DNA of 60,847 nt, from IMG/VR virus record IMGVR_UViG_3300016652_000023, positions 1 to 60,847 of that record; one strand, given 5' to 3'. A model generated the notes under the pieces. The model did no database searches and had not been told where the DNA came from. It worked only from the letters and a program-made list of their open reading frames with translations. Numbering within the stretch: the first letter of the stretch is position 1; every line of letters begins with the position of its first letter. Of the stretch, positions 1 to 60,847 are shown piece after piece. This DNA comes from a virus. Taxonomy: Duplodnaviria > Caudoviricetes. Position numbers and translations under genes: made by a program.

Positions 1-18
1 TACTACAAGTAGTACAAC
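1..18. repeat. Terminal direct repeat (left copy), TACTACAAGTAGTACAAC
   Basis: Identical to 60830-60847; indicates circular or terminally redundant assembly. Confidence 0.9.
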
Positions 19-120
19 GGTTATCGATGACAATAGGTTTACTTGTGATCGACCTATTGTCAGTATATATGACCGCCCATCGGTTGCCATATAGGTGGGT
101 TTTGGGTTAAGGTTCGCTCA

Positions 121-1002
121 GTGTTCACCAGGGCGGGAGAGGTTGGAAGGATGAAAGCATTACCAGAGGCTGCGGTGCGCCAGCTGGCGAAGGGTATCCC
201 AGCGGATAAGGTTCTAATGCCTCACGTTCAGTTATCACCTCGAGAGCGGCAGTTCGTTCAGCGTATAGCAGAGGGTGCAGGCAAGCGCGAAGCGTTCATC
301 GAAGCGTTCAAACCCGGCGGCACCTCGAGGTCGGTTAGCACAGCGGCCTGGAAGGTGGCGAAGCGACCGGAAGTGCAGCAAGCGCTCGCGCAGGAAAAGG
401 CGGTGGAAAGGTTGAGGTATTCGCAAAACCCCGATCAAATACGTACTTTCGTGGTCGACCAGCTGCAACATGAGGCTAAAACCGCCCAAAAACCTAACGA
501 CAGACTGCGTGCGCTGGAGCTCCTGGGCAAGCTTGCTGACGTTGCCGCTTTCGAGACGCGCTCGGTTGTCACGCACCAGAAAGCGGACACGCGCTCGGCG
601 TTGCGGTCGAAGCTTGAGCGGCTGGCGGCCATCGACGTGGAGGTCAGGGAGACCCCTACCGATGGGGGGGAGGGTCAAAGTGACGGGCTTGTTGGGGGCG
701 ACACTACGTCCATTAATCCCCACCAACAATCCCACGATTTTCAACAATCCCAAGAGCTGTCCTACCAGCAGGACACCACCCCCTTTGAAAATGAAGATGA
801 AGGTATAGAGAAGAAACATCCACAGGAAGTGGCCCCCCATGAAAAGGATTTGGGTTCCCATATGGGGAGGGGTAAAAAGGAGAAGCCTATATGGAAAGAT
901 CCGAAGCGTTGGTATAAGGAGCATATAGGGGAGATTGAGATGGAGGATCTTTTGCCGAGGGAGGAGGCGAGGGATCGTATACAACAGAGGTTGAAGGAAT
1001 GA
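121..1002 (+). CDS. terS: Putative terminase small subunit with long acidic C-terminal extension (start may be ATG 151)
   Basis: Upstream of terL; N-terminal HTH-like segment and 'RLRALELLGK' motif typical of TerS. Confidence 0.65.
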   Translation: MFTRAGEVGRMKALPEAAVRQLAKGIPADKVLMPHVQLSPRERQFVQRIAEGAGKREAFIEAFKPGGTSRSVSTAAWKVAKRPEVQQALAQEKAVERLRYSQNPDQIRTFVVDQLQHEAKTAQKPNDRLRALELLGKLADVAAFETRSVVTHQKADTRSALRSKLERLAAIDVEVRETPTDGGEGQSDGLVGGDTTSINPHQQSHDFQQSQELSYQQDTTPFENEDEGIEKKHPQEVAPHEKDLGSHMGRGKKEKPIWKDPKRWYKEHIGEIEMEDLLPREEARDRIQQRLKE

Positions 1003-1223
1003 CGCCCGCGCAGAAAAATGTTTATCGGGTAATTAAGGAGTGGTGGGATATATATAAGTTTGGGCCTACCTATGATGACATTCGGTTTTGTTTGATGCAC
1101 GAGAGTAAGTCGTCGGTATGGAAGACGGTGAATAGGTTAGTGAAGAAGGGGTATTTGAAGAGGACGCCTGGGATGTCTAGGAGTATTACGGTGACCAAGA
1201 AGAATCCTGATGACGGAACTTAG
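999..1223 (+). CDS. LexA-type winged-helix DNA-binding domain protein (no peptidase domain)
   Basis: MTPAQ..VY..I......FGPT..DI......SKSSV...V..L..KGYLKR....SRSI matches the LexA N-terminal pattern. Confidence 0.75.
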   Translation: MTPAQKNVYRVIKEWWDIYKFGPTYDDIRFCLMHESKSSVWKTVNRLVKKGYLKRTPGMSRSITVTKKNPDDGT

Positions 1224-2715
1224 GAAATACGCTCGGGCGGCGTTGAAGCATTTGCATCTCTTGACAGAAGAGGAGCAGGCGCTTTTGCTGGATGAGATTT
1301 CGTTGATGGAGCAAGAGGAGCTTAAGTTAGAAGCTCAAGGAAAGTTCTTGCCGTTTGTGAAAAGAATCTGGCCGGGGTTTATTGAGGGCTATCACCATAA
1401 GTTGGTGGCTGAGGCTTTTGAAGAGGTTGTCTTTGGGGATTGTAAAAGGCTGATTATTAATATGCCGCCAAGGCATACAAAGAGTGAGTTTGCTTCTTTT
1501 GCGTTGCCTGCTTGGTTCTTGGGGAATTTTCCTGATAGGAAGGTGATACAGACATCCCATACAGCAGAGCTGGCGGTTGGGTTTGGCAGGAAGGTAAGGA
1601 ATCTGGTTAATTCAGATGAGTATAAGAAGGTGTTTGATGAGGTGAAGCTTCAGCAGGATTCAAAGGCTGCGGGCAGATGGTCTACGAATAAGGGTGGTGA
1701 GTATTTTGCGATTGGGGTGGGTGGTGCTGTAACGGGTAAGGGTGCGGACTTATTGATTATTGATGATCCGCATTCTGAGCAGGAAGCTAAGTTGGCGATG
1801 CACAAGCCCGAGGTGTTTGATTCGGTGTATGAGTGGTATACATCAGGGCCGAGACAACGATTGCAGCCTGGGGGAAGAATTATTGTTGTGATGACGCGTT
1901 GGTCGTTGAGAGATTTAACGGGCCATGTGTTGAAGTCTAGTAGTACAAGAAGTGGTGATGAGTGGAAGGTGATTGAGTTACCGGCCATCATGCCTTCGGG
2001 GAGGCCTTTGTGGCCTGGGTTTTGGAAGTTAGAGGAATTACTTGCACTGAAAGAGGAGCTGCCGGTTAGTAAGTGGCAGGCTCAGTATCAACAACAGCCT
2101 ACAGCTGAAGAAGGTGCGATTGTTAAGCGGGAATGGTGGAAGCGTTGGGAGTCAGACAGACCGCCTGCATGTGATTTTGTGATTCAGAGTTGGGATACGG
2201 CGTTTTTGAAGAGTCAAAGAGCGGATTATTCGGCATGTACGACTTGGGGTGTGTGGACAACCGAAGACGGCGTGACGAATATTATTTTGTTAGATGCGTT
2301 TAAAGAGCGATATGAGTTTCCAGAGTTGAAACAAAAGGCTTATGAGACGTATATGGAATGGCAACCTGATGTGTTTTTAGTGGAAGCCAAAGCTGCTGGT
2401 AGCCCGTTGATCTTTGAATTGAGGAAAATGGGCATACCGGTGAGCGAATTTACGCCAACTAAGGGTAATGACAAGATTGTTAGGCTCAATGCGGTGGCGG
2501 ATTTGTTCGCTTCGGGGAGAATTTGGGTGCCAGAGCGCAAATTTGCAGATGAATTGATTGAAGAAGTTGCTGCTTTTCCTGCTGGAGAGCATGATGACCT
2601 TGTGGACAGCATGACGCAGGCGTTATTGCGGTTCCGGACGGGCGGGTTTTTGAGCTTGCAATCCGATGACGATGACCGTGAACCCGTTTACCATCGCAAA
2701 GTAGCTTATTACTAG
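1210..2715 (+). CDS. terL: Terminase large subunit
   Basis: INMPPRHTKS Walker A variant, LLIIDDP Walker B, SWDTA and HDDLVDSMTQAL nuclease motifs. Confidence 0.95.
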   Translation: MTELRKYARAALKHLHLLTEEEQALLLDEISLMEQEELKLEAQGKFLPFVKRIWPGFIEGYHHKLVAEAFEEVVFGDCKRLIINMPPRHTKSEFASFALPAWFLGNFPDRKVIQTSHTAELAVGFGRKVRNLVNSDEYKKVFDEVKLQQDSKAAGRWSTNKGGEYFAIGVGGAVTGKGADLLIIDDPHSEQEAKLAMHKPEVFDSVYEWYTSGPRQRLQPGGRIIVVMTRWSLRDLTGHVLKSSSTRSGDEWKVIELPAIMPSGRPLWPGFWKLEELLALKEELPVSKWQAQYQQQPTAEEGAIVKREWWKRWESDRPPACDFVIQSWDTAFLKSQRADYSACTTWGVWTTEDGVTNIILLDAFKERYEFPELKQKAYETYMEWQPDVFLVEAKAAGSPLIFELRKMGIPVSEFTPTKGNDKIVRLNAVADLFASGRIWVPERKFADELIEEVAAFPAGEHDDLVDSMTQALLRFRTGGFLSLQSDDDDREPVYHRKVAYY

Positions 2716-2723
2716 GAATAATC

Positions 2724-5111
2724 ATGGCAATTGAACCCGCACTTTATCGCGCACCGCTTGGTCTTGATGCTATTCAAGAAGAAGATAGTGCGATTGAAGT
2801 AGAAATTGAGAACCCTGAGTCGCTCAGTATCAGTATGGATGGGATAGAAATCACGTTAGAGCCAGAACGTGAGCAACCCGAAGATCATGATGCCAATCTT
2901 GCTGAGTATATGGATGACCGTGACCTTGCATCCATTGCGAGTGACCTGATTGATGACTTTGAAACTGATCAGTCGTCTAGAAAAGAATGGGTTGATACCT
3001 ATGTGGATGGTTTAAAGCTCTTGGGTCTTAAGTATGAAGACCGAACTGAGCCTTGGCCGGGAGCTTGTGGTGTTTTTTACCCGATTTTGTCTGAAGCTGC
3101 GGTGAGATTCCAGGCTGAATCAATTATGGAGACGTTCCCAGCGTCTGGACCGGTTAAGACACAGATTGTTGGGAAGTTAACGAAGGATAAAGAACAAGCA
3201 GCCGAGCGTGTTAAAGATGATATGAACTGGCGGCTGACGGAACAGATGCCTGAATACCGGCCCGAGCATGAAAAAATGCTTTGGTCGCTGGCATTAGCAG
3301 GATCAGCATTTAAGAAGGTCTACTACGATCCTTCGCTAGGAAGACAGGTATCCATGTTTGTCCCGGCAGAGGATATTGTTGTGCCTTTTGGGGCAAGTGA
3401 CCTGCGATCTTCCCCGCGTATTACGCAGATCATGCGTAAGACCAAGAATGAAGTAAGAAAATTACAACACGCTGGTTTGTGGCGGGATGTAGAACTTGGC
3501 GAGCCTACGACAACGCTGGATGATATTGAAAAGCGCAAGGCAGAAGAGCAGGGTATGTCTGCCACGATGGATGATCGCTACCGCATTCTTGAAATGTGTG
3601 TGGATATTGATCTACCGGGGTTTGAAGATTCAGACAAAGAAGGTCCGACTGGGATTGCACTGCCTTATGTGGTGACGATAGACAAAGGCACGAGCAAGAT
3701 TCTTGCTATCCGAAGGAACTGGTACGCCGATGATCCGTTGAAATTAAAGCGGATGCACTACACCCACTATATATATATACCTGGGTTTGGTTTCTACGGG
3801 TTTGGGCTGATTCATTTGGTTGGTGCGTTTGCGAAATCAGGTACGTCTTTAATTAGGCAGTTAGTCGATGCAGGGACGTTATCCAATCTGCCGGGAGGAT
3901 TGAAGTCTCGCGGCCTGCGGGTTAAGGGTGATGACACACCGATTAGTCCGGGGGAATTTAGGGATGTCGATGTTCCTTCTGGATCAATCAGAGACAACAT
4001 TTTGCCGCTGCCCTATAAAGAACCGAGTCAGGTGCTTTATCAACTGCTGCAAACGATTGTTGCTGAGGGTAGAAGATTTGCCGCAACGGCTGACATGCAG
4101 ATTTCTGATTTGTCTGCCAATACACCGGTTGGCACAACGCTGGCAGTTTTAGAAAGAACGCTAAAGGTAATGTCTGCGGTGCAGGCAAGACTGCATTACT
4201 CGATGCGCCAAGAGTTCAAATTACTGGCAGCGATCATTAGGGATTACACACCGGAAGAATATTCATACGATGTTGATTCGCCGATGGGTCGGCAAGTCAA
4301 ACAGTCAGATTATGACCATGTAGATGTCATACCTGTATCAGATCCTAATGCAACAACACTTGCCCAACGAGTAACGCAGTATCAAGCGGTGCTTCAGCTG
4401 GCCGCACAAGCCCCGCAGATATACGATATGCCAGAGCTTCATAAGCGAATGCTTGGCGTATTGGGTATTAAGGATATTGATAAGCTGATACCTGGATCAA
4501 AGGATCAAACGCCAAGAGATCCGGTGTCGGAGAACATGTGCATACTTAATATGCAGCCGGTTAAAGCATTCATGTATCAAGACCATGAAGCGCATTTAGC
4601 CGTTCACATGGCTGCACTTCAAGATCCAATGTTAAGACAGATGACGCAGCAAAACCCGATGGGTGGGCAGATGATGGCTGCGGCAATGGCTCACGTTAAT
4701 GAACATCTTGGATTCTTGTACCGCAAACAACTTGAAGAACAATTAGGCGTGCCACTTCCCCCGCCGGATGAGCCTTTACCTGAAGACTTTGAAGTCGAGT
4801 TATCAAGACTTGTAGCCAAAGGAGCGCAGCAGCTGCTTCAGGTACATCAAAACCAAGCCGCTCAACAACAAGCGCAAGAGGCGCAACAAGATCCAGTTGT
4901 GCAAATGCAGCAAGCTGAACTGGCAATTAAACAGGCTCGCGAGCAACGTGAGGCCATGAAGGATCAGGCTGAGATGCAGCTCAAGGCACAAGCACAACAA
5001 GACAAGGTAAGGCTAGAAGAGCAACGCATAGCCAGTCAAAACGCGATTGCCGAGCAAAACATCGCAGCCAAGATGATTGATAAAGCAGTGGATATTCGCC
5101 GGGGTATGTAA
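2724..5111 (+). CDS. Portal protein
   Basis: 795 aa directly after terL; 'GSAFKKVYYD', 'PGFGFYGFGL', Q-rich coiled-coil C-terminus as in P22-like portals. Confidence 0.85.
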   Translation: MAIEPALYRAPLGLDAIQEEDSAIEVEIENPESLSISMDGIEITLEPEREQPEDHDANLAEYMDDRDLASIASDLIDDFETDQSSRKEWVDTYVDGLKLLGLKYEDRTEPWPGACGVFYPILSEAAVRFQAESIMETFPASGPVKTQIVGKLTKDKEQAAERVKDDMNWRLTEQMPEYRPEHEKMLWSLALAGSAFKKVYYDPSLGRQVSMFVPAEDIVVPFGASDLRSSPRITQIMRKTKNEVRKLQHAGLWRDVELGEPTTTLDDIEKRKAEEQGMSATMDDRYRILEMCVDIDLPGFEDSDKEGPTGIALPYVVTIDKGTSKILAIRRNWYADDPLKLKRMHYTHYIYIPGFGFYGFGLIHLVGAFAKSGTSLIRQLVDAGTLSNLPGGLKSRGLRVKGDDTPISPGEFRDVDVPSGSIRDNILPLPYKEPSQVLYQLLQTIVAEGRRFAATADMQISDLSANTPVGTTLAVLERTLKVMSAVQARLHYSMRQEFKLLAAIIRDYTPEEYSYDVDSPMGRQVKQSDYDHVDVIPVSDPNATTLAQRVTQYQAVLQLAAQAPQIYDMPELHKRMLGVLGIKDIDKLIPGSKDQTPRDPVSENMCILNMQPVKAFMYQDHEAHLAVHMAALQDPMLRQMTQQNPMGGQMMAAAMAHVNEHLGFLYRKQLEEQLGVPLPPPDEPLPEDFEVELSRLVAKGAQQLLQVHQNQAAQQQAQEAQQDPVVQMQQAELAIKQAREQREAMKDQAEMQLKAQAQQDKVRLEEQRIASQNAIAEQNIAAKMIDKAVDIRRGM

Positions 5112-5308
5112 TGGATTACTACGAAGCGTTGGACTTAGAGTTGAGAAAGCATATTAGTTATTTAGAAGGACAACTTTCGCAAGGGAGCATGAAGTCATTT
5201 GATGACTACAAATTCGTCTGCGGCCAGATTCAAGGTCTGATGGTCGCAAGGCGCACTAATGAAGACCTTGCAAGTCGAGCAAAGGAAAGAGATGACGGAT
5301 TTATCTGA
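5111..5308 (+). CDS. Hypothetical protein
   Basis: Translationally coupled ORF (TAATG overlap) in head operon. Confidence 0.7.
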   Translation: MDYYEALDLELRKHISYLEGQLSQGSMKSFDDYKFVCGQIQGLMVARRTNEDLASRAKERDDGFI

Positions 5309-5657
5309 ATTAGAAGCACCACAAGCCACCCAGCTTCCTGTGCCTACGGGCTATCGGATGTTATGTGCCTTGCCTGAAGTTGAGGACAAGTTTGCGAATG
5401 GCATTTTAAAACCAGACGCACTGACAAAGTTGGAAGAGTTCAGTACGGTAGTTTTGTTTGTTTTAAAGCAAGGGCCGGATTGTTACAAAGATCAGGCCAA
5501 ATTTCCTACGGGGCCGTGGTGCCACGAAGGTGATTTTATTTTGGTCCGCGCTTATTCAGGCACGCGATTCAAGATTCATGGAAGAGAGTTTCGTTTGATT
5601 AACGACGACACGGTAGAAGGTGTCGTGCAAGACCCACGCGGATATAGCCGCGCATAA
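5292..5657 (+). CDS. GroES/Cpn10-like co-chaperonin
   Basis: P.GYRML...E.E.K...GIL.P....., V...GP, GDFIL...YSGT.F...G.EF.LI.DD.V.GVV pattern of GroES. Confidence 0.8.
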   Translation: MTDLSELEAPQATQLPVPTGYRMLCALPEVEDKFANGILKPDALTKLEEFSTVVLFVLKQGPDCYKDQAKFPTGPWCHEGDFILVRAYSGTRFKIHGREFRLINDDTVEGVVQDPRGYSRA

Positions 5658-5667
5658 AGGAGCCGTT

Positions 5668-6618
5668 ATGGCAGCAGAGCAAGAAGGAAAGATTGAAGTA
5701 GAAGTAGAAGGCGAAGGTCCGTCAGAAATAGAAATTGTTGATGACCGGCCTGAAGCGGATAAAAATGCAACGCCGTTAAAAGCAGATCCATCAGATATTC
5801 CTGAAGATGAGATTAAGAATTACTCAGACAATGTTAAGAAACGCATTCAGCACTTAAAGCATGGTTATCACGATGAACGACGCGCCAAGGAAGAGGCATT
5901 TCGTGAACGTGAAGCGGCTATTGCTTATGCAAAACAAATCGCAGATGAGAATGCAAAGCTTAAAGAAAAACTGACTAATGGCGAGTCAACGCTTATAAAG
6001 ACGATGCAGTTTGCAACGGAAAAAGAAGTTGCAGAAGCAGAACGTAGTTATAAGGAGGCATTAGAAAGCCAAGATAGCGACCGCATTTTAAAAGCCCAAA
6101 AGGCTTTAAATGTTGCTATGTTGAAGTCAGAGCGGGTTAAAAACTTTAAGCCCCAAGCGGCGCAGCCACAACAACAGTTGCCGCAACAGCAAACTCCTGC
6201 CTATAATCCACCACAAGATACTTATATAGACCGCAAAGCTGATGATTGGAAGCGCCAGAACCCTTGGTTCGGGCAGTCAGGTCAGCCTGGGGTTGATGAT
6301 GAGATGACATTTTTCGCTATGGGCCTGCACCGCAAGCTTACTCGGGAACGTGGCGAACAATATGCACTTACTGATGAGTATTACGAGAAAATAAATTCTC
6401 GCATAAAGGAAAAATTTCCTGAATATTTTGGTTTACAGGACGAGCCAAAAGAAGAAACAAGACGTCCTGCTTCGGTGGTTGCCCCGGCAACGCGCAGCTC
6501 GCCACCTAAAAAACTGAAGCTGACCGCCTCGGAAGCTAACGCTGCCCGCAGGATTGGCGTGCCGCTAGAAACTTACGCCAGAGAATTGGCAAAACTCCGT
6601 ATGGAAGGAAAACTATGA
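5668..6618 (+). CDS. Putative capsid scaffolding protein
   Basis: Acidic N-terminus, coiled-coil body, position between portal and capsid genes. Confidence 0.6.
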   Translation: MAAEQEGKIEVEVEGEGPSEIEIVDDRPEADKNATPLKADPSDIPEDEIKNYSDNVKKRIQHLKHGYHDERRAKEEAFREREAAIAYAKQIADENAKLKEKLTNGESTLIKTMQFATEKEVAEAERSYKEALESQDSDRILKAQKALNVAMLKSERVKNFKPQAAQPQQQLPQQQTPAYNPPQDTYIDRKADDWKRQNPWFGQSGQPGVDDEMTFFAMGLHRKLTRERGEQYALTDEYYEKINSRIKEKFPEYFGLQDEPKEETRRPASVVAPATRSSPPKKLKLTASEANAARRIGVPLETYARELAKLRMEGKL

Positions 6619-7055
6619 GCCGCGAATCCCGTGAAGTACAGAGCCGTGAACAAACGGAACGTCCCAAGCAGTGGAAGCCGCCCAGCTCATTGCCTGATCC
6701 CCTACCGAGAGATGGCTGGAAACATCGCTGGGTCAGAACGTCAATCCTTGGACAGCCTGACGCTAGAAATGTAGCAACCCGTCATCAAGATGGATTTGAA
6801 CCATGCAAATGGGAAGAATATCCAGAAGTAGCCCGAGCCATGCTCGCAACCGGACCTCAAACCGGAAACATTGAGATTGGTGGATTAATGCTGTGCCGCG
6901 CCCCTGTAGAGATGGTCGAGCAACGTAATAGTTATTACATGCAGCAAGCTCGTGATTGGATGCAGAGTGTGGACAGTAATTTCATGCGCGAAAACGACCC
7001 ACGGATGCCACTCTTTAATGAGAAACGATCCGAGGTCCGATTCGGTAAGAGATAA
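6615..7055 (+). CDS. Hypothetical head-module protein
   Basis: Coupled ORF with 'GWKHRWVR' and 'IEIGGLMLC' segments. Confidence 0.7.
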   Translation: MSRESREVQSREQTERPKQWKPPSSLPDPLPRDGWKHRWVRTSILGQPDARNVATRHQDGFEPCKWEEYPEVARAMLATGPQTGNIEIGGLMLCRAPVEMVEQRNSYYMQQARDWMQSVDSNFMRENDPRMPLFNEKRSEVRFGKR

Positions 7056-7076
7056 ACCTCATTTGGAGTAATTTAA

Positions 7077-7745
7077 ATGGCTTACCCGACTATTTCAGGC
7101 CCATATGGCCTGCGTCCGGTCAATTTGATCGGCGGTCAGGTGTTTGCCGGAGCCACTCGTCAGCGTCGGATCGTAAACTCCAGCGCATCGAGTATTGGTT
7201 TTGGTGACCCTGTGAAGTTTGATAGCAACGGTTGCGTTGTCGTCTGTACCGAAACAACGACTGCCCCAACCACTGGTTTTGCTGGTGTGTTCATGGGCGT
7301 GACGTTTGTTTCATCCGTAACTGGTCAGCCGACCTTCTCACAAGCTTGGATCTCTGGTACCGCAGTAGCAAGTAACACAAACATCGTTGCTTACATCTGT
7401 GAAGACCCAGATCAGTTGTTCCAAGTTTGCGGTGTTAGCGGCACGACGGTTGTTTCTACCACATCAGGTTTTACCTACACTGACGTAGGTTTAAACGTTG
7501 CTATGGTTGCAAACACCCTAAATACCACAACCAAAGATTCACGCTACGCAGTAGATATTGCTAGCGGTGCAACGACCCAGACTTTGCCGTTGCGAATTAT
7601 TGATGTGGTGCCTGACACGGCATTTACCTATAGCGGTACTCTGTACTATCCAGAAGTCATTGTTAAGTTTAATGCAGCCTATGTGGTGCAAGCGACTGGC
7701 GTGGTGACTGGTGGTCATGCGTACAACAACCCAGTCGGACTGTAA
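7077..7745 (+). CDS. Putative head decoration / minor capsid protein
   Basis: GGAG RBS, T/G/V-rich beta-like sequence, immediately upstream of major capsid gene. Confidence 0.55.
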   Translation: MAYPTISGPYGLRPVNLIGGQVFAGATRQRRIVNSSASSIGFGDPVKFDSNGCVVVCTETTTAPTTGFAGVFMGVTFVSSVTGQPTFSQAWISGTAVASNTNIVAYICEDPDQLFQVCGVSGTTVVSTTSGFTYTDVGLNVAMVANTLNTTTKDSRYAVDIASGATTQTLPLRIIDVVPDTAFTYSGTLYYPEVIVKFNAAYVVQATGVVTGGHAYNNPVGL

Positions 7746-7756
7746 GGGGAACATAA

Positions 7757-8665
7757 ATGGCTATTTCACGCGCACAACTACTGAAAGAGCTGCTCCCCGG
7801 CTTGAACGCACTGTTCGGTCTTGAGTACGCTCGTTATGGCGAAGAACACAAAGAGATCTACGAAACCGAGACCTCTGAGCGTTCGTTTGAAGAGGAAACC
7901 AAGCTGTCTGGATTCTCGGCTGCACCAGTCAAGAACGAAGGCTCTGCGATTGCTTATGACAACGCACAGGAAGCTTGGACGGCTCGCTACACCCATGAGA
8001 CGATTGCGATGGGCTTTTCAGTCACTGAAGAAGCGATTGAAGACAACCTGTACGACTCGCTCAGTTCGCGTTATACCAAAGCGCTTGCTCGCGCAATGGC
8101 ATACACGAAACAAGTCAAGGGTGCAGCAGTGCTGAACAACGGATGGGCATCTACCGTTACTTACGGTGATGGACAGCCTTTGTTTTCCACATCGCATCCT
8201 CTTGTGTCCGGCGGCACTAACAGCAACACGCCTGCTACCCAGGCTGACTTGAATGAGACTTCGTTGGAAAACGCAGTCATTCAAATCGCAGGGTGGACGG
8301 ACGAACGTGGTCTGTTGATTGCAGCTCGCCCACGCAAGCTGATTGTTCCTCCGAACCTCCAGTTCGTGGCTACCCGTCTGTTAGAAACCGAACTCCGTGT
8401 CGGTACTAACAACAACGACATCAACGCCATCAAGAACAATGGTTCAATCCCCGAGGGATATACCATTAACCACTTCTTGACTGACACGAACGGCTGGTTC
8501 CTTACCACCGACGTGCCCAATGGATTGAAGCACTTCGTGCGGACACCCATGCAGACTGGAATGGACGGGGACTTTGACACGGGGAACGTAAGATATAAAG
8601 CGAGAGAGCGCTACTCGTTTGGAGTGAGCGACCCCCTCGGTATCTTCGGCTCGCAAGGCGCCTAA
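7757..8665 (+). CDS. Major capsid protein
   Basis: 302 aa, strongly biased codons, 'DGQPLFSTSHP', 'PRKLIVPP', 'DFDTGNVRYKARERYSFG' motifs; followed by terminator. Confidence 0.9.
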   Translation: MAISRAQLLKELLPGLNALFGLEYARYGEEHKEIYETETSERSFEEETKLSGFSAAPVKNEGSAIAYDNAQEAWTARYTHETIAMGFSVTEEAIEDNLYDSLSSRYTKALARAMAYTKQVKGAAVLNNGWASTVTYGDGQPLFSTSHPLVSGGTNSNTPATQADLNETSLENAVIQIAGWTDERGLLIAARPRKLIVPPNLQFVATRLLETELRVGTNNNDINAIKNNGSIPEGYTINHFLTDTNGWFLTTDVPNGLKHFVRTPMQTGMDGDFDTGNVRYKARERYSFGVSDPLGIFGSQGA

Positions 8666-8698
8666 TACCAATAAAATCAAGCACTTAGCTTGGTTTGG

Positions 8699-8725
8699 AA
8701 GCCACCTTCGGGTGGCTTTTTCTTT
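8699..8725 (+). terminator. Rho-independent terminator after capsid gene
   Basis: AAGCCACC-TTCG-GGTGGCTT stem with C(UUCG)G loop, followed by T-rich tract. Confidence 0.9.
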
Positions 8726-8730
8726 GCTTG

Positions 8731-8759
8731 TTGACATTGTTAGTTCCTTTCGGTACATT
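8731..8759 (+). promoter_or_regulatory. Sigma70-like promoter for the endonuclease gene
   Basis: TTGACA-N17-TACATT upstream of GGAGG RBS and ATG 8788. Confidence 0.6.
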
Positions 8760-8787
8760 ACGGTTATGGCTTTGTAACGGAGGAAAC

Positions 8788-9708
8788 ATGGAGCAAGTCA
8801 TTTATAAAATCATCAACGTGGTCAACAACAAGTTTTATGTAGGTAGCACGACAAACAAGAAGGTGCGCTTCAGGCAACACCGCAATTTGCTTCGCGGTAA
8901 TAGGCATCATTGCAAGCACTTGCAAGCATCGTGGAACAAATACGGCGAAGATAAATTTGAGTTTGTGGTTGTTGAGATTGTTTCGGAGGGTATGTCGCTC
9001 CAACAAGTAGAAGATATTTATTTACTTCAACATGTTGGGCAACCCATGTGTTACAACTCTGGGTATTCTTCGGACGCCCCTTGGCGTAACGCCCCGCCAC
9101 AAGCTACGCCAAATTTTGGCAAAGTGATGGCCCAACAACAAAAAGAAAAAATTTCTGAGGCTCTTAAAGAGTTTTACGCTGCTGATTACTTTAACCACCC
9201 GCGTGTCGGGAAAAAACACACCGAAGAAACCAAGTTAAAGATTAAACAAAACAGGGTTCCCACCGCCGGGGAAAACCACTACCGGTACGGTAAAACGCTA
9301 TCAGACGAGACAAAAGCAAAGATTGGTGCGGCGCAGCGGGGCAAGCCAAAAGTAGAAGGTCGCAAGGTTTCAGAAGAAGGGCTCTTAAAGATTCGTGAAA
9401 ATATTGAATCAGGGCGTAGCCATAAGCACTGGCTAGGACGTAAACATACCGATGAGGCAAAAGAAAAGATGAGCAAAACTGTATTTGTTATGCCTGATGG
9501 CATTTTATTCCCAAGCCTCACTGCGGTGCTGAGCCACTACGGAATGAAAATGCCGACCCTTCGTAGGGCTTTGGTATCCGGCAAACATTTAACAAAAGGG
9601 CGTTTAGCTGGGTATAGTTTTAGATATGGCGGCATTGATTCAAAGCCCACTGAAAACGATCTTGCATTAATCCGCGCAAAGCTAATTGACTCCCACCCCA
9701 ATAACTGA
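8788..9708 (+). CDS. Free-standing GIY-YIG homing endonuclease with NUMOD3-like repeats
   Basis: VIYKI.N.VN.KFYVGST..K.R...H; repeated 'GKKHTEETKLKI', 'GKTLSDETKAKI', 'GRKHTDEAKEKM'. Confidence 0.9.
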   Translation: MEQVIYKIINVVNNKFYVGSTTNKKVRFRQHRNLLRGNRHHCKHLQASWNKYGEDKFEFVVVEIVSEGMSLQQVEDIYLLQHVGQPMCYNSGYSSDAPWRNAPPQATPNFGKVMAQQQKEKISEALKEFYAADYFNHPRVGKKHTEETKLKIKQNRVPTAGENHYRYGKTLSDETKAKIGAAQRGKPKVEGRKVSEEGLLKIRENIESGRSHKHWLGRKHTDEAKEKMSKTVFVMPDGILFPSLTAVLSHYGMKMPTLRRALVSGKHLTKGRLAGYSFRYGGIDSKPTENDLALIRAKLIDSHPNN

Positions 9709-9721
9709 TACAAACCAGTTA

Positions 9722-9788
9722 CTAGGGTTCCCACCCATACAGACTGACCTAGCAGACTTTGTAGAGACGGTATGGGGATGCGCTACAA
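9722..9788 (+). ncRNA. Candidate structured 5' leader with three interlocking helices
   Basis: CTAGG/CCTAG, CCCATAC/GTATGGG, TTGTAG/CTACAA pairs in crossing order just before the RBS of 9801. Confidence 0.4.
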
Positions 9789-9800
9789 CGCGGAGTTATT

Positions 9801-10331
9801 ATGGCTATTTCTACCTTTGACGGTCCAGTACGTTCGCTGGGCGGTTTCTACGCCCAAGGGCCAAACAGCATTATTGACATCCCTAATGCTACGAACACCA
9901 TCACATTGACCACGGCAGGATATGCCGGTCGGTTAATCAAAACGAACGATGCAACGCTCGTTATTACGCTTCCAACCATTATTGCTACGGCTTATTCCAC
10001 AAGCTCTGGTCCCGGCGCTGATCCCAATAGCACCAACAACATTGGTACGGTGTACTCGTTTGTTGTAGAGACCACAGCATCTGCGCTTGTCTTCCAAACC
10101 GATGGCACGGACAAGTTTGTGGGCGGTGTATTTATTGGTATTGATGATGGCGGTGACGGCAAGACCTTTATCTCTGGCGCGTCCAATGATGTCTGTACCT
10201 TAAACGGTACGACTAAGGGCGGGATTGCGGGATCGGTCATTACCTTTACTGCGATTGCATCTGCAAAATACCTTGTCCAAGGAAATCTGCTTGGATCTGG
10301 CGTCCTAGTCACACCATTCAGCGATAGCTAA
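9801..10331 (+). CDS. Putative virion structural protein
   Basis: GGAG RBS; 'MAISTFDGPVRS' N-terminus; T/G-rich. Confidence 0.65.
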   Translation: MAISTFDGPVRSLGGFYAQGPNSIIDIPNATNTITLTTAGYAGRLIKTNDATLVITLPTIIATAYSTSSGPGADPNSTNNIGTVYSFVVETTASALVFQTDGTDKFVGGVFIGIDDGGDGKTFISGASNDVCTLNGTTKGGIAGSVITFTAIASAKYLVQGNLLGSGVLVTPFSDS

Positions 10332-10343
10332 TAGGAGTGCATC

Positions 10344-10862
10344 ATGGGGATGCAAACCGATGTAAAGCAGGCCCATCTAAACGGTAGCGGTTTTTTTGTT
10401 AAAGGCCGCAACCGTGTAAAAGGCATTTCAATGGTTGGGGCGGGTTCTGCGGACGGGACGTTAGTTTTATTTGACGCAGCCGCAGCACCAGTCACTGCAA
10501 GTGTTACTTATGCTCGGTCAGGTACAACCGTGACGGTGTCAAAAACAGCGCATGGTCTTACAAGTGGGTCTGTCATAGGTATTCACTTTGCCTCGGGAAC
10601 TGGCGGTACTGCAACGGATGGGACGTATACCGTGACTCGGATAGATGCCGATAGCTTCTCGGTAACGGACATAAACAGCGGGACGATCACTGGAACCCCG
10701 GCGGCGGTGTATGCAGTGGGCCGTTGGCTTATGACCTATGAAGTAGATTCCACAGATGTGTTTCAGAATGCGCCATTTATTCCGGGTGAAGGTGTATTAG
10801 CCGACACAGCGGTTTATGGCTATATGTCTAACATCGCTGCGGCACAGATCTATTATGGCTAA
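10344..10862 (+). CDS. Putative virion structural protein
   Basis: AGGAG RBS; beta-rich; 'TVTVSKTAHGLTSG' insert; ends 'IYYG'. Confidence 0.65.
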   Translation: MGMQTDVKQAHLNGSGFFVKGRNRVKGISMVGAGSADGTLVLFDAAAAPVTASVTYARSGTTVTVSKTAHGLTSGSVIGIHFASGTGGTATDGTYTVTRIDADSFSVTDINSGTITGTPAAVYAVGRWLMTYEVDSTDVFQNAPFIPGEGVLADTAVYGYMSNIAAAQIYYG

Positions 10863-11109
10863 GACTCCTGCATGGCAACGTGCCGAGGGCAAAAACCCGA
10901 AGGGTGGTTTAAACGCCAAAGGTAGAGCTTCTTACAATGCAGCCAATCCCGGCAAGCCCGGATTGAAACCTCCACAACCAGAAGGCGGCGCAAGGAAGAA
11001 ATCCTTCTGTGCGCGCATGGAGGGCATGAAAAAGAAGCTTACTTCGTCTAAAACCGCCAATGACCCAAATAGCCGTATCAACAAATCATTAAGGGCATGG
11101 AAGTGCTAA
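10855..11109 (+). CDS. Small basic phage protein (DUF6321-like, from memory)
   Basis: 'AWQRAEGKNPKGGLNAKGRASYN...RKKSFCARM...SLRAWKC'. Confidence 0.7.
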   Translation: MAKTPAWQRAEGKNPKGGLNAKGRASYNAANPGKPGLKPPQPEGGARKKSFCARMEGMKKKLTSSKTANDPNSRINKSLRAWKC

Positions 11110-11364
11110 ATGGAAACGGGTACGCTTGTTTGGAATCTAATCACTTCGTTTTTAGTGGGGCTGGTGATGTTCATGTTGAAGCAAGCTTCTGATGAACAGA
11201 AACGCATCCAGATCCTATTAAATAGAACTCGGGAGGAAATAGCCCGTGATCACATTACCCGTGCAGAAGTTAGGCAGGATCTTGAAAAAATTATGGAAAG
11301 ATTTGATTCAGGCTTTGAAAGGCTTGAAGCAAAAATTGATGCCCTTGCGAAAGGAAAACAGTGA
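11110..11364 (+). CDS. Small membrane-anchored coiled-coil protein
   Basis: N-terminal hydrophobic helix then heptad-rich region. Confidence 0.7.
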   Translation: METGTLVWNLITSFLVGLVMFMLKQASDEQKRIQILLNRTREEIARDHITRAEVRQDLEKIMERFDSGFERLEAKIDALAKGKQ

Positions 11365-11621
11365 TGGCCCGAATGAACAAAGATGATCCCCGTCAAGGCC
11401 GTGGCTATCACGGCGATTCTCCATACAACCCTAACTATGATCTGGTTCCAACCATGAAAGAGAAGGGTGCTATGCAGCAAGAAACTGAAGACGAGAAGCT
11501 GCGTAAGTTAGATAAGCGTCCTAATCTTGGCAAAATGTTCAAGAATGGCGGCTATGTCCGTGCAGCAGATGGATGCGCCCAGCGCGGTAAAACCAAAGGC
11601 ACAATGGTGGTGATGAAATGA
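11361..11621 (+). CDS. Small protein with shared C-terminal GG..ADG.A.RGKTKG motif
   Basis: Coupled ORF; motif shared with neighbours. Confidence 0.7.
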   Translation: MMARMNKDDPRQGRGYHGDSPYNPNYDLVPTMKEKGAMQQETEDEKLRKLDKRPNLGKMFKNGGYVRAADGCAQRGKTKGTMVVMK

Positions 11622-12343
11622 AAAAGCGCAAAGTCAAACGGTTTCAAGAGGGCGACTTAGTATCACCTGGATTTGCTAGTGATGAAGAGCGCAAACGAGC
11701 CATGCGTGGAGCCATCATGGAAACGGGCGCATATGCTGACGCAGATAACTATGGGCGAAACGAAAACCGTGCAGGCCGGATGAGTACATTAGATCCTAGT
11801 GATATAGAGGATGCTATTCGTGGCAGGCAAATGACAGGAACACTAGGCAACGTCGAGTATCCAAATCGCCTTCGTGAAGCAGCTCAAGCAGCAGGTACTG
11901 CCAGGGAAGATACAGGTGTTGGCATGTTATCGGGGGTCACAAGACCAGCAACAACTCCTGCAACAACCAAACCCAAGCCTCCTGTAGTAACCAAAGAGCA
12001 AATGCAAAAAGCTGGTTACGACAACCTTCGTGACTATCTTAATGCTCAACAAGGGCTGCGCCGCAGGGGAACTCCGGCAAAAACGGAAGAGGTGTCATAC
12101 CAGTATGACAGCAAAAAATTCATGCCACAGAACCGTCGTGAAGCGTTGGCAGAAAAAGCCCGTGAAGCACGTATTAGCCCATCAATTATGAAAGCAGATC
12201 GTTTCGGCATGGAGCCAGATGCTTATATCCTGAAGCGTAAGCTGAAAGAGGCTGGGTACAAAAAGGGCGGTAAAGTGTCATCAGCATCTAAACGAGCGGA
12301 TGGTATTGCTACAAAAGGAAAGACACGCGGGAGGATCATTTGA
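11618..12343 (+). CDS. Hypothetical protein with shared C-terminal motif
   Basis: Ends YKKGGKVSSASKRADGIATKGKTRGRII. Confidence 0.75.
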   Translation: MKKRKVKRFQEGDLVSPGFASDEERKRAMRGAIMETGAYADADNYGRNENRAGRMSTLDPSDIEDAIRGRQMTGTLGNVEYPNRLREAAQAAGTAREDTGVGMLSGVTRPATTPATTKPKPPVVTKEQMQKAGYDNLRDYLNAQQGLRRRGTPAKTEEVSYQYDSKKFMPQNRREALAEKAREARISPSIMKADRFGMEPDAYILKRKLKEAGYKKGGKVSSASKRADGIATKGKTRGRII

Positions 12344-12708
12344 TGGATAAGATGAGTCGCGTGATGAAAGAGTTTAAAGAAGGCAAGTTAAAGTCTTCCT
12401 CTGGGCAAAAAGTCACTAACCCCAAACAAGCCATAGCGATTGGCATATCGGAGCAAAAAGCCATGAAAGGTTACAAGATGGGTGGAGAACCCAAGGCAAT
12501 GGTCAAGAAAGAAGTTGCCTTTATGAAAGCCAAGGGCGCACCGAAGTCAATGGTCAAGCATGAAATGGCCGAGATGAAAGGTATGAAAGCTGGTGGCATG
12601 ACTAAGATGGGCGCAGTAAAGACTGCTGCACCATCTATTAACGGCATTGCCAAGAAAGGCAAGACCAAAGGCACGATGATCAAAATGCGTAACGGCGGTT
12701 CATGCTAA
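12340..12708 (+). CDS. K/M/G-rich small protein (DUF6496-like N-terminus, from memory) with shared C-terminal motif
   Basis: 'VMKEFKEGKLKSSSGQKVTNPKQAIAI'; ends GIAKKGKTKGTM. Confidence 0.7.
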   Translation: MMDKMSRVMKEFKEGKLKSSSGQKVTNPKQAIAIGISEQKAMKGYKMGGEPKAMVKKEVAFMKAKGAPKSMVKHEMAEMKGMKAGGMTKMGAVKTAAPSINGIAKKGKTKGTMIKMRNGGSC

Positions 12709-12765
12709 GAAGCGTGTAAGACTAGCGGTAGTTTGTTGTCATTCTAAATCTACAAATGGATTGAA

Positions 12766-15700
12766 ATGTCTACATCTTACTCAAGAGAAGATATTGTAGA
12801 TTTAGCGGTAACACTTATTAACTCAGGCGTAAGTCTAGAGGATGTTATTGCCGCCGCTGCCAATTATGGTGTTGATCTAGCCGCAGTTTATTACTCAGAC
12901 CCCGGTACAACAGTTACGGTAGATGTCCCAGCGGATACCGGCCCTGTAGATACTGGCCCTGTTTATTCTGAGCCAGTTTACTCAGAACCAGTTAGCTCAG
13001 GTTTTGAAGACGTTATTGTCGACCCTAGAAGTAGTTCTTTAGGTAGTGGGCCTGTAGAAACTTTTGTTTATAACGAACCTGTTATAGAGAACGTTCCTGC
13101 TCCTGACACTAGCTCTGTAACTAGCGGCCCTGTAGAAAGCCCTTTATCAACAGTTTCATCAGGTTCTGTTGATAATCGTCCTATTTACACCCAAGAACAA
13201 TACCAAGCCGCCGGGCAATTTATAGCTCAAAATATTGACAAGCCCGAAGTCATAGCTCAAGTTGCTCAAAATCTAGGTCTTTCAACCCAAGATATTTTGG
13301 CCGCAGCACAAACGGTAAATACAGGCGTAACAACAGGAGATGTAGAAAATTACCTAACTAAAGCTACTAGCCCTGTAGATACCGGCCCTGTAGATACAGG
13401 ATCTGTTGATACTGGACCTGTAATTCCTGGACCAATAGTTTCTGGCCCTGTGGACACTGGCATTGTTGATACCGGTCCTGTAGATACCGGTTTTGTAGAT
13501 ACAACCCCTGTTATTGCTGCCCCTGCCGCACCATCACTTGCTGACAGATATACACCAGAGCAATACGCAGCGACAGGGGAATGGTTATTAAAAAATATTG
13601 ATGACCCCGCTGCCATCAAACAAAAAGCGGCAGAGTTAGGTGTAAAGGTTGAAGAGTTAGCTAAAGCAGCGCAAACAGTTAACCCAGACATTACGGTTGC
13701 TGATGTCACCAATTACATTAACCGTACGCCAGAGCAGGCAGCATTTACACAGACTCAAGTAAATGAAGCCGTTTTGACAGCTTTGCAAAACGGCATGACG
13801 ACCGCAGAAATTAAAGAAATAGCAGAAGAATTAAAAGTACCTACGGCGTCAATTGATAACGCTTTTGTCAAATTGGTAGGCAATCAATCAGACGCAGACA
13901 TTATCAAAGGCGTTTCGGCGCTTACAACAACCGGGAGCATTACGTTTGAAAACATAGTTGCTTACGCAGATGAAAACAAATTACCGTATGCAACAGTAGC
14001 TAATGCACTTAAATCAACATTCAAAAACACAACCCAAGAACAGATACTAGATTCAATGGTCTATGAAAAGGACCGTCAGCAATTTAGTGCGTTAGAAAAA
14101 CCAGCGTTAGATAAAGATGGAAAGCCCGTATTAGATGCAAAAGGCAATCCTGTTATTACGGTAAATCTTGGGGATGCAATTGCACAGAGTATCAAACAAG
14201 GGATCTCGCCAGAGAACTTAGCCAAGTTTTATGGCAAGTCAGAAGATGAATTTAAAGATTTAGTAAACACTAACCTAAAACAAGTAGCAACGACGCTTCG
14301 CACTGCTGGCATTGATGCACAGCAGGGTTTGACGGACTTGCTTGGCGTAGATAAATCGGCAACGCAAACTGCTTTGCGTGATGTAGATATATCAAACAAG
14401 CTGCAGGATTTACAGAAAGATAATCTTACATACAGTGAAATACTTGGCGTTGCCAAGGAAAACGATATATCAATCACTGATTTTGTAAATAAATATCTTG
14501 GCGGCGAAGAAAAAGAGAAAACGGCGCTTAAAGAAGCTTTAACGGCTGAATCACAATTTACGCCGCAAGAACAGGCCTTACGGGATGCTTACAGAGGGTT
14601 AGAGGCTGCGCCAACGATGCAACAGGTGCTTGACTACCAAAGCAAGCAAAAATTATCTGATGCTGATATGGAGCGAATCTTTGGCGAGTTTACAAAAGTA
14701 ACTGCCAAGGATTTGGATAACTACCGTGTAAGTACGGCGCTGCAAGGATATAGCGGCGAGGATAAACAACTGAGTTACCAAGAGTTAGCGCAGTTTGCCA
14801 AAGACAACAACATGGATTTATCCAAGGTTGTAAGTTATGTGGGAACCAGCGAGTCGCAGCCAGAGATCTTAAAAAACCTACAGGCATACGTTAAAGACGA
14901 AGAGTTTAAACAGTCGCTAAGTGGCACTGAACTTACAGACTATCAAGGCAAAAAATACGCAGCATCGGATTTGATGAAGCTTGCCGAACAGGTCAAGCAA
15001 AACTTTGACTTGAAATCATCTAGCGGCGGTGTGTACAAAACCGAAGGTCAAAGCGTAGGGTTTGATTACGACGAAGCCAAAAAACTGTTTCCTGAAGGTA
15101 AAGCTCCAACGACTGTAGACCAAGTTGCTCTTGACATGGCTCGCGGTCTTCTGCAACAAGGTATCACTGACGTATCAGAACTTGCTAAATACAAGCCCAC
15201 GGAAGTAACTTACAGTGAACCAAGCCCAGAAGGCGGCGGCACAATAGAGCGAACAGAAACAAAATACATAGACCCTGCTACAGGCAAAGAATTTGTTCCA
15301 TATTTAGGCGCAACCTACACAGGCGAAGGCGGTACGAATTATCAGGTTAAGGTAGATGAGTCTGGCAAACCTGTGTTTTCAACAACGTTTGAAGACACGT
15401 CAGACAAACAAGAAGTTGGCATGGTGCTGGCCTTTGCTGCAGCCGTAGTTGCACCACAAATTCTTCCTGAGTTGATAGGTTCTACCGTAGGTGGCGTAGA
15501 ACTGGCTATGCTGGGTGGAGAAGCTGTGGCTGGCACAGGTCTTACTGGATCGTTAATGGCCGCAGGAGTTCCCGCCTCTATTGCACCTTATGCTGCGTCT
15601 ATGGTTGTTAATGGTACTTTTAATGGGGTAATGGCAGAAGCATCAGGCGGTGACTTTAACAAAGGATTTGCTAGTGGTATAGCGCCAGTCATTGGGCAGA

Positions 15701-18700
15701 TTACGGCGAATGCCGTTAATTCAGCGTTAGCAGAATTTAATTTGCCAGCAGGCATAGACAAAGCCGCAGGCAACGCAGTCATGCAACTCGTTGCAAAAGG
15801 CGAGATTGACCCAACACAAGTCATTACAGCGGGCGTAGCGCCAACGCTATCTAAAGCAATCCAAGACGCAACAGGTCTTAATGCCGCACAAACAAAGTTA
15901 GTGTTAGACACGGTAGTCACGCAAGGCAAGAATTTAGAAGCGTTGATGAACCCATCGACCGCTGTGAACTTTGTGATGCAAAACAAAGGATTGTTTGACA
16001 ACCTTGGTTTAGACGCTGCATCTGGGGCAAAAAACATCCAAACAGGACAGGCGGTAGATCTTGGAGCTTTCAACGAAGGTGAAATCAAGCAACTACAGTC
16101 AACGCCAACAGAGCCGGTTTTTGATGACACGTTAAGACTAGATACAGTTACTGGGCTAGGCGAAGATACGATAACGCCCGTCAAAGAAGATGTGATCACG
16201 CAGCCAACGGTCACGCAGCCAATCGGCTTAGACACATCTTCAAGTATCACGACGCCTAGTACAAAACCTAGCACAACGACTAACGTCATTGATGAGTTTT
16301 TAGGTTATGACTCAGCCATTAAAGCAGCAGAAGCTTTAGCATCCGGAGCCACCCAGTTTGAGGGCGTCGAAGCTGTCCAGCGATTTAATGAAGCGCGGGC
16401 AGCTGGTGCTTTGGACTTCCAAGGTTACGACATGGCAAAGCTTGAAGCTTCACTAATTGCCAATCAAAAGACTCAAGAAAAGGCAAGAGAAGCTGCGGAA
16501 ACGCTTTACGGGAAAGGGGCTTCTTACAGCTACGGCGGTAAGTTTTATGAAGGTGAGCAGCAAATGACGGTGCTGCGCGATGCTAGTGGAAAGGAAACGA
16601 AACTTTCTAAAGAGGCAACGCTTATCACCAATTCAAGCGGCGGCGTGACTGGGTATATCCAAAACGGCGTAACGTATGAATTAAGAGATGGTAGTTTTGT
16701 TCCTAAAGGTGCTGTTGAAGCGCCGGGTTCGGCAGAAGTCCCCCAGGCGCGACTTGAAAATGGCATGTACACGGTACAAGGATTTCAAGCCGCCGGGGGT
16801 GGCAAAAGCAAGGAAGATTATGATCGTTACGTAGTGGTCGCCAACGACTTAATATCCAAAGGTTACAACGCGTCGGGCGTTAACCCAACAGGATTTAATT
16901 CACAAAAAGCATTAGAAGCGGATATGTCTACCCGCGCAGGCGTAGTTGCAACAAGCGCAGGATATACACAACCAACGCAAGCCCCGCTGAGTTCTTACAG
17001 AGCGACAGCAAGTTCTTTGTTAAACGGCTTTGGTCATTTAGCGATGGTTTCTGGGAGCGCCGGGGCAAATTTTGCATCAGAAGCTTTGAACGGATTAGGC
17101 CAAACGGAAATGGCCGACCGGTTAAAACAGGCCTCAACAGATGCTTTTTATGCAGCAAGGAATATTGTTGCAACAAGCCCAGATGCGGAAAAGACATTGG
17201 CTGTATCGTCTGGCCTTTTATCCGGGCTATCAATTATTTTAACCGGCGGGTCGGTTTGGGCTACAGGGATTGCACCAACATTAGTAGCCACAAATGAAGC
17301 GTATTTAGACGGCAAAGATCGTGGCTTAGATGATGTTACGGCATATCAACGAGCGCTTGGCGTGGGAATGGCGGAGTATGTTGGCGAAACCATAGCAAAC
17401 AAAGTGCTGCTTGGCGCAATAAAACCAACAGTAGCTCCCGGAACATCAGTGGCTATAAGAGAAAGCCTTACGTCAGAGATGTCAAAGCTGCCATTCAATG
17501 CCACTAAAGCAGAACTTGCCTCAATGGTTGGCACATGGGCAAAGATCAACGGCGTAGAACAGCTTACTGAAGCTGTTACGACAGCGTTGCAAATGGCTAA
17601 CGATCAGATTTACGGCATTACAGATACAACGCCGACAACCGCTGAAGGGTGGGCGAAGCTGGCAGCATCTCAATTTGAGACGGTATTTGGCGCAACAAAT
17701 ATTGCACTTGGACTTGGCGGCGGTGCATTTGCAGCGTCTCGGGCTGCGAATCTAGGCTTGATTGATATACAAATTGCAGACAAATTGTCTCAAAAAGAAC
17801 CGGATACAAAGCTGGATGATGTTTTGGATGTTGTGCCAGTAACAAAACCTGTAGAGCTTTTAACGGACAGCAATAATAAGGCGCAGCTCAACGCCGACGG
17901 CACGCCGATTGTGATTAAAGAAGTAGTCAATGAGCCTGCATTAGATGTTGTGTCTGGCGATCCAATAGAAATTTCATCAAGTCAGCCTGCTCAGTCAGTC
18001 TTTGATGTTGTGCTGAACAACGAAGACAAAGGTTATGTGGTCACAAGTGTTGATTTAAATGGCAATACGTTCAACATTACAAATACTGATGGTTCAACGG
18101 CGACGTTGAATGCTCAAGAATTGCAAAACAATGCGCTCAACATCATCACGCAAGCTGATCCAGCTGCGCTAGAGACGTTGAAGAGCGAAGGATCTCTTGT
18201 ATCGGATTTATCTAATGAGGTTGCTAAGTCAGTAAACATAAACGCTATTGCAGGCGAATTACAGACGGGTGATGTCATAACATCCAACGATAAAGGCGCA
18301 CTCGTACTAACAAACGATGGGTCTGTGGCTTTTGTTCCAAACACAGAGGGTAAGGATGGTTTGGTAGTTAAAACAGGCGACCAAGTAACTTTTGGAAATG
18401 GGTCGGTTACAGTATCGCAATCCAATGAAACGGTTGGGGCGACCTCTAACCAAGGTACTATTTTGCTGGCTGACCCAGAAACAAAGACAGCTATCGTAGA
18501 AACAAAAGATGGTGTTGATATTATCGACACAACAATGATGGGTGACGTAAAAACAGGAGACACCATTGTTGTCACTGATACAAAAGCAGGCGGAACCCCA
18601 GTTGAAACAGCCACGAAAGAAGGATCAACGCTTGATCTAAGCGGTCTTGATTTAAGCGGCCTAGATCTTTCAGGCATTGATACATCTAACCAATTGCCTG

Positions 18701-19725
18701 TGATTATCCCTAGCACGCCACCAGTAGATACATCATCAGGTTTAATTGGCGATACGAAGCAAGACATGGGGTCACCCATCGTAGGTGATACTGTTGTTGA
18801 CACAATCCCCATAGACACGGGTGACACAACGACACTTCTGCCACCAATAATTACGCTGCCAGAAGACAAGGGTATTGATTTAGAAACACCCCCTGCGTTG
18901 GTTACGGGGGATGTACTTCCTGCGGTTAAGGATGACACATTGGGTATAACTGGCCCGACGATTACTGTTGGTGAGGTCGTAAAGGTTGATCCAGATACTA
19001 AGACAGCAATTATTGACACAGGAAGCCCAAGCCCGACCGTTGTGACTACTGGAGGCATTGACGTAAAAGATGGTAGTAGTGTTGTGATTGACCCGAAAGA
19101 CAACACAGTAGTTGGGGTGCTGCCAGATACAAAAGTGGATGTAACGCCACCCACACCACCTGTATTAGATACAAAACTTCCGGATGGAAACGTACCTACG
19201 GGACCGATTGTTGTAAACCCTGCGGTGACACTACCCGGAGGATTAGGAGTAGACACGGTTCCAACAGGCGCAGATACATTGCCGGTAGGAGGTTTAGATT
19301 TACTTCCGGGTCCAACTACAGTCCCAGGGGTCGGTGTGGACACAATCCCTGCTATTGGTGCAGACACAATTCCGGGGATTGGCGCAGATACGATTCCTGC
19401 GGTTGGCGCAGATACGGTACCAGCTGCTGGCGGTGATAAGACTTCTGGGGGAGGGACAAAAGCGGTACAGTTCCCGGCACTGTATTTACCATTTGGCACA
19501 GTTGGTCAGCAAGGTTATACAAACTACGGTTATCCAGTAGTTGGCCCTCCAGAGCTTTATGGAACGTATGAAATGCCGTATCCTAATTACCTACGCCCGT
19601 TAGACCCGTACTTGGGTTATGGACTAGCGGCCCTTATGGGGAATCTATATGCTCAAGAGCAGGGGAATGGGGGCAATCAATCCCTCCAAAATGCCCAAGG
19701 CCAAAGTACGACCGCGCCGCGATAA
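12766..19725 (+). CDS. Giant acidic low-complexity protein of unknown function (2319 aa)
   Basis: Uninterrupted 6.96 kb ORF; VDTGP and GADT(I/V)P repeats; hydrophobic G/A-rich stretches. Confidence 0.85.
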   Translation: MSTSYSREDIVDLAVTLINSGVSLEDVIAAAANYGVDLAAVYYSDPGTTVTVDVPADTGPVDTGPVYSEPVYSEPVSSGFEDVIVDPRSSSLGSGPVETFVYNEPVIENVPAPDTSSVTSGPVESPLSTVSSGSVDNRPIYTQEQYQAAGQFIAQNIDKPEVIAQVAQNLGLSTQDILAAAQTVNTGVTTGDVENYLTKATSPVDTGPVDTGSVDTGPVIPGPIVSGPVDTGIVDTGPVDTGFVDTTPVIAAPAAPSLADRYTPEQYAATGEWLLKNIDDPAAIKQKAAELGVKVEELAKAAQTVNPDITVADVTNYINRTPEQAAFTQTQVNEAVLTALQNGMTTAEIKEIAEELKVPTASIDNAFVKLVGNQSDADIIKGVSALTTTGSITFENIVAYADENKLPYATVANALKSTFKNTTQEQILDSMVYEKDRQQFSALEKPALDKDGKPVLDAKGNPVITVNLGDAIAQSIKQGISPENLAKFYGKSEDEFKDLVNTNLKQVATTLRTAGIDAQQGLTDLLGVDKSATQTALRDVDISNKLQDLQKDNLTYSEILGVAKENDISITDFVNKYLGGEEKEKTALKEALTAESQFTPQEQALRDAYRGLEAAPTMQQVLDYQSKQKLSDADMERIFGEFTKVTAKDLDNYRVSTALQGYSGEDKQLSYQELAQFAKDNNMDLSKVVSYVGTSESQPEILKNLQAYVKDEEFKQSLSGTELTDYQGKKYAASDLMKLAEQVKQNFDLKSSSGGVYKTEGQSVGFDYDEAKKLFPEGKAPTTVDQVALDMARGLLQQGITDVSELAKYKPTEVTYSEPSPEGGGTIERTETKYIDPATGKEFVPYLGATYTGEGGTNYQVKVDESGKPVFSTTFEDTSDKQEVGMVLAFAAAVVAPQILPELIGSTVGGVELAMLGGEAVAGTGLTGSLMAAGVPASIAPYAASMVVNGTFNGVMAEASGGDFNKGFASGIAPVIGQITANAVNSALAEFNLPAGIDKAAGNAVMQLVAKGEIDPTQVITAGVAPTLSKAIQDATGLNAAQTKLVLDTVVTQGKNLEALMNPSTAVNFVMQNKGLFDNLGLDAASGAKNIQTGQAVDLGAFNEGEIKQLQSTPTEPVFDDTLRLDTVTGLGEDTITPVKEDVITQPTVTQPIGLDTSSSITTPSTKPSTTTNVIDEFLGYDSAIKAAEALASGATQFEGVEAVQRFNEARAAGALDFQGYDMAKLEASLIANQKTQEKAREAAETLYGKGASYSYGGKFYEGEQQMTVLRDASGKETKLSKEATLITNSSGGVTGYIQNGVTYELRDGSFVPKGAVEAPGSAEVPQARLENGMYTVQGFQAAGGGKSKEDYDRYVVVANDLISKGYNASGVNPTGFNSQKALEADMSTRAGVVATSAGYTQPTQAPLSSYRATASSLLNGFGHLAMVSGSAGANFASEALNGLGQTEMADRLKQASTDAFYAARNIVATSPDAEKTLAVSSGLLSGLSIILTGGSVWATGIAPTLVATNEAYLDGKDRGLDDVTAYQRALGVGMAEYVGETIANKVLLGAIKPTVAPGTSVAIRESLTSEMSKLPFNATKAELASMVGTWAKINGVEQLTEAVTTALQMANDQIYGITDTTPTTAEGWAKLAASQFETVFGATNIALGLGGGAFAASRAANLGLIDIQIADKLSQKEPDTKLDDVLDVVPVTKPVELLTDSNNKAQLNADGTPIVIKEVVNEPALDVVSGDPIEISSSQPAQSVFDVVLNNEDKGYVVTSVDLNGNTFNITNTDGSTATLNAQELQNNALNIITQADPAALETLKSEGSLVSDLSNEVAKSVNINAIAGELQTGDVITSNDKGALVLTNDGSVAFVPNTEGKDGLVVKTGDQVTFGNGSVTVSQSNETVGATSNQGTILLADPETKTAIVETKDGVDIIDTTMMGDVKTGDTIVVTDTKAGGTPVETATKEGSTLDLSGLDLSGLDLSGIDTSNQLPVIIPSTPPVDTSSGLIGDTKQDMGSPIVGDTVVDTIPIDTGDTTTLLPPIITLPEDKGIDLETPPALVTGDVLPAVKDDTLGITGPTITVGEVVKVDPDTKTAIIDTGSPSPTVVTTGGIDVKDGSSVVIDPKDNTVVGVLPDTKVDVTPPTPPVLDTKLPDGNVPTGPIVVNPAVTLPGGLGVDTVPTGADTLPVGGLDLLPGPTTVPGVGVDTIPAIGADTIPGIGADTIPAVGADTVPAAGGDKTSGGGTKAVQFPALYLPFGTVGQQGYTNYGYPVVGPPELYGTYEMPYPNYLRPLDPYLGYGLAALMGNLYAQEQGNGGNQSLQNAQGQSTTAPR

Positions 19726-19924
19726 CACAGACTTTCTTCAGTTTGCAGAAGGCGGGAAGGTTAATGCGGCAGGTAATTACACAAAGCCGGGGATGCGAAA
19801 GCGTTTGTTTAACCAGATCAAAGCTGCTGCGGTACAAGGCACAGGTGCTGGCCAATGGTCGGCCAGAAAGGCACAGCTTCTAGCCAAGCGGTATAAAGCC
19901 GCAGGAGGTGGGTATCGTGACTGA
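19649..19924 (+). CDS. Small basic protein (resembles N-terminal half of DUF5872-like proteins, from memory)
   Basis: 'GNYTKPGMRK...GQWSARKAQLLAKRYKAAGGGY'. Confidence 0.7.
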   Translation: MLKSRGMGAINPSKMPKAKVRPRRDNTDFLQFAEGGKVNAAGNYTKPGMRKRLFNQIKAAAVQGTGAGQWSARKAQLLAKRYKAAGGGYRD

Positions 19925-20231
19925 TTCTTATGATACTGACGAAGAGAAAAAACGACTATCAGCGCAGTTAACCAATTTGAATATTGACAAAGGCGGTGTG
20001 GGCGCAGCTGGCCGTGTGAGTTACAAAATGCCTTTAGATAAGCAGTCAGAGCTACAGGCTTACGCTGATATTGAAGCGCAGAAGCGCAAAGGCGAGAAAA
20101 TGTCTTTTGGCGCGCCTATGGTTGGATTGGAATACACCCGTAGGTTCAAAGGAGGCGGGAAGGTAAAGTCCGCCTCGGCACGAGCTGATGGTATAGCCAA
20201 ACGAGGAAAGACGAAGGGCCGGATGGTATGA
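19908..20231 (+). CDS. Small protein with shared C-terminal motif
   Basis: Ends FKGGGKVKSASARADGIAKRGKTKGRMV. Confidence 0.7.
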   Translation: MGIVTDSYDTDEEKKRLSAQLTNLNIDKGGVGAAGRVSYKMPLDKQSELQAYADIEAQKRKGEKMSFGAPMVGLEYTRRFKGGGKVKSASARADGIAKRGKTKGRMV

Positions 20232-20473
20232 AAGCCCCGCAGCAGTCTCTTAAGGCTTGGGGTGACCAGCGTTGGAGGACGAAAAGTGGCAAGAAATCAT
20301 CTGATACTGGGGAACGTTATCTCCCAGAGGCGGCGATTAAATCTCTTTCATCAGCAGAATACGCAGCAACCACCCGAGCCAAAAGAGAAGGAAAGTCAAA
20401 AGGGCTTCAGTTTGTTTCTCAGCCCAAGGGTATTGCCAAAAAGGTGGCCCCATTTCGGAAGGTAGGAAAGTGA
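20228..20473 (+). CDS. Small basic protein (resembles C-terminal half of DUF5872-like proteins, from memory)
   Basis: 'QQSLKAWGDQRWRTKSGK.S..TGERYLP..AIKSLS..EYAATTRAKR'. Confidence 0.7.
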   Translation: MKAPQQSLKAWGDQRWRTKSGKKSSDTGERYLPEAAIKSLSSAEYAATTRAKREGKSKGLQFVSQPKGIAKKVAPFRKVGK

Positions 20474-20628
20474 AGGATTACACCAAGTTTGAGGTGCAAA
20501 AAGAAATACTTATGGAGTATTTACAAGTTATGGTTGCGCTTCAGGACTGGCATGGCGTTGCCGATGTCGCAATGGATCTCCGAGAATTAGAGGCTAAACA
20601 TGAGCACAACCGGCGTAACAACATTTAA
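20470..20628 (+). CDS. 52-aa hypothetical protein (not in ORF track)
   Basis: GTGA-coupled start; MKDYTKFEVQKEILMEYLQVMVALQDWHGVADVAMDLRELEAK...; fills the gap between genes. Confidence 0.6.
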   Translation: MKDYTKFEVQKEILMEYLQVMVALQDWHGVADVAMDLRELEAKHEHNRRNNI

Positions 20629-21571
20629 TCCTAATCTTAATGAGTTAGTTGAAGAGGCTTTTGAACGCTGCGGGCGAGAACTGCGGTCGGGCTATGATTT
20701 GCGTACAGCGCGGCGCAGCCTGAATCTACTTGTTACAGAGTGGGCGAACCAGGGCATCAACCTTTGGACTATAGAGCAGGGGGCAATCCCGCTTTATACA
20801 AATCAAATTACTTATCCACTGCCCATCAATACGGTTGATCTTGTAGAGACAATTATTCGCACGGGCGTAGACCAGAATCAGACCGACATCAACATCAGTA
20901 GGATTTCCGTAAGCACTTACTCTACGATTCCAAACAAGCTGGCCACAGGCAGGCCGATCCAGATATACATTGACCGGCAGGGCGGTCAGACATACACGTT
21001 TACAGGAACCTTGGCGGCGAGCATTAATGCGACAGTCACAACGATTCCAATTACAAGCCTTACTCAAGTTCCTTACGCTGGGTTTGCAACCATCGGAACA
21101 GAAACTGTGTACTACTATGGAACGTCTACACAAGCTGAAAATGTAGCAACTGGGGCGTCGGCATACGCAACGCTTGACAATGTAGTTCGTGGGCAAAATA
21201 ACACGACGGCTGCGTCGCATACATCGGGCGATTCAATTACGAACACGAAGTTTCCCAATGTGACGGTATGGCCAGCTCCTGACCAAGGTTCAATCAGCAA
21301 CCCTTACTACACGTTGGTGTACTGGCGGCTGCGCCGGATGCAGGATGCTGGCAACGGTGTCAACGTAGAAGATATTCCATTCAGATTCCAAGAAGCATTA
21401 GTTGCTGGCTTGGCATACAAGTTGTCAATGAAAGTAGAAGGCGGATTAGAGCGGATGCCTGTATTAAAGGCTCAATACGATCAAGCCTGGGAGTTGGCAT
21501 CTACAGAAGACAGAGAGAAAGCACCGATACGATTTGTGCCACGGCAGTCATTCCTCGGTGTGAACTTTTAA
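20600..21571 (+). CDS. Putative head-tail adaptor / tail tubular protein
   Basis: 'ELVEEAFERCG...ARRSLNLL..EWAN.G.NLWT' and 'IPFRFQEALVAGLAYKL' resemble podovirus adaptor proteins. Confidence 0.6.
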   Translation: MSTTGVTTFNPNLNELVEEAFERCGRELRSGYDLRTARRSLNLLVTEWANQGINLWTIEQGAIPLYTNQITYPLPINTVDLVETIIRTGVDQNQTDINISRISVSTYSTIPNKLATGRPIQIYIDRQGGQTYTFTGTLAASINATVTTIPITSLTQVPYAGFATIGTETVYYYGTSTQAENVATGASAYATLDNVVRGQNNTTAASHTSGDSITNTKFPNVTVWPAPDQGSISNPYYTLVYWRLRRMQDAGNGVNVEDIPFRFQEALVAGLAYKLSMKVEGGLERMPVLKAQYDQAWELASTEDREKAPIRFVPRQSFLGVNF

Positions 21572-21997
21572 ATGCCTAATCAGTTTGCATCCGGCAAGTG
21601 GGCTATCGCGCAGTGCGATAGGTGCAACTTTCGGTATAAGTTAAAACAGCTCAAACCGCTGACAATTAAGACAAAAAATGTCAATATACTGGTGTGTCCT
21701 ACTTGTTGGGAACCTGATCAACCGCAGTTGCAATTGGGGATGTATCCGGTTAATGACCCGCAAGCCGTACGGAATCCACGTCCCGATTCCAACTCATATT
21801 ATCAGTCAGGATACAACGGGATGCAGACTACCAATGAGATCGGATCTAGCCCGTTATACACGGGGGTGCCTTCTGAAGGAAGCCGTATTATTGAATGGGG
21901 GTTTAACCCTGTTGGTGGTTCACGATCTTACGATTATGATTTGACCCCTAATCATTTAGTGGGGCAAGCTCTTTTAAACAGTGTCACAGCCACATAG
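21572..21997 (+). CDS. Zinc-ribbon hypothetical protein
   Basis: CDRC...CPTC cysteine pairs; 'DPQAVRNPRP'. Confidence 0.7.
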   Translation: MPNQFASGKWAIAQCDRCNFRYKLKQLKPLTIKTKNVNILVCPTCWEPDQPQLQLGMYPVNDPQAVRNPRPDSNSYYQSGYNGMQTTNEIGSSPLYTGVPSEGSRIIEWGFNPVGGSRSYDYDLTPNHLVGQALLNSVTAT

Positions 21998-22005
21998 GAG
22001 TTGAC

Positions 22006-22164
22006 ATGAAAGCAATGGAAGCACTTAAAAAACACATGGCAAAAGGCAAAGGGGCGCATCCTGATCCTGATGTTAAGAAGATGAGGAAAGGCGGACCTAC
22101 CTCTGAAATGATGCGCCGGGAAGGGCGTAACCTTGCTCGGGTTGCAAACCAAAGGGGTAAATAA
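22006..22164 (+). CDS. 52-aa basic protein (not in ORF track)
   Basis: AGGAG RBS; MKAMEALKKHMAKGKGAHPDPDVKKMRKGGPTSEMMRREGRNLARVANQRGK; TAATG coupling to the next gene. Confidence 0.7.
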   Translation: MKAMEALKKHMAKGKGAHPDPDVKKMRKGGPTSEMMRREGRNLARVANQRGK

Positions 22165-22424
22165 TGGCTAAATATTCCATGAAGATGGGTGGCAAAGAAG
22201 TCGGTCCCGCATCAACTTATGCAGAGCCACATACCATGACGGGAGCCAAAGTGGTGGCCTCTCCCAATCCGGGCAAAGAAATGCCGTACAACATGCCCAA
22301 GGATTGGCAACCGACGCATGGTGTAGCCATGAATCCTAATAGTCAGATAAAAACTACTGGTATTAAGATGCGTGGCGCTGGAGCCGCAACCAAGGGTGTA
22401 ATGTGCCGGGGGCCAATGGCGTGA
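22164..22424 (+). CDS. Small hypothetical protein
   Basis: Coupled ORF; ends MRGAGAATKGVMCRGPMA. Confidence 0.7.
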   Translation: MAKYSMKMGGKEVGPASTYAEPHTMTGAKVVASPNPGKEMPYNMPKDWQPTHGVAMNPNSQIKTTGIKMRGAGAATKGVMCRGPMA

Positions 22425-23128
22425 ATTACACGGAGTTAAAAAAAGCAATTCGTGGTTACGTTGAAAACGATTTCCCCACGATTAGTCTGACGGATTCCAG
22501 CACTGTTTGGAGTTCTGATGATCAGCTTGCTACCTTTGTTAAGCAAGCAGAGCAACGCATTTTTAATTCCGTTCAGTTCCCATCATTGCGTAAAAACATG
22601 ACAGGGTTAACGGTGCCAAATTTTCAGTACCTGTCCTGCCCGGATGATTTTCTAGCTCCTTACAGTTTTGCTGTCATTGACACAGATGGTTCGTATCACT
22701 ATCTACTTAACAAAGATGTAAATTTCATACGAGAATCTTTTCCTATTCCTACAGGTGCGGGTAATACAGGAAGACCATATTGCTATGCAATATTTGGCCC
22801 TAAAACCTCTGGCTCAACAATTACTAACGAACTTAGCTTTATGCTTGGGCCGACGCCAGACTACGATTATCAGGTTGAGCTACATTTTTATTATTACCCA
22901 GAGTCTATTGTTACGGCAGGTACGACATGGCTTGGGGATAATTTTGATTCTGTATTGCTCTACGGTGCTTTAAGAGAAGGCTATTTCTTTATTAAAGCGG
23001 AGCAAGATATGATGGCTAAGGTAGAGGAAAAGTATAAAGAAGCGCTTTCTCTAGCAAAACGCTTAGGGGATGGGTTAGAGCGTCAAGATGCTTATCGGTC
23101 CGGCCAAGTCCGTGACAAGGTTGTGTGA
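22421..23128 (+). CDS. Putative adaptor / neck protein
   Basis: 'MNYTEL..AI..Y.EN', 'FVKQAEQRI', 'GPTPD..Y.VELHFYYYP', 'LLYGAL.E'. Confidence 0.6.
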   Translation: MNYTELKKAIRGYVENDFPTISLTDSSTVWSSDDQLATFVKQAEQRIFNSVQFPSLRKNMTGLTVPNFQYLSCPDDFLAPYSFAVIDTDGSYHYLLNKDVNFIRESFPIPTGAGNTGRPYCYAIFGPKTSGSTITNELSFMLGPTPDYDYQVELHFYYYPESIVTAGTTWLGDNFDSVLLYGALREGYFFIKAEQDMMAKVEEKYKEALSLAKRLGDGLERQDAYRSGQVRDKVV

Positions 23129-23556
23129 TGGCAATTAATCAAACAATTTGCACAAGTTTTAAGGCAGAAGTAGCCCAAGGACTGCACAACTTTACAAGGA
23201 GTACGGGGGATGTTTTTTACCTTGCGCTCTACACCGCTAACGCTACCCTCGGAGCGGATACCACGGTTTATATTGCGACAGGGGAAGCGAGTGGAACCAA
23301 TTACACCGCTGGCGGGATTGCACTTACAAACATCACGCCTCTTGCAGCCAACGGCACAGGTTATTGGTCATTTGACGACGCAACCTTTTCAAACGTTACT
23401 CTTACATGCGCTGGGGCATTGATTTACAATTCAACTAATGGTAATCGTGCAGTATGTGTGCTTAACTTTGGACAGACAATTACAAAGACAGCTTCTAATC
23501 TTGTGGTTACTTTTCCGCCTATGGGCGCAACAGACTCAGTATTAAGGATCAGTTAA
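23125..23556 (+). CDS. Putative tail structural protein (paralog 1)
   Basis: 'Q.ICTSFK.E...G.HNF', 'ALYT..ATL.A.TT.Y...GEASGTNYTAGG', 'ALIYNST'. Confidence 0.7.
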   Translation: MMAINQTICTSFKAEVAQGLHNFTRSTGDVFYLALYTANATLGADTTVYIATGEASGTNYTAGGIALTNITPLAANGTGYWSFDDATFSNVTLTCAGALIYNSTNGNRAVCVLNFGQTITKTASNLVVTFPPMGATDSVLRIS

Positions 23557-23744
23557 TGATCACTACGACAAAAGGTTTGATGGACGAATCCCTTCTTGAA
23601 AAGAAGGAGGGGGTCGTTGATAATGAAAACGAATACACAACTTGGGTTGAGTATTGGTTTGAAAGTGAACTTGTACATCGCTCGGTTCATGTTCGTTTGA
23701 AAAAAGCGCCGCCATTGTTTGCGGAAGCGGCATCCATTGCTTAA
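23556..23744 (+). CDS. Hypothetical protein
   Basis: Coupled ORF; 'ITTTKGLMDESLLEK..G..DNENE.T.WVEYW...ELVHRSVHV.LK'. Confidence 0.7.
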   Translation: MITTTKGLMDESLLEKKEGVVDNENEYTTWVEYWFESELVHRSVHVRLKKAPPLFAEAASIA

Positions 23745-23756
23745 AGGAGTTTTATT

Positions 23757-24245
23757 ATGGCTAATACGCAAAGTATGACAACGTCCTTCATGGGCGAACT
23801 TTTGACGGCAACCCATAACTTTGGGACAGCCCCAACGCGTGGAGCGTCAACCGCAGATACGTTTAAAGCGGCGCTGTATCTTGCTTCGGCAACAATCAAT
23901 GCTTCAACTACGGCGTATACCGCCACAGGTGAGGTTTCAGGTACAAATTACACGGCAGGTGGTGCGACGATTTCTGCATGGAATGCTCCAACTGCAACAA
24001 ACGCATCAACCACCGCAGGCACGGCGTTTACCACACCGACGGCGTCTATTACCTACGGTACAAGTGGAAGTCCTGTGACGTTGAGCACGGCTTTTGATTG
24101 TGTGTTGATCTATAACAGCACGCAGTCAAATAAATCGGTCAGCGCCCACACTTTTGGATCACAGACGGTTACGGCAGGGGTGTTTACCTTGACAATGCCT
24201 TCAAACACAACGACCACTGCATTGATTCGTTTAGCAACAACCTGA
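23757..24245 (+). CDS. Putative tail structural protein (paralog 2)
   Basis: Same motifs as 23125-23556; AAGGAG RBS. Confidence 0.75.
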   Translation: MANTQSMTTSFMGELLTATHNFGTAPTRGASTADTFKAALYLASATINASTTAYTATGEVSGTNYTAGGATISAWNAPTATNASTTAGTAFTTPTASITYGTSGSPVTLSTAFDCVLIYNSTQSNKSVSAHTFGSQTVTAGVFTLTMPSNTTTTALIRLATT

Positions 24246-24255
24246 TTGGTTTATT

Positions 24256-25116
24256 GTGTTTGGCTTTGATGCCTTTTCAGAAGCGCCGTTTTCAGCGCTT
24301 CCCGATGATGCTGCCGGTGCTGTAGCCCTTACAGGGGTTCAGACTACTGGTTCGGTAGGAACTGTTACGGCTGTTGTTGGGCCTAATGCACAACTCAGTG
24401 GTGTTCAGGGATCAGGCAGTACAGGGTCTGTTACTTCGGTTATAGAATATTTAGTTGCGCTAACCGGAGCACAAGCATCAGGTACAGTAGGCACAATCGC
24501 AGCGGTTGTTGGCCCAAGCGCAGCGCTAACAAATGTTTTGGCTTCGGGTGGCGTTGGCACTTTAACAGCAGTTAAAGAATCATTTATATCTTTAACAGGA
24601 AATCAAGCTGTTGGTGCCATAGGATCTGTGGTCGCAGTAACTGGTCCTAACGCAGCATTAAGTGGAACTCAAGCAGTTGGCGCGGCAGGTACTGTAGGCA
24701 CCTTTGTTGAAGCTTTTGTTGCTTTAACTGGCACACAAGCGCTTGGTAATATTGGAACAATTACTACATCTGCTGGCCCAACAGCATCTCTTACAGGGGT
24801 TAATGGGTCTGGTGCTGTTGGAACAGTTGTGCCGATTATTGGGCCAACCGTAAGCCTTACAGGGGTTCAAAGTTCTAATGCTGCTGGCACACTTGGGGTT
24901 CAAGTAAATCTTTATACGTTAACAGGTGCATCTGCGGTAGGTAGTGTTGGGGTTATAAATGGAGGTCAGCTTTTATCTGGCGCCCAAAGCCAAGGTAATG
25001 TTGGCACTATTACAATAGCAGAAATCAGCGTAGTATTGACAGGAGCATCAGCAAGTGGACAAGCGAGTAGTTTTGCCGGTCCTACATACTGGAGCTTAAT
25101 TAACACTGGCGGTTAA
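24256..25116 (+). CDS. Repeat-rich tail/fibre protein
   Basis: About a dozen tandem L(T/S)G.Q..G.VGT repeats; 'MFGF.AFSEAPFS' start. Confidence 0.7.
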   Translation: MFGFDAFSEAPFSALPDDAAGAVALTGVQTTGSVGTVTAVVGPNAQLSGVQGSGSTGSVTSVIEYLVALTGAQASGTVGTIAAVVGPSAALTNVLASGGVGTLTAVKESFISLTGNQAVGAIGSVVAVTGPNAALSGTQAVGAAGTVGTFVEAFVALTGTQALGNIGTITTSAGPTASLTGVNGSGAVGTVVPIIGPTVSLTGVQSSNAAGTLGVQVNLYTLTGASAVGSVGVINGGQLLSGAQSQGNVGTITIAEISVVLTGASASGQASSFAGPTYWSLINTGG

Positions 25117-25130
25117 GGTAAAGGTGCGAC

Positions 25131-25616
25131 ATGGCGCTTATTCTTGCAGATCGTGTCAAAGAGACAACAACCACTACGGGTACTGGCACAGTAACGCTTG
25201 CCGGTGCGGTATCGGGGTTTCAATCATTTTCTGTTGTTGGTAATGGGAACACGACGTTTTATACCATCACTGACGGCACGGCAAATACCTGGGAAGTTGG
25301 CATAGGGACGTATACCTCATCTGGTACAACGCTCTCTAGAGACACGGTCCTTGCTTCAAGTAATTCAGGCAGTTTAGTTAATTTTGGCGCAGGTACTAAA
25401 AATGTATTTGTGACGTATCCTGCCGGACGTTCTGTTTACGCCGCAACAGTACCAACAAACGGCCAGCTTTTAATTGGTAATGGTACAAACTTTACACTGG
25501 CTACATTAACGGCTGGTGCAAATATAGCAATTACCAACAGTTCCGGAAGTGTGACGATTAGGTCGTCAAGCACTGGTTCAAATATTTTCTTGGACACACT
25601 TTTTTCAGGGATGTAA
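25131..25616 (+). CDS. Putative tail fibre proximal protein
   Basis: 'LADRVKETTTTTGTGT.TLAGA..GFQSF', 'WEVGIGTY', 'VFVTYPA'. Confidence 0.7.
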   Translation: MALILADRVKETTTTTGTGTVTLAGAVSGFQSFSVVGNGNTTFYTITDGTANTWEVGIGTYTSSGTTLSRDTVLASSNSGSLVNFGAGTKNVFVTYPAGRSVYAATVPTNGQLLIGNGTNFTLATLTAGANIAITNSSGSVTIRSSSTGSNIFLDTLFSGM

Positions 25617-25619
25617 ATT

Positions 25620-26102
25620 ATGGCCGTTACTTCAACTCCAATTTTTGTTCAAACGCCTAATGTAGGGGCGTTAAATGCTGTTCTTTCTACGGCAATGACT
25701 AACACCAAAGCTTTTGATGGTACGGAAGCTACGGGTACTGCAATGGTGCTTGTGTTTACAGCAGGTGCTGATGGTTCCCGAATTGACCAAATTATGTGTC
25801 GGTTAGCTTCTACTAACGGGGCAACGGCTTCTGGTACATCCGCTGCAACAGTAATTAGATTTTGGATCAACAATGGTTCTGCCAATACAACTGCAACCAA
25901 TAACATTTTCTTAGGTGAAGTGGCAATACCAGCAACGGCGGTAACTGCGCTTGGTACGTCCGCATTAACAACCTATCCTCTAACGCTTCCAACAGGTGGG
26001 TTAAATATTACTGGCACTTACCGAATCTATGCAGGTGCAACAGTTGCTGCTGGTGGTACAAATATTGGTATTGCTGTATCTGCTTTTGGCGGGAATTATT
26101 AA
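25620..26102 (+). CDS. Putative tail-associated protein
   Basis: T/A/G-rich ORF in the tail module. Confidence 0.65.
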   Translation: MAVTSTPIFVQTPNVGALNAVLSTAMTNTKAFDGTEATGTAMVLVFTAGADGSRIDQIMCRLASTNGATASGTSAATVIRFWINNGSANTTATNNIFLGEVAIPATAVTALGTSALTTYPLTLPTGGLNITGTYRIYAGATVAAGGTNIGIAVSAFGGNY

Positions 26103-26476
26103 TGAATCCGTTGCAATCTGGTGCTTTTAACCTTAATGTCGCAGGGTTTAGAGGCGTACCGACCAGCTCGCAATCGGCGGCGTATACATTATCCCCATTA
26201 GATGTAGGAAGGGTTATTTTTACGACGGCTAATATAACTATCCCATCAAGCGGTTTTTCCCCCGGTGATTCAATTGTTGTATATAACAATTCATCAACTC
26301 AAGTTAGTTTAGTAACAACGGGGGCTGGTTCGGTACAAACAGCGTATATTACAGGGCAAGATGTAAATCGTGGAGCCGGTGGTACAGCAGCTAATATTAA
26401 TTTGATTGCAAGAGGGTTAGCAACGATTATTTTTGTTGGCCCAAACAGTTGTATTGTTTCTGGTAATGTCACATGA
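26102..26476 (+). CDS. Putative tail-associated protein
   Basis: Coupled ORF; 'ITIPSSGFSPGDSIVVYNNS', ends 'VSGNVT'. Confidence 0.65.
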   Translation: MNPLQSGAFNLNVAGFRGVPTSSQSAAYTLSPLDVGRVIFTTANITIPSSGFSPGDSIVVYNNSSTQVSLVTTGAGSVQTAYITGQDVNRGAGGTAANINLIARGLATIIFVGPNSCIVSGNVT

Positions 26477-28461
26477 GTATTATTCAGGTTCTTGCAGGGA
26501 TTGGCCAACCTGTTGATCCTTACTACGAATACACCACGCTATTGCTTCCTGGTTCTGGAACCAACGGCGCACAGAACAATACGTTCTTAGACGGTTCTAC
26601 CAATAACTTCACCATCACCCGCAACGGCAACACGACACAGGGTACGTTCTCACCATTTAGTCAGACGGGGTGGGGTAATTACTTTGACGGTAGTGGGGAT
26701 TATTTAAGTGTTGCAAACAGCACTTTTTTACAACTAAGTAATGCAGATTGGACTATAGAGTGTTGGGTATATGTTACATCAACAACAGGAAATCAACGAA
26801 TAATATCTCAATCAGATTCTAATTATGAATTTGCGTTTTATATGGCAAGCGGGTCTTTAACAGCGTATTCGTTTCAAAGTGCTGGCACACAAAATTTTGC
26901 AATTTCAATGGGAACTCTTGTTGCGAATCAGTGGTATCACATCGCTGCTACACGTTCTGGCTCAACTATAAGAGCGTTTGTAAACGGGATTCAAACAGGT
27001 TCAGCAACTTTTTCAGGAACTATAGATACAAGAACAGGTGGGTGGAAAATTGGATCTTCTTATACCGGAACAGAAAATTTTAGTGGGTATATATCTAACG
27101 CCCGTATCGTTAAAGGCACTGCCGTTTACACAGCCAACTTTACCCCACCAACTTCCCCACTAACAGCAATATCAGGAACTTCCCTCCTCACCTGCCAATC
27201 CAACCGCTTCATAGACAACAGCACTAACAACTTCACCATTACCGTCAACGGCAACACCTCCGTAGTTGCCTTCTCCCCATTCAACCCCACTGCAAGCTGG
27301 AGTGCTGCGACTTATGGTGGGAGTGGGTATTTTGATGGTAGTGGGGATTATTTGAGTGTGCCAGATAACGCGGCACTTCGGTTTGGAACTGGAGATTTTT
27401 GTTTTGAGACATGGGTATATCTTACGGCATTACCGGCTTCTTTTGGTGACCTCATATGTAAAGGTACAAATAATGCCGGAACTTTTGAAATATCAGTTAT
27501 TTCTACTGGAAAATTAGGTTTCTACACAACAGTTTCTGTGTTTCAAAGTGTCGCCGCATTAACAGTAAATCAATGGTTTCATGTTGCGTTAACAAGATCG
27601 GGGACAACGCTTAGATTATTTATTAACGGCATCTTGGACACAACTGTCACATCTTTTACAACTGATTTTAACAACACAGGATCTCTTCTTGCTGGAGCTT
27701 TTGGAAGCGGGACAGGGAATAACCTTTCTGGATATTTATCAAGTTATAGATGCGTAAAAGGCGATGCCGTATACACCTCAGCATTCACCCCACCAACCGC
27801 ACCACTCACCGCCATCACCAACACCAGTCTACTACTCAACTTCACCAACGCTGGTATCTACGATGCTACGTCTAAGAATGACTTGGAGACGGTGGGAGAT
27901 GCACAGATAAGCAATGCAATAACGCCGAAGTGGGGAAGCACGAGTATTAAGTTTGATGGGACGGGGGATTATTTACAATTACCAGCAAGCATAAATCTTG
28001 CTTTTGGAACTGGCGATTTTACGGTTGAATGTTGGGTTAACAACACAAACCGAAGTGCTGCTACAAACTACCCAATATGGGACACAAGAAACCCTAGCAA
28101 TGCCGCTACAACAACAGGGGCTTATTTTGCTTTAACTCAAACTAATGGATACCCGTTTGTCTATTCCAATGCCTTTATTGTTACCGGATCGTCTGGCCCA
28201 TCTTTGAATACTTGGACGCATATTGCTTATGTAAGAGCGAGTGGGACATTAACGGTTTACGTTAATGGTACTTCTGTTGGAAGTGCGTCTTTTACTAATA
28301 ACTTAACAGATCCTGGCGTATACATTTCAAGAGTAGGTCAAACATCTTCCGGTGGTACGGAAAATTATACTGGCTACATCCAAGACCTACGCATCACCAA
28401 AGGCTACGCTCGCTACACAGCTAACTTCACCGCACCAACAGCAGCGTTTCCAACCCTATAG
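26473..28461 (+). CDS. Tail fibre/receptor-binding protein with three LamG/ConA-like lectin domains
   Basis: Three FDG(S/T)GDYL...(D)(F/W)T.E.WV...W.H(I/V)A..R.G....F(V/I)NG...GY(I/L)...R..KG.A.YT..FT.PT units. Confidence 0.85.
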   Translation: MSIIQVLAGIGQPVDPYYEYTTLLLPGSGTNGAQNNTFLDGSTNNFTITRNGNTTQGTFSPFSQTGWGNYFDGSGDYLSVANSTFLQLSNADWTIECWVYVTSTTGNQRIISQSDSNYEFAFYMASGSLTAYSFQSAGTQNFAISMGTLVANQWYHIAATRSGSTIRAFVNGIQTGSATFSGTIDTRTGGWKIGSSYTGTENFSGYISNARIVKGTAVYTANFTPPTSPLTAISGTSLLTCQSNRFIDNSTNNFTITVNGNTSVVAFSPFNPTASWSAATYGGSGYFDGSGDYLSVPDNAALRFGTGDFCFETWVYLTALPASFGDLICKGTNNAGTFEISVISTGKLGFYTTVSVFQSVAALTVNQWFHVALTRSGTTLRLFINGILDTTVTSFTTDFNNTGSLLAGAFGSGTGNNLSGYLSSYRCVKGDAVYTSAFTPPTAPLTAITNTSLLLNFTNAGIYDATSKNDLETVGDAQISNAITPKWGSTSIKFDGTGDYLQLPASINLAFGTGDFTVECWVNNTNRSAATNYPIWDTRNPSNAATTTGAYFALTQTNGYPFVYSNAFIVTGSSGPSLNTWTHIAYVRASGTLTVYVNGTSVGSASFTNNLTDPGVYISRVGQTSSGGTENYTGYIQDLRITKGYARYTANFTAPTAAFPTL

Positions 28462-28470
28462 GACTAGACC

Positions 28471-28785
28471 ATGCAATACTGGACAAAGAACGGGTCTATC
28501 CCAAGCACTGAAACTGATGGCACTGAAGGCTGGCAACCGGCTCCAGAGCCTCCGACAGACATTCCTGAAAGCAAAGAACTTGTATGGTTAAACTGGGAAT
28601 GGATCATCAGAGACCCTAAGCCACAAGACAGAGCAGGTTATCAGTGGAACTGGAACCATGCAGACAGGACTTGGGTAGAGAGTGCTTGGCAGACTGCATT
28701 GGTAGAACCCCCACCCATTGACCCAACTTCCATGACCTTTACTTCCTCACAAAGTGCCAATCTCACAACAGCACAAATAAACTAA
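28471..28785 (+). CDS. W/P-rich hypothetical protein, possibly fibre assembly
   Basis: Follows the LamG gene; Trp-rich. Confidence 0.6.
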   Translation: MQYWTKNGSIPSTETDGTEGWQPAPEPPTDIPESKELVWLNWEWIIRDPKPQDRAGYQWNWNHADRTWVESAWQTALVEPPPIDPTSMTFTSSQSANLTTAQIN

Positions 28786-28794
28786 AGGTGCATT

Positions 28795-30885
28795 ATGCCT
28801 AGCACATGGTCAGACCTTAAATTTGAACTGTTAGCAGAAGGTTCTACAAACTGGAACACCCCCACCAACGCTAATATCGGCACTGCCATAGAGCAGGCAA
28901 TTGGGGGTAGGGCTAACGTAACAATGTCATCGGCGTCGCAGTCATTAACGCTTACAGACACAACTAACTTACAAGATGCCCGAGCGTTGTATTTAAACCT
29001 TACCGGGACACCGGGAGGAGTAGCAACACTTAATGTACCTGCGGTTGAAAAGCCTTATATTGTTTACAACAACACAACAGGTGGGTTTGCGGTTACTGTC
29101 AAAGTAAGTGGACAGACCGGGGTGTCTGTGCCGAATGGCAAGGTCATGGTGCTTTATGACAATGGTACTGATGTTGTTGATGCGATTACTCACTTATCTT
29201 CACTTACGCTTGGCGCAGCCCTTCCAGTGGCTTCTGGGGGTACAGGGGTAACAACTTCCACAGGATCGGGTAATAACGTTTTATCCACCTCCCCAACGCT
29301 GGTAACTCCCGTCTTAGGCACCCCAACTTCGGGAACGTTGACCAATTGCACGGGTTTGCCATTATCCACAGGCGTAACGGGGAATCTTCCAGTAGCTAAT
29401 TTAAACGGCGGCACAAGCGCATCTTCGTCCACATTCTGGCGTGGTGATGGTACATGGGCCGCACCTAGTGGTTCCCTGACAGGTATAACAAATTCTGGGT
29501 CGCCCTATCAAACAGCGCTTGGCGGGAATGCCCTTACGTCCAATCTATCTGGTGTAGGGAATACCGCTTTAGGGTATGCCTCGCTTAATGCACTTACAAC
29601 TGGAGTTAGAAATGTTGCCGTGGGATGGGCTTCATTAAGCAGTAATAACGGATCCTATAATGTTGCAGTTGGTGAGAATGCGTTAAATAGTAATACTACC
29701 GGCAATTCTAACGTGGCTGTAGGAAGGGCCGCCTTACTAAACAATACAACAAGCAGTAATTCCGTTGCAGTGGGGTTTAGTGCGTTGGCGTCTAACACAG
29801 CAGCAAGCACTGTTGCTGTCGGTTATCAAGCTTTACTGTCTAATACATCAGGCACAAGAAATACTGCCGTTGGTTTCAACGCCTTATATGCAAATGACAC
29901 ATCTAGTAAGCAAACGGCTGTTGGTTATCAAGCTTTAAGCCAAGCAACGGGAGCTTCAAACACAGCCGTTGGGTCTGACGCAGGCACCGCCATTACAACC
30001 GGGACTTCAAATACGGCCTTGGGTGAAAGCGCATTGACAGCCCTTATAACAGGATCATATTGTGTAGCTGTTGGCGCTCAAGCCGCAATAAATAATACAA
30101 CAGATTACACAACTGCTATTGGTTATCAAGCGCTTGCAGCTAATACATCGGGAAATTACAACACGGCAGTTGGTTATGGAACTTTAGCCGCAAACACGAC
30201 ACAAAGTTACCAAACGGCTGTTGGGTTTCAAGCTTTAAGGCTAGCAACTGGAACTTCAAACACGGCTTTAGGCTCTTATGCAGGGTGGAGCATATCAACC
30301 GGCACCTCAAATGTGGCAGTTGGTGACAATGCACTTATCAATGTAACAACAGCGGCATCTTGCGTTGCCGTAGGCTCTAGTGCGTTATTTGCAGCAACAG
30401 GAGGTTTGAATACGGCAGTAGGGCGAGACGCAGGAAAGACGCTTACATCAGGAACAAACAACACCATACTTGGATACAACGCACAGCCAAGTTCTGCCAC
30501 TGTTTCAAACCAGATCACCCTCGGCGACTCCAGCATCTCAACCCTAAGATGTCAGGTCACAAGCATCACTGCCTTATCCGATGCGCGGGATAAAACCAGC
30601 ATTGTGCCGATCCAAGCAGGGCTTGATTTTGTCAGGCAGCTTAAGCCCGTAGCTTTTACTTGGAACATGCGCGATAGCGGTAAGGTCGGTGTCCCTGATA
30701 CAGGATTCATTGCTCAAGATTTGGTCAAAGCGCAAAACGATGCAGGCGTTACGATTCCTGGGCTTGTATACGCAGAAAATCCCGACAAGCTAGAAGCTGC
30801 CTACGGCAAACTGATCCCGGTGCTTGTGCAAGCTATTAAGGATTTGACCGACAAGGTTGAGGCGCTTGAACTGAGGCAGCGATGA
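28795..30885 (+). CDS. Tail fibre with beta-solenoid N(T/V)AVG..AL repeats and C-terminal intramolecular chaperone (peptidase S74-like)
   Basis: ~14-aa NTAVG repeats; 'SDARDKT.I', 'L.PV.F.W', 'GFIAQDL', '[15 protein letters not shown]'. Confidence 0.85.
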
Positions 30886-31151
30886 ACTGGTCAGATGTTT
30901 TAAAGGCAGTCATTCCGGTCATCGTGGCTTCGCTTGCGTGGCTCTTGCAGCAAGTAGCTGACTTCTCAACGCGTCTGACCAAGATTGAAGGTGCTATGCC
31001 TGCCTTAATTACTAAGGAAGGTGTGCCGACTGATAGCCCAATCTCTGCTGAGAAACGCGCCTTACAGAAAGAGCAACTCATGCAACACATCAACGAGCTT
31101 CAAGTCAAAGTTCGGTTGCTTGAAGAACGTGAAAAACTGGGGAAACGATAA
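30882..31151 (+). CDS. Membrane-anchored coiled-coil protein of the lysis module
   Basis: Hydrophobic N-terminal helix; next to holin and endolysin. Confidence 0.6.
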
Positions 31152-31636
31152 TGTTTGAACTACTCGGTGGTGGTTTGCTTGGCAGTATCTTTGGTGGTTT
31201 GTTCCGGCTTGCACCTGAAGTCCTAAAATTTTTGGACAAGAAGAACGAGCGCCAGCACGAGCTGTCCATGTTCCAGCTCCAGACCGACTTGGAGAAGATG
31301 CGCGGTGAGTTCAAGATGGAGGAGAAGTATGTTGACTACTCCATTCAGCAGATGGACACGATTAAAGAGGCATTTAAGGAACAGGCTACCACTGCTAAGG
31401 AAGCTGGGTGGCTTGCGTCTTTTATCACTGCTATTACCCGTCCGGGCCTTACTTGGATTGCTTTTGGCGTGTACGTGGCTGTTAAAGCAGCCGGTTTGAC
31501 GATTGCGTTTCAGACCAATGCAAACTGGGCTGAAGTCCTAACCAAGAGCTACGACGAGGATGACTTCGCCATGCTGAACATGATGCTAACGTTCTGGTTT
31601 GTAGGACGGTCTATTGAGAAGTACAACAAATCGTGA
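31151..31636 (+). CDS. Putative holin
   Basis: Several hydrophobic segments, 'ITRPGLTW' and 'FWFVGRS' motifs; directly upstream of lysozyme. Confidence 0.65.
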   Translation: MFELLGGGLLGSIFGGLFRLAPEVLKFLDKKNERQHELSMFQLQTDLEKMRGEFKMEEKYVDYSIQQMDTIKEAFKEQATTAKEAGWLASFITAITRPGLTWIAFGVYVAVKAAGLTIAFQTNANWAEVLTKSYDEDDFAMLNMMLTFWFVGRSIEKYNKS

Positions 31637-32100
31637 ATGAAGCAAAGAAGCTTTGCAAAGATGTACTGATCAAGCCCTTTGAGGGGCTAGCAAAGCGTTT
31701 GCCTGACGGACGTGTACAAGCATATCCCGACCCCGGAACCCGAGGGCATCCTTGGACAATCGGTTGGGGTGCAACCGGCCCTGATATTAATCCCGGTACG
31801 ATCTGGACGATGCAGCAGTGTGAAGACGCCTTGGATCATCATGTGGAGTATTTTTGGCGAGAGCTGATTAAACAGTCCCCTACCATCCAAACCGCGCTGC
31901 CAAGACGCATTGCCGCTGTGACTAGCTGGGTCTACAATTGTGGCCTAGGAAATTATCGGGTTTCCACGTTTAAAAAGCGCGTTGATGCGGGGGATTGGGA
32001 CGGAGCAGCGGATCAATGTATGCTCTGGAACAAAGCTGCCGGTAGAGTTCTCCCCGGCCTCACTCGCCGTCGCGCCGCCGAAGCTGCCTTAATGAGGTGA
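31633..32100 (+). CDS. Endolysin, GH24 phage lysozyme
   Basis: FEG...AYPDP....WTIGWGAT; 'YNCG.G'; 'WNKAAGRVLPGLTRRR.AE'. Confidence 0.93.
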   Translation: MNEAKKLCKDVLIKPFEGLAKRLPDGRVQAYPDPGTRGHPWTIGWGATGPDINPGTIWTMQQCEDALDHHVEYFWRELIKQSPTIQTALPRRIAAVTSWVYNCGLGNYRVSTFKKRVDAGDWDGAADQCMLWNKAAGRVLPGLTRRRAAEAALMR

Positions 32101-32103
32101 GCA

Positions 32104-34176
32104 ATGCCACTTAGAAAGATTCTGTTTAAACCCGGAGTAAACAAAGAAAACACCCGATACACTAACGAGAATGGTTGGTATGTCAGTGAGAAGGTTAGGT
32201 TTCGTCAGGGTACGCCTGAGAAAATAGGTGGCTGGCAGCAAATCTCTGGTAATACATTTTTAGGTGTGTGTCGTTCACTTTGGAATTGGGTGACGCTTAC
32301 ATACTTAAATCTTATGGGCGTAGGAACTAACCTAAAGTATTACATTGAGCAAAACGGTACTTACAATGACATTACGCCTATCCGCGCAACCACAACGCTA
32401 GGTGCAAATCCTTTTACAGGCAACGGCACGACAACTGTCACAGTCACAGCTACTTCTCACGGTGCAATTACAGGTGACTATGTAACCTTTAGCGGGGTAA
32501 CTGGAACCTATGCGTCGTTGTTAAACGCTCAATATCAACTCACTAAAGTAAGCGATAACTCCTACACTATTACCACTGCCTCTGTTGTAGCGGCTGGCGC
32601 TACAGGTGGTTCTGCGGTTGTTGCAACGTACCAAATCAATACCGGACCTGCTATCCAGACACCTAACATTGGCTGGGGTGCTGGTGGATGGGGGCTTGGT
32701 GGTTGGGGTACTGGCACAACAAGTGTAGATTCGTTGCGGGTATGGTCAAACGCAAACTTTGGTGAGGATCTTGTGTTTGGCCCACGGGGTGGTGGGTTGT
32801 ACTACTGGGATGCAACTAGCGGACTTGCTTCAAGAGGGGTTAACGTAAACACATTAGCTGGCAATGTTACGCTTACTATTGCATCACCATGCGTCATGAC
32901 ATTTGCATCTGCACCCGCGCTTGCCGTGGTTGTTGGCACACCCATCAGATTGGCAACAACAGGTAGCCTGCCCACTGGTTTAAACACAACAACAACGTAT
33001 TACATCATCAATTATGATGCAACGACATTGACATGTAATCTCGCAACATCGCCTACTGGCACGGCAATCAACACAAGCGGCACTCAATCAGGGACGCAAA
33101 GTTTGGTTTTAATGGACGTCCCAACCGTCCAGAATTACATCATTGTTTCTGATGCGTATCGTTTTGTTATTTTGTTTGGCACTCAAGATTACGGGTCAAC
33201 AACTCAAGATCCTATGTTGATACGATGGTCAGACCAAGAATCCGTAACTGATTGGGCACCATCTGCTATTAACCAAGCAGGATCTATACGCTTGTCTCAT
33301 GGGTCTGAGATTGTCACAGCTATACAAACCCGACAAGAAATTGTTGTATGGACTGACTCATCATTGTATTCGCTTCAATATCTTGGCGCACCGTTTGTAT
33401 GGGGTACGCAGTTACTTGGGGACAACATATCAATTGTTAGCCAAAATGCAGCAGCTATCGGTTCTGGTGTTGTGTATTGGATGGGTGTAGATAAGTTCTA
33501 TATGTACGATGGTCGCATCCAAACACTTAACTGTGACCTTCGGCGGCATGTCTTTGGTGACATTAATACAGATCAATATGAGCAAGTATTTGCCAGCACA
33601 AATGAAGGCTTTAATGAAATCTGGTGGTTTTACTGTTCTTCAAGCTCATCTACGGTAGACAGATATGTCGTATATAACTACCTAGAACGTATTTGGTATT
33701 ACGGTTCTATGGCAAGAACAGCATGGATTGACTCTGGTTTAAGGGACTATCCACAGGCGGCAACGTATTCAAATAACTTGGTAAACCATGAGTTTGGCGT
33801 TGATGACAACACATCAGGAACGCCTGCTCCTATTGAAGCTTACATAGAATCCGCAGAGTTTGATATTGAGGATGGTCAAAACTTTGGATTTGTCTGGCGT
33901 ATGTTGCCCGATTTAACCTTTCAAGGATCTTCCGCAACAACACCGCAAGTCACCATGACGCTTTATGGTATGAACGGTTCTGGCTCTGGGTTAAATCAAG
34001 AGGTGGCAAAGTCTGTTGCCCGTACATCTACAGCAGTGATTGAACAGTTTACCAATATCATTTATACCAGAGTGCGTGGTAGGCAAATGATTATGAAGGT
34101 TGGCTCAGATGGTCTTGGCACAACGTGGCAACTTGGAGCGCCTCGTATAGATGTGCGTATGGATGGAAGACGATGA
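32104..34176 (+). CDS. Putative tail nozzle / packaged-DNA stabilisation protein
   Basis: 'K.RFRQG.PEKIGGW', 'IRWSDQE...W.P...NQAG..RL..GS.I', beta-propeller-like composition. Confidence 0.6.
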   Translation: MPLRKILFKPGVNKENTRYTNENGWYVSEKVRFRQGTPEKIGGWQQISGNTFLGVCRSLWNWVTLTYLNLMGVGTNLKYYIEQNGTYNDITPIRATTTLGANPFTGNGTTTVTVTATSHGAITGDYVTFSGVTGTYASLLNAQYQLTKVSDNSYTITTASVVAAGATGGSAVVATYQINTGPAIQTPNIGWGAGGWGLGGWGTGTTSVDSLRVWSNANFGEDLVFGPRGGGLYYWDATSGLASRGVNVNTLAGNVTLTIASPCVMTFASAPALAVVVGTPIRLATTGSLPTGLNTTTTYYIINYDATTLTCNLATSPTGTAINTSGTQSGTQSLVLMDVPTVQNYIIVSDAYRFVILFGTQDYGSTTQDPMLIRWSDQESVTDWAPSAINQAGSIRLSHGSEIVTAIQTRQEIVVWTDSSLYSLQYLGAPFVWGTQLLGDNISIVSQNAAAIGSGVVYWMGVDKFYMYDGRIQTLNCDLRRHVFGDINTDQYEQVFASTNEGFNEIWWFYCSSSSSTVDRYVVYNYLERIWYYGSMARTAWIDSGLRDYPQAATYSNNLVNHEFGVDDNTSGTPAPIEAYIESAEFDIEDGQNFGFVWRMLPDLTFQGSSATTPQVTMTLYGMNGSGSGLNQEVAKSVARTSTAVIEQFTNIIYTRVRGRQMIMKVGSDGLGTTWQLGAPRIDVRMDGRR

Positions 34177-34811
34177 GAATTGAACATCCAGCCGCACCTA
34201 ACCTACCGCTTGCCCCTATAGAGTATGAGTCTAGGTATCAGGAGTCATTTAACAATGTATTACGCCTATACTTCAATCGTTTAAACGGCAACCTTTTATC
34301 ATTGTTTGGCATCTATGGGGGTAGGTTTATTGACCTTCCTCTTGGTTCGTTCTATGACACAACCGATCAGTCAGCAGCATCTACAACAACAGCGTATCCA
34401 ATTACTTTCAATAGTACGTCCATTGATAATGGTGTAAACATTGTCAATAGTTCAGAAATTCATGTTGATTATGCAGGGTATTACAACATTCAATTTAGTT
34501 TGCAGTTATCCAACAATGATAATGCCGCACAAGATGTGGACGTTTGGTTTCGTAAAAACGGTGTTGATATTGCCAATTCAAATAGCCGATTTGGTTTAGC
34601 TCCGCGCAAATCTATAGGCGATCCATTTCATATTGTTGCGGCTTTAAACTTTATTGTTGATTTGACGGCAGATGATTACTGTCAGCTTTATTGGCAAACA
34701 ACAAATACCAATGTCAAAATTGAACATTACACGGCTGGCACTTCGCCAACCCGTCCTGCTATTCCGTCAGTGATATTGACGGCAACCTTTGTATCTTCAG
34801 TACCGGAGTAG
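34173..34811 (+). CDS. Putative virion protein
   Basis: 'APNLPLAP.EY...Y...F.NVLRLYFN.L' N-terminus, beta-sandwich-like C-terminus. Confidence 0.65.
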   Translation: MRIEHPAAPNLPLAPIEYESRYQESFNNVLRLYFNRLNGNLLSLFGIYGGRFIDLPLGSFYDTTDQSAASTTTAYPITFNSTSIDNGVNIVNSSEIHVDYAGYYNIQFSLQLSNNDNAAQDVDVWFRKNGVDIANSNSRFGLAPRKSIGDPFHIVAALNFIVDLTADDYCQLYWQTTNTNVKIEHYTAGTSPTRPAIPSVILTATFVSSVPE

Positions 34812-34814
34812 ATC

Positions 34815-35831
34815 ATGGCAGACGGCGGGCAATCAAATACGGTTATTGACACAAGCCAAACTAATACTGACCCTAATACTGCGGTTAATCCTAATCCAGG
34901 CTCTGTAGATACAACAGATTACAATCCGACAACGGTAAGTCAATGGTGGGACACACAGCAAGCCGTTGGCGGGACGCCTAACTTTAGTACGTTTCCATTT
35001 GGTCAGGCGGCAAACGCTATTCTAGGTGGCAGCGGTGGCGGTATGGGTGCTGGGCTTGCGCTAGGCCTTGGGGCTTTGGCGGCTGCGTTATCTAGGCAGC
35101 AAGCACCTACAGTTAAACAACCCGAATACAAAGCTGCGCCTGTCTATAACCGTGCATTGACTGCGCCCCTTTATCCGCCGCAGCCAGCACCACAAAAATC
35201 TGCATCAGGCCAAAACATTTACACGCCGATGAGAGGCATGCCTTTGTTTTTTAACCCGAATCCATTCCAGTTTGACCCAACAGAAGCGGCCAAGCGTTAC
35301 GGCCCAACGCCGGAACAAATTGCACAGGGCCAAGCGGGTTATGAAGCAGGGTTAGCTTCTTTGTATAAGCCTATAACTATTGCCCCTATTACCTATGCAG
35401 GAGCAAATACTGTCACAGGCGCATCGGGTAATGACACAGTGTCTGGTGGTGCTAGTACGGGTCAAGGTGCAACAGGCAATGACTCAGTAACTGGCGGTGC
35501 ATCCGGTGGCGCAGTAAACGACATCTTTGTTGGCTTTGACGATGGGCAGGTTGGTTATAACGAAGGCGGCATGGCGATGGGCCGATACCTTTCTGGTGGC
35601 GGCGATGGTATGTCAGACAGCATCCCAGCGACGATCAATAATCGACAGCCAGCTCGGCTAGCAGACGGGGAGTTCGTTGTGCCTGCGGACGTCGTTGCGG
35701 ACCTTGGTAATGGGTCATCCAATGCAGGGGCGAAGAAGCTCTATGCCATGATGAAAAGGATTCGCAAGGCAAGGCATGGGACAAACAAGCAGCCGCCACA
35801 GGTTAAAGCTGAGAAATCAATGCCAGCATGA
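34815..35831 (+). CDS. Putative internal virion/ejection protein
   Basis: G/A-rich; 'GGGDGMSDSIPA...ARLADGEFVVPADVV' motif. Confidence 0.6.
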   Translation: MADGGQSNTVIDTSQTNTDPNTAVNPNPGSVDTTDYNPTTVSQWWDTQQAVGGTPNFSTFPFGQAANAILGGSGGGMGAGLALGLGALAAALSRQQAPTVKQPEYKAAPVYNRALTAPLYPPQPAPQKSASGQNIYTPMRGMPLFFNPNPFQFDPTEAAKRYGPTPEQIAQGQAGYEAGLASLYKPITIAPITYAGANTVTGASGNDTVSGGASTGQGATGNDSVTGGASGGAVNDIFVGFDDGQVGYNEGGMAMGRYLSGGGDGMSDSIPATINNRQPARLADGEFVVPADVVADLGNGSSNAGAKKLYAMMKRIRKARHGTNKQPPQVKAEKSMPA

Positions 35832-36196
35832 ATGATGAGACGCAAACAGAATGGCAGCGTTGCGCCCCTTGGATACAGGCGGCGCTAGATCATGCTGGAA
35901 ATTTGTTTGCTGTTGAAGATGTATGGGAAGAAATTAGCCTGGGGCGAGCACAGTTTTGGCCTGGGAATGAATGTGCGTTAGTCACAGAAATTAAACAATA
36001 CCCCAGAAAGCGCGTGTTAAATGTATGGCTGGCCGGGGGGAAGTTAGAAGAACTCATGGTGATGTCTAATTACATCCGTGAGTATGCAAAACGCTGCCAA
36101 TGTGATGCAATGACAATCCAAGGCAGGCCTGGGTGGCAGAAAATGTTCCCGCAACGATTAAAGACAGTAACTCTGATAGAAGAGGTATCGCAATGA
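35828..36196 (+). CDS. Hypothetical protein, possibly GNAT-like fold
   Basis: 'LNVWLAGG.L..L...I..YAK...CD...I.GR.GW' pattern, placed among ejection genes. Confidence 0.5.
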   Translation: MNDETQTEWQRCAPWIQAALDHAGNLFAVEDVWEEISLGRAQFWPGNECALVTEIKQYPRKRVLNVWLAGGKLEELMVMSNYIREYAKRCQCDAMTIQGRPGWQKMFPQRLKTVTLIEEVSQ

Positions 36197-36939
36197 GCAC
36201 AGGCGGACCAGCACAAACAGTCACGCAACTACCCCCAGAATTTCAAATGCCGTACATGTCGGACGTGTACCGCATGGGGCAGCAAGTTGCATACACACCT
36301 TATACGGCTTATGGTGGGCAACGGTTTGCGGAAACAGCGCCTCTGTATCAACAAGGTGTAGAACAAGCCCAGCAGTTGGCTTCAACACCTGGGATGCTTG
36401 GCCAGATTAATGTTGGCGGGCAGAACATGGGCGTGATGCAAGCCTATATGAATCCTTACCAGCAGGCCGTTACGGATGTCGCCAAGGGCGCTGCGGTAAG
36501 AGAGTATGGTCAAGGTTTAAACCAGCTCAAAGCGCAGGCTGCATCACGCGGTGCTTTTGGTGGCTCACGTCAGGCGATCATGGAATCAGAACTGGCGAGG
36601 AACCTTGGCTCTCAACTAGGCAATATCCAGATGCAGGGATCTGCTGCGGCTTATGACAAAGCGGGTCAGCTTTATCAGCAGGACTATGCCAATCAAATGG
36701 CTAAGGCCCAGGCGCTGCAACAAATGGGTCTTACGGATGAAGCCCGTCGGCAGCGCGACCTCGATGCTATGTACGAAGAGTTCCAACGCCAACGTGATTA
36801 TCCGGCGCAACAAGCCCAGCAATATAGGAATATTGTATTTGGTGGCCCCGCTTATAAGTCGGAGTCCACTTATGAATCTAGTGGCAACCCGTTGGTACAG
36901 GGTCTAGGTTTAGCCCGTCTGTTGTACGGAGGTTTCTAA
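36193..36939 (+). CDS. Putative ejection (DNA pilot) protein
   Basis: Q/A/G-rich; 'YMNPYQQAV', 'GAFGGSRQAI'. Confidence 0.6.
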   Translation: MSTGGPAQTVTQLPPEFQMPYMSDVYRMGQQVAYTPYTAYGGQRFAETAPLYQQGVEQAQQLASTPGMLGQINVGGQNMGVMQAYMNPYQQAVTDVAKGAAVREYGQGLNQLKAQAASRGAFGGSRQAIMESELARNLGSQLGNIQMQGSAAAYDKAGQLYQQDYANQMAKAQALQQMGLTDEARRQRDLDAMYEEFQRQRDYPAQQAQQYRNIVFGGPAYKSESTYESSGNPLVQGLGLARLLYGGF

Positions 36940-38483
36940 TGTATCAGCCCGCACCATCGTCTGGCTTGGGGGCCGACGTCAATGTGATTGAAGCGATGGA
37001 GATGTTTAAAGACCTCTCCGACAATCAGCTCAATCAAGCAAAGATGAATCCGGTCTATTCGTTGTTTGCAACGATAGAACAAAATCGTAGGCTAAGAACG
37101 CGATCTGGCCAGCAAAAACCTGCGCCTAACAAGACTATTGCACAACAATTATCTGAAGCTTCATCCGGGATGATGTCTGCGCCTAAAAGCATGCCAGCTG
37201 CACCAGCGCCTCAAGGTATGCCACAAGTCCAGCCGACACAACAGCAACAAGCAGGCCTTGGTGCATTAATGGGTGGGCCGCAAGCTATGGCCGAGCCACA
37301 AGGGATGGCCGGAGGTGGGATGATTGGCGGGCCGGTGGCATTTAGCAACGGCTTGATGGTTGAATCGGAAGAAGAAAAAGCCAAGAGGTTAGAGCGTGAA
37401 CGTATCCAGCGTGAACTTGATGAGCCCTATCGTCCGGCAAATCCTATGGCAGGACAGGCTGCCAGACAAGAGCCTTATCGTGAGGCCCAACGTGAAACCG
37501 AACGTCTGGCCCAGCGTGCAACAGATGCTCAACAGCAACGCGTTAGAAACGAACAGCAGGCCGGTCTTGCCGATTTGGATCGCCGCTTACGTCAACAACC
37601 GACAGGACAGTCAGGCCAGATTGATTTCGGTCGTTTGTTAGGTGCACTGCCTACGGGATTAAGAGCAGACGCGCCGCAGATTATGAGCACGAAAGACTAT
37701 GAATCTGCTGTAGCCAAACGCGAAGAAGCAATGGCTAAGAAATTTGGCGATCAAGTTAGCCCAATTGCAGAGCAGCTAGCAAAACTTACGGGCCAAACCA
37801 TGTCTCCCGAAGAAATGCAAAGGCGGGCGACAAGAGAATCTGCATTGGCCATGATGGCTGGCAAACGACGTGACTTTGCTGGTGCATTGAGTGAAGGTCT
37901 TATGGCTGGTGATAAAGCCAAGGCAGCACTGGAAGAAACCAACCGTCAGCGCCAGATCTTGGGTCTGCAAGCCCAAATGACTAATGCTAAGTACAAAGAT
38001 TCACTGGCTCGTCAGAATTTTGCTGATGCAGAAAAGTACGCCAATGAATTGCGTGAGTTGGATTTCAAACAAAAACAGCTCAACCAAAATGCTGCTGTGC
38101 TTAATGCCAACATCATCAAGGATCTTGCCCAGGCACAAGCGGCGCTTCGCCCCCCGGCGTCGGCAGGATCTAAGCCGCTGACTCCGGCCCAGATGCTTCC
38201 TATTTACAAAGAGGCGTTGTCAAAAGCCAAGCCAGAGATTGACGCTTTGGATAAAGAGTTTGAAGGACGAACAGGCATTATGGCCAGCCTATTCTCCGGC
38301 ATGAGTGGTAAGAAACCTTTGCCTGCAAACTGGCGCGAAGATCCCAAAGCACAATGGGCTAGAAATGAATATGACCAACGTCGTCAGTCCATCATTAATA
38401 AACATGTATCTGACTTAACTGGCGGTATGCTTGGTTCGATTGATTTATCTAACCCGCAAAAACTTGCAGAGGCGATGAGATAA
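36939..38483 (+). CDS. Putative ejection protein
   Basis: Q/A/M-rich helical protein between pilot-like gene and polyvalent gene. Confidence 0.55.
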   Translation: MYQPAPSSGLGADVNVIEAMEMFKDLSDNQLNQAKMNPVYSLFATIEQNRRLRTRSGQQKPAPNKTIAQQLSEASSGMMSAPKSMPAAPAPQGMPQVQPTQQQQAGLGALMGGPQAMAEPQGMAGGGMIGGPVAFSNGLMVESEEEKAKRLERERIQRELDEPYRPANPMAGQAARQEPYREAQRETERLAQRATDAQQQRVRNEQQAGLADLDRRLRQQPTGQSGQIDFGRLLGALPTGLRADAPQIMSTKDYESAVAKREEAMAKKFGDQVSPIAEQLAKLTGQTMSPEEMQRRATRESALAMMAGKRRDFAGALSEGLMAGDKAKAALEETNRQRQILGLQAQMTNAKYKDSLARQNFADAEKYANELRELDFKQKQLNQNAAVLNANIIKDLAQAQAALRPPASAGSKPLTPAQMLPIYKEALSKAKPEIDALDKEFEGRTGIMASLFSGMSGKKPLPANWREDPKAQWARNEYDQRRQSIINKHVSDLTGGMLGSIDLSNPQKLAEAMR

Positions 38484-38484
38484 G

Positions 38485-41400
38485 ATGCCAGTATTCAATG
38501 TCAGCGGCATGGGGGCTGTCCGACTGCCCGAAGGGCTGTCGGCAGATGACTACGAACGGATTGTTAGAAGGCTTCAGGAAAAGTCTGGGGCTGCTGCTGA
38601 AGGTACGCCAGACTATAGTGCAGGCCAAACAGCCGCGATGGCGTTGCAAAGAGGGCTTGGCGGTCTTGGCATAAGCACTTTGTATGAGTTTCCTGCACTT
38701 GCTTTGACAGGCGTAGAAAAACTTACCGGATCAGAAGCAGCGGGCCGTGGTGCTGAATCATTATTAGCAAAAGCAAAAGAAGCTACGCAGTACATGGGGG
38801 AAGTTGCGCCTCGGCGATTCCAGTCTTATAAAGAACCGGAAGGCGTAGGCCAAAGCATGTTGTATGGTTTGGAGCGCTTCAGTGAAGCGGTTCCTTCCAT
38901 TGGGACATCGCTCATAGGCGGCGGTATCCCTGCGTTATTGAGTCGTGGTGCAGCGCAACGTGTTGGCGCAGCAGCTGCCGAGAAGGCTTTAGCCGGTGGT
39001 GCAGCTAAAGAAGTAGCACAAGAAGCTGGGCAAAAGGCGGCAGAGCGGTTATTGCAACGTCGTGCGTTTGCTGGTTCAGCTGGAGTCATGTATCCAGCTC
39101 AAGCAGCAGAACCGTTTGTTGGTATCTATGAACGCACAGGCGAGCGGGAGTTTGCTGCGCCAGCGTTGTCCGGCGCTGTTTCAACGTTATTGGAAGGTAT
39201 TGTCCCAACCTCCGTGCTTGGCAATCTAGGTGCTTATGGAAGGCTCAAAGCATCCGAAAGGCTATTAGACAAAGCAGGATATGGCAAAGCAGCTGCCAAC
39301 ATTGCGCTTCGTGCCGCCGGAGTTGGAGCCGCTGAGGGCTTAACAGAAACCGCCCAGCAGGCAATTACCAATTTAGCTATCCAATCTGCGGATCAAACCT
39401 TTGATGCGTTCGGTCCTGAGCGCACACAGGAATATATTGAAGCAGCCCTTAGTGGATTCTTGGGTGGCGCTCCTATTGGTGCGGCTGGTGCAGCAGCAAG
39501 GCGTATGCGTATTCCAAGGGACACGTCCAAAGAAGAGGCGGCAGTTCAAAGATTACAGGAGCTTGCTGGTGTAAAACCACCCGTCAGCCAAGAACCACAA
39601 CAAACAGCTGTCCTACCAGTAGGACAGCGACCGGCTCCATTAGAGTTTAAAGAGCCTCCTCCTGAAGTAAAACCTCCTGAAGTAAAACCCCCGGAAATTA
39701 AACCGCCTGAAGTTAAACCGGTTGACATTCAGCCGCCGGAAGTTAAAGCACCAGAGGTCAAACCTTTGGAGGCAAAGCCTCCTGAAGTCAAGCCACCGCG
39801 TGTACTGCCGGGGCAAGAGCTTAAAAGCGGCAACGTCAGATATATGGGCCAGGATGTAAGTGTTAGCTATCGGGCTTTGCCTGATGGCCGCTTGGCACGT
39901 TACATTCAGTGGCCTGATGGTGATATGCAGCAAACCTTCCTGTCAGAGAATGAACAGGGTAATACAAAGTTCTTTAGTACAGAGGTTGCTCAGAAAGAAA
40001 AGTACGGGCTTGCCAAGTTAAAACCTGAGCAGCAGCTGGCGGCAGTTGATAAAGATCTTAACCGTTACGATGAAGCGACCGGCGAAGTATTCAAAGATGA
40101 ACTGGAAATCAGGGAGCCCAAAGGTCAGGGGCTGGTACGTTCGGCCAAAGACCTTGACCTAGACTTTGTCCACGGAACGACACTTGATAAAAAACAAGAG
40201 TTATTGCGTACAGGGAAGTTTTCCCCTGTTGGGCAAGATCGTAGTTATTCATACTCGCAATTTGGTAACCAAGCGGTTTATTTTGCCCCGCCAGGATCAT
40301 GGTGGCTGGACGAAAAAAGAGCCACAGAAGGACGTGCAGCGGTATACCCGGAGCGAGTCCAAGTAGACATTGACCCTACAGCGTCGATTGCTGTGATTGA
40401 TTCCATAGAAACATTAAATCAGTTGGCCAAGATGGCTAACTACAGGCGTGGTTCGGATCTTATGCGAGATCTAAGTGCTGAAAACTTAGACATAGAGCGT
40501 GAAATCACAGAAGCTAGGAATCAAACTTTGGCGCAGTTTATTCGCAACAGGGTGAATAAACAGAAAGAAATATTAATCCAGTTGCGTGCTAAAGAAATGC
40601 GGGCAGATCCGGAGGCTATGAAACAAGAGCTTGCAGCAATAAACAACATTAAGGTCGTTGGTGATTTAGTTGATTATTTAAACAGCACCCGAGATGAAGA
40701 TGAGCAGACATCAACTGGTGAGTTTCTATCTAGGCTAGCGGATCAGTACAAATCACTTCGGAGTAATGAAACACGACAATACTTTGAGCGCCCAGAGCGT
40801 GCGACTAAACGATTGAGAGAAGCGGGCATCGACGGTATTTATGTCACACGCGGTGTTGCTAAAGAGATAGCTCGCAAGGTAGACACCAGTGCTGAAGCCA
40901 TGCGTTTGTACAACGGGCTAGAGCCAGCTTACGAACAGCTTGCCATGTTCAACATGGAAAAGGTCAAGCCCCGCCGGGAAGAAGGTTTGGTTGCACCGCC
41001 CAAGTTTGTGGAACCGATGGCTGAGTTCGGCAAGCCTGCGGTGACTGAAGCCACGATGATTGAAGACGAACTGGCTGAGATGCAAAAGCTTATTGACAAA
41101 GCTGAGTCTCAGTCAGAGAAACAACAATCACTATGGGCAACGCTGCGCGGCAAGCTTGATTCAAAAGAAGTCACTGACATTAGTCCGGATCTTGAGTATC
41201 GCTTTTTGATTGCTCCTGAAGGAAGGGGTGTAGTTATTGGCGACCTGATTGAAGACGGGGCTTTGGACCCTTGGCTTGAAGAAGATCAGCGTGGCGATGT
41301 GTTAGATGAGAAGCTGGTTAAAGAAGCGGCAGAGTCTATTAAAGAATTGCTGCGCCGCAAGGAATACATGACCGTAGCGGCCAAGAATGAGATTGCTCAA

Positions 41401-44400
41401 TTACAGCAAAGCTTGGCTCAGTTTGAACAAAGTGTTCAAGAACTGCTCAGTGAAGAGGAAGCCCTCAAGGAGATTAACAATGCACTCGCAGAAGCTCAAG
41501 AAAGAGAAATTGATGAAGCAACTGGCCAGCCTTTCCCCGTTGACGCGAGTCGGGATTTTGAAGCAGGCGTTTCCCGAAGCGAGAGTGAACGAGGCCAAGA
41601 CTTCTTACTCCAAATCCTTCCAGAAGGAGGACAAACCGTCTCTGTAAAACGGGCCGTAAGAAAGGCTTTAAAGGAATTCAAGAAAGGTGAATCTGCCGAG
41701 ACGGCGATGACTCGGATTGACGAAGCTTTTGAAAAGGCCGAGGAGCAGCGCAAACAGAAAGAAGTGGCACCTAGACAGCGCGGTGTTGCATACATCCGCG
41801 AGCGTCTGGCCAATGCTGTACGAAACGGTTTTATTGATGAAGATGCAGCAGAATTTACTGAGTGGTTTATCCAAAGAAACCCAAGGTTGCTTGATGACTT
41901 AGCCATTTCAATTATCAAGCCGCCCGAAGCGGGCAAGCCATTGTCCGGTGCAGCTGGTGGATACTCCCCAGAACAACGTCTCATGACGTTAATCAAGAAC
42001 AGAGCGAATGACACAACAGCTGTCCATGAGATGCTGCACCACCTTGAAAGGCTGATGCCTGCTGATGTTCAGGCCGCAATCTTAAAGACTTGGGCAAAGT
42101 CATTAGCAAAAAAAGCAAAACTTGCAACAGATCCTCTGGAGCAACAGTTTTTTGATCGCTTGATGAAATATCATTTTGGCGATCCAGACAAAGGTGGCGG
42201 CGGTGACCTAATTAAAAAAGCCGCTGTAAATATGATTCGTAATGGACAGGTGGGCAGGGATCTGTATCAATACACGGATGCGTCTGAGTTCTGGGCAGAG
42301 AATGGTTCGGAAATCATGCGTGGTCGGTACGATTTAAAGCCTGGGATTATTGCCAAGCTTAAGCAGTGGCTGGCTGATGTCGCAGAGTACATCAAAGACT
42401 TCTTTAATCTTCCGTCTAAGGCTCCCATCCTTCGCGCCTTGAAGAGCTTAAGTAAAGCTGATGGTGAATACCAGAGCCTGTACATGTTGAGCAAAGGCCC
42501 GCAGCCGGTCCTGGGCGAAGACTTTGTGGCGCAGCCGGAGAAGGAAGAAGACTTTAGATTGCAGATGGCCAAATCCTCTGACCTGTTGGATGGTTCTCCA
42601 AGGGATATAGATCGTGGGCTTCGTACCATGATTGAATCAGCTCCGCGTATTGACCAAGGCATAACCAAAGTCCGTCAGGCCGTCGGTGATTTCACATCTG
42701 ACAACTCATCCATGTTGTTGTCCTTCCTTAACTTGCGGCAACTTGGTAAAGCAGCAGGCAACATCCTGCCGCAGATGATGGACTACTATCGCAAGACCAG
42801 TGAGATGCTGACCTTCAGGGACAATCGTCTTGTCCGTGCAGCGCAGCTGGTAGAGCGTTGGGACAAATGGTCTAACGACAATCCAGCAGACGGCAAAGCG
42901 TTATCCACTGTCCTACTTAAGGCAAGGCTGACAGGGCTGCGGCCAACACGAGATGAAGACTTGAAGCGGATCACTGACCAAGAGTTTCTAAATGCTTGGA
43001 ACAAGATCAAAGGCACAGAAGGCGAAAAGATCTTCAAAGAGATTGATCGGTTCTTCCGTACCAGTGCTCAGTTGTATTTCAATGCTTTGGGTAAGCGCAT
43101 CCGCAACTCCATTGAAAACAAACAAGCCAGACGGCTGGCATTTGATTTAATCAAAGCTGAGTACAACAAGTTTGTACAGGGTGGGTTTTACTTCCCGTTT
43201 GCACGTTTTGGTGATTACTGGGTTGCCTACAAATATCAAAACAATACACCGGCCTACTACATGTTTGAGAGTCAGGCCGACCAGCGCAACTTTATTGAAC
43301 AGACGGTTACGCCCAAGCTAAAAGCCAACGAGATCAAAGACTTTAAGTCCGGCACGAAGACATCTCAGATGATGGGTGACGGCGTGGCCATGTCGGAGTT
43401 CATTACCAAGCTCATGGATCTGGTGGATGAGAACGTCCAGATGAACATGTTTGGTGAATCAGCAAACAACGCGACTGCCAAGTCACAACTGAAGGATGAC
43501 ATTTGGCAGCTGTATCTCACGATGGGTCCAGACCTAAGTGTGCAAAAGCATTTCATCCACGCCAAGAAAGTCGAAGGCTATTCCGTCGATGCACTGCGGG
43601 CTTTCTCCGAATCAGCATTTCATGGGACATATCACTTAGCCAGGATTACTTACGGCGGTGACTTAGATCGTATTGTTCTTGATGCAAGGAACCTCCAAAA
43701 CAACGAGCCAAGCAATGAGCGTGGTCGGTTTGTCGAAGAGCTGCAGCGCCATCATCAGGACTTTAGTTCGCCTCAAGGTGGCAATCAGTACGTCAGTGCG
43801 CTGACTAATTTTGGCTTCATGTTTTACCTGTCGGCTCCTGCATCCGCGATTGTCAACATTTCGCAAGTGCCGATTGTTGCAGCGCCATACATGGCGGCAT
43901 TCTTTAAGAAGAGTCACCTCTATGCGCTACGGCAACTAGGCGCTGCGGCCAAGGAGTTCTTAGCATCCCGCAAGGGTACGCAGTTTGATCTGCCTGCTTA
44001 TCTCCTGGCGCAAAGCAAGAACAACGAACTAAGTTCGCAAGAGCGCAGCAAATACAAAGCGGAGTATGAAGCGATAAACCGATTGCTTGGTACGTTGAAC
44101 CGTACACAAACCTTATCGCTTGCCGGTATTGCCGAGCGTCCCAGTGCGCTCTTTGCAACGGGCATCAAAGGTGCCATGCGGACTAAGGCTTTGACCAAGT
44201 ATCAGAAGGTCAGGATTGCTTTGGGCTACATGTTCAACCAAGCGGAATTGTTTAACCGCCAAGTGACTGCACTGGCTGCATACCGCATGGCGCTTGAAGC
44301 AAAGAACCGTGACGGCACTACTAAGTATGATCAAAGTCAGGCCATCGAAGTAGCGCGTGACATTGTTGATGAAACGCACTTTGAGTATGCAGCGGAGACC

Positions 44401-45483
44401 AAAGCTAGGTTTATGCGTGGGCCGGTGGGCCAGCTGGTATTCCAGTTCATGAACTATGCCCAGCAGATGACGGCGTTGCTGGCAACAAGTCTTAAAAATT
44501 GTTTCTTAAACAAAAACGAAATGGCAAGACTTGAAGCTATTGCCAATGATAAGAACAAGACAGAACAAGAACGCAAAGAAGCACGCGAACAGATAGAAGA
44601 CATGAAGGACATCAAACGTGAGGCAATTAAACGTCTCAGTGGGATCATGTTTATGACTGGCGCATTTGCAGGCTACGAAGGATTGCCATTCTTCTGGGCG
44701 ATTGAGATGGTGATGAACGCCATGCTTGGCGATGACGATGAGCCTTATGACTTCAAGCTTGAAGCCAAGCAAGGTCTTACTGAACTCTTTGGCGATAATG
44801 TGGCCAGGATGTTCAGCACCGGCGTAATTTCAGAAGTGACACAGATGGACTGGGCGTCTCGTACAAGTCTTAATGGACTCTGGTTCCGCGAAAATGTCAC
44901 ATCCAAGGATGAGGCCGAGTGGTTACGCAACCAGTTGGTTGATGCGCTTGGCCCTGCGGTTGGCATGTTTGTTGGGGTGGCTGAAGGATTGAAGAAGATC
45001 AATGATGGCTACACCATGCGTGGGATTGAAACCATGATGCCGCCCATATTGAAAGATGGCTTTAAGTCCTACAGGTTTGCAACGGAGGGTGCAACAACCC
45101 TGCGTGGTGATCCTATTGTTGCAGATGTTGGGCCATATGGCATTTTGATTCAGCTGCTTGGGTTTACACCACAAGAGGTTGCCCGTGGCCAGGAAGCTCG
45201 TGGCGAGATCTTAAACATCGTGGGCCAGCTGGACCGCAAGCGTAGCAACTTGATGAACCGTTTATGGATAGCCCATAGGACGGGAGATACATCGGCCTAC
45301 GATGATATTGGCGATGAGATCATTGAGTTCAACAGTAAGAACCCTACTGAGGAGATCACGGACGATACGATTCGCCGGTCGTTTGCCCAGCGGCAGAGGA
45401 TCTCTGATCGTGCAGTTCAGGGACTTAGTCTGCCCGAGCGTCGCCAGTATTTATTGGAAAAGATTGAGTACGCTGGAGACTAA
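38485..45483 (+). CDS. Large polyvalent protein (ART-like, HExxH metallopeptidase-like and PLxRFG-like regions)
   Basis: 'FVHGT...AVYF...GIDGI...EQLAMFN', 'VHEMLHHL', 'YFPFARFGDYW'; VKPPE linker repeats. Confidence 0.8.
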   Translation: MPVFNVSGMGAVRLPEGLSADDYERIVRRLQEKSGAAAEGTPDYSAGQTAAMALQRGLGGLGISTLYEFPALALTGVEKLTGSEAAGRGAESLLAKAKEATQYMGEVAPRRFQSYKEPEGVGQSMLYGLERFSEAVPSIGTSLIGGGIPALLSRGAAQRVGAAAAEKALAGGAAKEVAQEAGQKAAERLLQRRAFAGSAGVMYPAQAAEPFVGIYERTGEREFAAPALSGAVSTLLEGIVPTSVLGNLGAYGRLKASERLLDKAGYGKAAANIALRAAGVGAAEGLTETAQQAITNLAIQSADQTFDAFGPERTQEYIEAALSGFLGGAPIGAAGAAARRMRIPRDTSKEEAAVQRLQELAGVKPPVSQEPQQTAVLPVGQRPAPLEFKEPPPEVKPPEVKPPEIKPPEVKPVDIQPPEVKAPEVKPLEAKPPEVKPPRVLPGQELKSGNVRYMGQDVSVSYRALPDGRLARYIQWPDGDMQQTFLSENEQGNTKFFSTEVAQKEKYGLAKLKPEQQLAAVDKDLNRYDEATGEVFKDELEIREPKGQGLVRSAKDLDLDFVHGTTLDKKQELLRTGKFSPVGQDRSYSYSQFGNQAVYFAPPGSWWLDEKRATEGRAAVYPERVQVDIDPTASIAVIDSIETLNQLAKMANYRRGSDLMRDLSAENLDIEREITEARNQTLAQFIRNRVNKQKEILIQLRAKEMRADPEAMKQELAAINNIKVVGDLVDYLNSTRDEDEQTSTGEFLSRLADQYKSLRSNETRQYFERPERATKRLREAGIDGIYVTRGVAKEIARKVDTSAEAMRLYNGLEPAYEQLAMFNMEKVKPRREEGLVAPPKFVEPMAEFGKPAVTEATMIEDELAEMQKLIDKAESQSEKQQSLWATLRGKLDSKEVTDISPDLEYRFLIAPEGRGVVIGDLIEDGALDPWLEEDQRGDVLDEKLVKEAAESIKELLRRKEYMTVAAKNEIAQLQQSLAQFEQSVQELLSEEEALKEINNALAEAQEREIDEATGQPFPVDASRDFEAGVSRSESERGQDFLLQILPEGGQTVSVKRAVRKALKEFKKGESAETAMTRIDEAFEKAEEQRKQKEVAPRQRGVAYIRERLANAVRNGFIDEDAAEFTEWFIQRNPRLLDDLAISIIKPPEAGKPLSGAAGGYSPEQRLMTLIKNRANDTTAVHEMLHHLERLMPADVQAAILKTWAKSLAKKAKLATDPLEQQFFDRLMKYHFGDPDKGGGGDLIKKAAVNMIRNGQVGRDLYQYTDASEFWAENGSEIMRGRYDLKPGIIAKLKQWLADVAEYIKDFFNLPSKAPILRALKSLSKADGEYQSLYMLSKGPQPVLGEDFVAQPEKEEDFRLQMAKSSDLLDGSPRDIDRGLRTMIESAPRIDQGITKVRQAVGDFTSDNSSMLLSFLNLRQLGKAAGNILPQMMDYYRKTSEMLTFRDNRLVRAAQLVERWDKWSNDNPADGKALSTVLLKARLTGLRPTRDEDLKRITDQEFLNAWNKIKGTEGEKIFKEIDRFFRTSAQLYFNALGKRIRNSIENKQARRLAFDLIKAEYNKFVQGGFYFPFARFGDYWVAYKYQNNTPAYYMFESQADQRNFIEQTVTPKLKANEIKDFKSGTKTSQMMGDGVAMSEFITKLMDLVDENVQMNMFGESANNATAKSQLKDDIWQLYLTMGPDLSVQKHFIHAKKVEGYSVDALRAFSESAFHGTYHLARITYGGDLDRIVLDARNLQNNEPSNERGRFVEELQRHHQDFSSPQGGNQYVSALTNFGFMFYLSAPASAIVNISQVPIVAAPYMAAFFKKSHLYALRQLGAAAKEFLASRKGTQFDLPAYLLAQSKNNELSSQERSKYKAEYEAINRLLGTLNRTQTLSLAGIAERPSALFATGIKGAMRTKALTKYQKVRIALGYMFNQAELFNRQVTALAAYRMALEAKNRDGTTKYDQSQAIEVARDIVDETHFEYAAETKARFMRGPVGQLVFQFMNYAQQMTALLATSLKNCFLNKNEMARLEAIANDKNKTEQERKEAREQIEDMKDIKREAIKRLSGIMFMTGAFAGYEGLPFFWAIEMVMNAMLGDDDEPYDFKLEAKQGLTELFGDNVARMFSTGVISEVTQMDWASRTSLNGLWFRENVTSKDEAEWLRNQLVDALGPAVGMFVGVAEGLKKINDGYTMRGIETMMPPILKDGFKSYRFATEGATTLRGDPIVADVGPYGILIQLLGFTPQEVARGQEARGEILNIVGQLDRKRSNLMNRLWIAHRTGDTSAYDDIGDEIIEFNSKNPTEEITDDTIRRSFAQRQRISDRAVQGLSLPERRQYLLEKIEYAGD

Positions 45484-45760
45484 GTGCTTCCAGGGTCATG
45501 GCGAGAAGGTCAAGTTCACTAAGTTTGTATCGGGTGTAAAAGCCTCTCTCGCCCAGGCCGTGGACTCCTGAGTTACCTTGATGATGCTCAGGACATAAAG
45601 GCACAACAAGAAAGTTGCTAGCCCGCTGGCTCATGCCCTGTCCTTCACGGATGTGATGAAGATGAGCCGGGGTTTCGCCAAGATCTAAGTGTTTACACAA
45701 GATGCAGCCGATACTGGCTACACGGTTCATGTGTTCCCTGTCAGCCTTGCGTGCCATCAT
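45425..45760 (-). CDS. Ref-family (recombination enhancement) HNH-like nuclease
   Basis: 'VASIGCILC', 'HLHHIREGQGMSQRASNF.VVPLCPEHH', 'G.HG'. Confidence 0.8.
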   Translation of the reverse strand: MMARKADREHMNRVASIGCILCKHLDLGETPAHLHHIREGQGMSQRASNFLVVPLCPEHHQGNSGVHGLGERGFYTRYKLSELDLLAMTLEALSLQRTQSFPINTGDARAD

Positions 45761-45932
45761 CTCCCCTTGCTCTTATAGCTTGCGCAGCCAACTTTGTAAT
45801 GTCTGACGCATATTCAGGATGTACGGCAAGCACATCACACACCCTTGCACACGCCTCTCTTTCCTCAAGCACAGCTCTCTTGACCATAGCTTGCACTTGT
45901 GCCTCATCGTATTGGGTGTCATCGTCAGTCAT
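45741..45932 (-). CDS. Hypothetical protein
   Basis: 'EEREACARVCD...AIRARG' module common in small phage ORFs. Confidence 0.7.
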   Translation of the reverse strand: MTDDDTQYDEAQVQAMVKRAVLEEREACARVCDVLAVHPEYASDITKLAAQAIRARGDDGTQG

Positions 45933-46149
45933 TTTTCACCTCAAAAAACGTTATGCTTGCTAGTAACTCAACAGCTTTTAAACGATCTCTTGCAAAGTAA
46001 GATTTATCGCTCATGATGCTTAACAAATTTTTAATCACCATCTTTTGTAGTTCAACGACCTCATCGGCTGTGCAGCAATGTCCGCACCGTGGGCATTCAA
46101 AATCAAGATAGGAGTGTGGTTTCTGGTGCATGTTGTGATCCCCACTCAT
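45925..46149 (-). CDS. Hypothetical protein with CPRCGHCC
   Basis: Coupled ORF in leftward operon. Confidence 0.6.
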   Translation of the reverse strand: MSGDHNMHQKPHSYLDFECPRCGHCCTADEVVELQKMVIKNLLSIMSDKSYFARDRLKAVELLASITFFEVKND

Positions 46150-46421
46150 TTTTCACTCCTTGCTCGTATTGCTGATGCGACATACTTTTCAAATAAAGCA
46201 TCTCTGTCGTTTGCCGCCTTTTCATATAGCGCCGCCATTCTTGCTAAGCCTTGCCGTAACTCCTCGTTTTCTTCTGATTTTGCGGCAGCAGCAACAAGGG
46301 CGGCGAAGCGTTCAAGAACATCGGGGGTGGCAAAAACTTGCACATCGTCCCAGTGCTCTGGGCTTCTGAATGGTTTGCACCCCGCCTCTCGCGCCATGCG
46401 GATTATTTGTTCTCTATCCAT
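46146..46421 (-). CDS. Hypothetical protein
   Basis: 'MDREQIIRMAREAG', 'LERFAALVAA', 'AIRARS'. Confidence 0.7.
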   Translation of the reverse strand: MDREQIIRMAREAGCKPFRSPEHWDDVQVFATPDVLERFAALVAAAAKSEENEELRQGLARMAALYEKAANDRDALFEKYVASAIRARSEK

Positions 46422-46678
46422 TATTCTTCTCCTTCTTTGTTACTCCATTCTTGCCACCTTGCTGCGATGAGATCTAATAAATGTTTAAGCAGCGATTGAT
46501 CTGAATCAGATAAATCATCTCTACCAGCGTACTCAAACAGCAAGTTCCATATAGCTTCGCGCTCATGCTCGGCAACAAGATATACAAAGTATTTAAGCTG
46601 ATAAAAAGCATGAACAACCCCGTTAGAATCAGCAAGCCCAGCCTCCCGCGCCATGCGGATAATGTCTTCTCTATCCAT
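46421..46678 (-). CDS. Hypothetical protein (N-terminus paralogous to 46146-46421)
   Basis: 'MDREDIIRMAREAG'. Confidence 0.7.
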   Translation of the reverse strand: MDREDIIRMAREAGLADSNGVVHAFYQLKYFVYLVAEHEREAIWNLLFEYAGRDDLSDSDQSLLKHLLDLIAARWQEWSNKEGEE

Positions 46679-46955
46679 GATTTTTCTCTCGCAGCTTGGC
46701 TTCGATAACTCCGGCGAAATGCCACTCTAGACCGTCCGCTGGCGTAATAATCTGACCATGCACTGAGTATTTGTGCCTTTGGTATTGAATGGCTGCCAAC
46801 TGCTCACATTCATAGACCTCTTCTTCTGTCAGCCCAACCCATTCTTTCTTTGCTGGCTTGCTTGAAAGACAGGTCACTGTGTAAGCTCTACCACACTGAC
46901 AACTCCATGCCATAGACCCATCTGCTGGTGTCTTTGCGTTCTTGTTTTCGCTCAT
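46671..46955 (-). CDS. Hypothetical protein
   Basis: 'WVGLTEEE...FA..IEAKLREKN' module. Confidence 0.65.
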   Translation of the reverse strand: MSENKNAKTPADGSMAWSCQCGRAYTVTCLSSKPAKKEWVGLTEEEVYECEQLAAIQYQRHKYSVHGQIITPADGLEWHFAGVIEAKLREKNHG

Positions 46956-47479
46956 GTGTTCTTCTCCCGCACCTTGGATTCGACCCATCGTGCAAATGAA
47001 ATACGATTCTCAAAAGGCCAGGGTTCCATAATTTCATCATCCGTCAGCCCAACCCATGACGGACGATGAAATTCACGCTGTTTAAGCCGCTCAATCTCTG
47101 CTCGTAACTCAGCATTGATCTTTGCTTCTTCAATTCCTTTGCGGATTAAATCGCTTGTGACTTGATTGTTGCGATGCTCCCAATCGCTGTACAACATATT
47201 TGTTCGTGCAAGGAATTCAATCTTTTCGTTTTGGCGTTTGATCTCAGCATCCTTGAGGGAACAGTCGTTGTAATTTTCACAGCAAGTGTCAACCATGCCG
47301 TAAGGGCAAGTAGTTCTGTTCATGTGTTCTTCTTGCTCTGTTTCTAACGCTTGCTGCAATGCCTGCCTTGCATCGTCTATTTTCTTAACGTCATTGGCGG
47401 TATGCCAGAGTTGACCATCTTCAGTCGGAAAGAAATAGTCAAAGGCATCTAATGCCATCTGCATCGCTTCTCTGCTCAT
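46952..47479 (-). CDS. Hypothetical protein
   Basis: 'MSREAMQMALDA', 'WVGLTDDE...FA..VESKVREKN'. Confidence 0.65.
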   Translation of the reverse strand: MSREAMQMALDAFDYFFPTEDGQLWHTANDVKKIDDARQALQQALETEQEEHMNRTTCPYGMVDTCCENYNDCSLKDAEIKRQNEKIEFLARTNMLYSDWEHRNNQVTSDLIRKGIEEAKINAELRAEIERLKQREFHRPSWVGLTDDEIMEPWPFENRISFARWVESKVREKNT

Positions 47480-47712
47480 GCTGCTCTCCATCCTGTGACA
47501 TCTTCCGTCCAGCTGCGTCGCCACAACATGTCTATCGCAAGTTGAGCGCCAGCATCATTTAACTCTGCCGTCGTATAAACCTTGCGATGCGTAATGAGTC
47601 CTGGCCCAACCCAGCGATGCTTATCTGTGTAATGAGGCATATAAGAAATGCCGTGAAACACATAAACAGGCTGTCGTTCTGTAATTGCTGGTTCGTTTAA
47701 TTTGCCAATCAT
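47476..47712 (-). CDS. Hypothetical protein
   Basis: AGGAG RBS; coupled ORF. Confidence 0.6.
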   Translation of the reverse strand: MIGKLNEPAITERQPVYVFHGISYMPHYTDKHRWVGPGLITHRKVYTTAELNDAGAQLAIDMLWRRSWTEDVTGWRAA

Positions 47713-47903
47713 GATTTCTCCTGTTGAATAGATTTAACTTTTGGGGAATTTTCTATCGTTGTAAATCGCTCTTTGCAATTTGTGCATTCCCGGCGGCGCT
47801 CTATGTAATACCGACGTTCATTAGGCTCCCAATAAGATCGTGTATCCAAAACTTTGGTCTTATAAGAAGTTCCTTTTGGTAATCTGCAATAAGGACACTG
47901 CAT
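47709..47903 (-). CDS. NrdR-like zinc-ribbon protein lacking ATP-cone
   Basis: MQCPYC....TKVLDTR.....ERRRECTNCKERFTTIE closely matches the NrdR N-terminus. Confidence 0.75.
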   Translation of the reverse strand: MQCPYCRLPKGTSYKTKVLDTRSYWEPNERRYYIERRRECTNCKERFTTIENSPKVKSIQQEKS

Positions 47904-47905
47904 GG

Positions 47906-48145
47906 TTATGCCTGATCGTTGTTTTGTTTTTTCCACTCATCGGGCGGCGGTCTTCTAGCTGCGTCCCATCCCGCTCGGAAAGCGCGTCCGTTAGCCGACT
48001 TTGCAAACATGTACCTTGTGGCTTTGATATCGGTCTTGAGTTGGATAAACCAGTTAACCCAAGATTCATAGGCTGGATGAAACTCTGCGGGGCAGCTGCG
48101 CCCCTGATCGCATTCGCCATGACATGGCGGACAAGTCTTCATCAA
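47906..48145 (-). CDS. Cys-rich hypothetical protein
   Basis: 'CPPCHGECDQGRSCPA'. Confidence 0.6.
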   Translation of the reverse strand: MMKTCPPCHGECDQGRSCPAEFHPAYESWVNWFIQLKTDIKATRYMFAKSANGRAFRAGWDAARRPPPDEWKKQNNDQA

Positions 48146-48366
48146 TGCACCGGTCCTTTCGGTACGGCAAACTCATCGTAGAGCATGTCGTACAGTTGGT
48201 TAGTCTTTTCTTTCAGCCTGTCCATAGGTACTTCGTTGTACAAGGCAAGCATGAAAGCCATTCGGATCACAAGCGTGAGAGCTATGTCCACAGGAATGTC
48301 CTGCTCAGACATCCACTGGGCTAACCCCTCTTCCCACCGTTTGTACTGGCGCAGGCGTTGGTTCAT
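48142..48366 (-). CDS. Hypothetical protein
   Basis: Coupled ORF. Confidence 0.6.
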   Translation of the reverse strand: MNQRLRQYKRWEEGLAQWMSEQDIPVDIALTLVIRMAFMLALYNEVPMDRLKEKTNQLYDMLYDEFAVPKGPVH

Positions 48367-48659
48367 GTTTTCTTTTCCACAAAGGTTTGAAGTTCCTCAA
48401 CGATCATTTCGCTGATCGTCTTGCCATTGGGGAAACGAATAGCACCATGCTTGCTGTTCTTGACGACCTCAATAGCGGCGACTAAACCCACTCGCATCCC
48501 CGAATTGAAATCATCCCCGCGCTGGTCGATTGTGTCTAGTGCTGTGCGTATCAAGTCAGACGCCTTGCGGTTGCCAGCCATTGCGCGGAGTTTGTCAACC
48601 TGATCCTCACGCAGATAGACTGAGTAAGGGATCATGTTTCGCTTGTAGCTCTTTTCCAT
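48363..48659 (-). CDS. Putative ribbon-helix-helix DNA-binding protein
   Basis: 'YSVYLREDQVDKLRAMA...KASDLIRTALD' fits the RHH pattern. Confidence 0.55.
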   Translation of the reverse strand: MEKSYKRNMIPYSVYLREDQVDKLRAMAGNRKASDLIRTALDTIDQRGDDFNSGMRVGLVAAIEVVKNSKHGAIRFPNGKTISEMIVEELQTFVEKKT

Positions 48660-49051
48660 TCTTCAAACTCCTTTCGCATTTCAATCAGCCGGTGCTGCGC
48701 CTCAACCTCTGTGGCCAGCTGCGCCCGCGTTTGGATTTCACAGAACTCGCAAATAGCTTGGGCGGCTTCCGCTTCCCCCAAACCAAACACTTGTCCTGTC
48801 TCATCCAGCCACTTCTGGAACAGACCATCTTTGGCCAGTATCCCGGCAGTAGCTACATAAGTGTTTGCCTTTGGCCTTTCATACGGCATTTCATCATCAC
48901 CAATACGGATCATGGCAACTGCATACCGAGAACCTACAAAGTCCCGCAGGATCTCTTCGGGAACTTCATCAGGATGGATAGCCAAGGTCAACACATATCC
49001 ATCTTTGTTTTGCCGCATGGACACCTTGACGGCTTCAAAGTTATCAGCCAC
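48632..49051 (-). CDS. Hypothetical protein
   Basis: GGAGG RBS before GTG; 'FEAVKVSMRQNKDGYVLTLAIHPDEVPEE'. Confidence 0.7.
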   Translation of the reverse strand: MADNFEAVKVSMRQNKDGYVLTLAIHPDEVPEEILRDFVGSRYAVAMIRIGDDEMPYERPKANTYVATAGILAKDGLFQKWLDETGQVFGLGEAEAAQAICEFCEIQTRAQLATEVEAQHRLIEMRKEFEEWKRATSET

Positions 49052-49463
49052 TGAAAATCCTCCTAAAGAAACGATTAACGCGCTCACCCCATGTAGGCTT
49101 CTCCGGCTGCGGCGGGAAGATCGGTGTGATCATCATGTCGCTAGGGCTAGCCTTGGGCGCATCAGGCAAAGACGCGATGCCCTTGGGTAAGTTGCGGACA
49201 ATCTTGTGGATCGTCCACATGGGGCGGTTGTAATGGGCTGACAATTCGCTAAGTGTTCTTCCATGCAAAAACTCATCACGGATTGATACTCGTTCCAACG
49301 ATGATGGAAAGCCTTTGACCCACCCCCCTTCGGGGGCGTACTTCCTGGCACACACTCTGTAGACCTGTTTGCTGGATAGCTTTAAGATCTTTGCAATGTT
49401 GTCTGGATGCTTGCCTTCCAAGTACATCTCGTAGATCACACTAGAAGGGAACGTCATCGTCAT
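49044..49463 (-). CDS. Putative HTH protein
   Basis: Two HTH-like segments ('IAKILKLSSKQVYR', 'TLSELSAHYNRPMWTIHKI'). Confidence 0.55.
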   Translation of the reverse strand: MTMTFPSSVIYEMYLEGKHPDNIAKILKLSSKQVYRVCARKYAPEGGWVKGFPSSLERVSIRDEFLHGRTLSELSAHYNRPMWTIHKIVRNLPKGIASLPDAPKASPSDMMITPIFPPQPEKPTWGERVNRFFRRIFSG

Positions 49464-49728
49464 CCTCCTTTGCAGGCTTAGGAGGATCTGGGCGCTTCCA
49501 TGCCTTGGAGATCTTTGCACCATAGAACTCCCCGACCGATGAACTGTTCTTCCTCCAAAGGGCAATCTCTATCTTGGCTTCCCCGCCGGACTTGAGTTCA
49601 GCCACCAGCTCAGTGAGCAACGGTACAGATAACACCACGTTGCCACGAAAGTCTGGGGCTTTGGGGTTTACTTTGTTTTGAACGCCAAAGATATTGCCGT
49701 TATCAGGTTCGCTTACATAGGTGCTCAT
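49441..49728 (-). CDS. Putative single-stranded DNA-binding protein
   Basis: Acidic 'EDDDDVPF' C-terminal tip; 'KAPDFRG'; next to ERF. Confidence 0.6.
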   Translation of the reverse strand: MSTYVSEPDNGNIFGVQNKVNPKAPDFRGNVVLSVPLLTELVAELKSGGEAKIEIALWRKNSSSVGEFYGAKISKAWKRPDPPKPAKEDDDDVPF

Positions 49729-50405
49729 GCTTCTTCCTTATCTTCGTGTGACTTGATGATCTCGTCTTTGCGGGCTTTGAAGTCGGCCAGCAGCTGGACG
49801 TATGCGCCTTGGTCATGGCCTTTGACAATGTGGATAGCGTCTTTGTTCTGCGCCCAGAATGTCTTCAATGAAGCTTCATCTTTGGCTTCAGGAAGAAAGG
49901 CTTTGAACATATCCAGAATAAACTTCACGCGATCTTTTGCCGCCTCGGGTGAAACTTCTTCCTTCGGTGCTTCAGGCTTTGGTGTCTCAGGTTTGGGTGC
50001 TTCAGGCTTTGTAGGTTTTGGAACCTCTCTTGGCTTTGAAGCCGCAGACCCATCGTCATCTTCTGGCGCAATCGCACATGCTGCCATGAGTGAATAGCGT
50101 CTGACATAGGTTAATGCACTGGCGTAGCCCTGAGCATCGTGCTTGCTGGCCGGAAAGAAAAGCTTGCCTGCACTCAGCATTTCGCCACTCTCATGAATGA
50201 ATGTGGTTTCTGCCATCGCACCATCAGGCGTCTCATGGGTCAGCTGCATCAGGTATATGCCATTGTTGTTGAGCGCATCAATGACTGCCTCAACCACGGT
50301 TGATAGGTCTGCGTAACGCGACCGGAAGTGAGGATTGGTGCTGCTCTTTAGGGCCGGACCAAATTCCTTTTGCGCTTTAACCAGCGCTGTTGCTATCTGC
50401 TTCAC
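49725..50405 (-). CDS. erf: ERF-family single-strand annealing protein
   Basis: 'ALVKAQ...K.S.NPHF.S.YADL', 'HESGE', 'AQGYASALTYVRRYSL.A..IA.EDDDG'. Confidence 0.9.
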   Translation of the reverse strand: MKQIATALVKAQKEFGPALKSSTNPHFRSRYADLSTVVEAVIDALNNNGIYLMQLTHETPDGAMAETTFIHESGEMLSAGKLFFPASKHDAQGYASALTYVRRYSLMAACAIAPEDDDGSAASKPREVPKPTKPEAPKPETPKPEAPKEEVSPEAAKDRVKFILDMFKAFLPEAKDEASLKTFWAQNKDAIHIVKGHDQGAYVQLLADFKARKDEIIKSHEDKEEA

Positions 50406-51252
50406 TGCTTTCTCCTAACGTAGATCCATAGTCACAAAACTGTTTCACAGGACAAAAGCTCATGCAGCGGGTGGGCTGGCCAGGACGATGTACAACATCA
50501 AATCCCGGCTTTTGATTTGCCAGCTCCTTAGCCTCAGCTTCTGTGAGAAACACCTTAAACGCCCGCTTGTTCCCTGCCTTGATGACTGCCCACTGATCGG
50601 GCTTCATCCATCGTTCATCAGGGGTACACATGGGCGGGTCATCCATCACAGTTGCAGCATGTAAGGCTATGCGCTGCTTGATGAATGACTCTTGTTCTTC
50701 GTACGTCCATAGTGGGACAGTGATCTGCATGATCGGCGCATCCGGGTAACCATCCTTCCCGGCATTTCGTCTTGCCCAATCACGAATGATTGCGTTGATT
50801 TTTAATCCGACAACGGCATGGCCATGAGCTCGGACAAGATAGGCGTAGCAGTTGAGTTGCTCTTCCCATTCGCTCTTGCCGGATATGGCTGCATAGGCTG
50901 ACGTTACTTTCCAGTCCTCCAGAATCCTGCCTTCTGGTGTCGTGACTTGGCGATCAATCGCCCCCGAGATCTTCCAGCCGTTGATGGTATGGAACAGCCG
51001 CTGCTCGGTAATCACCTCAGCGTGATCGCTGTATTGATCCAGCACATAGTGCGTTGCTGTCCCCAGTAGGCTGAACAACACATCCGATATATCTTGCTCC
51101 ATCTCATCGTGATGGCGTTCTTGCAGCGCAACAATCCGTGGGCTGTTGATTAACTGGGTTACGGATAACCGAGCATCACCCCTGCTGTAGTTCTTAGCCC
51201 TTGCAAACTTTACAAGGACTTCTGGTAGGTCATATTTGTTTGTTATGTTCAT
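50377..51252 (-). CDS. PD-(D/E)XK exonuclease (Cas4/RecB-like)
   Basis: 'LSVTQL', 'GTATH', 'ISGAID', 'EDWK', 'QLNCY', C-terminal C..FC....FC. Confidence 0.8.
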   Translation of the reverse strand: MNITNKYDLPEVLVKFARAKNYSRGDARLSVTQLINSPRIVALQERHHDEMEQDISDVLFSLLGTATHYVLDQYSDHAEVITEQRLFHTINGWKISGAIDRQVTTPEGRILEDWKVTSAYAAISGKSEWEEQLNCYAYLVRAHGHAVVGLKINAIIRDWARRNAGKDGYPDAPIMQITVPLWTYEEQESFIKQRIALHAATVMDDPPMCTPDERWMKPDQWAVIKAGNKRAFKVFLTEAEAKELANQKPGFDVVHRPGQPTRCMSFCPVKQFCDYGSTLGESSEADSNSAG

Positions 51253-51395
51253 GGCTTTGCGTCCTCAAACTCCTTAATAGTCGACAATAGAACTTGTAGA
51301 ATCTCTGGCTCTGGCGTCTGCAAATACCGCCTGATCCAGAACACCATATCCTCCGCCACCACGATGGCGTCATGTAAGGCTTTCTCATCCGTCAT
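51249..51395 (-). CDS. 48-aa hypothetical protein (not in ORF track)
   Basis: MTDEKALHDAIVVAEDMVFWIRRYLQTPEPEILQVLLSTIKEFEDAKP; ATGA coupling to the exonuclease. Confidence 0.55.
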   Translation of the reverse strand: MTDEKALHDAIVVAEDMVFWIRRYLQTPEPEILQVLLSTIKEFEDAKP

Positions 51396-51633
51396 CCTTC
51401 ATCCCCTGATCGCACGTTTGGTCTAACCCATAGCCGGTAGCAATCCATCCCGATGTGACTTCAGAGATCGTGATGTACTGACTACGCAACCACCTGTACC
51501 GCAGCGCATCGTCTTCATAGCCTTGCATCTGCCGCAGCTGGTGGCGCAACAACAGAATCTCTGAAGCTGCTTCTCTAGCCACGGTGGAATCAACATCTTT
51601 CACTGCACCCATTAATCGTTCAACGATGTCCAC
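51385..51633 (-). CDS. Hypothetical protein
   Basis: 'MDIVERL...EAASEI..LR', 'DALRYRWLR'. Confidence 0.7.
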   Translation of the reverse strand: MDIVERLMGAVKDVDSTVAREAASEILLLRHQLRQMQGYEDDALRYRWLRSQYITISEVTSGWIATGYGLDQTCDQGMKDDG

Positions 51634-51794
51634 TGTTCTCTCCGTTCTAACATTGCATCTGCAACTCGATATGCAAAATCAGCAAACGCTTCTTCTGGTT
51701 TCCTGTTGGGCATCTGCCCCCAACGTCCGGCCAGGATTCCTGTTATTGCTGCCTTCGCAAATTCATCCCTTAGTTCCTGCTTATCCATAGCCAT
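51612..51794 (-). CDS. Hypothetical protein
   Basis: 'LRDEFAKAAITGILA...AYRVADAMLERR'; AGGAG RBS. Confidence 0.75.
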   Translation of the reverse strand: MAMDKQELRDEFAKAAITGILAGRWGQMPNRKPEEAFADFAYRVADAMLERREQWTSLND

Positions 51795-51806
51795 CTCCTA
51801 AGTAGC

Positions 51807-51824
51807 TGTCCTACTGGTAGGACA
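51807..51824 (-). other. Perfect hairpin closing the repeat array
   Basis: TGTCCTAC-TG-GTAGGACA, 4 nt beyond the last anchor repeat. Confidence 0.7.
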
Positions 51825-51828
51825 CCTA

Positions 51829-52969
51829 AACCGCCGTTCCTTTACGGACCATACCGACCTTAACTCACCGAACCCTTGCTTGCCCCGCCGAGCCCTAACC
51901 GCCATACTCACCGCATCAGTCAGTGACACGCCACGCCTCAACCGCCGATACCCGACTTACCAAGCCGCACCGCACCGATCCATTACCGCCAATCCCCACC
52001 ACATGTCGCCGCAAATTTCCACGCCGTAACCGCCTTGCCCCGCCGCATCTCGCAGTGCGTTGCCGGTCCCCAACCGCCTGACCTCGCCTTGCCGCACCTT
52101 GCCTCGTCTTGCCGGTCCTAAACCGCCATGCCGATCCACGCCGTTCCTTGTCTCGTCTCGCCTCGCGTGGCCGGATCTAGCCCCAACCGCCATACCCAAC
52201 CGAACCCAACCGCACCGAGCCGCACCGCACCTAAACCGCCCAACCGCATCCGACTTATCAGTCCCCGCCTCTAAGGCCGCAACCGCCATCCTCGCCGCGC
52301 CCCGCCTTGCCCCGCCTGTCCACATCGGACCAATCCTTAACCGCCCCGCCGTTCCGCACCAAACCGATATTGCCCGACCTCAACCGCCGCGCCAGAACTG
52401 ACCCCGCCAAACCTAGCCGAAACATAACCGCCTAACAGCGGCCTACCGAGCCGATCCGCGCCTTGCCCGACCGCAACCGCCATACCTCACCCGGCCATAC
52501 CCCGCCACGACTCGTCGGACCGAAACCGCCGATCCGGGCCGTACCCCGCCCATCCGGTATTACCCGACCTCAACCGCCAGACCAATCCGCGCCGCGCCTC
52601 GCCCTGCTACGCCTCAACCGCCTTGCCATATCGAGTCTCGCCCAACCGTGCCGCGCCGAACCCGACCGTAACCGCCTCGCGTGGCCTGACCAGACCCATC
52701 CGTATCTGATCCCACCATAACCGCCAGTCCCAGCCGCACCAATCCACACGCGACCATGCCGCGCCGGACCTCAACCGCCCGACCATATCAAGTCTCGCCC
52801 ATCCAAACCGAAACCGCCTGACCGTCACACACGTTGACTCACCCGACCAACCTCAACCGCCATACCCCTCCATGCCCGACTACGCCATACCGAACCGAAC
52901 CCTAACAAACCCAACCTAAACCGCCTGACCCGTCCACACCCAGCCGGGCCGGACCCGACCTCAACCGCC
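51829..52969 (-). repeat. Non-coding array: 24 GGCGGTT anchors separated by GGY-NN pentamer runs (candidate guide-RNA array)
   Basis: + strand AACCGCC at 51829, 51897, 51940, 51984 (TACCGCC variant), 52028, 52072, 52121, 52185, 52234, 52281, 52339, 52382, 52426, 52475, 52524, 52572, 52616, 52670, 52719, 52773, 52812, 52855, 52919, 52963; period-5 NN-RCC pattern between anchors. Confidence 0.92.
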
Positions 52970-53013
52970 GCTTCTTGCAAATCCGAGTCTTGTGATGCCA
53001 TTCCGAAACATCG

Positions 53014-53481
53014 TCACGCTGCATCCTTCAGGCGCATACGCATATCTAAAAACTCTTCCATCAAACGATCAATCTCAGACTCCATGTCTAGCGCTGCGGC
53101 CACATTCCTTGCGCGGCGTAACGCAGAGATGACGCTCTGGACTTCACCGGCCAAGACTTCCTTGGCAATCTCATGCTCAGTGCGAAGCTTGATAGTTTCC
53201 AAGTAGCCCTGTTCTCTGCCGTGCAGTCTTGGGTCGCGCACATAAGCAGGAGCCTTGAGGACAATCGTCTCGGTCGTGATGTTTACCTTGACCGATGCAA
53301 TGATCCGCCGTGCGGTGTGCATCCAATGTTCTTGGGCCGCTTCCTCAACATCCCATTCAAAGAGTTCGTGCAATGGGCTGTCAGGTTGGCGAGCGTCCTG
53401 CACCACGTCAAATGGGCGCAGGACACCACCGTTAATGCGGGCTATGGCTTCCAGCCTTGCTTTAACGATGGCGTTATTCAT
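53014..53481 (-). CDS. Hypothetical partner protein between the RAMP-like gene and the array
   Basis: ATGA-coupled to the RAMP-like gene; 'VV.DAR.PDSPLH..FEWD...AA' motif. Confidence 0.8.
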   Translation of the reverse strand: MNNAIVKARLEAIARINGGVLRPFDVVQDARQPDSPLHELFEWDVEEAAQEHWMHTARRIIASVKVNITTETIVLKAPAYVRDPRLHGREQGYLETIKLRTEHEIAKEVLAGEVQSVISALRRARNVAAALDMESEIDRLMEEFLDMRMRLKDAA

Positions 53482-54245
53482 GCTGCTTTGATCCCGCGAC
53501 GACGGACTTCCACGTCATACCAGGACAACAGTTCATCTGTCTCATCATCATACGATTCAGGGTCATCAAGTGCTTCTTGTTGTGCAGCTGCCCCACCGGT
53601 CTTGATGATGTCCAGATATTCTTTGTCATTGGCTTCTACGATTTTCCACCGGCCAAAGGTTCCAGAGCCTTTCTGGGGACGCCAGTCACCAACACCCATC
53701 GTATATCCTGCTGTGGCAAAGAGTGATGAGATCACCGTTGCGTTGAGCACTGGGATGGTATAGGTCACTTCAACCTTACAAGCCCAACGTGGCACGATGC
53801 AGCGGGTACGAATGTCCGGCGTTTTGTTAATGTCAGCCGACCGAACAACCGAGCACATAATTTCTGGGATACCGTAGAGCGCAAGCTTCTCGCCGCCCTC
53901 AATGCTTGTTAATCTTCCAATCTGGGCTTTCTTGGCCCCCGGCACATCAAGCGCAGCCGTGCAGAGTGCCGCTTTGAATTGCGTATTCAAAAGGGCAAGG
54001 ACCGTCTCACTGCCTTTTCGAGCGCGGTAAATTGAATCACGATATTCCTGAAGCGGATCATGCTTAAGTGATCCTTGCTTCTCGGCGGCGGTCTTTCTGC
54101 CGCGAGGAAGCAACAACTCCCGTTGCGCTTTCACGCTCATAGAATTCATCAACAAAGGTGTTTCACCAACGATGTGATAAACAATCTTTGCACGGGTTAG
54201 TTCTACGATCTGAACTTGTTCAAGTTCGTCAGTCTTTTTACGCAT
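53478..54245 (-). CDS. RAMP/Cas7-like RNA-binding protein (candidate effector of the array)
   Basis: 'HIVGETPLLMN' first strand, 'FKAALCTAA' helix, 'RTRCIVPRWACKVEV', C-terminal Gly-rich loop 'GVGDWRPQKGSGTFGRW'. Confidence 0.7.
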   Translation of the reverse strand: MRKKTDELEQVQIVELTRAKIVYHIVGETPLLMNSMSVKAQRELLLPRGRKTAAEKQGSLKHDPLQEYRDSIYRARKGSETVLALLNTQFKAALCTAALDVPGAKKAQIGRLTSIEGGEKLALYGIPEIMCSVVRSADINKTPDIRTRCIVPRWACKVEVTYTIPVLNATVISSLFATAGYTMGVGDWRPQKGSGTFGRWKIVEANDKEYLDIIKTGGAAAQQEALDDPESYDDETDELLSWYDVEVRRRGIKAA

Positions 54246-54266
54246 ATCATCTCTCCTGTTGTGGGT

Positions 54267-54569
54267 TCAATATGAAGAAGGCATACCGGCGTGAACCCAG
54301 CGTCCGATCTGCAAAAACATAAACACAAGCACACCCATGCACACCAGCTGGGCCACGAAGCGGCTGATCCGCTCGGCCTTGCCAATGGGCAATTGATTCG
54401 CTACAAAGACATCGTGAATCCATTCTTGATCCGGCGCGACTTCGTTGTATCCCTTGGGCGGGATGCCATTGCGCTGGCCCGGTAAAGCAGAACCAATGAC
54501 TGGACGCTTCACCACAAGGTATGTCTTCTTATCGTGGGCAACGATCTTGCCCTTCCTTAGTTGCAACAT
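54267..54569 (-). CDS. Hypothetical protein with C-terminal transmembrane segment
   Basis: AAGGAG RBS; hydrophobic C-terminal stretch. Confidence 0.65.
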   Translation of the reverse strand: MLQLRKGKIVAHDKKTYLVVKRPVIGSALPGQRNGIPPKGYNEVAPDQEWIHDVFVANQLPIGKAERISRFVAQLVCMGVLVFMFLQIGRWVHAGMPSSY

Positions 54570-54580
54570 TTGTTATCTCC

Positions 54581-54636
54581 TTGACATACGAAACTGCATG
54601 AATCACAATATACACACGTTTCCTATTGCAAGTCAA
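54581..54636. promoter_or_regulatory. Overlapping divergent sigma70-like promoters
   Basis: + strand TTGACA(54581)-N17-CACAAT; - strand TTGACT(54636)-N18-TATATT; lies between divergent operons. Confidence 0.55.
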
Positions 54637-54653
54637 CAAGGTTTTGAAAATAT

Positions 54654-55064
54654 ATGGTGAACAGTCGATCAAAGGGGCGGCGCGGTGAGTTGGAAGTAGC
54701 GCGTTTGCTGACAACAGCACTGGGCGTTGAGGTGAAGTTGAACTACGCGCAGGCAGCACATAGTGGGTATGACCTAGCAGTCTTTGGTTGGGCCGTCGAG
54801 GTCAAGCGGGCAGAGACACCGAAGTGGACGGCATGGTATGAGCAGGCTATGACAAATGCCCAGCGGGACAAGCTCATGCCGATCCTATTTCATCGTGCGA
54901 ATCACAGTAGGACATGGGATGTGTACTTACCCGTGGCGGTGTTTCTTGTGGTCTGGGGCGGCGAAGGCCCATTCACAGAACATGACTGGCTGCGGGTGAG
55001 TTTTGATGTAGGCGTTGCGACGATGACAAGAACGCAAAAAAAACCCGACGGGGAGTCGGGTTAA
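54654..55064 (+). CDS. Holliday junction resolvase-like PD-(D/E)XK nuclease
   Basis: 'NSRSKGRRGELEVA', 'DL', 'AVEVKR', 'W.EQA', 'PILFHR'. Confidence 0.75.
   Translation: MVNSRSKGRRGELEVARLLTTALGVEVKLNYAQAAHSGYDLAVFGWAVEVKRAETPKWTAWYEQAMTNAQRDKLMPILFHRANHSRTWDVYLPVAVFLVVWGGEGPFTEHDWLRVSFDVGVATMTRTQKKPDGESG
55036..55061 (-). terminator. Terminator-like hairpin acting on the - strand
   Basis: A8 tract adjacent to CCCGAC-GGGA-GTCGGG stem. Confidence 0.5.
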
Positions 55065-55113
55065 CGTCATGATCTACAACAGGAGGGAGAAAACTGTGAT
55101 GATCATAACGCTG

Positions 55114-55141
55114 TTGACAATTGTTGGCAAGCGAATAAAAT
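55114..55141 (+). promoter_or_regulatory. Sigma70-like promoter for the replication operon
   Basis: TTGACA-N16-TAAAAT just upstream of a structured leader. Confidence 0.6.
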
Positions 55142-55148
55142 TGCATCT

Positions 55149-55302
55149 GTCGGTGTGGCAACCGGCAGTGCTGAGTACAACCCCAGAATGTTTTGTTGGG
55201 GCTTGTGTGGTCACAAGGTCTTACTCAGCAGACTGCGTGATTGCCCAACGCCACGGGCCTTGCCCCAACAAAGTGTTCTGGGGTTTTTCTTTTGGCACCG
55301 AC
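55149..55302 (+). ncRNA. Structured leader / candidate antisense-attenuator RNA
   Basis: 24-bp stem 55179-55202/55262-55285 whose three mismatches are all G-U on the + strand; further alternative pairings. Confidence 0.6.
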
Positions 55303-55576
55303 CGGACTCCACCCGTTAGCAAGAGCCTGCATGGGCTGCGTGGAACAGAACACCGGCGTGTCGATAACCCCCGATACAGCCGTCCGGCCTTTCAGCGAGG
55401 GACCGGTGAACACGTTCGCTACAGCGGTGAGACAGAGCGGACATGGAAGGAATCGCTGGCTCCGGCTACGCTGGATGGGCATCAAGTGCGCCCATCGGGC
55501 GAGGGTGAACCCCGTGCTTCACCCCTGGGGATGCTATGCCCAATCGATTTTTCACTGACCGACGTAAGGATATAAG

Positions 55577-56425
55577 ATGCAGAACGGTATGACACTACAA
55601 CGCCACGAACTCAGCAGCGCTTTTCCTGACTTAGAAGAGCCAGCCTTTTATGAGTTACAGGAGGACATCAAGGCTAACGGACTGAGGAATCCGATCACAC
55701 TTTATGACAACAAGGTCATCGATGGGTGGCACAGACTGCGGGCTTGTATGAACCTAGGGCTTGAGCCGATGCTCACTGAGCTGGACGGTGACCCTGTGGA
55801 TTTTGTGATTGGGCAGAACATCCACCGGCGGCATCTCACGGCAAGCCAGAGGGCAATGGCACTGGCTACATGCAATGCTTGGCGTGGTATCGGCAGCAAC
55901 CAACACGACAAGCTGTCATACCAGTATGACACCTCGCTATCCATCCGAGAGCTAGCAGACAAGGCGAAGGTCAGTAAGGTGACGGCGCAGCGAGCCAAGC
56001 AAGTTTCACAGAAGGGCTCAGAGGACATCAAAGAGCAGGTAAAGAAGGGCGCAATGACATTGGCTCAAGCGGTACAGGTTGTGGACGGCGATAAGCCACG
56101 CAAAGCCCCTAAACCGCCCGCTGGCGACGATGAACTCAAGAAGGCATATCAGAAGCTTGCCAAGGACTACGATGCGTTACAGACCCGCTATGACGATCTT
56201 AATGAGCAATACGAGGAAACGCTGGGCAACTATGCTGAGTTAGCCAAGGAGATAGAGATCCTTGATGCCATCAGAAACAATGAATCGGTTGGCAAGATGA
56301 AGCAGATGCAGCTAGAGATTGAGACGTTGACACGCGCCCGCGACGATTACATGACGCAAGTGGCGGAAATGAAGAAACAAATCAACTGGTGGAAGAAACA
56401 AAATGCTGTACGAAAGTCTGCGTGA
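55577..56425 (+). CDS. ParB-like N-terminal domain protein with HTH and coiled-coil
   Basis: 'L.EDIKANGL.NPI.L....VIDGWHRLRAC..LG', 'N..RRHLT.SQRA'. Confidence 0.8.
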   Translation: MQNGMTLQRHELSSAFPDLEEPAFYELQEDIKANGLRNPITLYDNKVIDGWHRLRACMNLGLEPMLTELDGDPVDFVIGQNIHRRHLTASQRAMALATCNAWRGIGSNQHDKLSYQYDTSLSIRELADKAKVSKVTAQRAKQVSQKGSEDIKEQVKKGAMTLAQAVQVVDGDKPRKAPKPPAGDDELKKAYQKLAKDYDALQTRYDDLNEQYEETLGNYAELAKEIEILDAIRNNESVGKMKQMQLEIETLTRARDDYMTQVAEMKKQINWWKKQNAVRKSA

Positions 56426-57923
56426 TTACCAAAGGGATTGTATTGAGCAGCTGAGGGACGGGGTCCGAACCGGCAATCGATCACAGGTCTTGGTTGCGCC
56501 GACGGGCGGGGGCAAGACGGTCATGGCTTCGTTCCTTTTGTCGGAGGCAGCGGCCAAGAAGTCAGTGGCATGGTTTGTGTGTGATCGGGTTGCCTTGGTT
56601 GACCAGACATCAACCACGCTAGACCGATACGGGGTGCAGCATGGTGTTATCCAGGCGGACCATTGGCGCAACCGACCCTACGAATACGTCCAGGTTGTGA
56701 GCGCACAGACACTGGCCCGCAGGGAGATCAAGAACCGGCCAAAGCTGATCGTGTGGGACGAGTGTCATACGATGTACAAGTCGGTGATGAAGACCATTGA
56801 AGACTATGCTGATGCTTTGGTGGTGGGGCTGACGGCCACGCCATTTACGAAAGGCATGAGCAAGATCTTTACGAACGTCGTGAACAGTACGACAACCGAC
56901 AAACTCATCAGCGATGGGTGGCTTGTGCCGGTAAAGGCTTATGCAGCCAAGCCGATAGACATGACTGACGCCGAGCTGAAGTTTGATGGTGAGTGGAAGG
57001 GCTCAGAGATCGAGCAGCGTGGGATCAAGATCGTTGGTGATGTGGTCAGTGAGTGGATTAACAAGACGCATTTACACTTTGGCGGGCCGGTCAAGACGAT
57101 TGTGTTTTCAGCGACAGTTCCCCACGGCGAAGAGCTATGCAGGGAGTTTGCCAAGAAGGGGTACAACTTCCAGCAAGTGTCCTACAAGGACGGCAACGAT
57201 GACCGCCGGAGGGCGTTGATTGATGAGTTCAGGAAGTCTGACAGTGACATACAGGGGCTTGTGTCATGTGAAGCACTAGCCAAAGGCTTTGATGTGCCGG
57301 ACATACTTTGCGGGATTGCAGCAAGGCCGTATCGCAAGAGCTTGAGCGGGCATATCCAGCAGCTGGGCCGTGTGATGCGTCCTGCGCCCAACAAAACCTT
57401 TGCATTGTGGCTGGATCATACGGGCAACATTGAACGATTCTTTGAGGATCAGATTGAGTTCTTTGAGCAGGGCGTTGAAGAGCTTGACACGGGCGAGCTA
57501 GACGCCAAGGTACGCAAGGAGAAGACGCAGCAGGAAAAAGAGGCACTGGCCTGCAACTCATGCGGATTCTTTTTCAACGGCAAGATTTGCCCAAGCTGTG
57601 GGATGGAGCGCAGGGGTCCATCATCCAACGTACTCAAACTATCGGGTGAGATGTATGAGCTGAACCTACAACGAGGCAATGACTGGAAGAGCAACTCGCA
57701 TCAGGTCTGGGAGCAGATCTGTTGGATAGCGATAGACCGCAAGGGGCAGAACCAGTCGGCTGAGAAGTTTGCAATGGCACAGTACAGAAACATCTACGGG
57801 CGATGGCCGACGTGGTCATTTGGCAGTACCAATCCAAAGTATCCATCACGAGAGCTACAGAACCACGTTAAAGCGCAGCTGGTGAAGTACTGGAAATCCA
57901 AGGGCGGGAGGAAGTTTGCATGA
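56403..57923 (+). CDS. Superfamily 2 DEAD/DEAH-box helicase
   Basis: LRDYQ, APTGGGKT, DECH, GLTATP, GFDVPD, QQLGRVMR; C-terminal CxxC..CxxC. Confidence 0.93.
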   Translation: MLYESLRDYQRDCIEQLRDGVRTGNRSQVLVAPTGGGKTVMASFLLSEAAAKKSVAWFVCDRVALVDQTSTTLDRYGVQHGVIQADHWRNRPYEYVQVVSAQTLARREIKNRPKLIVWDECHTMYKSVMKTIEDYADALVVGLTATPFTKGMSKIFTNVVNSTTTDKLISDGWLVPVKAYAAKPIDMTDAELKFDGEWKGSEIEQRGIKIVGDVVSEWINKTHLHFGGPVKTIVFSATVPHGEELCREFAKKGYNFQQVSYKDGNDDRRRALIDEFRKSDSDIQGLVSCEALAKGFDVPDILCGIAARPYRKSLSGHIQQLGRVMRPAPNKTFALWLDHTGNIERFFEDQIEFFEQGVEELDTGELDAKVRKEKTQQEKEALACNSCGFFFNGKICPSCGMERRGPSSNVLKLSGEMYELNLQRGNDWKSNSHQVWEQICWIAIDRKGQNQSAEKFAMAQYRNIYGRWPTWSFGSTNPKYPSRELQNHVKAQLVKYWKSKGGRKFA

Positions 57924-58726
57924 GCTTTGAAGCCCACGCTCAAGCCCACGGTTTAATCCTGCGCCATGCAATCCCTGATGGCCGCTGGCACAGGGTTCCA
58001 ACGATTGATAAGCCGCGCAAACGCAACGGTGCGTATGTGTATGACGGGAATACAGGGAGCGTAAGAAACTGGGCGACGATGGAGTCGTTTGCTTTCTGGA
58101 CGAACGGAAGGCGAACGGCTGTACCCCAGATGTTCACGGTGAACAAGGACATTGAGCGTGAACAACAGGCCGCAGCGGTGAAGGCCAAGGAGATGTTACA
58201 GCGGGCGGTGTTTACCAACCACGGGTATCTGAAGAGCAAGGGTTTCCCGCTGCTCAAGGGCTTGGTGTTGGATGAAGAGCTATTGATCCCCATGAGGGAC
58301 TACAAGTCCTACAAGGATGTGTTGAGTGTGCAGCGCATCAAGGAGGATGGAACGAAGCGATTCTTGTATCAGGGTCGCAGCAAAGGGGCGGTATTCATTC
58401 TGAATCAAGAGCATCAGCACAAAGAGGTATGGCTTGTGGAAGGCTATGCCACGGGGCTGAGTGTTCAGGCTGCTCTGAAGAGCTTGTATCGTGACGCAGC
58501 GGTGGTGGTGTGCTTTAGTGCAAGCAACATGGTGTACGTTGGGAAGAGGTTGCATACGAAGTGCTATGCGGTTGCCGACAATGATACGAGCGGGACGGGC
58601 CAACGCTGCGCTGAAGAGCTAGGGGTTCGGTGGGGTATGAGCGAGAGGGAGGGGGAGGACGCCAACGATCTGCACAGCCGCGCAGGGCTGGCGGCGGTGC
58701 GCCAGCTGGTGCGGTCAATTGTCTAG
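57920..58726 (+). CDS. TOPRIM-domain primase-like protein
   Basis: 'LVEGYATGLS', 'VADND.SG.G', 'DANDL'. Confidence 0.85.
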   Translation: MSFEAHAQAHGLILRHAIPDGRWHRVPTIDKPRKRNGAYVYDGNTGSVRNWATMESFAFWTNGRRTAVPQMFTVNKDIEREQQAAAVKAKEMLQRAVFTNHGYLKSKGFPLLKGLVLDEELLIPMRDYKSYKDVLSVQRIKEDGTKRFLYQGRSKGAVFILNQEHQHKEVWLVEGYATGLSVQAALKSLYRDAAVVVCFSASNMVYVGKRLHTKCYAVADNDTSGTGQRCAEELGVRWGMSEREGEDANDLHSRAGLAAVRQLVRSIV

Positions 58727-58797
58727 GTACTCGATGGCGTGCGCGGGTAACCAGTCGGCTGCGAGCAGGCGGGCATGGGGCCGTGGCCCCCATTGAA

Positions 58798-59205
58798 TTA
58801 ATTGAAGTAATTGCGGATAACCGAGCGGCTAAGGCTGCGGCGGGCCTCTGCTGTGGCGTCGCTGCGTTTCCAATACTCTCGAAGGGCTGAAGCCAATACA
58901 GCGCAAGCGGCGTGACGGTACTCGGTGGGCCAGTATTGGCCGACGCAGTAGTCAATCGATACGCCTGAGCTGGTGTCAATCGTTAGTCGTCCGCTGTATG
59001 CTCGGCGGCTGGCATCGATCAAGTCCTTGTCAGTTATGCCATCCCTCGAGGCGACTGCTGCCAGTAGTTCGCGGGCGTGTTTCAGGTCATTGCCAATTGA
59101 TCGGAGTTCGGCTCGGTAAGTGCTCACGTCCCCATAGTTGGCAAAGTCCAGGCGTGGGCGCTGGCGTATCCATTGGCGCAGCGCGTCAATAATCAGTTCT
59201 TTCAT
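58798..59205 (-). CDS. Hypothetical protein
   Basis: 'WIRQRPRLDFANYG', 'YCVGQYWPTEYR.AA'; coupled ORF. Confidence 0.7.
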   Translation of the reverse strand: MKELIIDALRQWIRQRPRLDFANYGDVSTYRAELRSIGNDLKHARELLAAVASRDGITDKDLIDASRRAYSGRLTIDTSSGVSIDYCVGQYWPTEYRHAACAVLASALREYWKRSDATAEARRSLSRSVIRNYFN

Positions 59206-59654
59206 GTTCTCAAGTCCTCATAACATTGCATTGGAAAGTCTTCGTGGCGGGCGGCAAATACGCTAACGCCATTTCGGGCGCATAACCTCATCCGGTCGTG
59301 TAGGTGCAGCCAGCGCCAGGATTCGCGAGCCTCGTTAAACTCTAGGTCTGAAAGGTGTTCTTCGTCGAGCACTGGATAGTCCGAAAGCGCACAAAGCATC
59401 GCATCGGCTGACTCGCAAGCTTCTTCGTTGGATTGGTCGATTAAAATGGTCTCAAGCCAGCCAACTGCCCAATGGCTCTCGCGGATGACAAATACGGTGT
59501 CGGATTCACCGCCGAGGTGTTCCAAGCCAGCCTCGAAGTTTGAGCGGGTCACTGAGTCGGAGTCGCGGTGCTGCTGCAAGAAAACAAAACAATCCGGCCA
59601 TTCTTTACCGTACCAGCTGGGCGGGCGTGTCCACTTTTCCAGTGCTTTATACAT
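59202..59654 (-). CDS. Hypothetical protein
   Basis: 'RDSD...RSNFE', 'HWAVGWLE', 'DYPVLDEE'. Confidence 0.7.
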   Translation of the reverse strand: MYKALEKWTRPPSWYGKEWPDCFVFLQQHRDSDSVTRSNFEAGLEHLGGESDTVFVIRESHWAVGWLETILIDQSNEEACESADAMLCALSDYPVLDEEHLSDLEFNEARESWRWLHLHDRMRLCARNGVSVFAARHEDFPMQCYEDLRT

Positions 59655-59955
59655 TCTCGGTCTCCCACGTTCTGAGTGCGCCTAAAGCGTCATTTTCAAC
59701 GTCAAATGCCCAGTTGCTAGCGGTCTCGTCGGACATGTCATAAACGCAGGCGACCTCGTAATAGTCGCCGAAGTCGTGCGATTCGCGCTTAATCGTTAAG
59801 TAAGCATCGCAGTGGTCAGGGATTGGATAATGCCTCTCGATCTGTGCCATAAAGCGGCGGCATTCGGCTAAGGCTCTTTTGGTGTAACCTTCTTGTCCCA
59901 TCTGGGCGCATTCTTCCTCGCAAGGTACGGGGCCAATCATTAAGTAGTCACGCAT
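59647..59955 (-). CDS. Hypothetical protein
   Basis: CAGGAG RBS; 'GPVPCEEECAQ', 'HDFGDYYEV'. Confidence 0.7.
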   Translation of the reverse strand: MRDYLMIGPVPCEEECAQMGQEGYTKRALAECRRFMAQIERHYPIPDHCDAYLTIKRESHDFGDYYEVACVYDMSDETASNWAFDVENDALGALRTWETENV

Positions 59956-60024
59956 GTTTTATCTCCTGTTGTGGTGGTCGAATGAACACCCAGGAAAGCC
60001 CACGGTGTAGGCTTTCGCAGTTGG

Positions 60025-60318
60025 TCACTCGGCGCGGGCTAAGGCTGCGCGGCATTTCTCGCGCATCAATCGCCAATTGTGGGCGCTGTAACCTGGGGGC
60101 GGCATGTTCGTCTCATAAGCAACGACAAAAAGTCTAAGCGCGTCGAGCATGTCGGGCGCGGCGGCGATCAGGCGGGCGTTGGCTTCTGATGTTTCCAGAC
60201 GCTTGCCGTCCATTGACAACGCGGTCACAAGTTCGCGTCCGCTGTTGACGTACAAGGAATAGCCGCTTCTGTCGTAGTTCCACGGACCTGGTGTGTGTTT
60301 AATAGCTTCTCTGCTCAT
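60025..60318 (-). CDS. Hypothetical protein (paralog A)
   Basis: 'KHTPGPW...ANARLIAAAPDMLDAL'. Confidence 0.75.
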   Translation of the reverse strand: MSREAIKHTPGPWNYDRSGYSLYVNSGRELVTALSMDGKRLETSEANARLIAAAPDMLDALRLFVVAYETNMPPPGYSAHNWRLMREKCRAALARAE

Positions 60319-60599
60319 GATTTCTCTCCTGTTGCTTTAGCGATGGCGGCGCGGGCATTTGTAAGCATTTCGTCGAGTCCGTTGTCATTGTCATGTCCGA
60401 AGTAGCTCACGAAGTCCATTAATGCGTTAAGCATGTCGGGCGCGGCGGCTATCAGGCGAGCGTCTGCTGCTAAATGTTCAGGCACTACCGCAACAGGAGT
60501 GCATTGCTCTGCCATGATGCGTCGATTGCCGTTGACATGGAACTTGATGGGGTCGATGTACCACGGCCCCGGTGTGTGTTTCATAGCTTCTCTGCTCAT
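60315..60599 (-). CDS. Hypothetical protein (paralog B)
   Basis: 'KHTPGPW...ADARLIAAAPDMLNAL...ARAAIAKA'. Confidence 0.75.
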   Translation of the reverse strand: MSREAMKHTPGPWYIDPIKFHVNGNRRIMAEQCTPVAVVPEHLAADARLIAAAPDMLNALMDFVSYFGHDNDNGLDEMLTNARAAIAKATGEKS

Positions 60600-60796
60600 G
60601 CTTGCCCCCGTTCTGCCATGGTGCGACCAAAGCGGCCTGAGATAATGACGCGACCCCAGTGCTGGGGATAGCACGCGGCCCATGAGAGCGCATCGGCGTA
60701 GGTGTGCGCTTTGTGAGTGTAGGTCTTATTGTCGGAATAAACCCGAACGGTAAAGGGTGCAAAGCTCAACGCCAAGCGGTTAATAAATTTTTTCAT
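60596..60796 (-). CDS. Hypothetical protein
   Basis: CAGGAG RBS; ATGA coupling to the next gene. Confidence 0.65.
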   Translation of the reverse strand: MKKFINRLALSFAPFTVRVYSDNKTYTHKAHTYADALSWAACYPQHWGRVIISGRFGRTMAERGQA

Positions 60797-60829
60797 GTTG
60801 TGCGCTCCTGTCCTGAGTTGTTAATCGTG

Positions 60830-60847
60830 TACTACAAGTAGTACAAC
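60830..60847. repeat. Terminal direct repeat (right copy)
   Basis: Identical to 1-18. Confidence 0.9.

What the first reader, a model, noticed from the sequence alone, without database searches (positions are those of the whole stretch)
51807..54245. Candidate non-CRISPR RNA-guided system: lone RAMP/Cas7-like gene, partner gene and GGY-NN pentamer array
Seen: in one leftward unit, a 255-aa gene is ATGA-coupled to a 155-aa gene, followed after 44 nt by a 1.14 kb array of 23 variable units and a terminal hairpin. Established: RAMP proteins (Cas7/Csm3 class) polymerise along guide RNA with a fixed nucleotide step. Inference: a RAMP-like subunit binds each 5-nt GGY-NN step, holding the constant GGY and presenting the variable NN, so each unit is a programmable guide. 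I found no cas1/cas2/cas3/cas10 or conventional CRISPR repeat, so this would be a minimal phage system, plausibly aimed at competing phages or host genes. From memory, unverified, it matches recently reported phage 'VIPR' systems, so it may be a new member rather than a new class.
Basis: partly seen in the sequence, partly recalled or inferred. Interest (0 to 1): 0.97.

Follow-up and report, generated by a model that had tools for sequence, protein, structure and literature searches.

The report
Phage VIPR system with staggered array
This uncultured freshwater phage carries a VIPR system, a CRISPR-like RNA-guided gene silencer first described in 2026, with an unusually long array of 23 guide units, so it is a new member of a known kind and not a new class.

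Summary
On the minus strand, a 255-aa gene (54245..53478) overlaps a 155-aa gene (53481..53014) by ATGA. After 44 nt comes a 1,141-nt array (52969..51829): 24 copies of GGCGGT(T) bound 23 units made of GGY-NN pentamers.

The 255-aa protein is a Vipr homologue. Its model matches Csm3/Cas7 folds, its family profile hits the solved 'SUSP1 Vipr protein', and it keeps the GVGDWR G-loop. Same-strand GGY-NN arrays follow the gene in 76 of 111 relatives, against 1 on the opposite strand.

This is a new member, not a new class.

It differs from the studied SUSP1 (type II) system in five ways:
- It has no 3' tail or pseudoknot.
- The pentamer register slips by -1 at each junction, which fits the 'staggered arrays' mentioned in that preprint.
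- The accessory protein is unrelated to Vap1.
- The Vipr is longer.
- It has 23 guide units against four.

One fully regular guide (unit 16) matches, under the 1-nt-skip rule, a conserved wobble-phased site in a LysM-protein gene of an uncultured, probably jumbo, phage family. This is suggestive but near chance level by hit count. Expression, processing and binding are untested.

The parts
54607..54636 (-). sigma-70-like promoter match (TTGACT, 18 nt, TATATT) upstream of the leftward gene string; possible operon promoter
   Evidence: It is a consensus match only: 4 sites were found in the region against 2.0 expected.
54267..54569 (-). 100-aa ORF of unknown function, 21 nt upstream of vipr; may be the first gene of the transcription unit
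   Evidence: No match in Pfam, PHROGs, PADLOC or NCBIfam. Its conservation in relatives was not checked.
53478..54245 (-). vipr: 255-aa RAMP (Cas7/Csm3-like) protein with the G-loop GVGDWR
   Evidence: AF2 model pLDDT 92.5. The top Foldseek PDB hits are all Csm3/Cas7, at about E 4e-6. The A1 profile hits PDB 36pp_D 'SUSP1 Vipr protein' at E 5.4e-7. hhalign against the SUSP1 gene gives probability 96.8%. Matches phrog_4652 of unknown function.
53014..53481 (-). vap-like accessory gene, 155 aa, ATGA-coupled to vipr; N-terminal helix/strand domain plus a long C-terminal helical hairpin
   Evidence: A conserved partner lies directly after vipr in relatives (alignment A3). AF2 pLDDT 91.3. No significant PDB fold match, best E 0.42. 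No likeness to SUSP1 Vap1.
52970..53013 (-). 44-nt leader between the vap stop and the first junction motif
51829..52969 (-). staggered vrRNA array: 24 GGCGGT(T) junctions bounding 23 units of GGY-NN pentamers, with the register slipping by -1 at each junction (GGCGG | TTNN | GGYNN...)
   Evidence: L004 and L005 have the same junction and position. Unit-level differences between strains appear in other metagenome runs.
52192..52240 (-). unit 16, the most regular guide (9 of 10 pentamers GGY). Its 18 NN bases match a conserved coding site of another phage family under the 1-nt-skip rule
   Evidence: Backwards-pattern control.
51804..51827 (-). hairpin inside the last, irregular unit, just before the ribosome-binding site of the next gene (60 aa, 51794..51612); not a typical terminator
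   Evidence: z -1.08, no U-run. Not conserved in L004.

Best explanation
The locus is a VIPR (Viral Interference Programmable Repeat) system of an uncultured freshwater tailed phage. It consists of a Vipr protein (an ancestral-type RAMP), a Vap accessory protein and a 'staggered' array of 23 vrRNA units.

Steps shown here:
- homology and fold of Vipr;
- the pentamer code of the array;
- linkage of gene and array across relatives;
- unit-level variation among strains.

Steps inferred from the published SUSP1 work. The array is transcribed with the leftward early genes. One Vipr protomer binds each pentamer, burying GGY and exposing NN. The filament pairs its NN dinucleotides with double-stranded DNA that reads NN-x-NN-x, and so silences transcription of a competing element.

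My own inferences:
- The invariant GGCGG|TT junction, where the pentamer register slips by one base, marks where one guide ends and the next begins. It takes the place of the 3' tail and pseudoknot of SUSP1 vrRNAs.
- Unit 16 is aimed at a conserved motif (MQDQADAAY) of a large LysM-domain protein gene. That gene sits next to the terminase gene of a probably jumbo phage family. I put this target at about 55% likely to be real.
For: Published system. VIPR is described as vipr plus vap plus GGY/NN vrRNAs, mostly in phages and proviruses. One protomer binds per repeat, and D177, W178, R179 and R138 hold GGY.

Protein:
- The AF2 model has pLDDT 92.5.
- Every listed Foldseek PDB hit is a type III/VII CRISPR-Cas effector complex, with the best E 3.8e-6. 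Reading the matched chains as Csm3/Cas7 backbone subunits is my own step.
- The family profile A1 hits 'SUSP1 Vipr protein' 36pp_D at E 5.4e-7, with the next hit at E 0.65.
- hhalign against the SUSP1 gene gives 96.8% probability. It aligns R148 with R138 and D187-W188-R189 with D177-W178-R179.
- R148 and R189 are invariant in A1 and A2. D187 is conserved in at least 90% of both, and W188 in at least 90% of A2.

Array. See the statistics under the observation check.

Linkage. Of 111 related loci in which the G-loop was found (115 were fetched), 76 have a same-strand array within 2.5 kb downstream, 11 have one upstream, and 1 has one on the opposite strand.

Closest relatives. L004 (Vipr 93% identical) and L005 (88%) have the same GGCGGTT junction, starting about 497 nt after vipr, but 17 and 9 bounded units of mostly different content. 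Only window units 9, 15, 21 and perhaps 23 have colinear partners in L004. More distant clades use GGCAGGC, which also gives a -1 slip.

Staggered architecture. This fits the legend of Fig. [quoted passage not shown]

Strain variation. Contigs of other runs skip exact unit multiples between junctions, namely 44, 87, 113, 142 and 240 nt.

Target:
- The unit-16 pattern (18 specified bases) gave 15 exact hits in viral contigs.
- Fourteen lie on one site, with the skipped bases at codon third positions.
- The proteins carrying that site are only 28-30% identical between lineages, and the site occurs in 7 distinct 87-nt versions.
- The backwards control gave 0 hits.
Against: No direct evidence of transcription, processing or binding. 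The RNA-library contigs that lie on the array cannot show transcription.

One third of the in-register pentamers are not GGY, and 7 of 23 units are out of register.

The residue that aligns by eye with SUSP1 H17 is N34. That is my own alignment; hhalign aligned only the C-terminal 52 columns.

Vap shows no likeness to Vap1 and has no significant fold match, so what happens after binding may differ from SUSP1.

The target evidence is weak by count:
- A 16-base pattern gave 21 hits at about 16 unrelated sites, so roughly one chance site is expected for 18 bases. Four of those 16 sites are in wobble phase by chance.
- Guide 18 gave 4 hits at 3 unrelated sites.
- Guides 5, 7 and 2 gave 0 hits.
- Guide 10 gave only chance-like hits in metagenome contigs.
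- No other guide of this array, of L004/L005 or of other relatives hits the 256,579 bases held of the target family above a shuffled-guide null.

The VIPR type cannot be named, because the type tables are in closed supplements.
Confidence: 0.87

Rival explanations
1. It is a Vipr relative that works differently from SUSP1 VIPR. It might read a different skip rule, target RNA as Csm3 filaments do, or trigger another outcome through its unrelated accessory protein and its extra C-terminal helical domain.
For: - The closest solved CRISPR folds are RNA-targeting Csm3/Cas7.
- Vap is unrelated to Vap1.
- Vipr is 255 aa against 195, with an insert after the first strand and three extra C-terminal helices.
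- N34 stands where SUSP1 has H17 (my own alignment).
- The preprint says accessory genes and architectures vary among the seven types.
- Of the 6 guides of this array scanned by exact pattern, only unit 16 found a clustered, wobble-phased target under the 1-nt-skip rule.
Against: - The GGY-holding residues R148 and D187-W188-R189 are conserved.
- The repeat is the same GGY-NN pentamer.
- The one clustered hit was found with the 1-nt-skip rule and lies in codon phase.
- The preprint states that all seven types use GGY/NN or a related consensus.
Confidence: 0.08
2. The array is largely a decayed or non-guide repeat. Only a few regular units would still act as guides. The rest would be relics or serve another purpose, such as decoys that soak up a rival's Vipr, or structural or promoter elements.
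For: - 44 of 128 in-register pentamers are not GGY, and 7 of 23 units are out of register.
- The units conserved between the window and L004 are mostly the irregular ones.
- Units 4 and 7, and units 6 and 17, share degenerate cores.
- The later preprint describes decoy and orphan vrRNAs.
Against: [quoted passage not shown]
- The junction motif is invariant in 24 of 24 copies, and the register is kept in 16 of 23 units. That argues for selection on the whole array.
- The array stands next to an intact vipr-vap pair.
Confidence: 0.04
3. The region is not an RNA array at all. It would be a G-rich protein-coding or DNA-structural repeat that happens to lie next to a RAMP-like gene.
For: - ORFs of 40-122 aa can be drawn through the array.
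- GG every five bases could form G-quadruplexes; this is my inference and was not tested.
Against: - The array content differs almost completely between phages whose flanking proteins are 89-93% identical. A coding region would not do that.
- The strand linkage to vipr holds across 111 relatives.
- A period of five is not a codon period.
Confidence: 0.01

Closest known systems
VIPR type II of Escherichia phage SUSP1 (NC_028808.2; vipr at 28474-29061, vap1 at 28031-28471, minus strand), the system studied by genetics and cryo-EM
   Same: - The two-gene vipr-vap core has the array downstream on the same strand, in a phage.
- The GGY-NN pentamer repeats are the same.
- The G-loop GVGDWRP and the thumb arginine are shared.
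- Target matching with a 1-nt skip in codon phase is shared, here for one guide only.
   Different: - SUSP1 has four vrRNAs of about 100 nt, each with 9-16 repeats and a ~40-nt tail that forms a pseudoknot, separated by spacer DNA. Here 23 units of 39-68 nt abut directly with no tail, separated only by GGCGGTT and a -1 register slip.
- Vipr here is 255 aa against 195, and only its last 52 columns align by hhalign.
- Vap is not related to Vap1.
- There is no upstream vrRNA here, since only 21 nt lie between vipr and the upstream ORF.
'Staggered vrRNA arrays' of other VIPR types (legend of Fig. S18, bioRxiv 10.64898/2026.04.26.720920)
   Same: [quoted passage not shown] Here the last pentamer of one unit (GGCGG) and the first of the next (G-TT-NN) share one G. 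Relatives do the same with GGCAG/GGCNN.
   Different: - I saw only the legend. The figure and the type tables are not held, so I cannot say which type this is, or whether the GGCGGTT junction (first pentamer GTTNN rather than GGYNN) is among those shown.
- The preprint says only the ribozyme-interspersed arrays and the single-vrRNA systems were confirmed by small-RNA sequencing. Staggered arrays therefore appear untested.
Class 1 CRISPR backbone RAMPs (Csm3/Cas7 of type III and type VII complexes)
   Same: The fold matches: RRM core, thumb and G-loop, with Foldseek E about 4e-6 and TM-scores of 0.4-0.57 normalised to the target. These proteins polymerise along a guide RNA with a fixed step, which is established for them.
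   Different: - Sequence identity is only 9-14%.
- There are no other cas genes, no Cas1 or Cas2, and no repeat-spacer array.
- The step is 5 nt with 3 bases flipped out, against 6 nt with 1.

Membership tests
VIPR system | Vipr protein: a RAMP homologue with RRM core, glycine-rich loop and thumb | tested here: met
   AF2 pLDDT 92.5. Top Foldseek PDB hits are all Csm3/Cas7. The profile hits the solved SUSP1 Vipr at E 5.4e-7. hhalign gives 96.8%.
VIPR system | Residues that hold GGY in SUSP1 Vipr (H17, R138, D177, W178, R179) | tested here: inconclusive
   R138 aligns with R148, and D177-W178-R179 with D187-W188-R189. R148 and R189 are invariant, and D187 and W188 are at least 90% conserved in the family. 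H17 seems replaced by N34, but only by my own alignment of the N-terminus.
VIPR system | vrRNA locus: tandem GGY-NN (YNNGG) pentamers, at least four units, flanking vipr, with conserved GGY and hypervariable NN | tested here: met
   75 lag-5 GGY pairs against 8.5 in shuffles, and all 16 NN dinucleotides used. NN content differs between close relatives.
VIPR system | Minimal locus (vipr plus one vap), no cas operon or CRISPR array, mostly viral | tested here: met
   Two coupled genes. Cas1 and Cas2 profiles are absent. No CRISPR-like repeats. The window is a virus record about 98% complete. Cas3 and Cas10 were not searched.
VIPR system | vrRNAs are expressed and co-purify with Vipr | not testable with these tools
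   Only assembled contigs were available. RNA-library contigs on the array cannot show transcription.
VIPR system | Targets follow the 1-nt-skip rule, with skip bases at codon wobble positions | tested here: inconclusive
   Of the 6 guides scanned, only unit 16 gave a clustered, wobble-phased exact match. The number of independent sites is at chance level.
VIPR type II (SUSP1 / P. fulva clade) | Each vrRNA ends in a conserved ~40-nt 3' tail (a pseudoknot in the SUSP1 clade) | tested here: not met
   Units abut directly. The only constant part is GGCGGTT. A unit fold is no better than shuffles.
VIPR type II (SUSP1 / P. fulva clade) | Accessory gene vap1 | tested here: not met
   hhalign of the Vap family profile A3 against SUSP1 Vap1 gives probability 0.07%.
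VIPR with staggered arrays | Adjacent vrRNAs overlap by 1 nt, so the end of one is the start of the next | tested here: met
   Sixteen of 23 units are 5n+4 long, with a -1 slip at every junction. L004 (9 of 17 units), L005 (7 of 9 units) and the GGCAGGC clades show the same. This was compared with a figure legend only.
CRISPR-Cas (class 1) | Repeat-spacer array plus adaptation and effector cas genes | tested here: not met
   PADLOC has no match for the three locus proteins.

The most novel reading that the evidence does not exclude
In staggered VIPR arrays the one-base register slip at an invariant junction (GGCGG|TTNN here) is itself the punctuation. Vipr filaments can grow only in register, so each in-phase tract is coated separately and the uncoated junction is trimmed by host nucleases. 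The protein thus measures out its own guides with no tail, ribozyme or Cas6-like nuclease.

The array is a fast-turning cassette store. Whole units come and go between strains while the flanking proteins stay 89-93% identical. This implies an unknown way of gaining units.

A 61-kb phage would use one such guide to silence a conserved virion-module gene of a roughly 340-kb jumbo phage that shares its host.
Probability: 0.25. Interest if true: 0.7.

Novelty: new member of a known kind. Interest (0 to 1): 0.5.

Why it matters
VIPR is months old in print and has been studied in one clade only (SUSP1 / P. fulva, type II).

This locus is a clean natural example of the staggered architecture, which the first preprint mentions without experimental confirmation. 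It has 23 abutting guide units and a 7-nt invariant junction. It could therefore show how guides are delimited without a tail, and how many guides one array can serve.

Strains differ by whole units, and close relatives share only 3 or 4 units out of 23. That makes the clade a good place to ask how VIPR arrays gain and lose guides, a question the passages I read do not answer.

If the unit-16 target is real, it would extend VIPR conflicts from satellites and prophages to a jumbo phage's structural gene in freshwater communities.

Tried and rejected
Self-targeting and targeting of relatives. None of the 16 in-register guides beat a shuffled-guide null on the window plus 115 related loci, 1,160,746 bases in all. 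In the reverse test, 109 strict guides from relatives scanned against the window gave no signal.

Convergence on the candidate target family. No other guide of this array hit the 256,579 bases held above the null. Neither did the 16 in-register units of L004 and L005. Of 110 strict guides, the only hit was unit 16 of this array itself.

Exact-pattern scans for other guides:
- Guides 5, 7 and 2 gave 0 hits.
- Guide 18 gave 4 hits at 3 unrelated sites.
- Guide 1 gave 21 hits at about 16 sites, and its one 5-member cluster is not in wobble phase.
- Guide 10, scanned in metagenome contigs, gave 11 hits at 5 sites, one of them a 6-member non-coding site.

Exact matching cannot see targets with mismatches, so these blanks are weak.

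Search for a cultured relative of the target phage. tblastn of the LysM protein against 50,697 phage records gave no match.

Search for close DNA relatives of the locus among deposited phages. None were found.

Host. Relatives in bacterial genomes are at most 51% identical and spread over many phyla, so no host is named.

Other blanks:
- Rfam found nothing in the array.
- Pfam, NCBIfam and PADLOC found nothing for Vipr or Vap.
- The Atlas returned only viral 'hypothetical protein' clusters.
- The Vap fold search gave nothing significant; the weak winged-helix-like rows at E 0.4-1 are not used.

Vipr-Vap complex prediction returned no verdict, with score 0.00 against a mark of 0.32. This is no evidence either way.

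RNA-library contigs over the array (run X18) cannot show transcription.

They may hold the type assignment of this clade (data S4, figs S16-S18) and the natural-target tables (data S3).
Full report
WHAT IS THERE.

The window is one virus record of 60,847 bases, rated about 98% complete. On the minus strand a 255-aa ORF (54245..53478) ends in a TGA that overlaps the ATG of a 155-aa ORF (53481..53014). Forty-four bases later an array begins.

The motif GGCGGT occurs 24 times between 52969 and 51829 and bounds 23 units of 39-68 nt. Written in fives, each unit reads GGCGG | TTNN | GGYNN GGYNN ... up to the next GGCGG. Sixteen of the 23 units are exactly 5n+4 long. The pentamer register therefore slips back one base at every junction. 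The other seven units carry an internal 1-nt indel.

The pattern is far beyond chance:
- GGCGGTT occurs 34 times in the window, against 7.5 expected and at most 14 in 100 shuffles. Twenty-three of the 34 lie in the array.
- GGY pairs five bases apart number 75, against a mean of 8.5 and a maximum of 19 in 500 shuffles.
- The junction is invariant: GGCGGT in 24 of 24 copies, T in 23 of 24, then two variable bases, then GG.
- All 16 dinucleotides occur at the NN places.

The code is not perfect. In the regular units, 84 of 128 pentamers are GGY and 99 are GGN.

The hairpin at the end (51827..51804) is real but ordinary. Its z-score is -1.08, it has no U-run, and the closest relative lacks it. 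It sits just before the ribosome-binding site of the next leftward gene. The array therefore looks like part of a longer leftward transcription unit. A promoter-like site lies at 54636..54607 (a consensus match only).

Downstream on the same strand lie small genes, a PD-(D/E)XK exonuclease and an Erf-type annealing protein.

THE PROTEINS.

The 255-aa protein has no match in Pfam, NCBIfam or PADLOC. It matches only PHROG 4652, of unknown function. It belongs to a large family:
- 1,178 proteins at E <= 0.001 among 2,171 candidates in the word-indexed search.
- 1,831 cluster representatives at E <= 0.001 in the exhaustive search.

An AlphaFold2 model built on 45 family members is confident, with pLDDT 92.5 and pTM 0.87. 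All its listed Foldseek matches in the PDB are type III and type VII CRISPR-Cas effector complexes, the best at E 3.8e-6. I read the matched chains as their Cas7-class (Csm3/Cas7) backbone subunits.

Sequence links it to Vipr directly:
- The family profile hits PDB 36pp chain D, named 'SUSP1 Vipr protein', at E 5.4e-7. The next hit is at E 0.65.
- hhalign against the gene I located in the SUSP1 record (NC_028808.2, 28474-29061 minus) gives 96.8% probability over the C-terminal 52 columns.
- That alignment puts R148 on R138 and D187-W188-R189 on D177-W178-R179. The cryo-EM preprint names these residues as holding the two guanines and the pyrimidine.
- R148 and R189 are invariant in the family. 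D187 and W188 are conserved in at least 90%.

There are differences from SUSP1 Vipr:
- The protein is 60 residues longer than the 195-aa SUSP1 Vipr.
- It has an insert after the first strand and three extra C-terminal helices.
- By my own alignment it has N34 where SUSP1 has H17.

The 155-aa protein has a conserved counterpart directly after vipr in relatives and models well (pLDDT 91.3). It shows no likeness to SUSP1 Vap1 and has no significant solved-structure match. What it does is open.

LINKAGE OF GENE AND ARRAY.

I fetched 80 related viral loci, the best of 504 confirmed, and 35 loci from bacterial genomes and MAGs. I found the G-loop in 111 of these 115 loci. A deliberately strict caller then gave the following:
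- 76 loci have a same-strand GGY-NN array within 2.5 kb downstream.
- 11 have one upstream.
- 1 has one on the opposite strand.

The caller misses real arrays such as that of L005, so 76 is a lower bound.

L004 (Vipr 93% identical) and L005 (88%) have the same GGCGGTT junction, starting about 497 nt after vipr. They have 17 and 9 bounded units, and the content is almost wholly different. Only window units 9, 15 and 21, and less clearly 23, have colinear partners in L004. None has a partner in L005.

Clades at 50-65% identity use GGCAGGC instead, which again gives a one-base overlap of two pentamers.

Contigs from other metagenome runs, laid on the locus, skip exact multiples of units from junction to junction: 44, 87, 113, 142 and 240 nt. 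Strains therefore differ by whole units.

WHAT IS KNOWN.

A full-text search found three 2026 bioRxiv preprints on VIPR.

- Preprint 10.64898/2026.04.26.720920: I read the results, the discussion, two methods sections and the figure-legend passages.
- Preprint 10.64898/2026.04.26.720927: I read two results sections.
- Preprint 10.64898/2026.10.15.759431: I read the outline, one methods section, the discussion and some passages.

They describe:
- vipr plus vap plus vrRNAs of alternating GGY/NN;
- one Vipr protomer per repeat;
- recognition of double-stranded DNA with every third base skipped, usually the codon wobble base;
- transcriptional silencing of satellites and rival phages;
- seven types that differ in array architecture, including 'staggered arrays with overlapping vrRNAs'.

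The legend of Fig. S18 says such vrRNAs derive from positions overlapping by 1 nt. That is what the -1 slip amounts to here: GGCGG and G-TT-NN share a G.

The text says that of the alternative architectures, the ribozyme arrays and the single-vrRNA systems were confirmed by small-RNA sequencing. It says nothing of the kind for staggered arrays.

The locus is therefore a VIPR system. It is not of the SUSP1 type II kind, since it has no tail and no Vap1. It fits the staggered kind. I cannot name its type because the supplements are closed.

TARGETS.

I read each in-register unit as a guide, taking the NN of every pentamer from GTTNN up to but not including the closing GGCGG. I then applied the published rule NN-x-NN.

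Nothing in the window itself or in the relatives beats a shuffled null. This agrees with the preprint's report of no self-targets.

In IMG/VR the pattern of unit 16, the one fully regular unit with 18 specified bases, has 15 exact hits.
- Fourteen are the same site, coding for MQDQADAAY on the opposite strand, with the skipped bases at the third codon positions.
- The site lies in an 836-1,257-residue open frame (in the contigs that hold it whole) with a LysM domain.
- In the longest contig this gene follows the large terminase gene and a 705-aa ORF.
- The host contigs of 14-76 kb are rated 4-22% complete. That points to genomes near 340 kb; the arithmetic is mine.
- The proteins are only 28-30% identical between lineages, yet keep these nine codons. 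There are 7 distinct 87-nt versions, differing inside the footprint only at the skipped bases.
- The closing GG of the unit is not matched in the targets. That fits GGCGG being junction and not guide.

The evidence against this target is as follows:
- The same pattern read backwards gave 0 hits. But a 16-base pattern (unit 1) gave 21 hits at about 16 unrelated sites, 4 of them in wobble phase. So about one chance site is expected for 18 bases.
- Unit 18 gave 3 unrelated sites.
- Units 5, 7 and 2 gave none.
- Unit 10 gave only chance-like sites in the metagenome collection.
- No other guide, from this array or from relatives, hits the 256,579 bases held of the target family.

What sets the unit-16 hit apart is its wobble phase combined with its place on the most conserved motif of a diverged family. 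None of the roughly 25 chance-like sites showed both. I put it at about 55% real.

VERDICT.

This is a new member of a published kind.

Its value lies in five features:
- the staggered architecture, which is untested in print as far as I could read;
- the size of the array;
- the unit-level turnover;
- an accessory protein of unknown fold family;
- a candidate jumbo-phage target.

Transcription, processing at the junction, RNA binding and DNA silencing are all inferred from homology and not shown here.

Noticed in passing
phage records (e.g. Gordonia phage Ecliptus OP820472.1 10350-10955; Mycobacterium phage Donkeykong NC_051648.1 37364-37960): Thirty deposited actinobacteriophage records (25 Mycobacterium, 5 Gordonia) encode 28-30% identical homologues of the Vipr-like protein. 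All are annotated 'hypothetical protein'. I did not check them for arrays.
   Followed up: no
window 51829-52969, units 4/7, 6/17, 9, 15, 21, 23: The units conserved between this phage and L004 are mostly the irregular, poorly GGY-conforming ones. Units 4 and 7, and units 6 and 17, share degenerate cores. Their role (guide, spacer, processing or promoter element, or decay) is unexplained.
   Followed up: partly
window 49725-51252 (minus strand): The same leftward gene string carries a PD-(D/E)XK exonuclease and an Erf-type annealing protein about 0.6 kb past the array. The exonuclease matches Pfam PDDEXK_1 and, weakly, a PHROG labelled 'CRISPR/Cas system associated'. This is an ordinary phage recombination pair, but L005 has the same order.
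   Followed up: partly
window 12766-19725 and 38485-45483 (plus strand): There are two giant ORFs of 2,319 and 2,332 aa. The first has 15-nt coding tandem repeats at 12922-13534. The second has proline/glutamate/lysine-rich 15-nt repeats at 39649-39798.
   Followed up: no
L137 (G001:60001-76106), ORF 11942-14980 and neighbours: The candidate target contigs carry thymidylate synthase, radical-SAM and sugar-epimerase genes, and a large terminase, next to the LysM-protein gene. They are rated 4-22% complete at 14-76 kb. This suggests an uncultured jumbo phage family with no tblastn match among 50,697 deposited phage records.
   Followed up: partly
L169, L171, L173, L174, L177, L179 (metagenome contigs): The unit-10 pattern hits one near-identical site with no open reading frame in six metagenome contigs. 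It is probably a chance match to an abundant sequence.
   Followed up: no
window 52001-54000: This stretch has the strongest negative GC skew of the window (-0.27) and the highest G+C (0.59). Both are caused by the G-rich array on the minus strand.
   Followed up: yes
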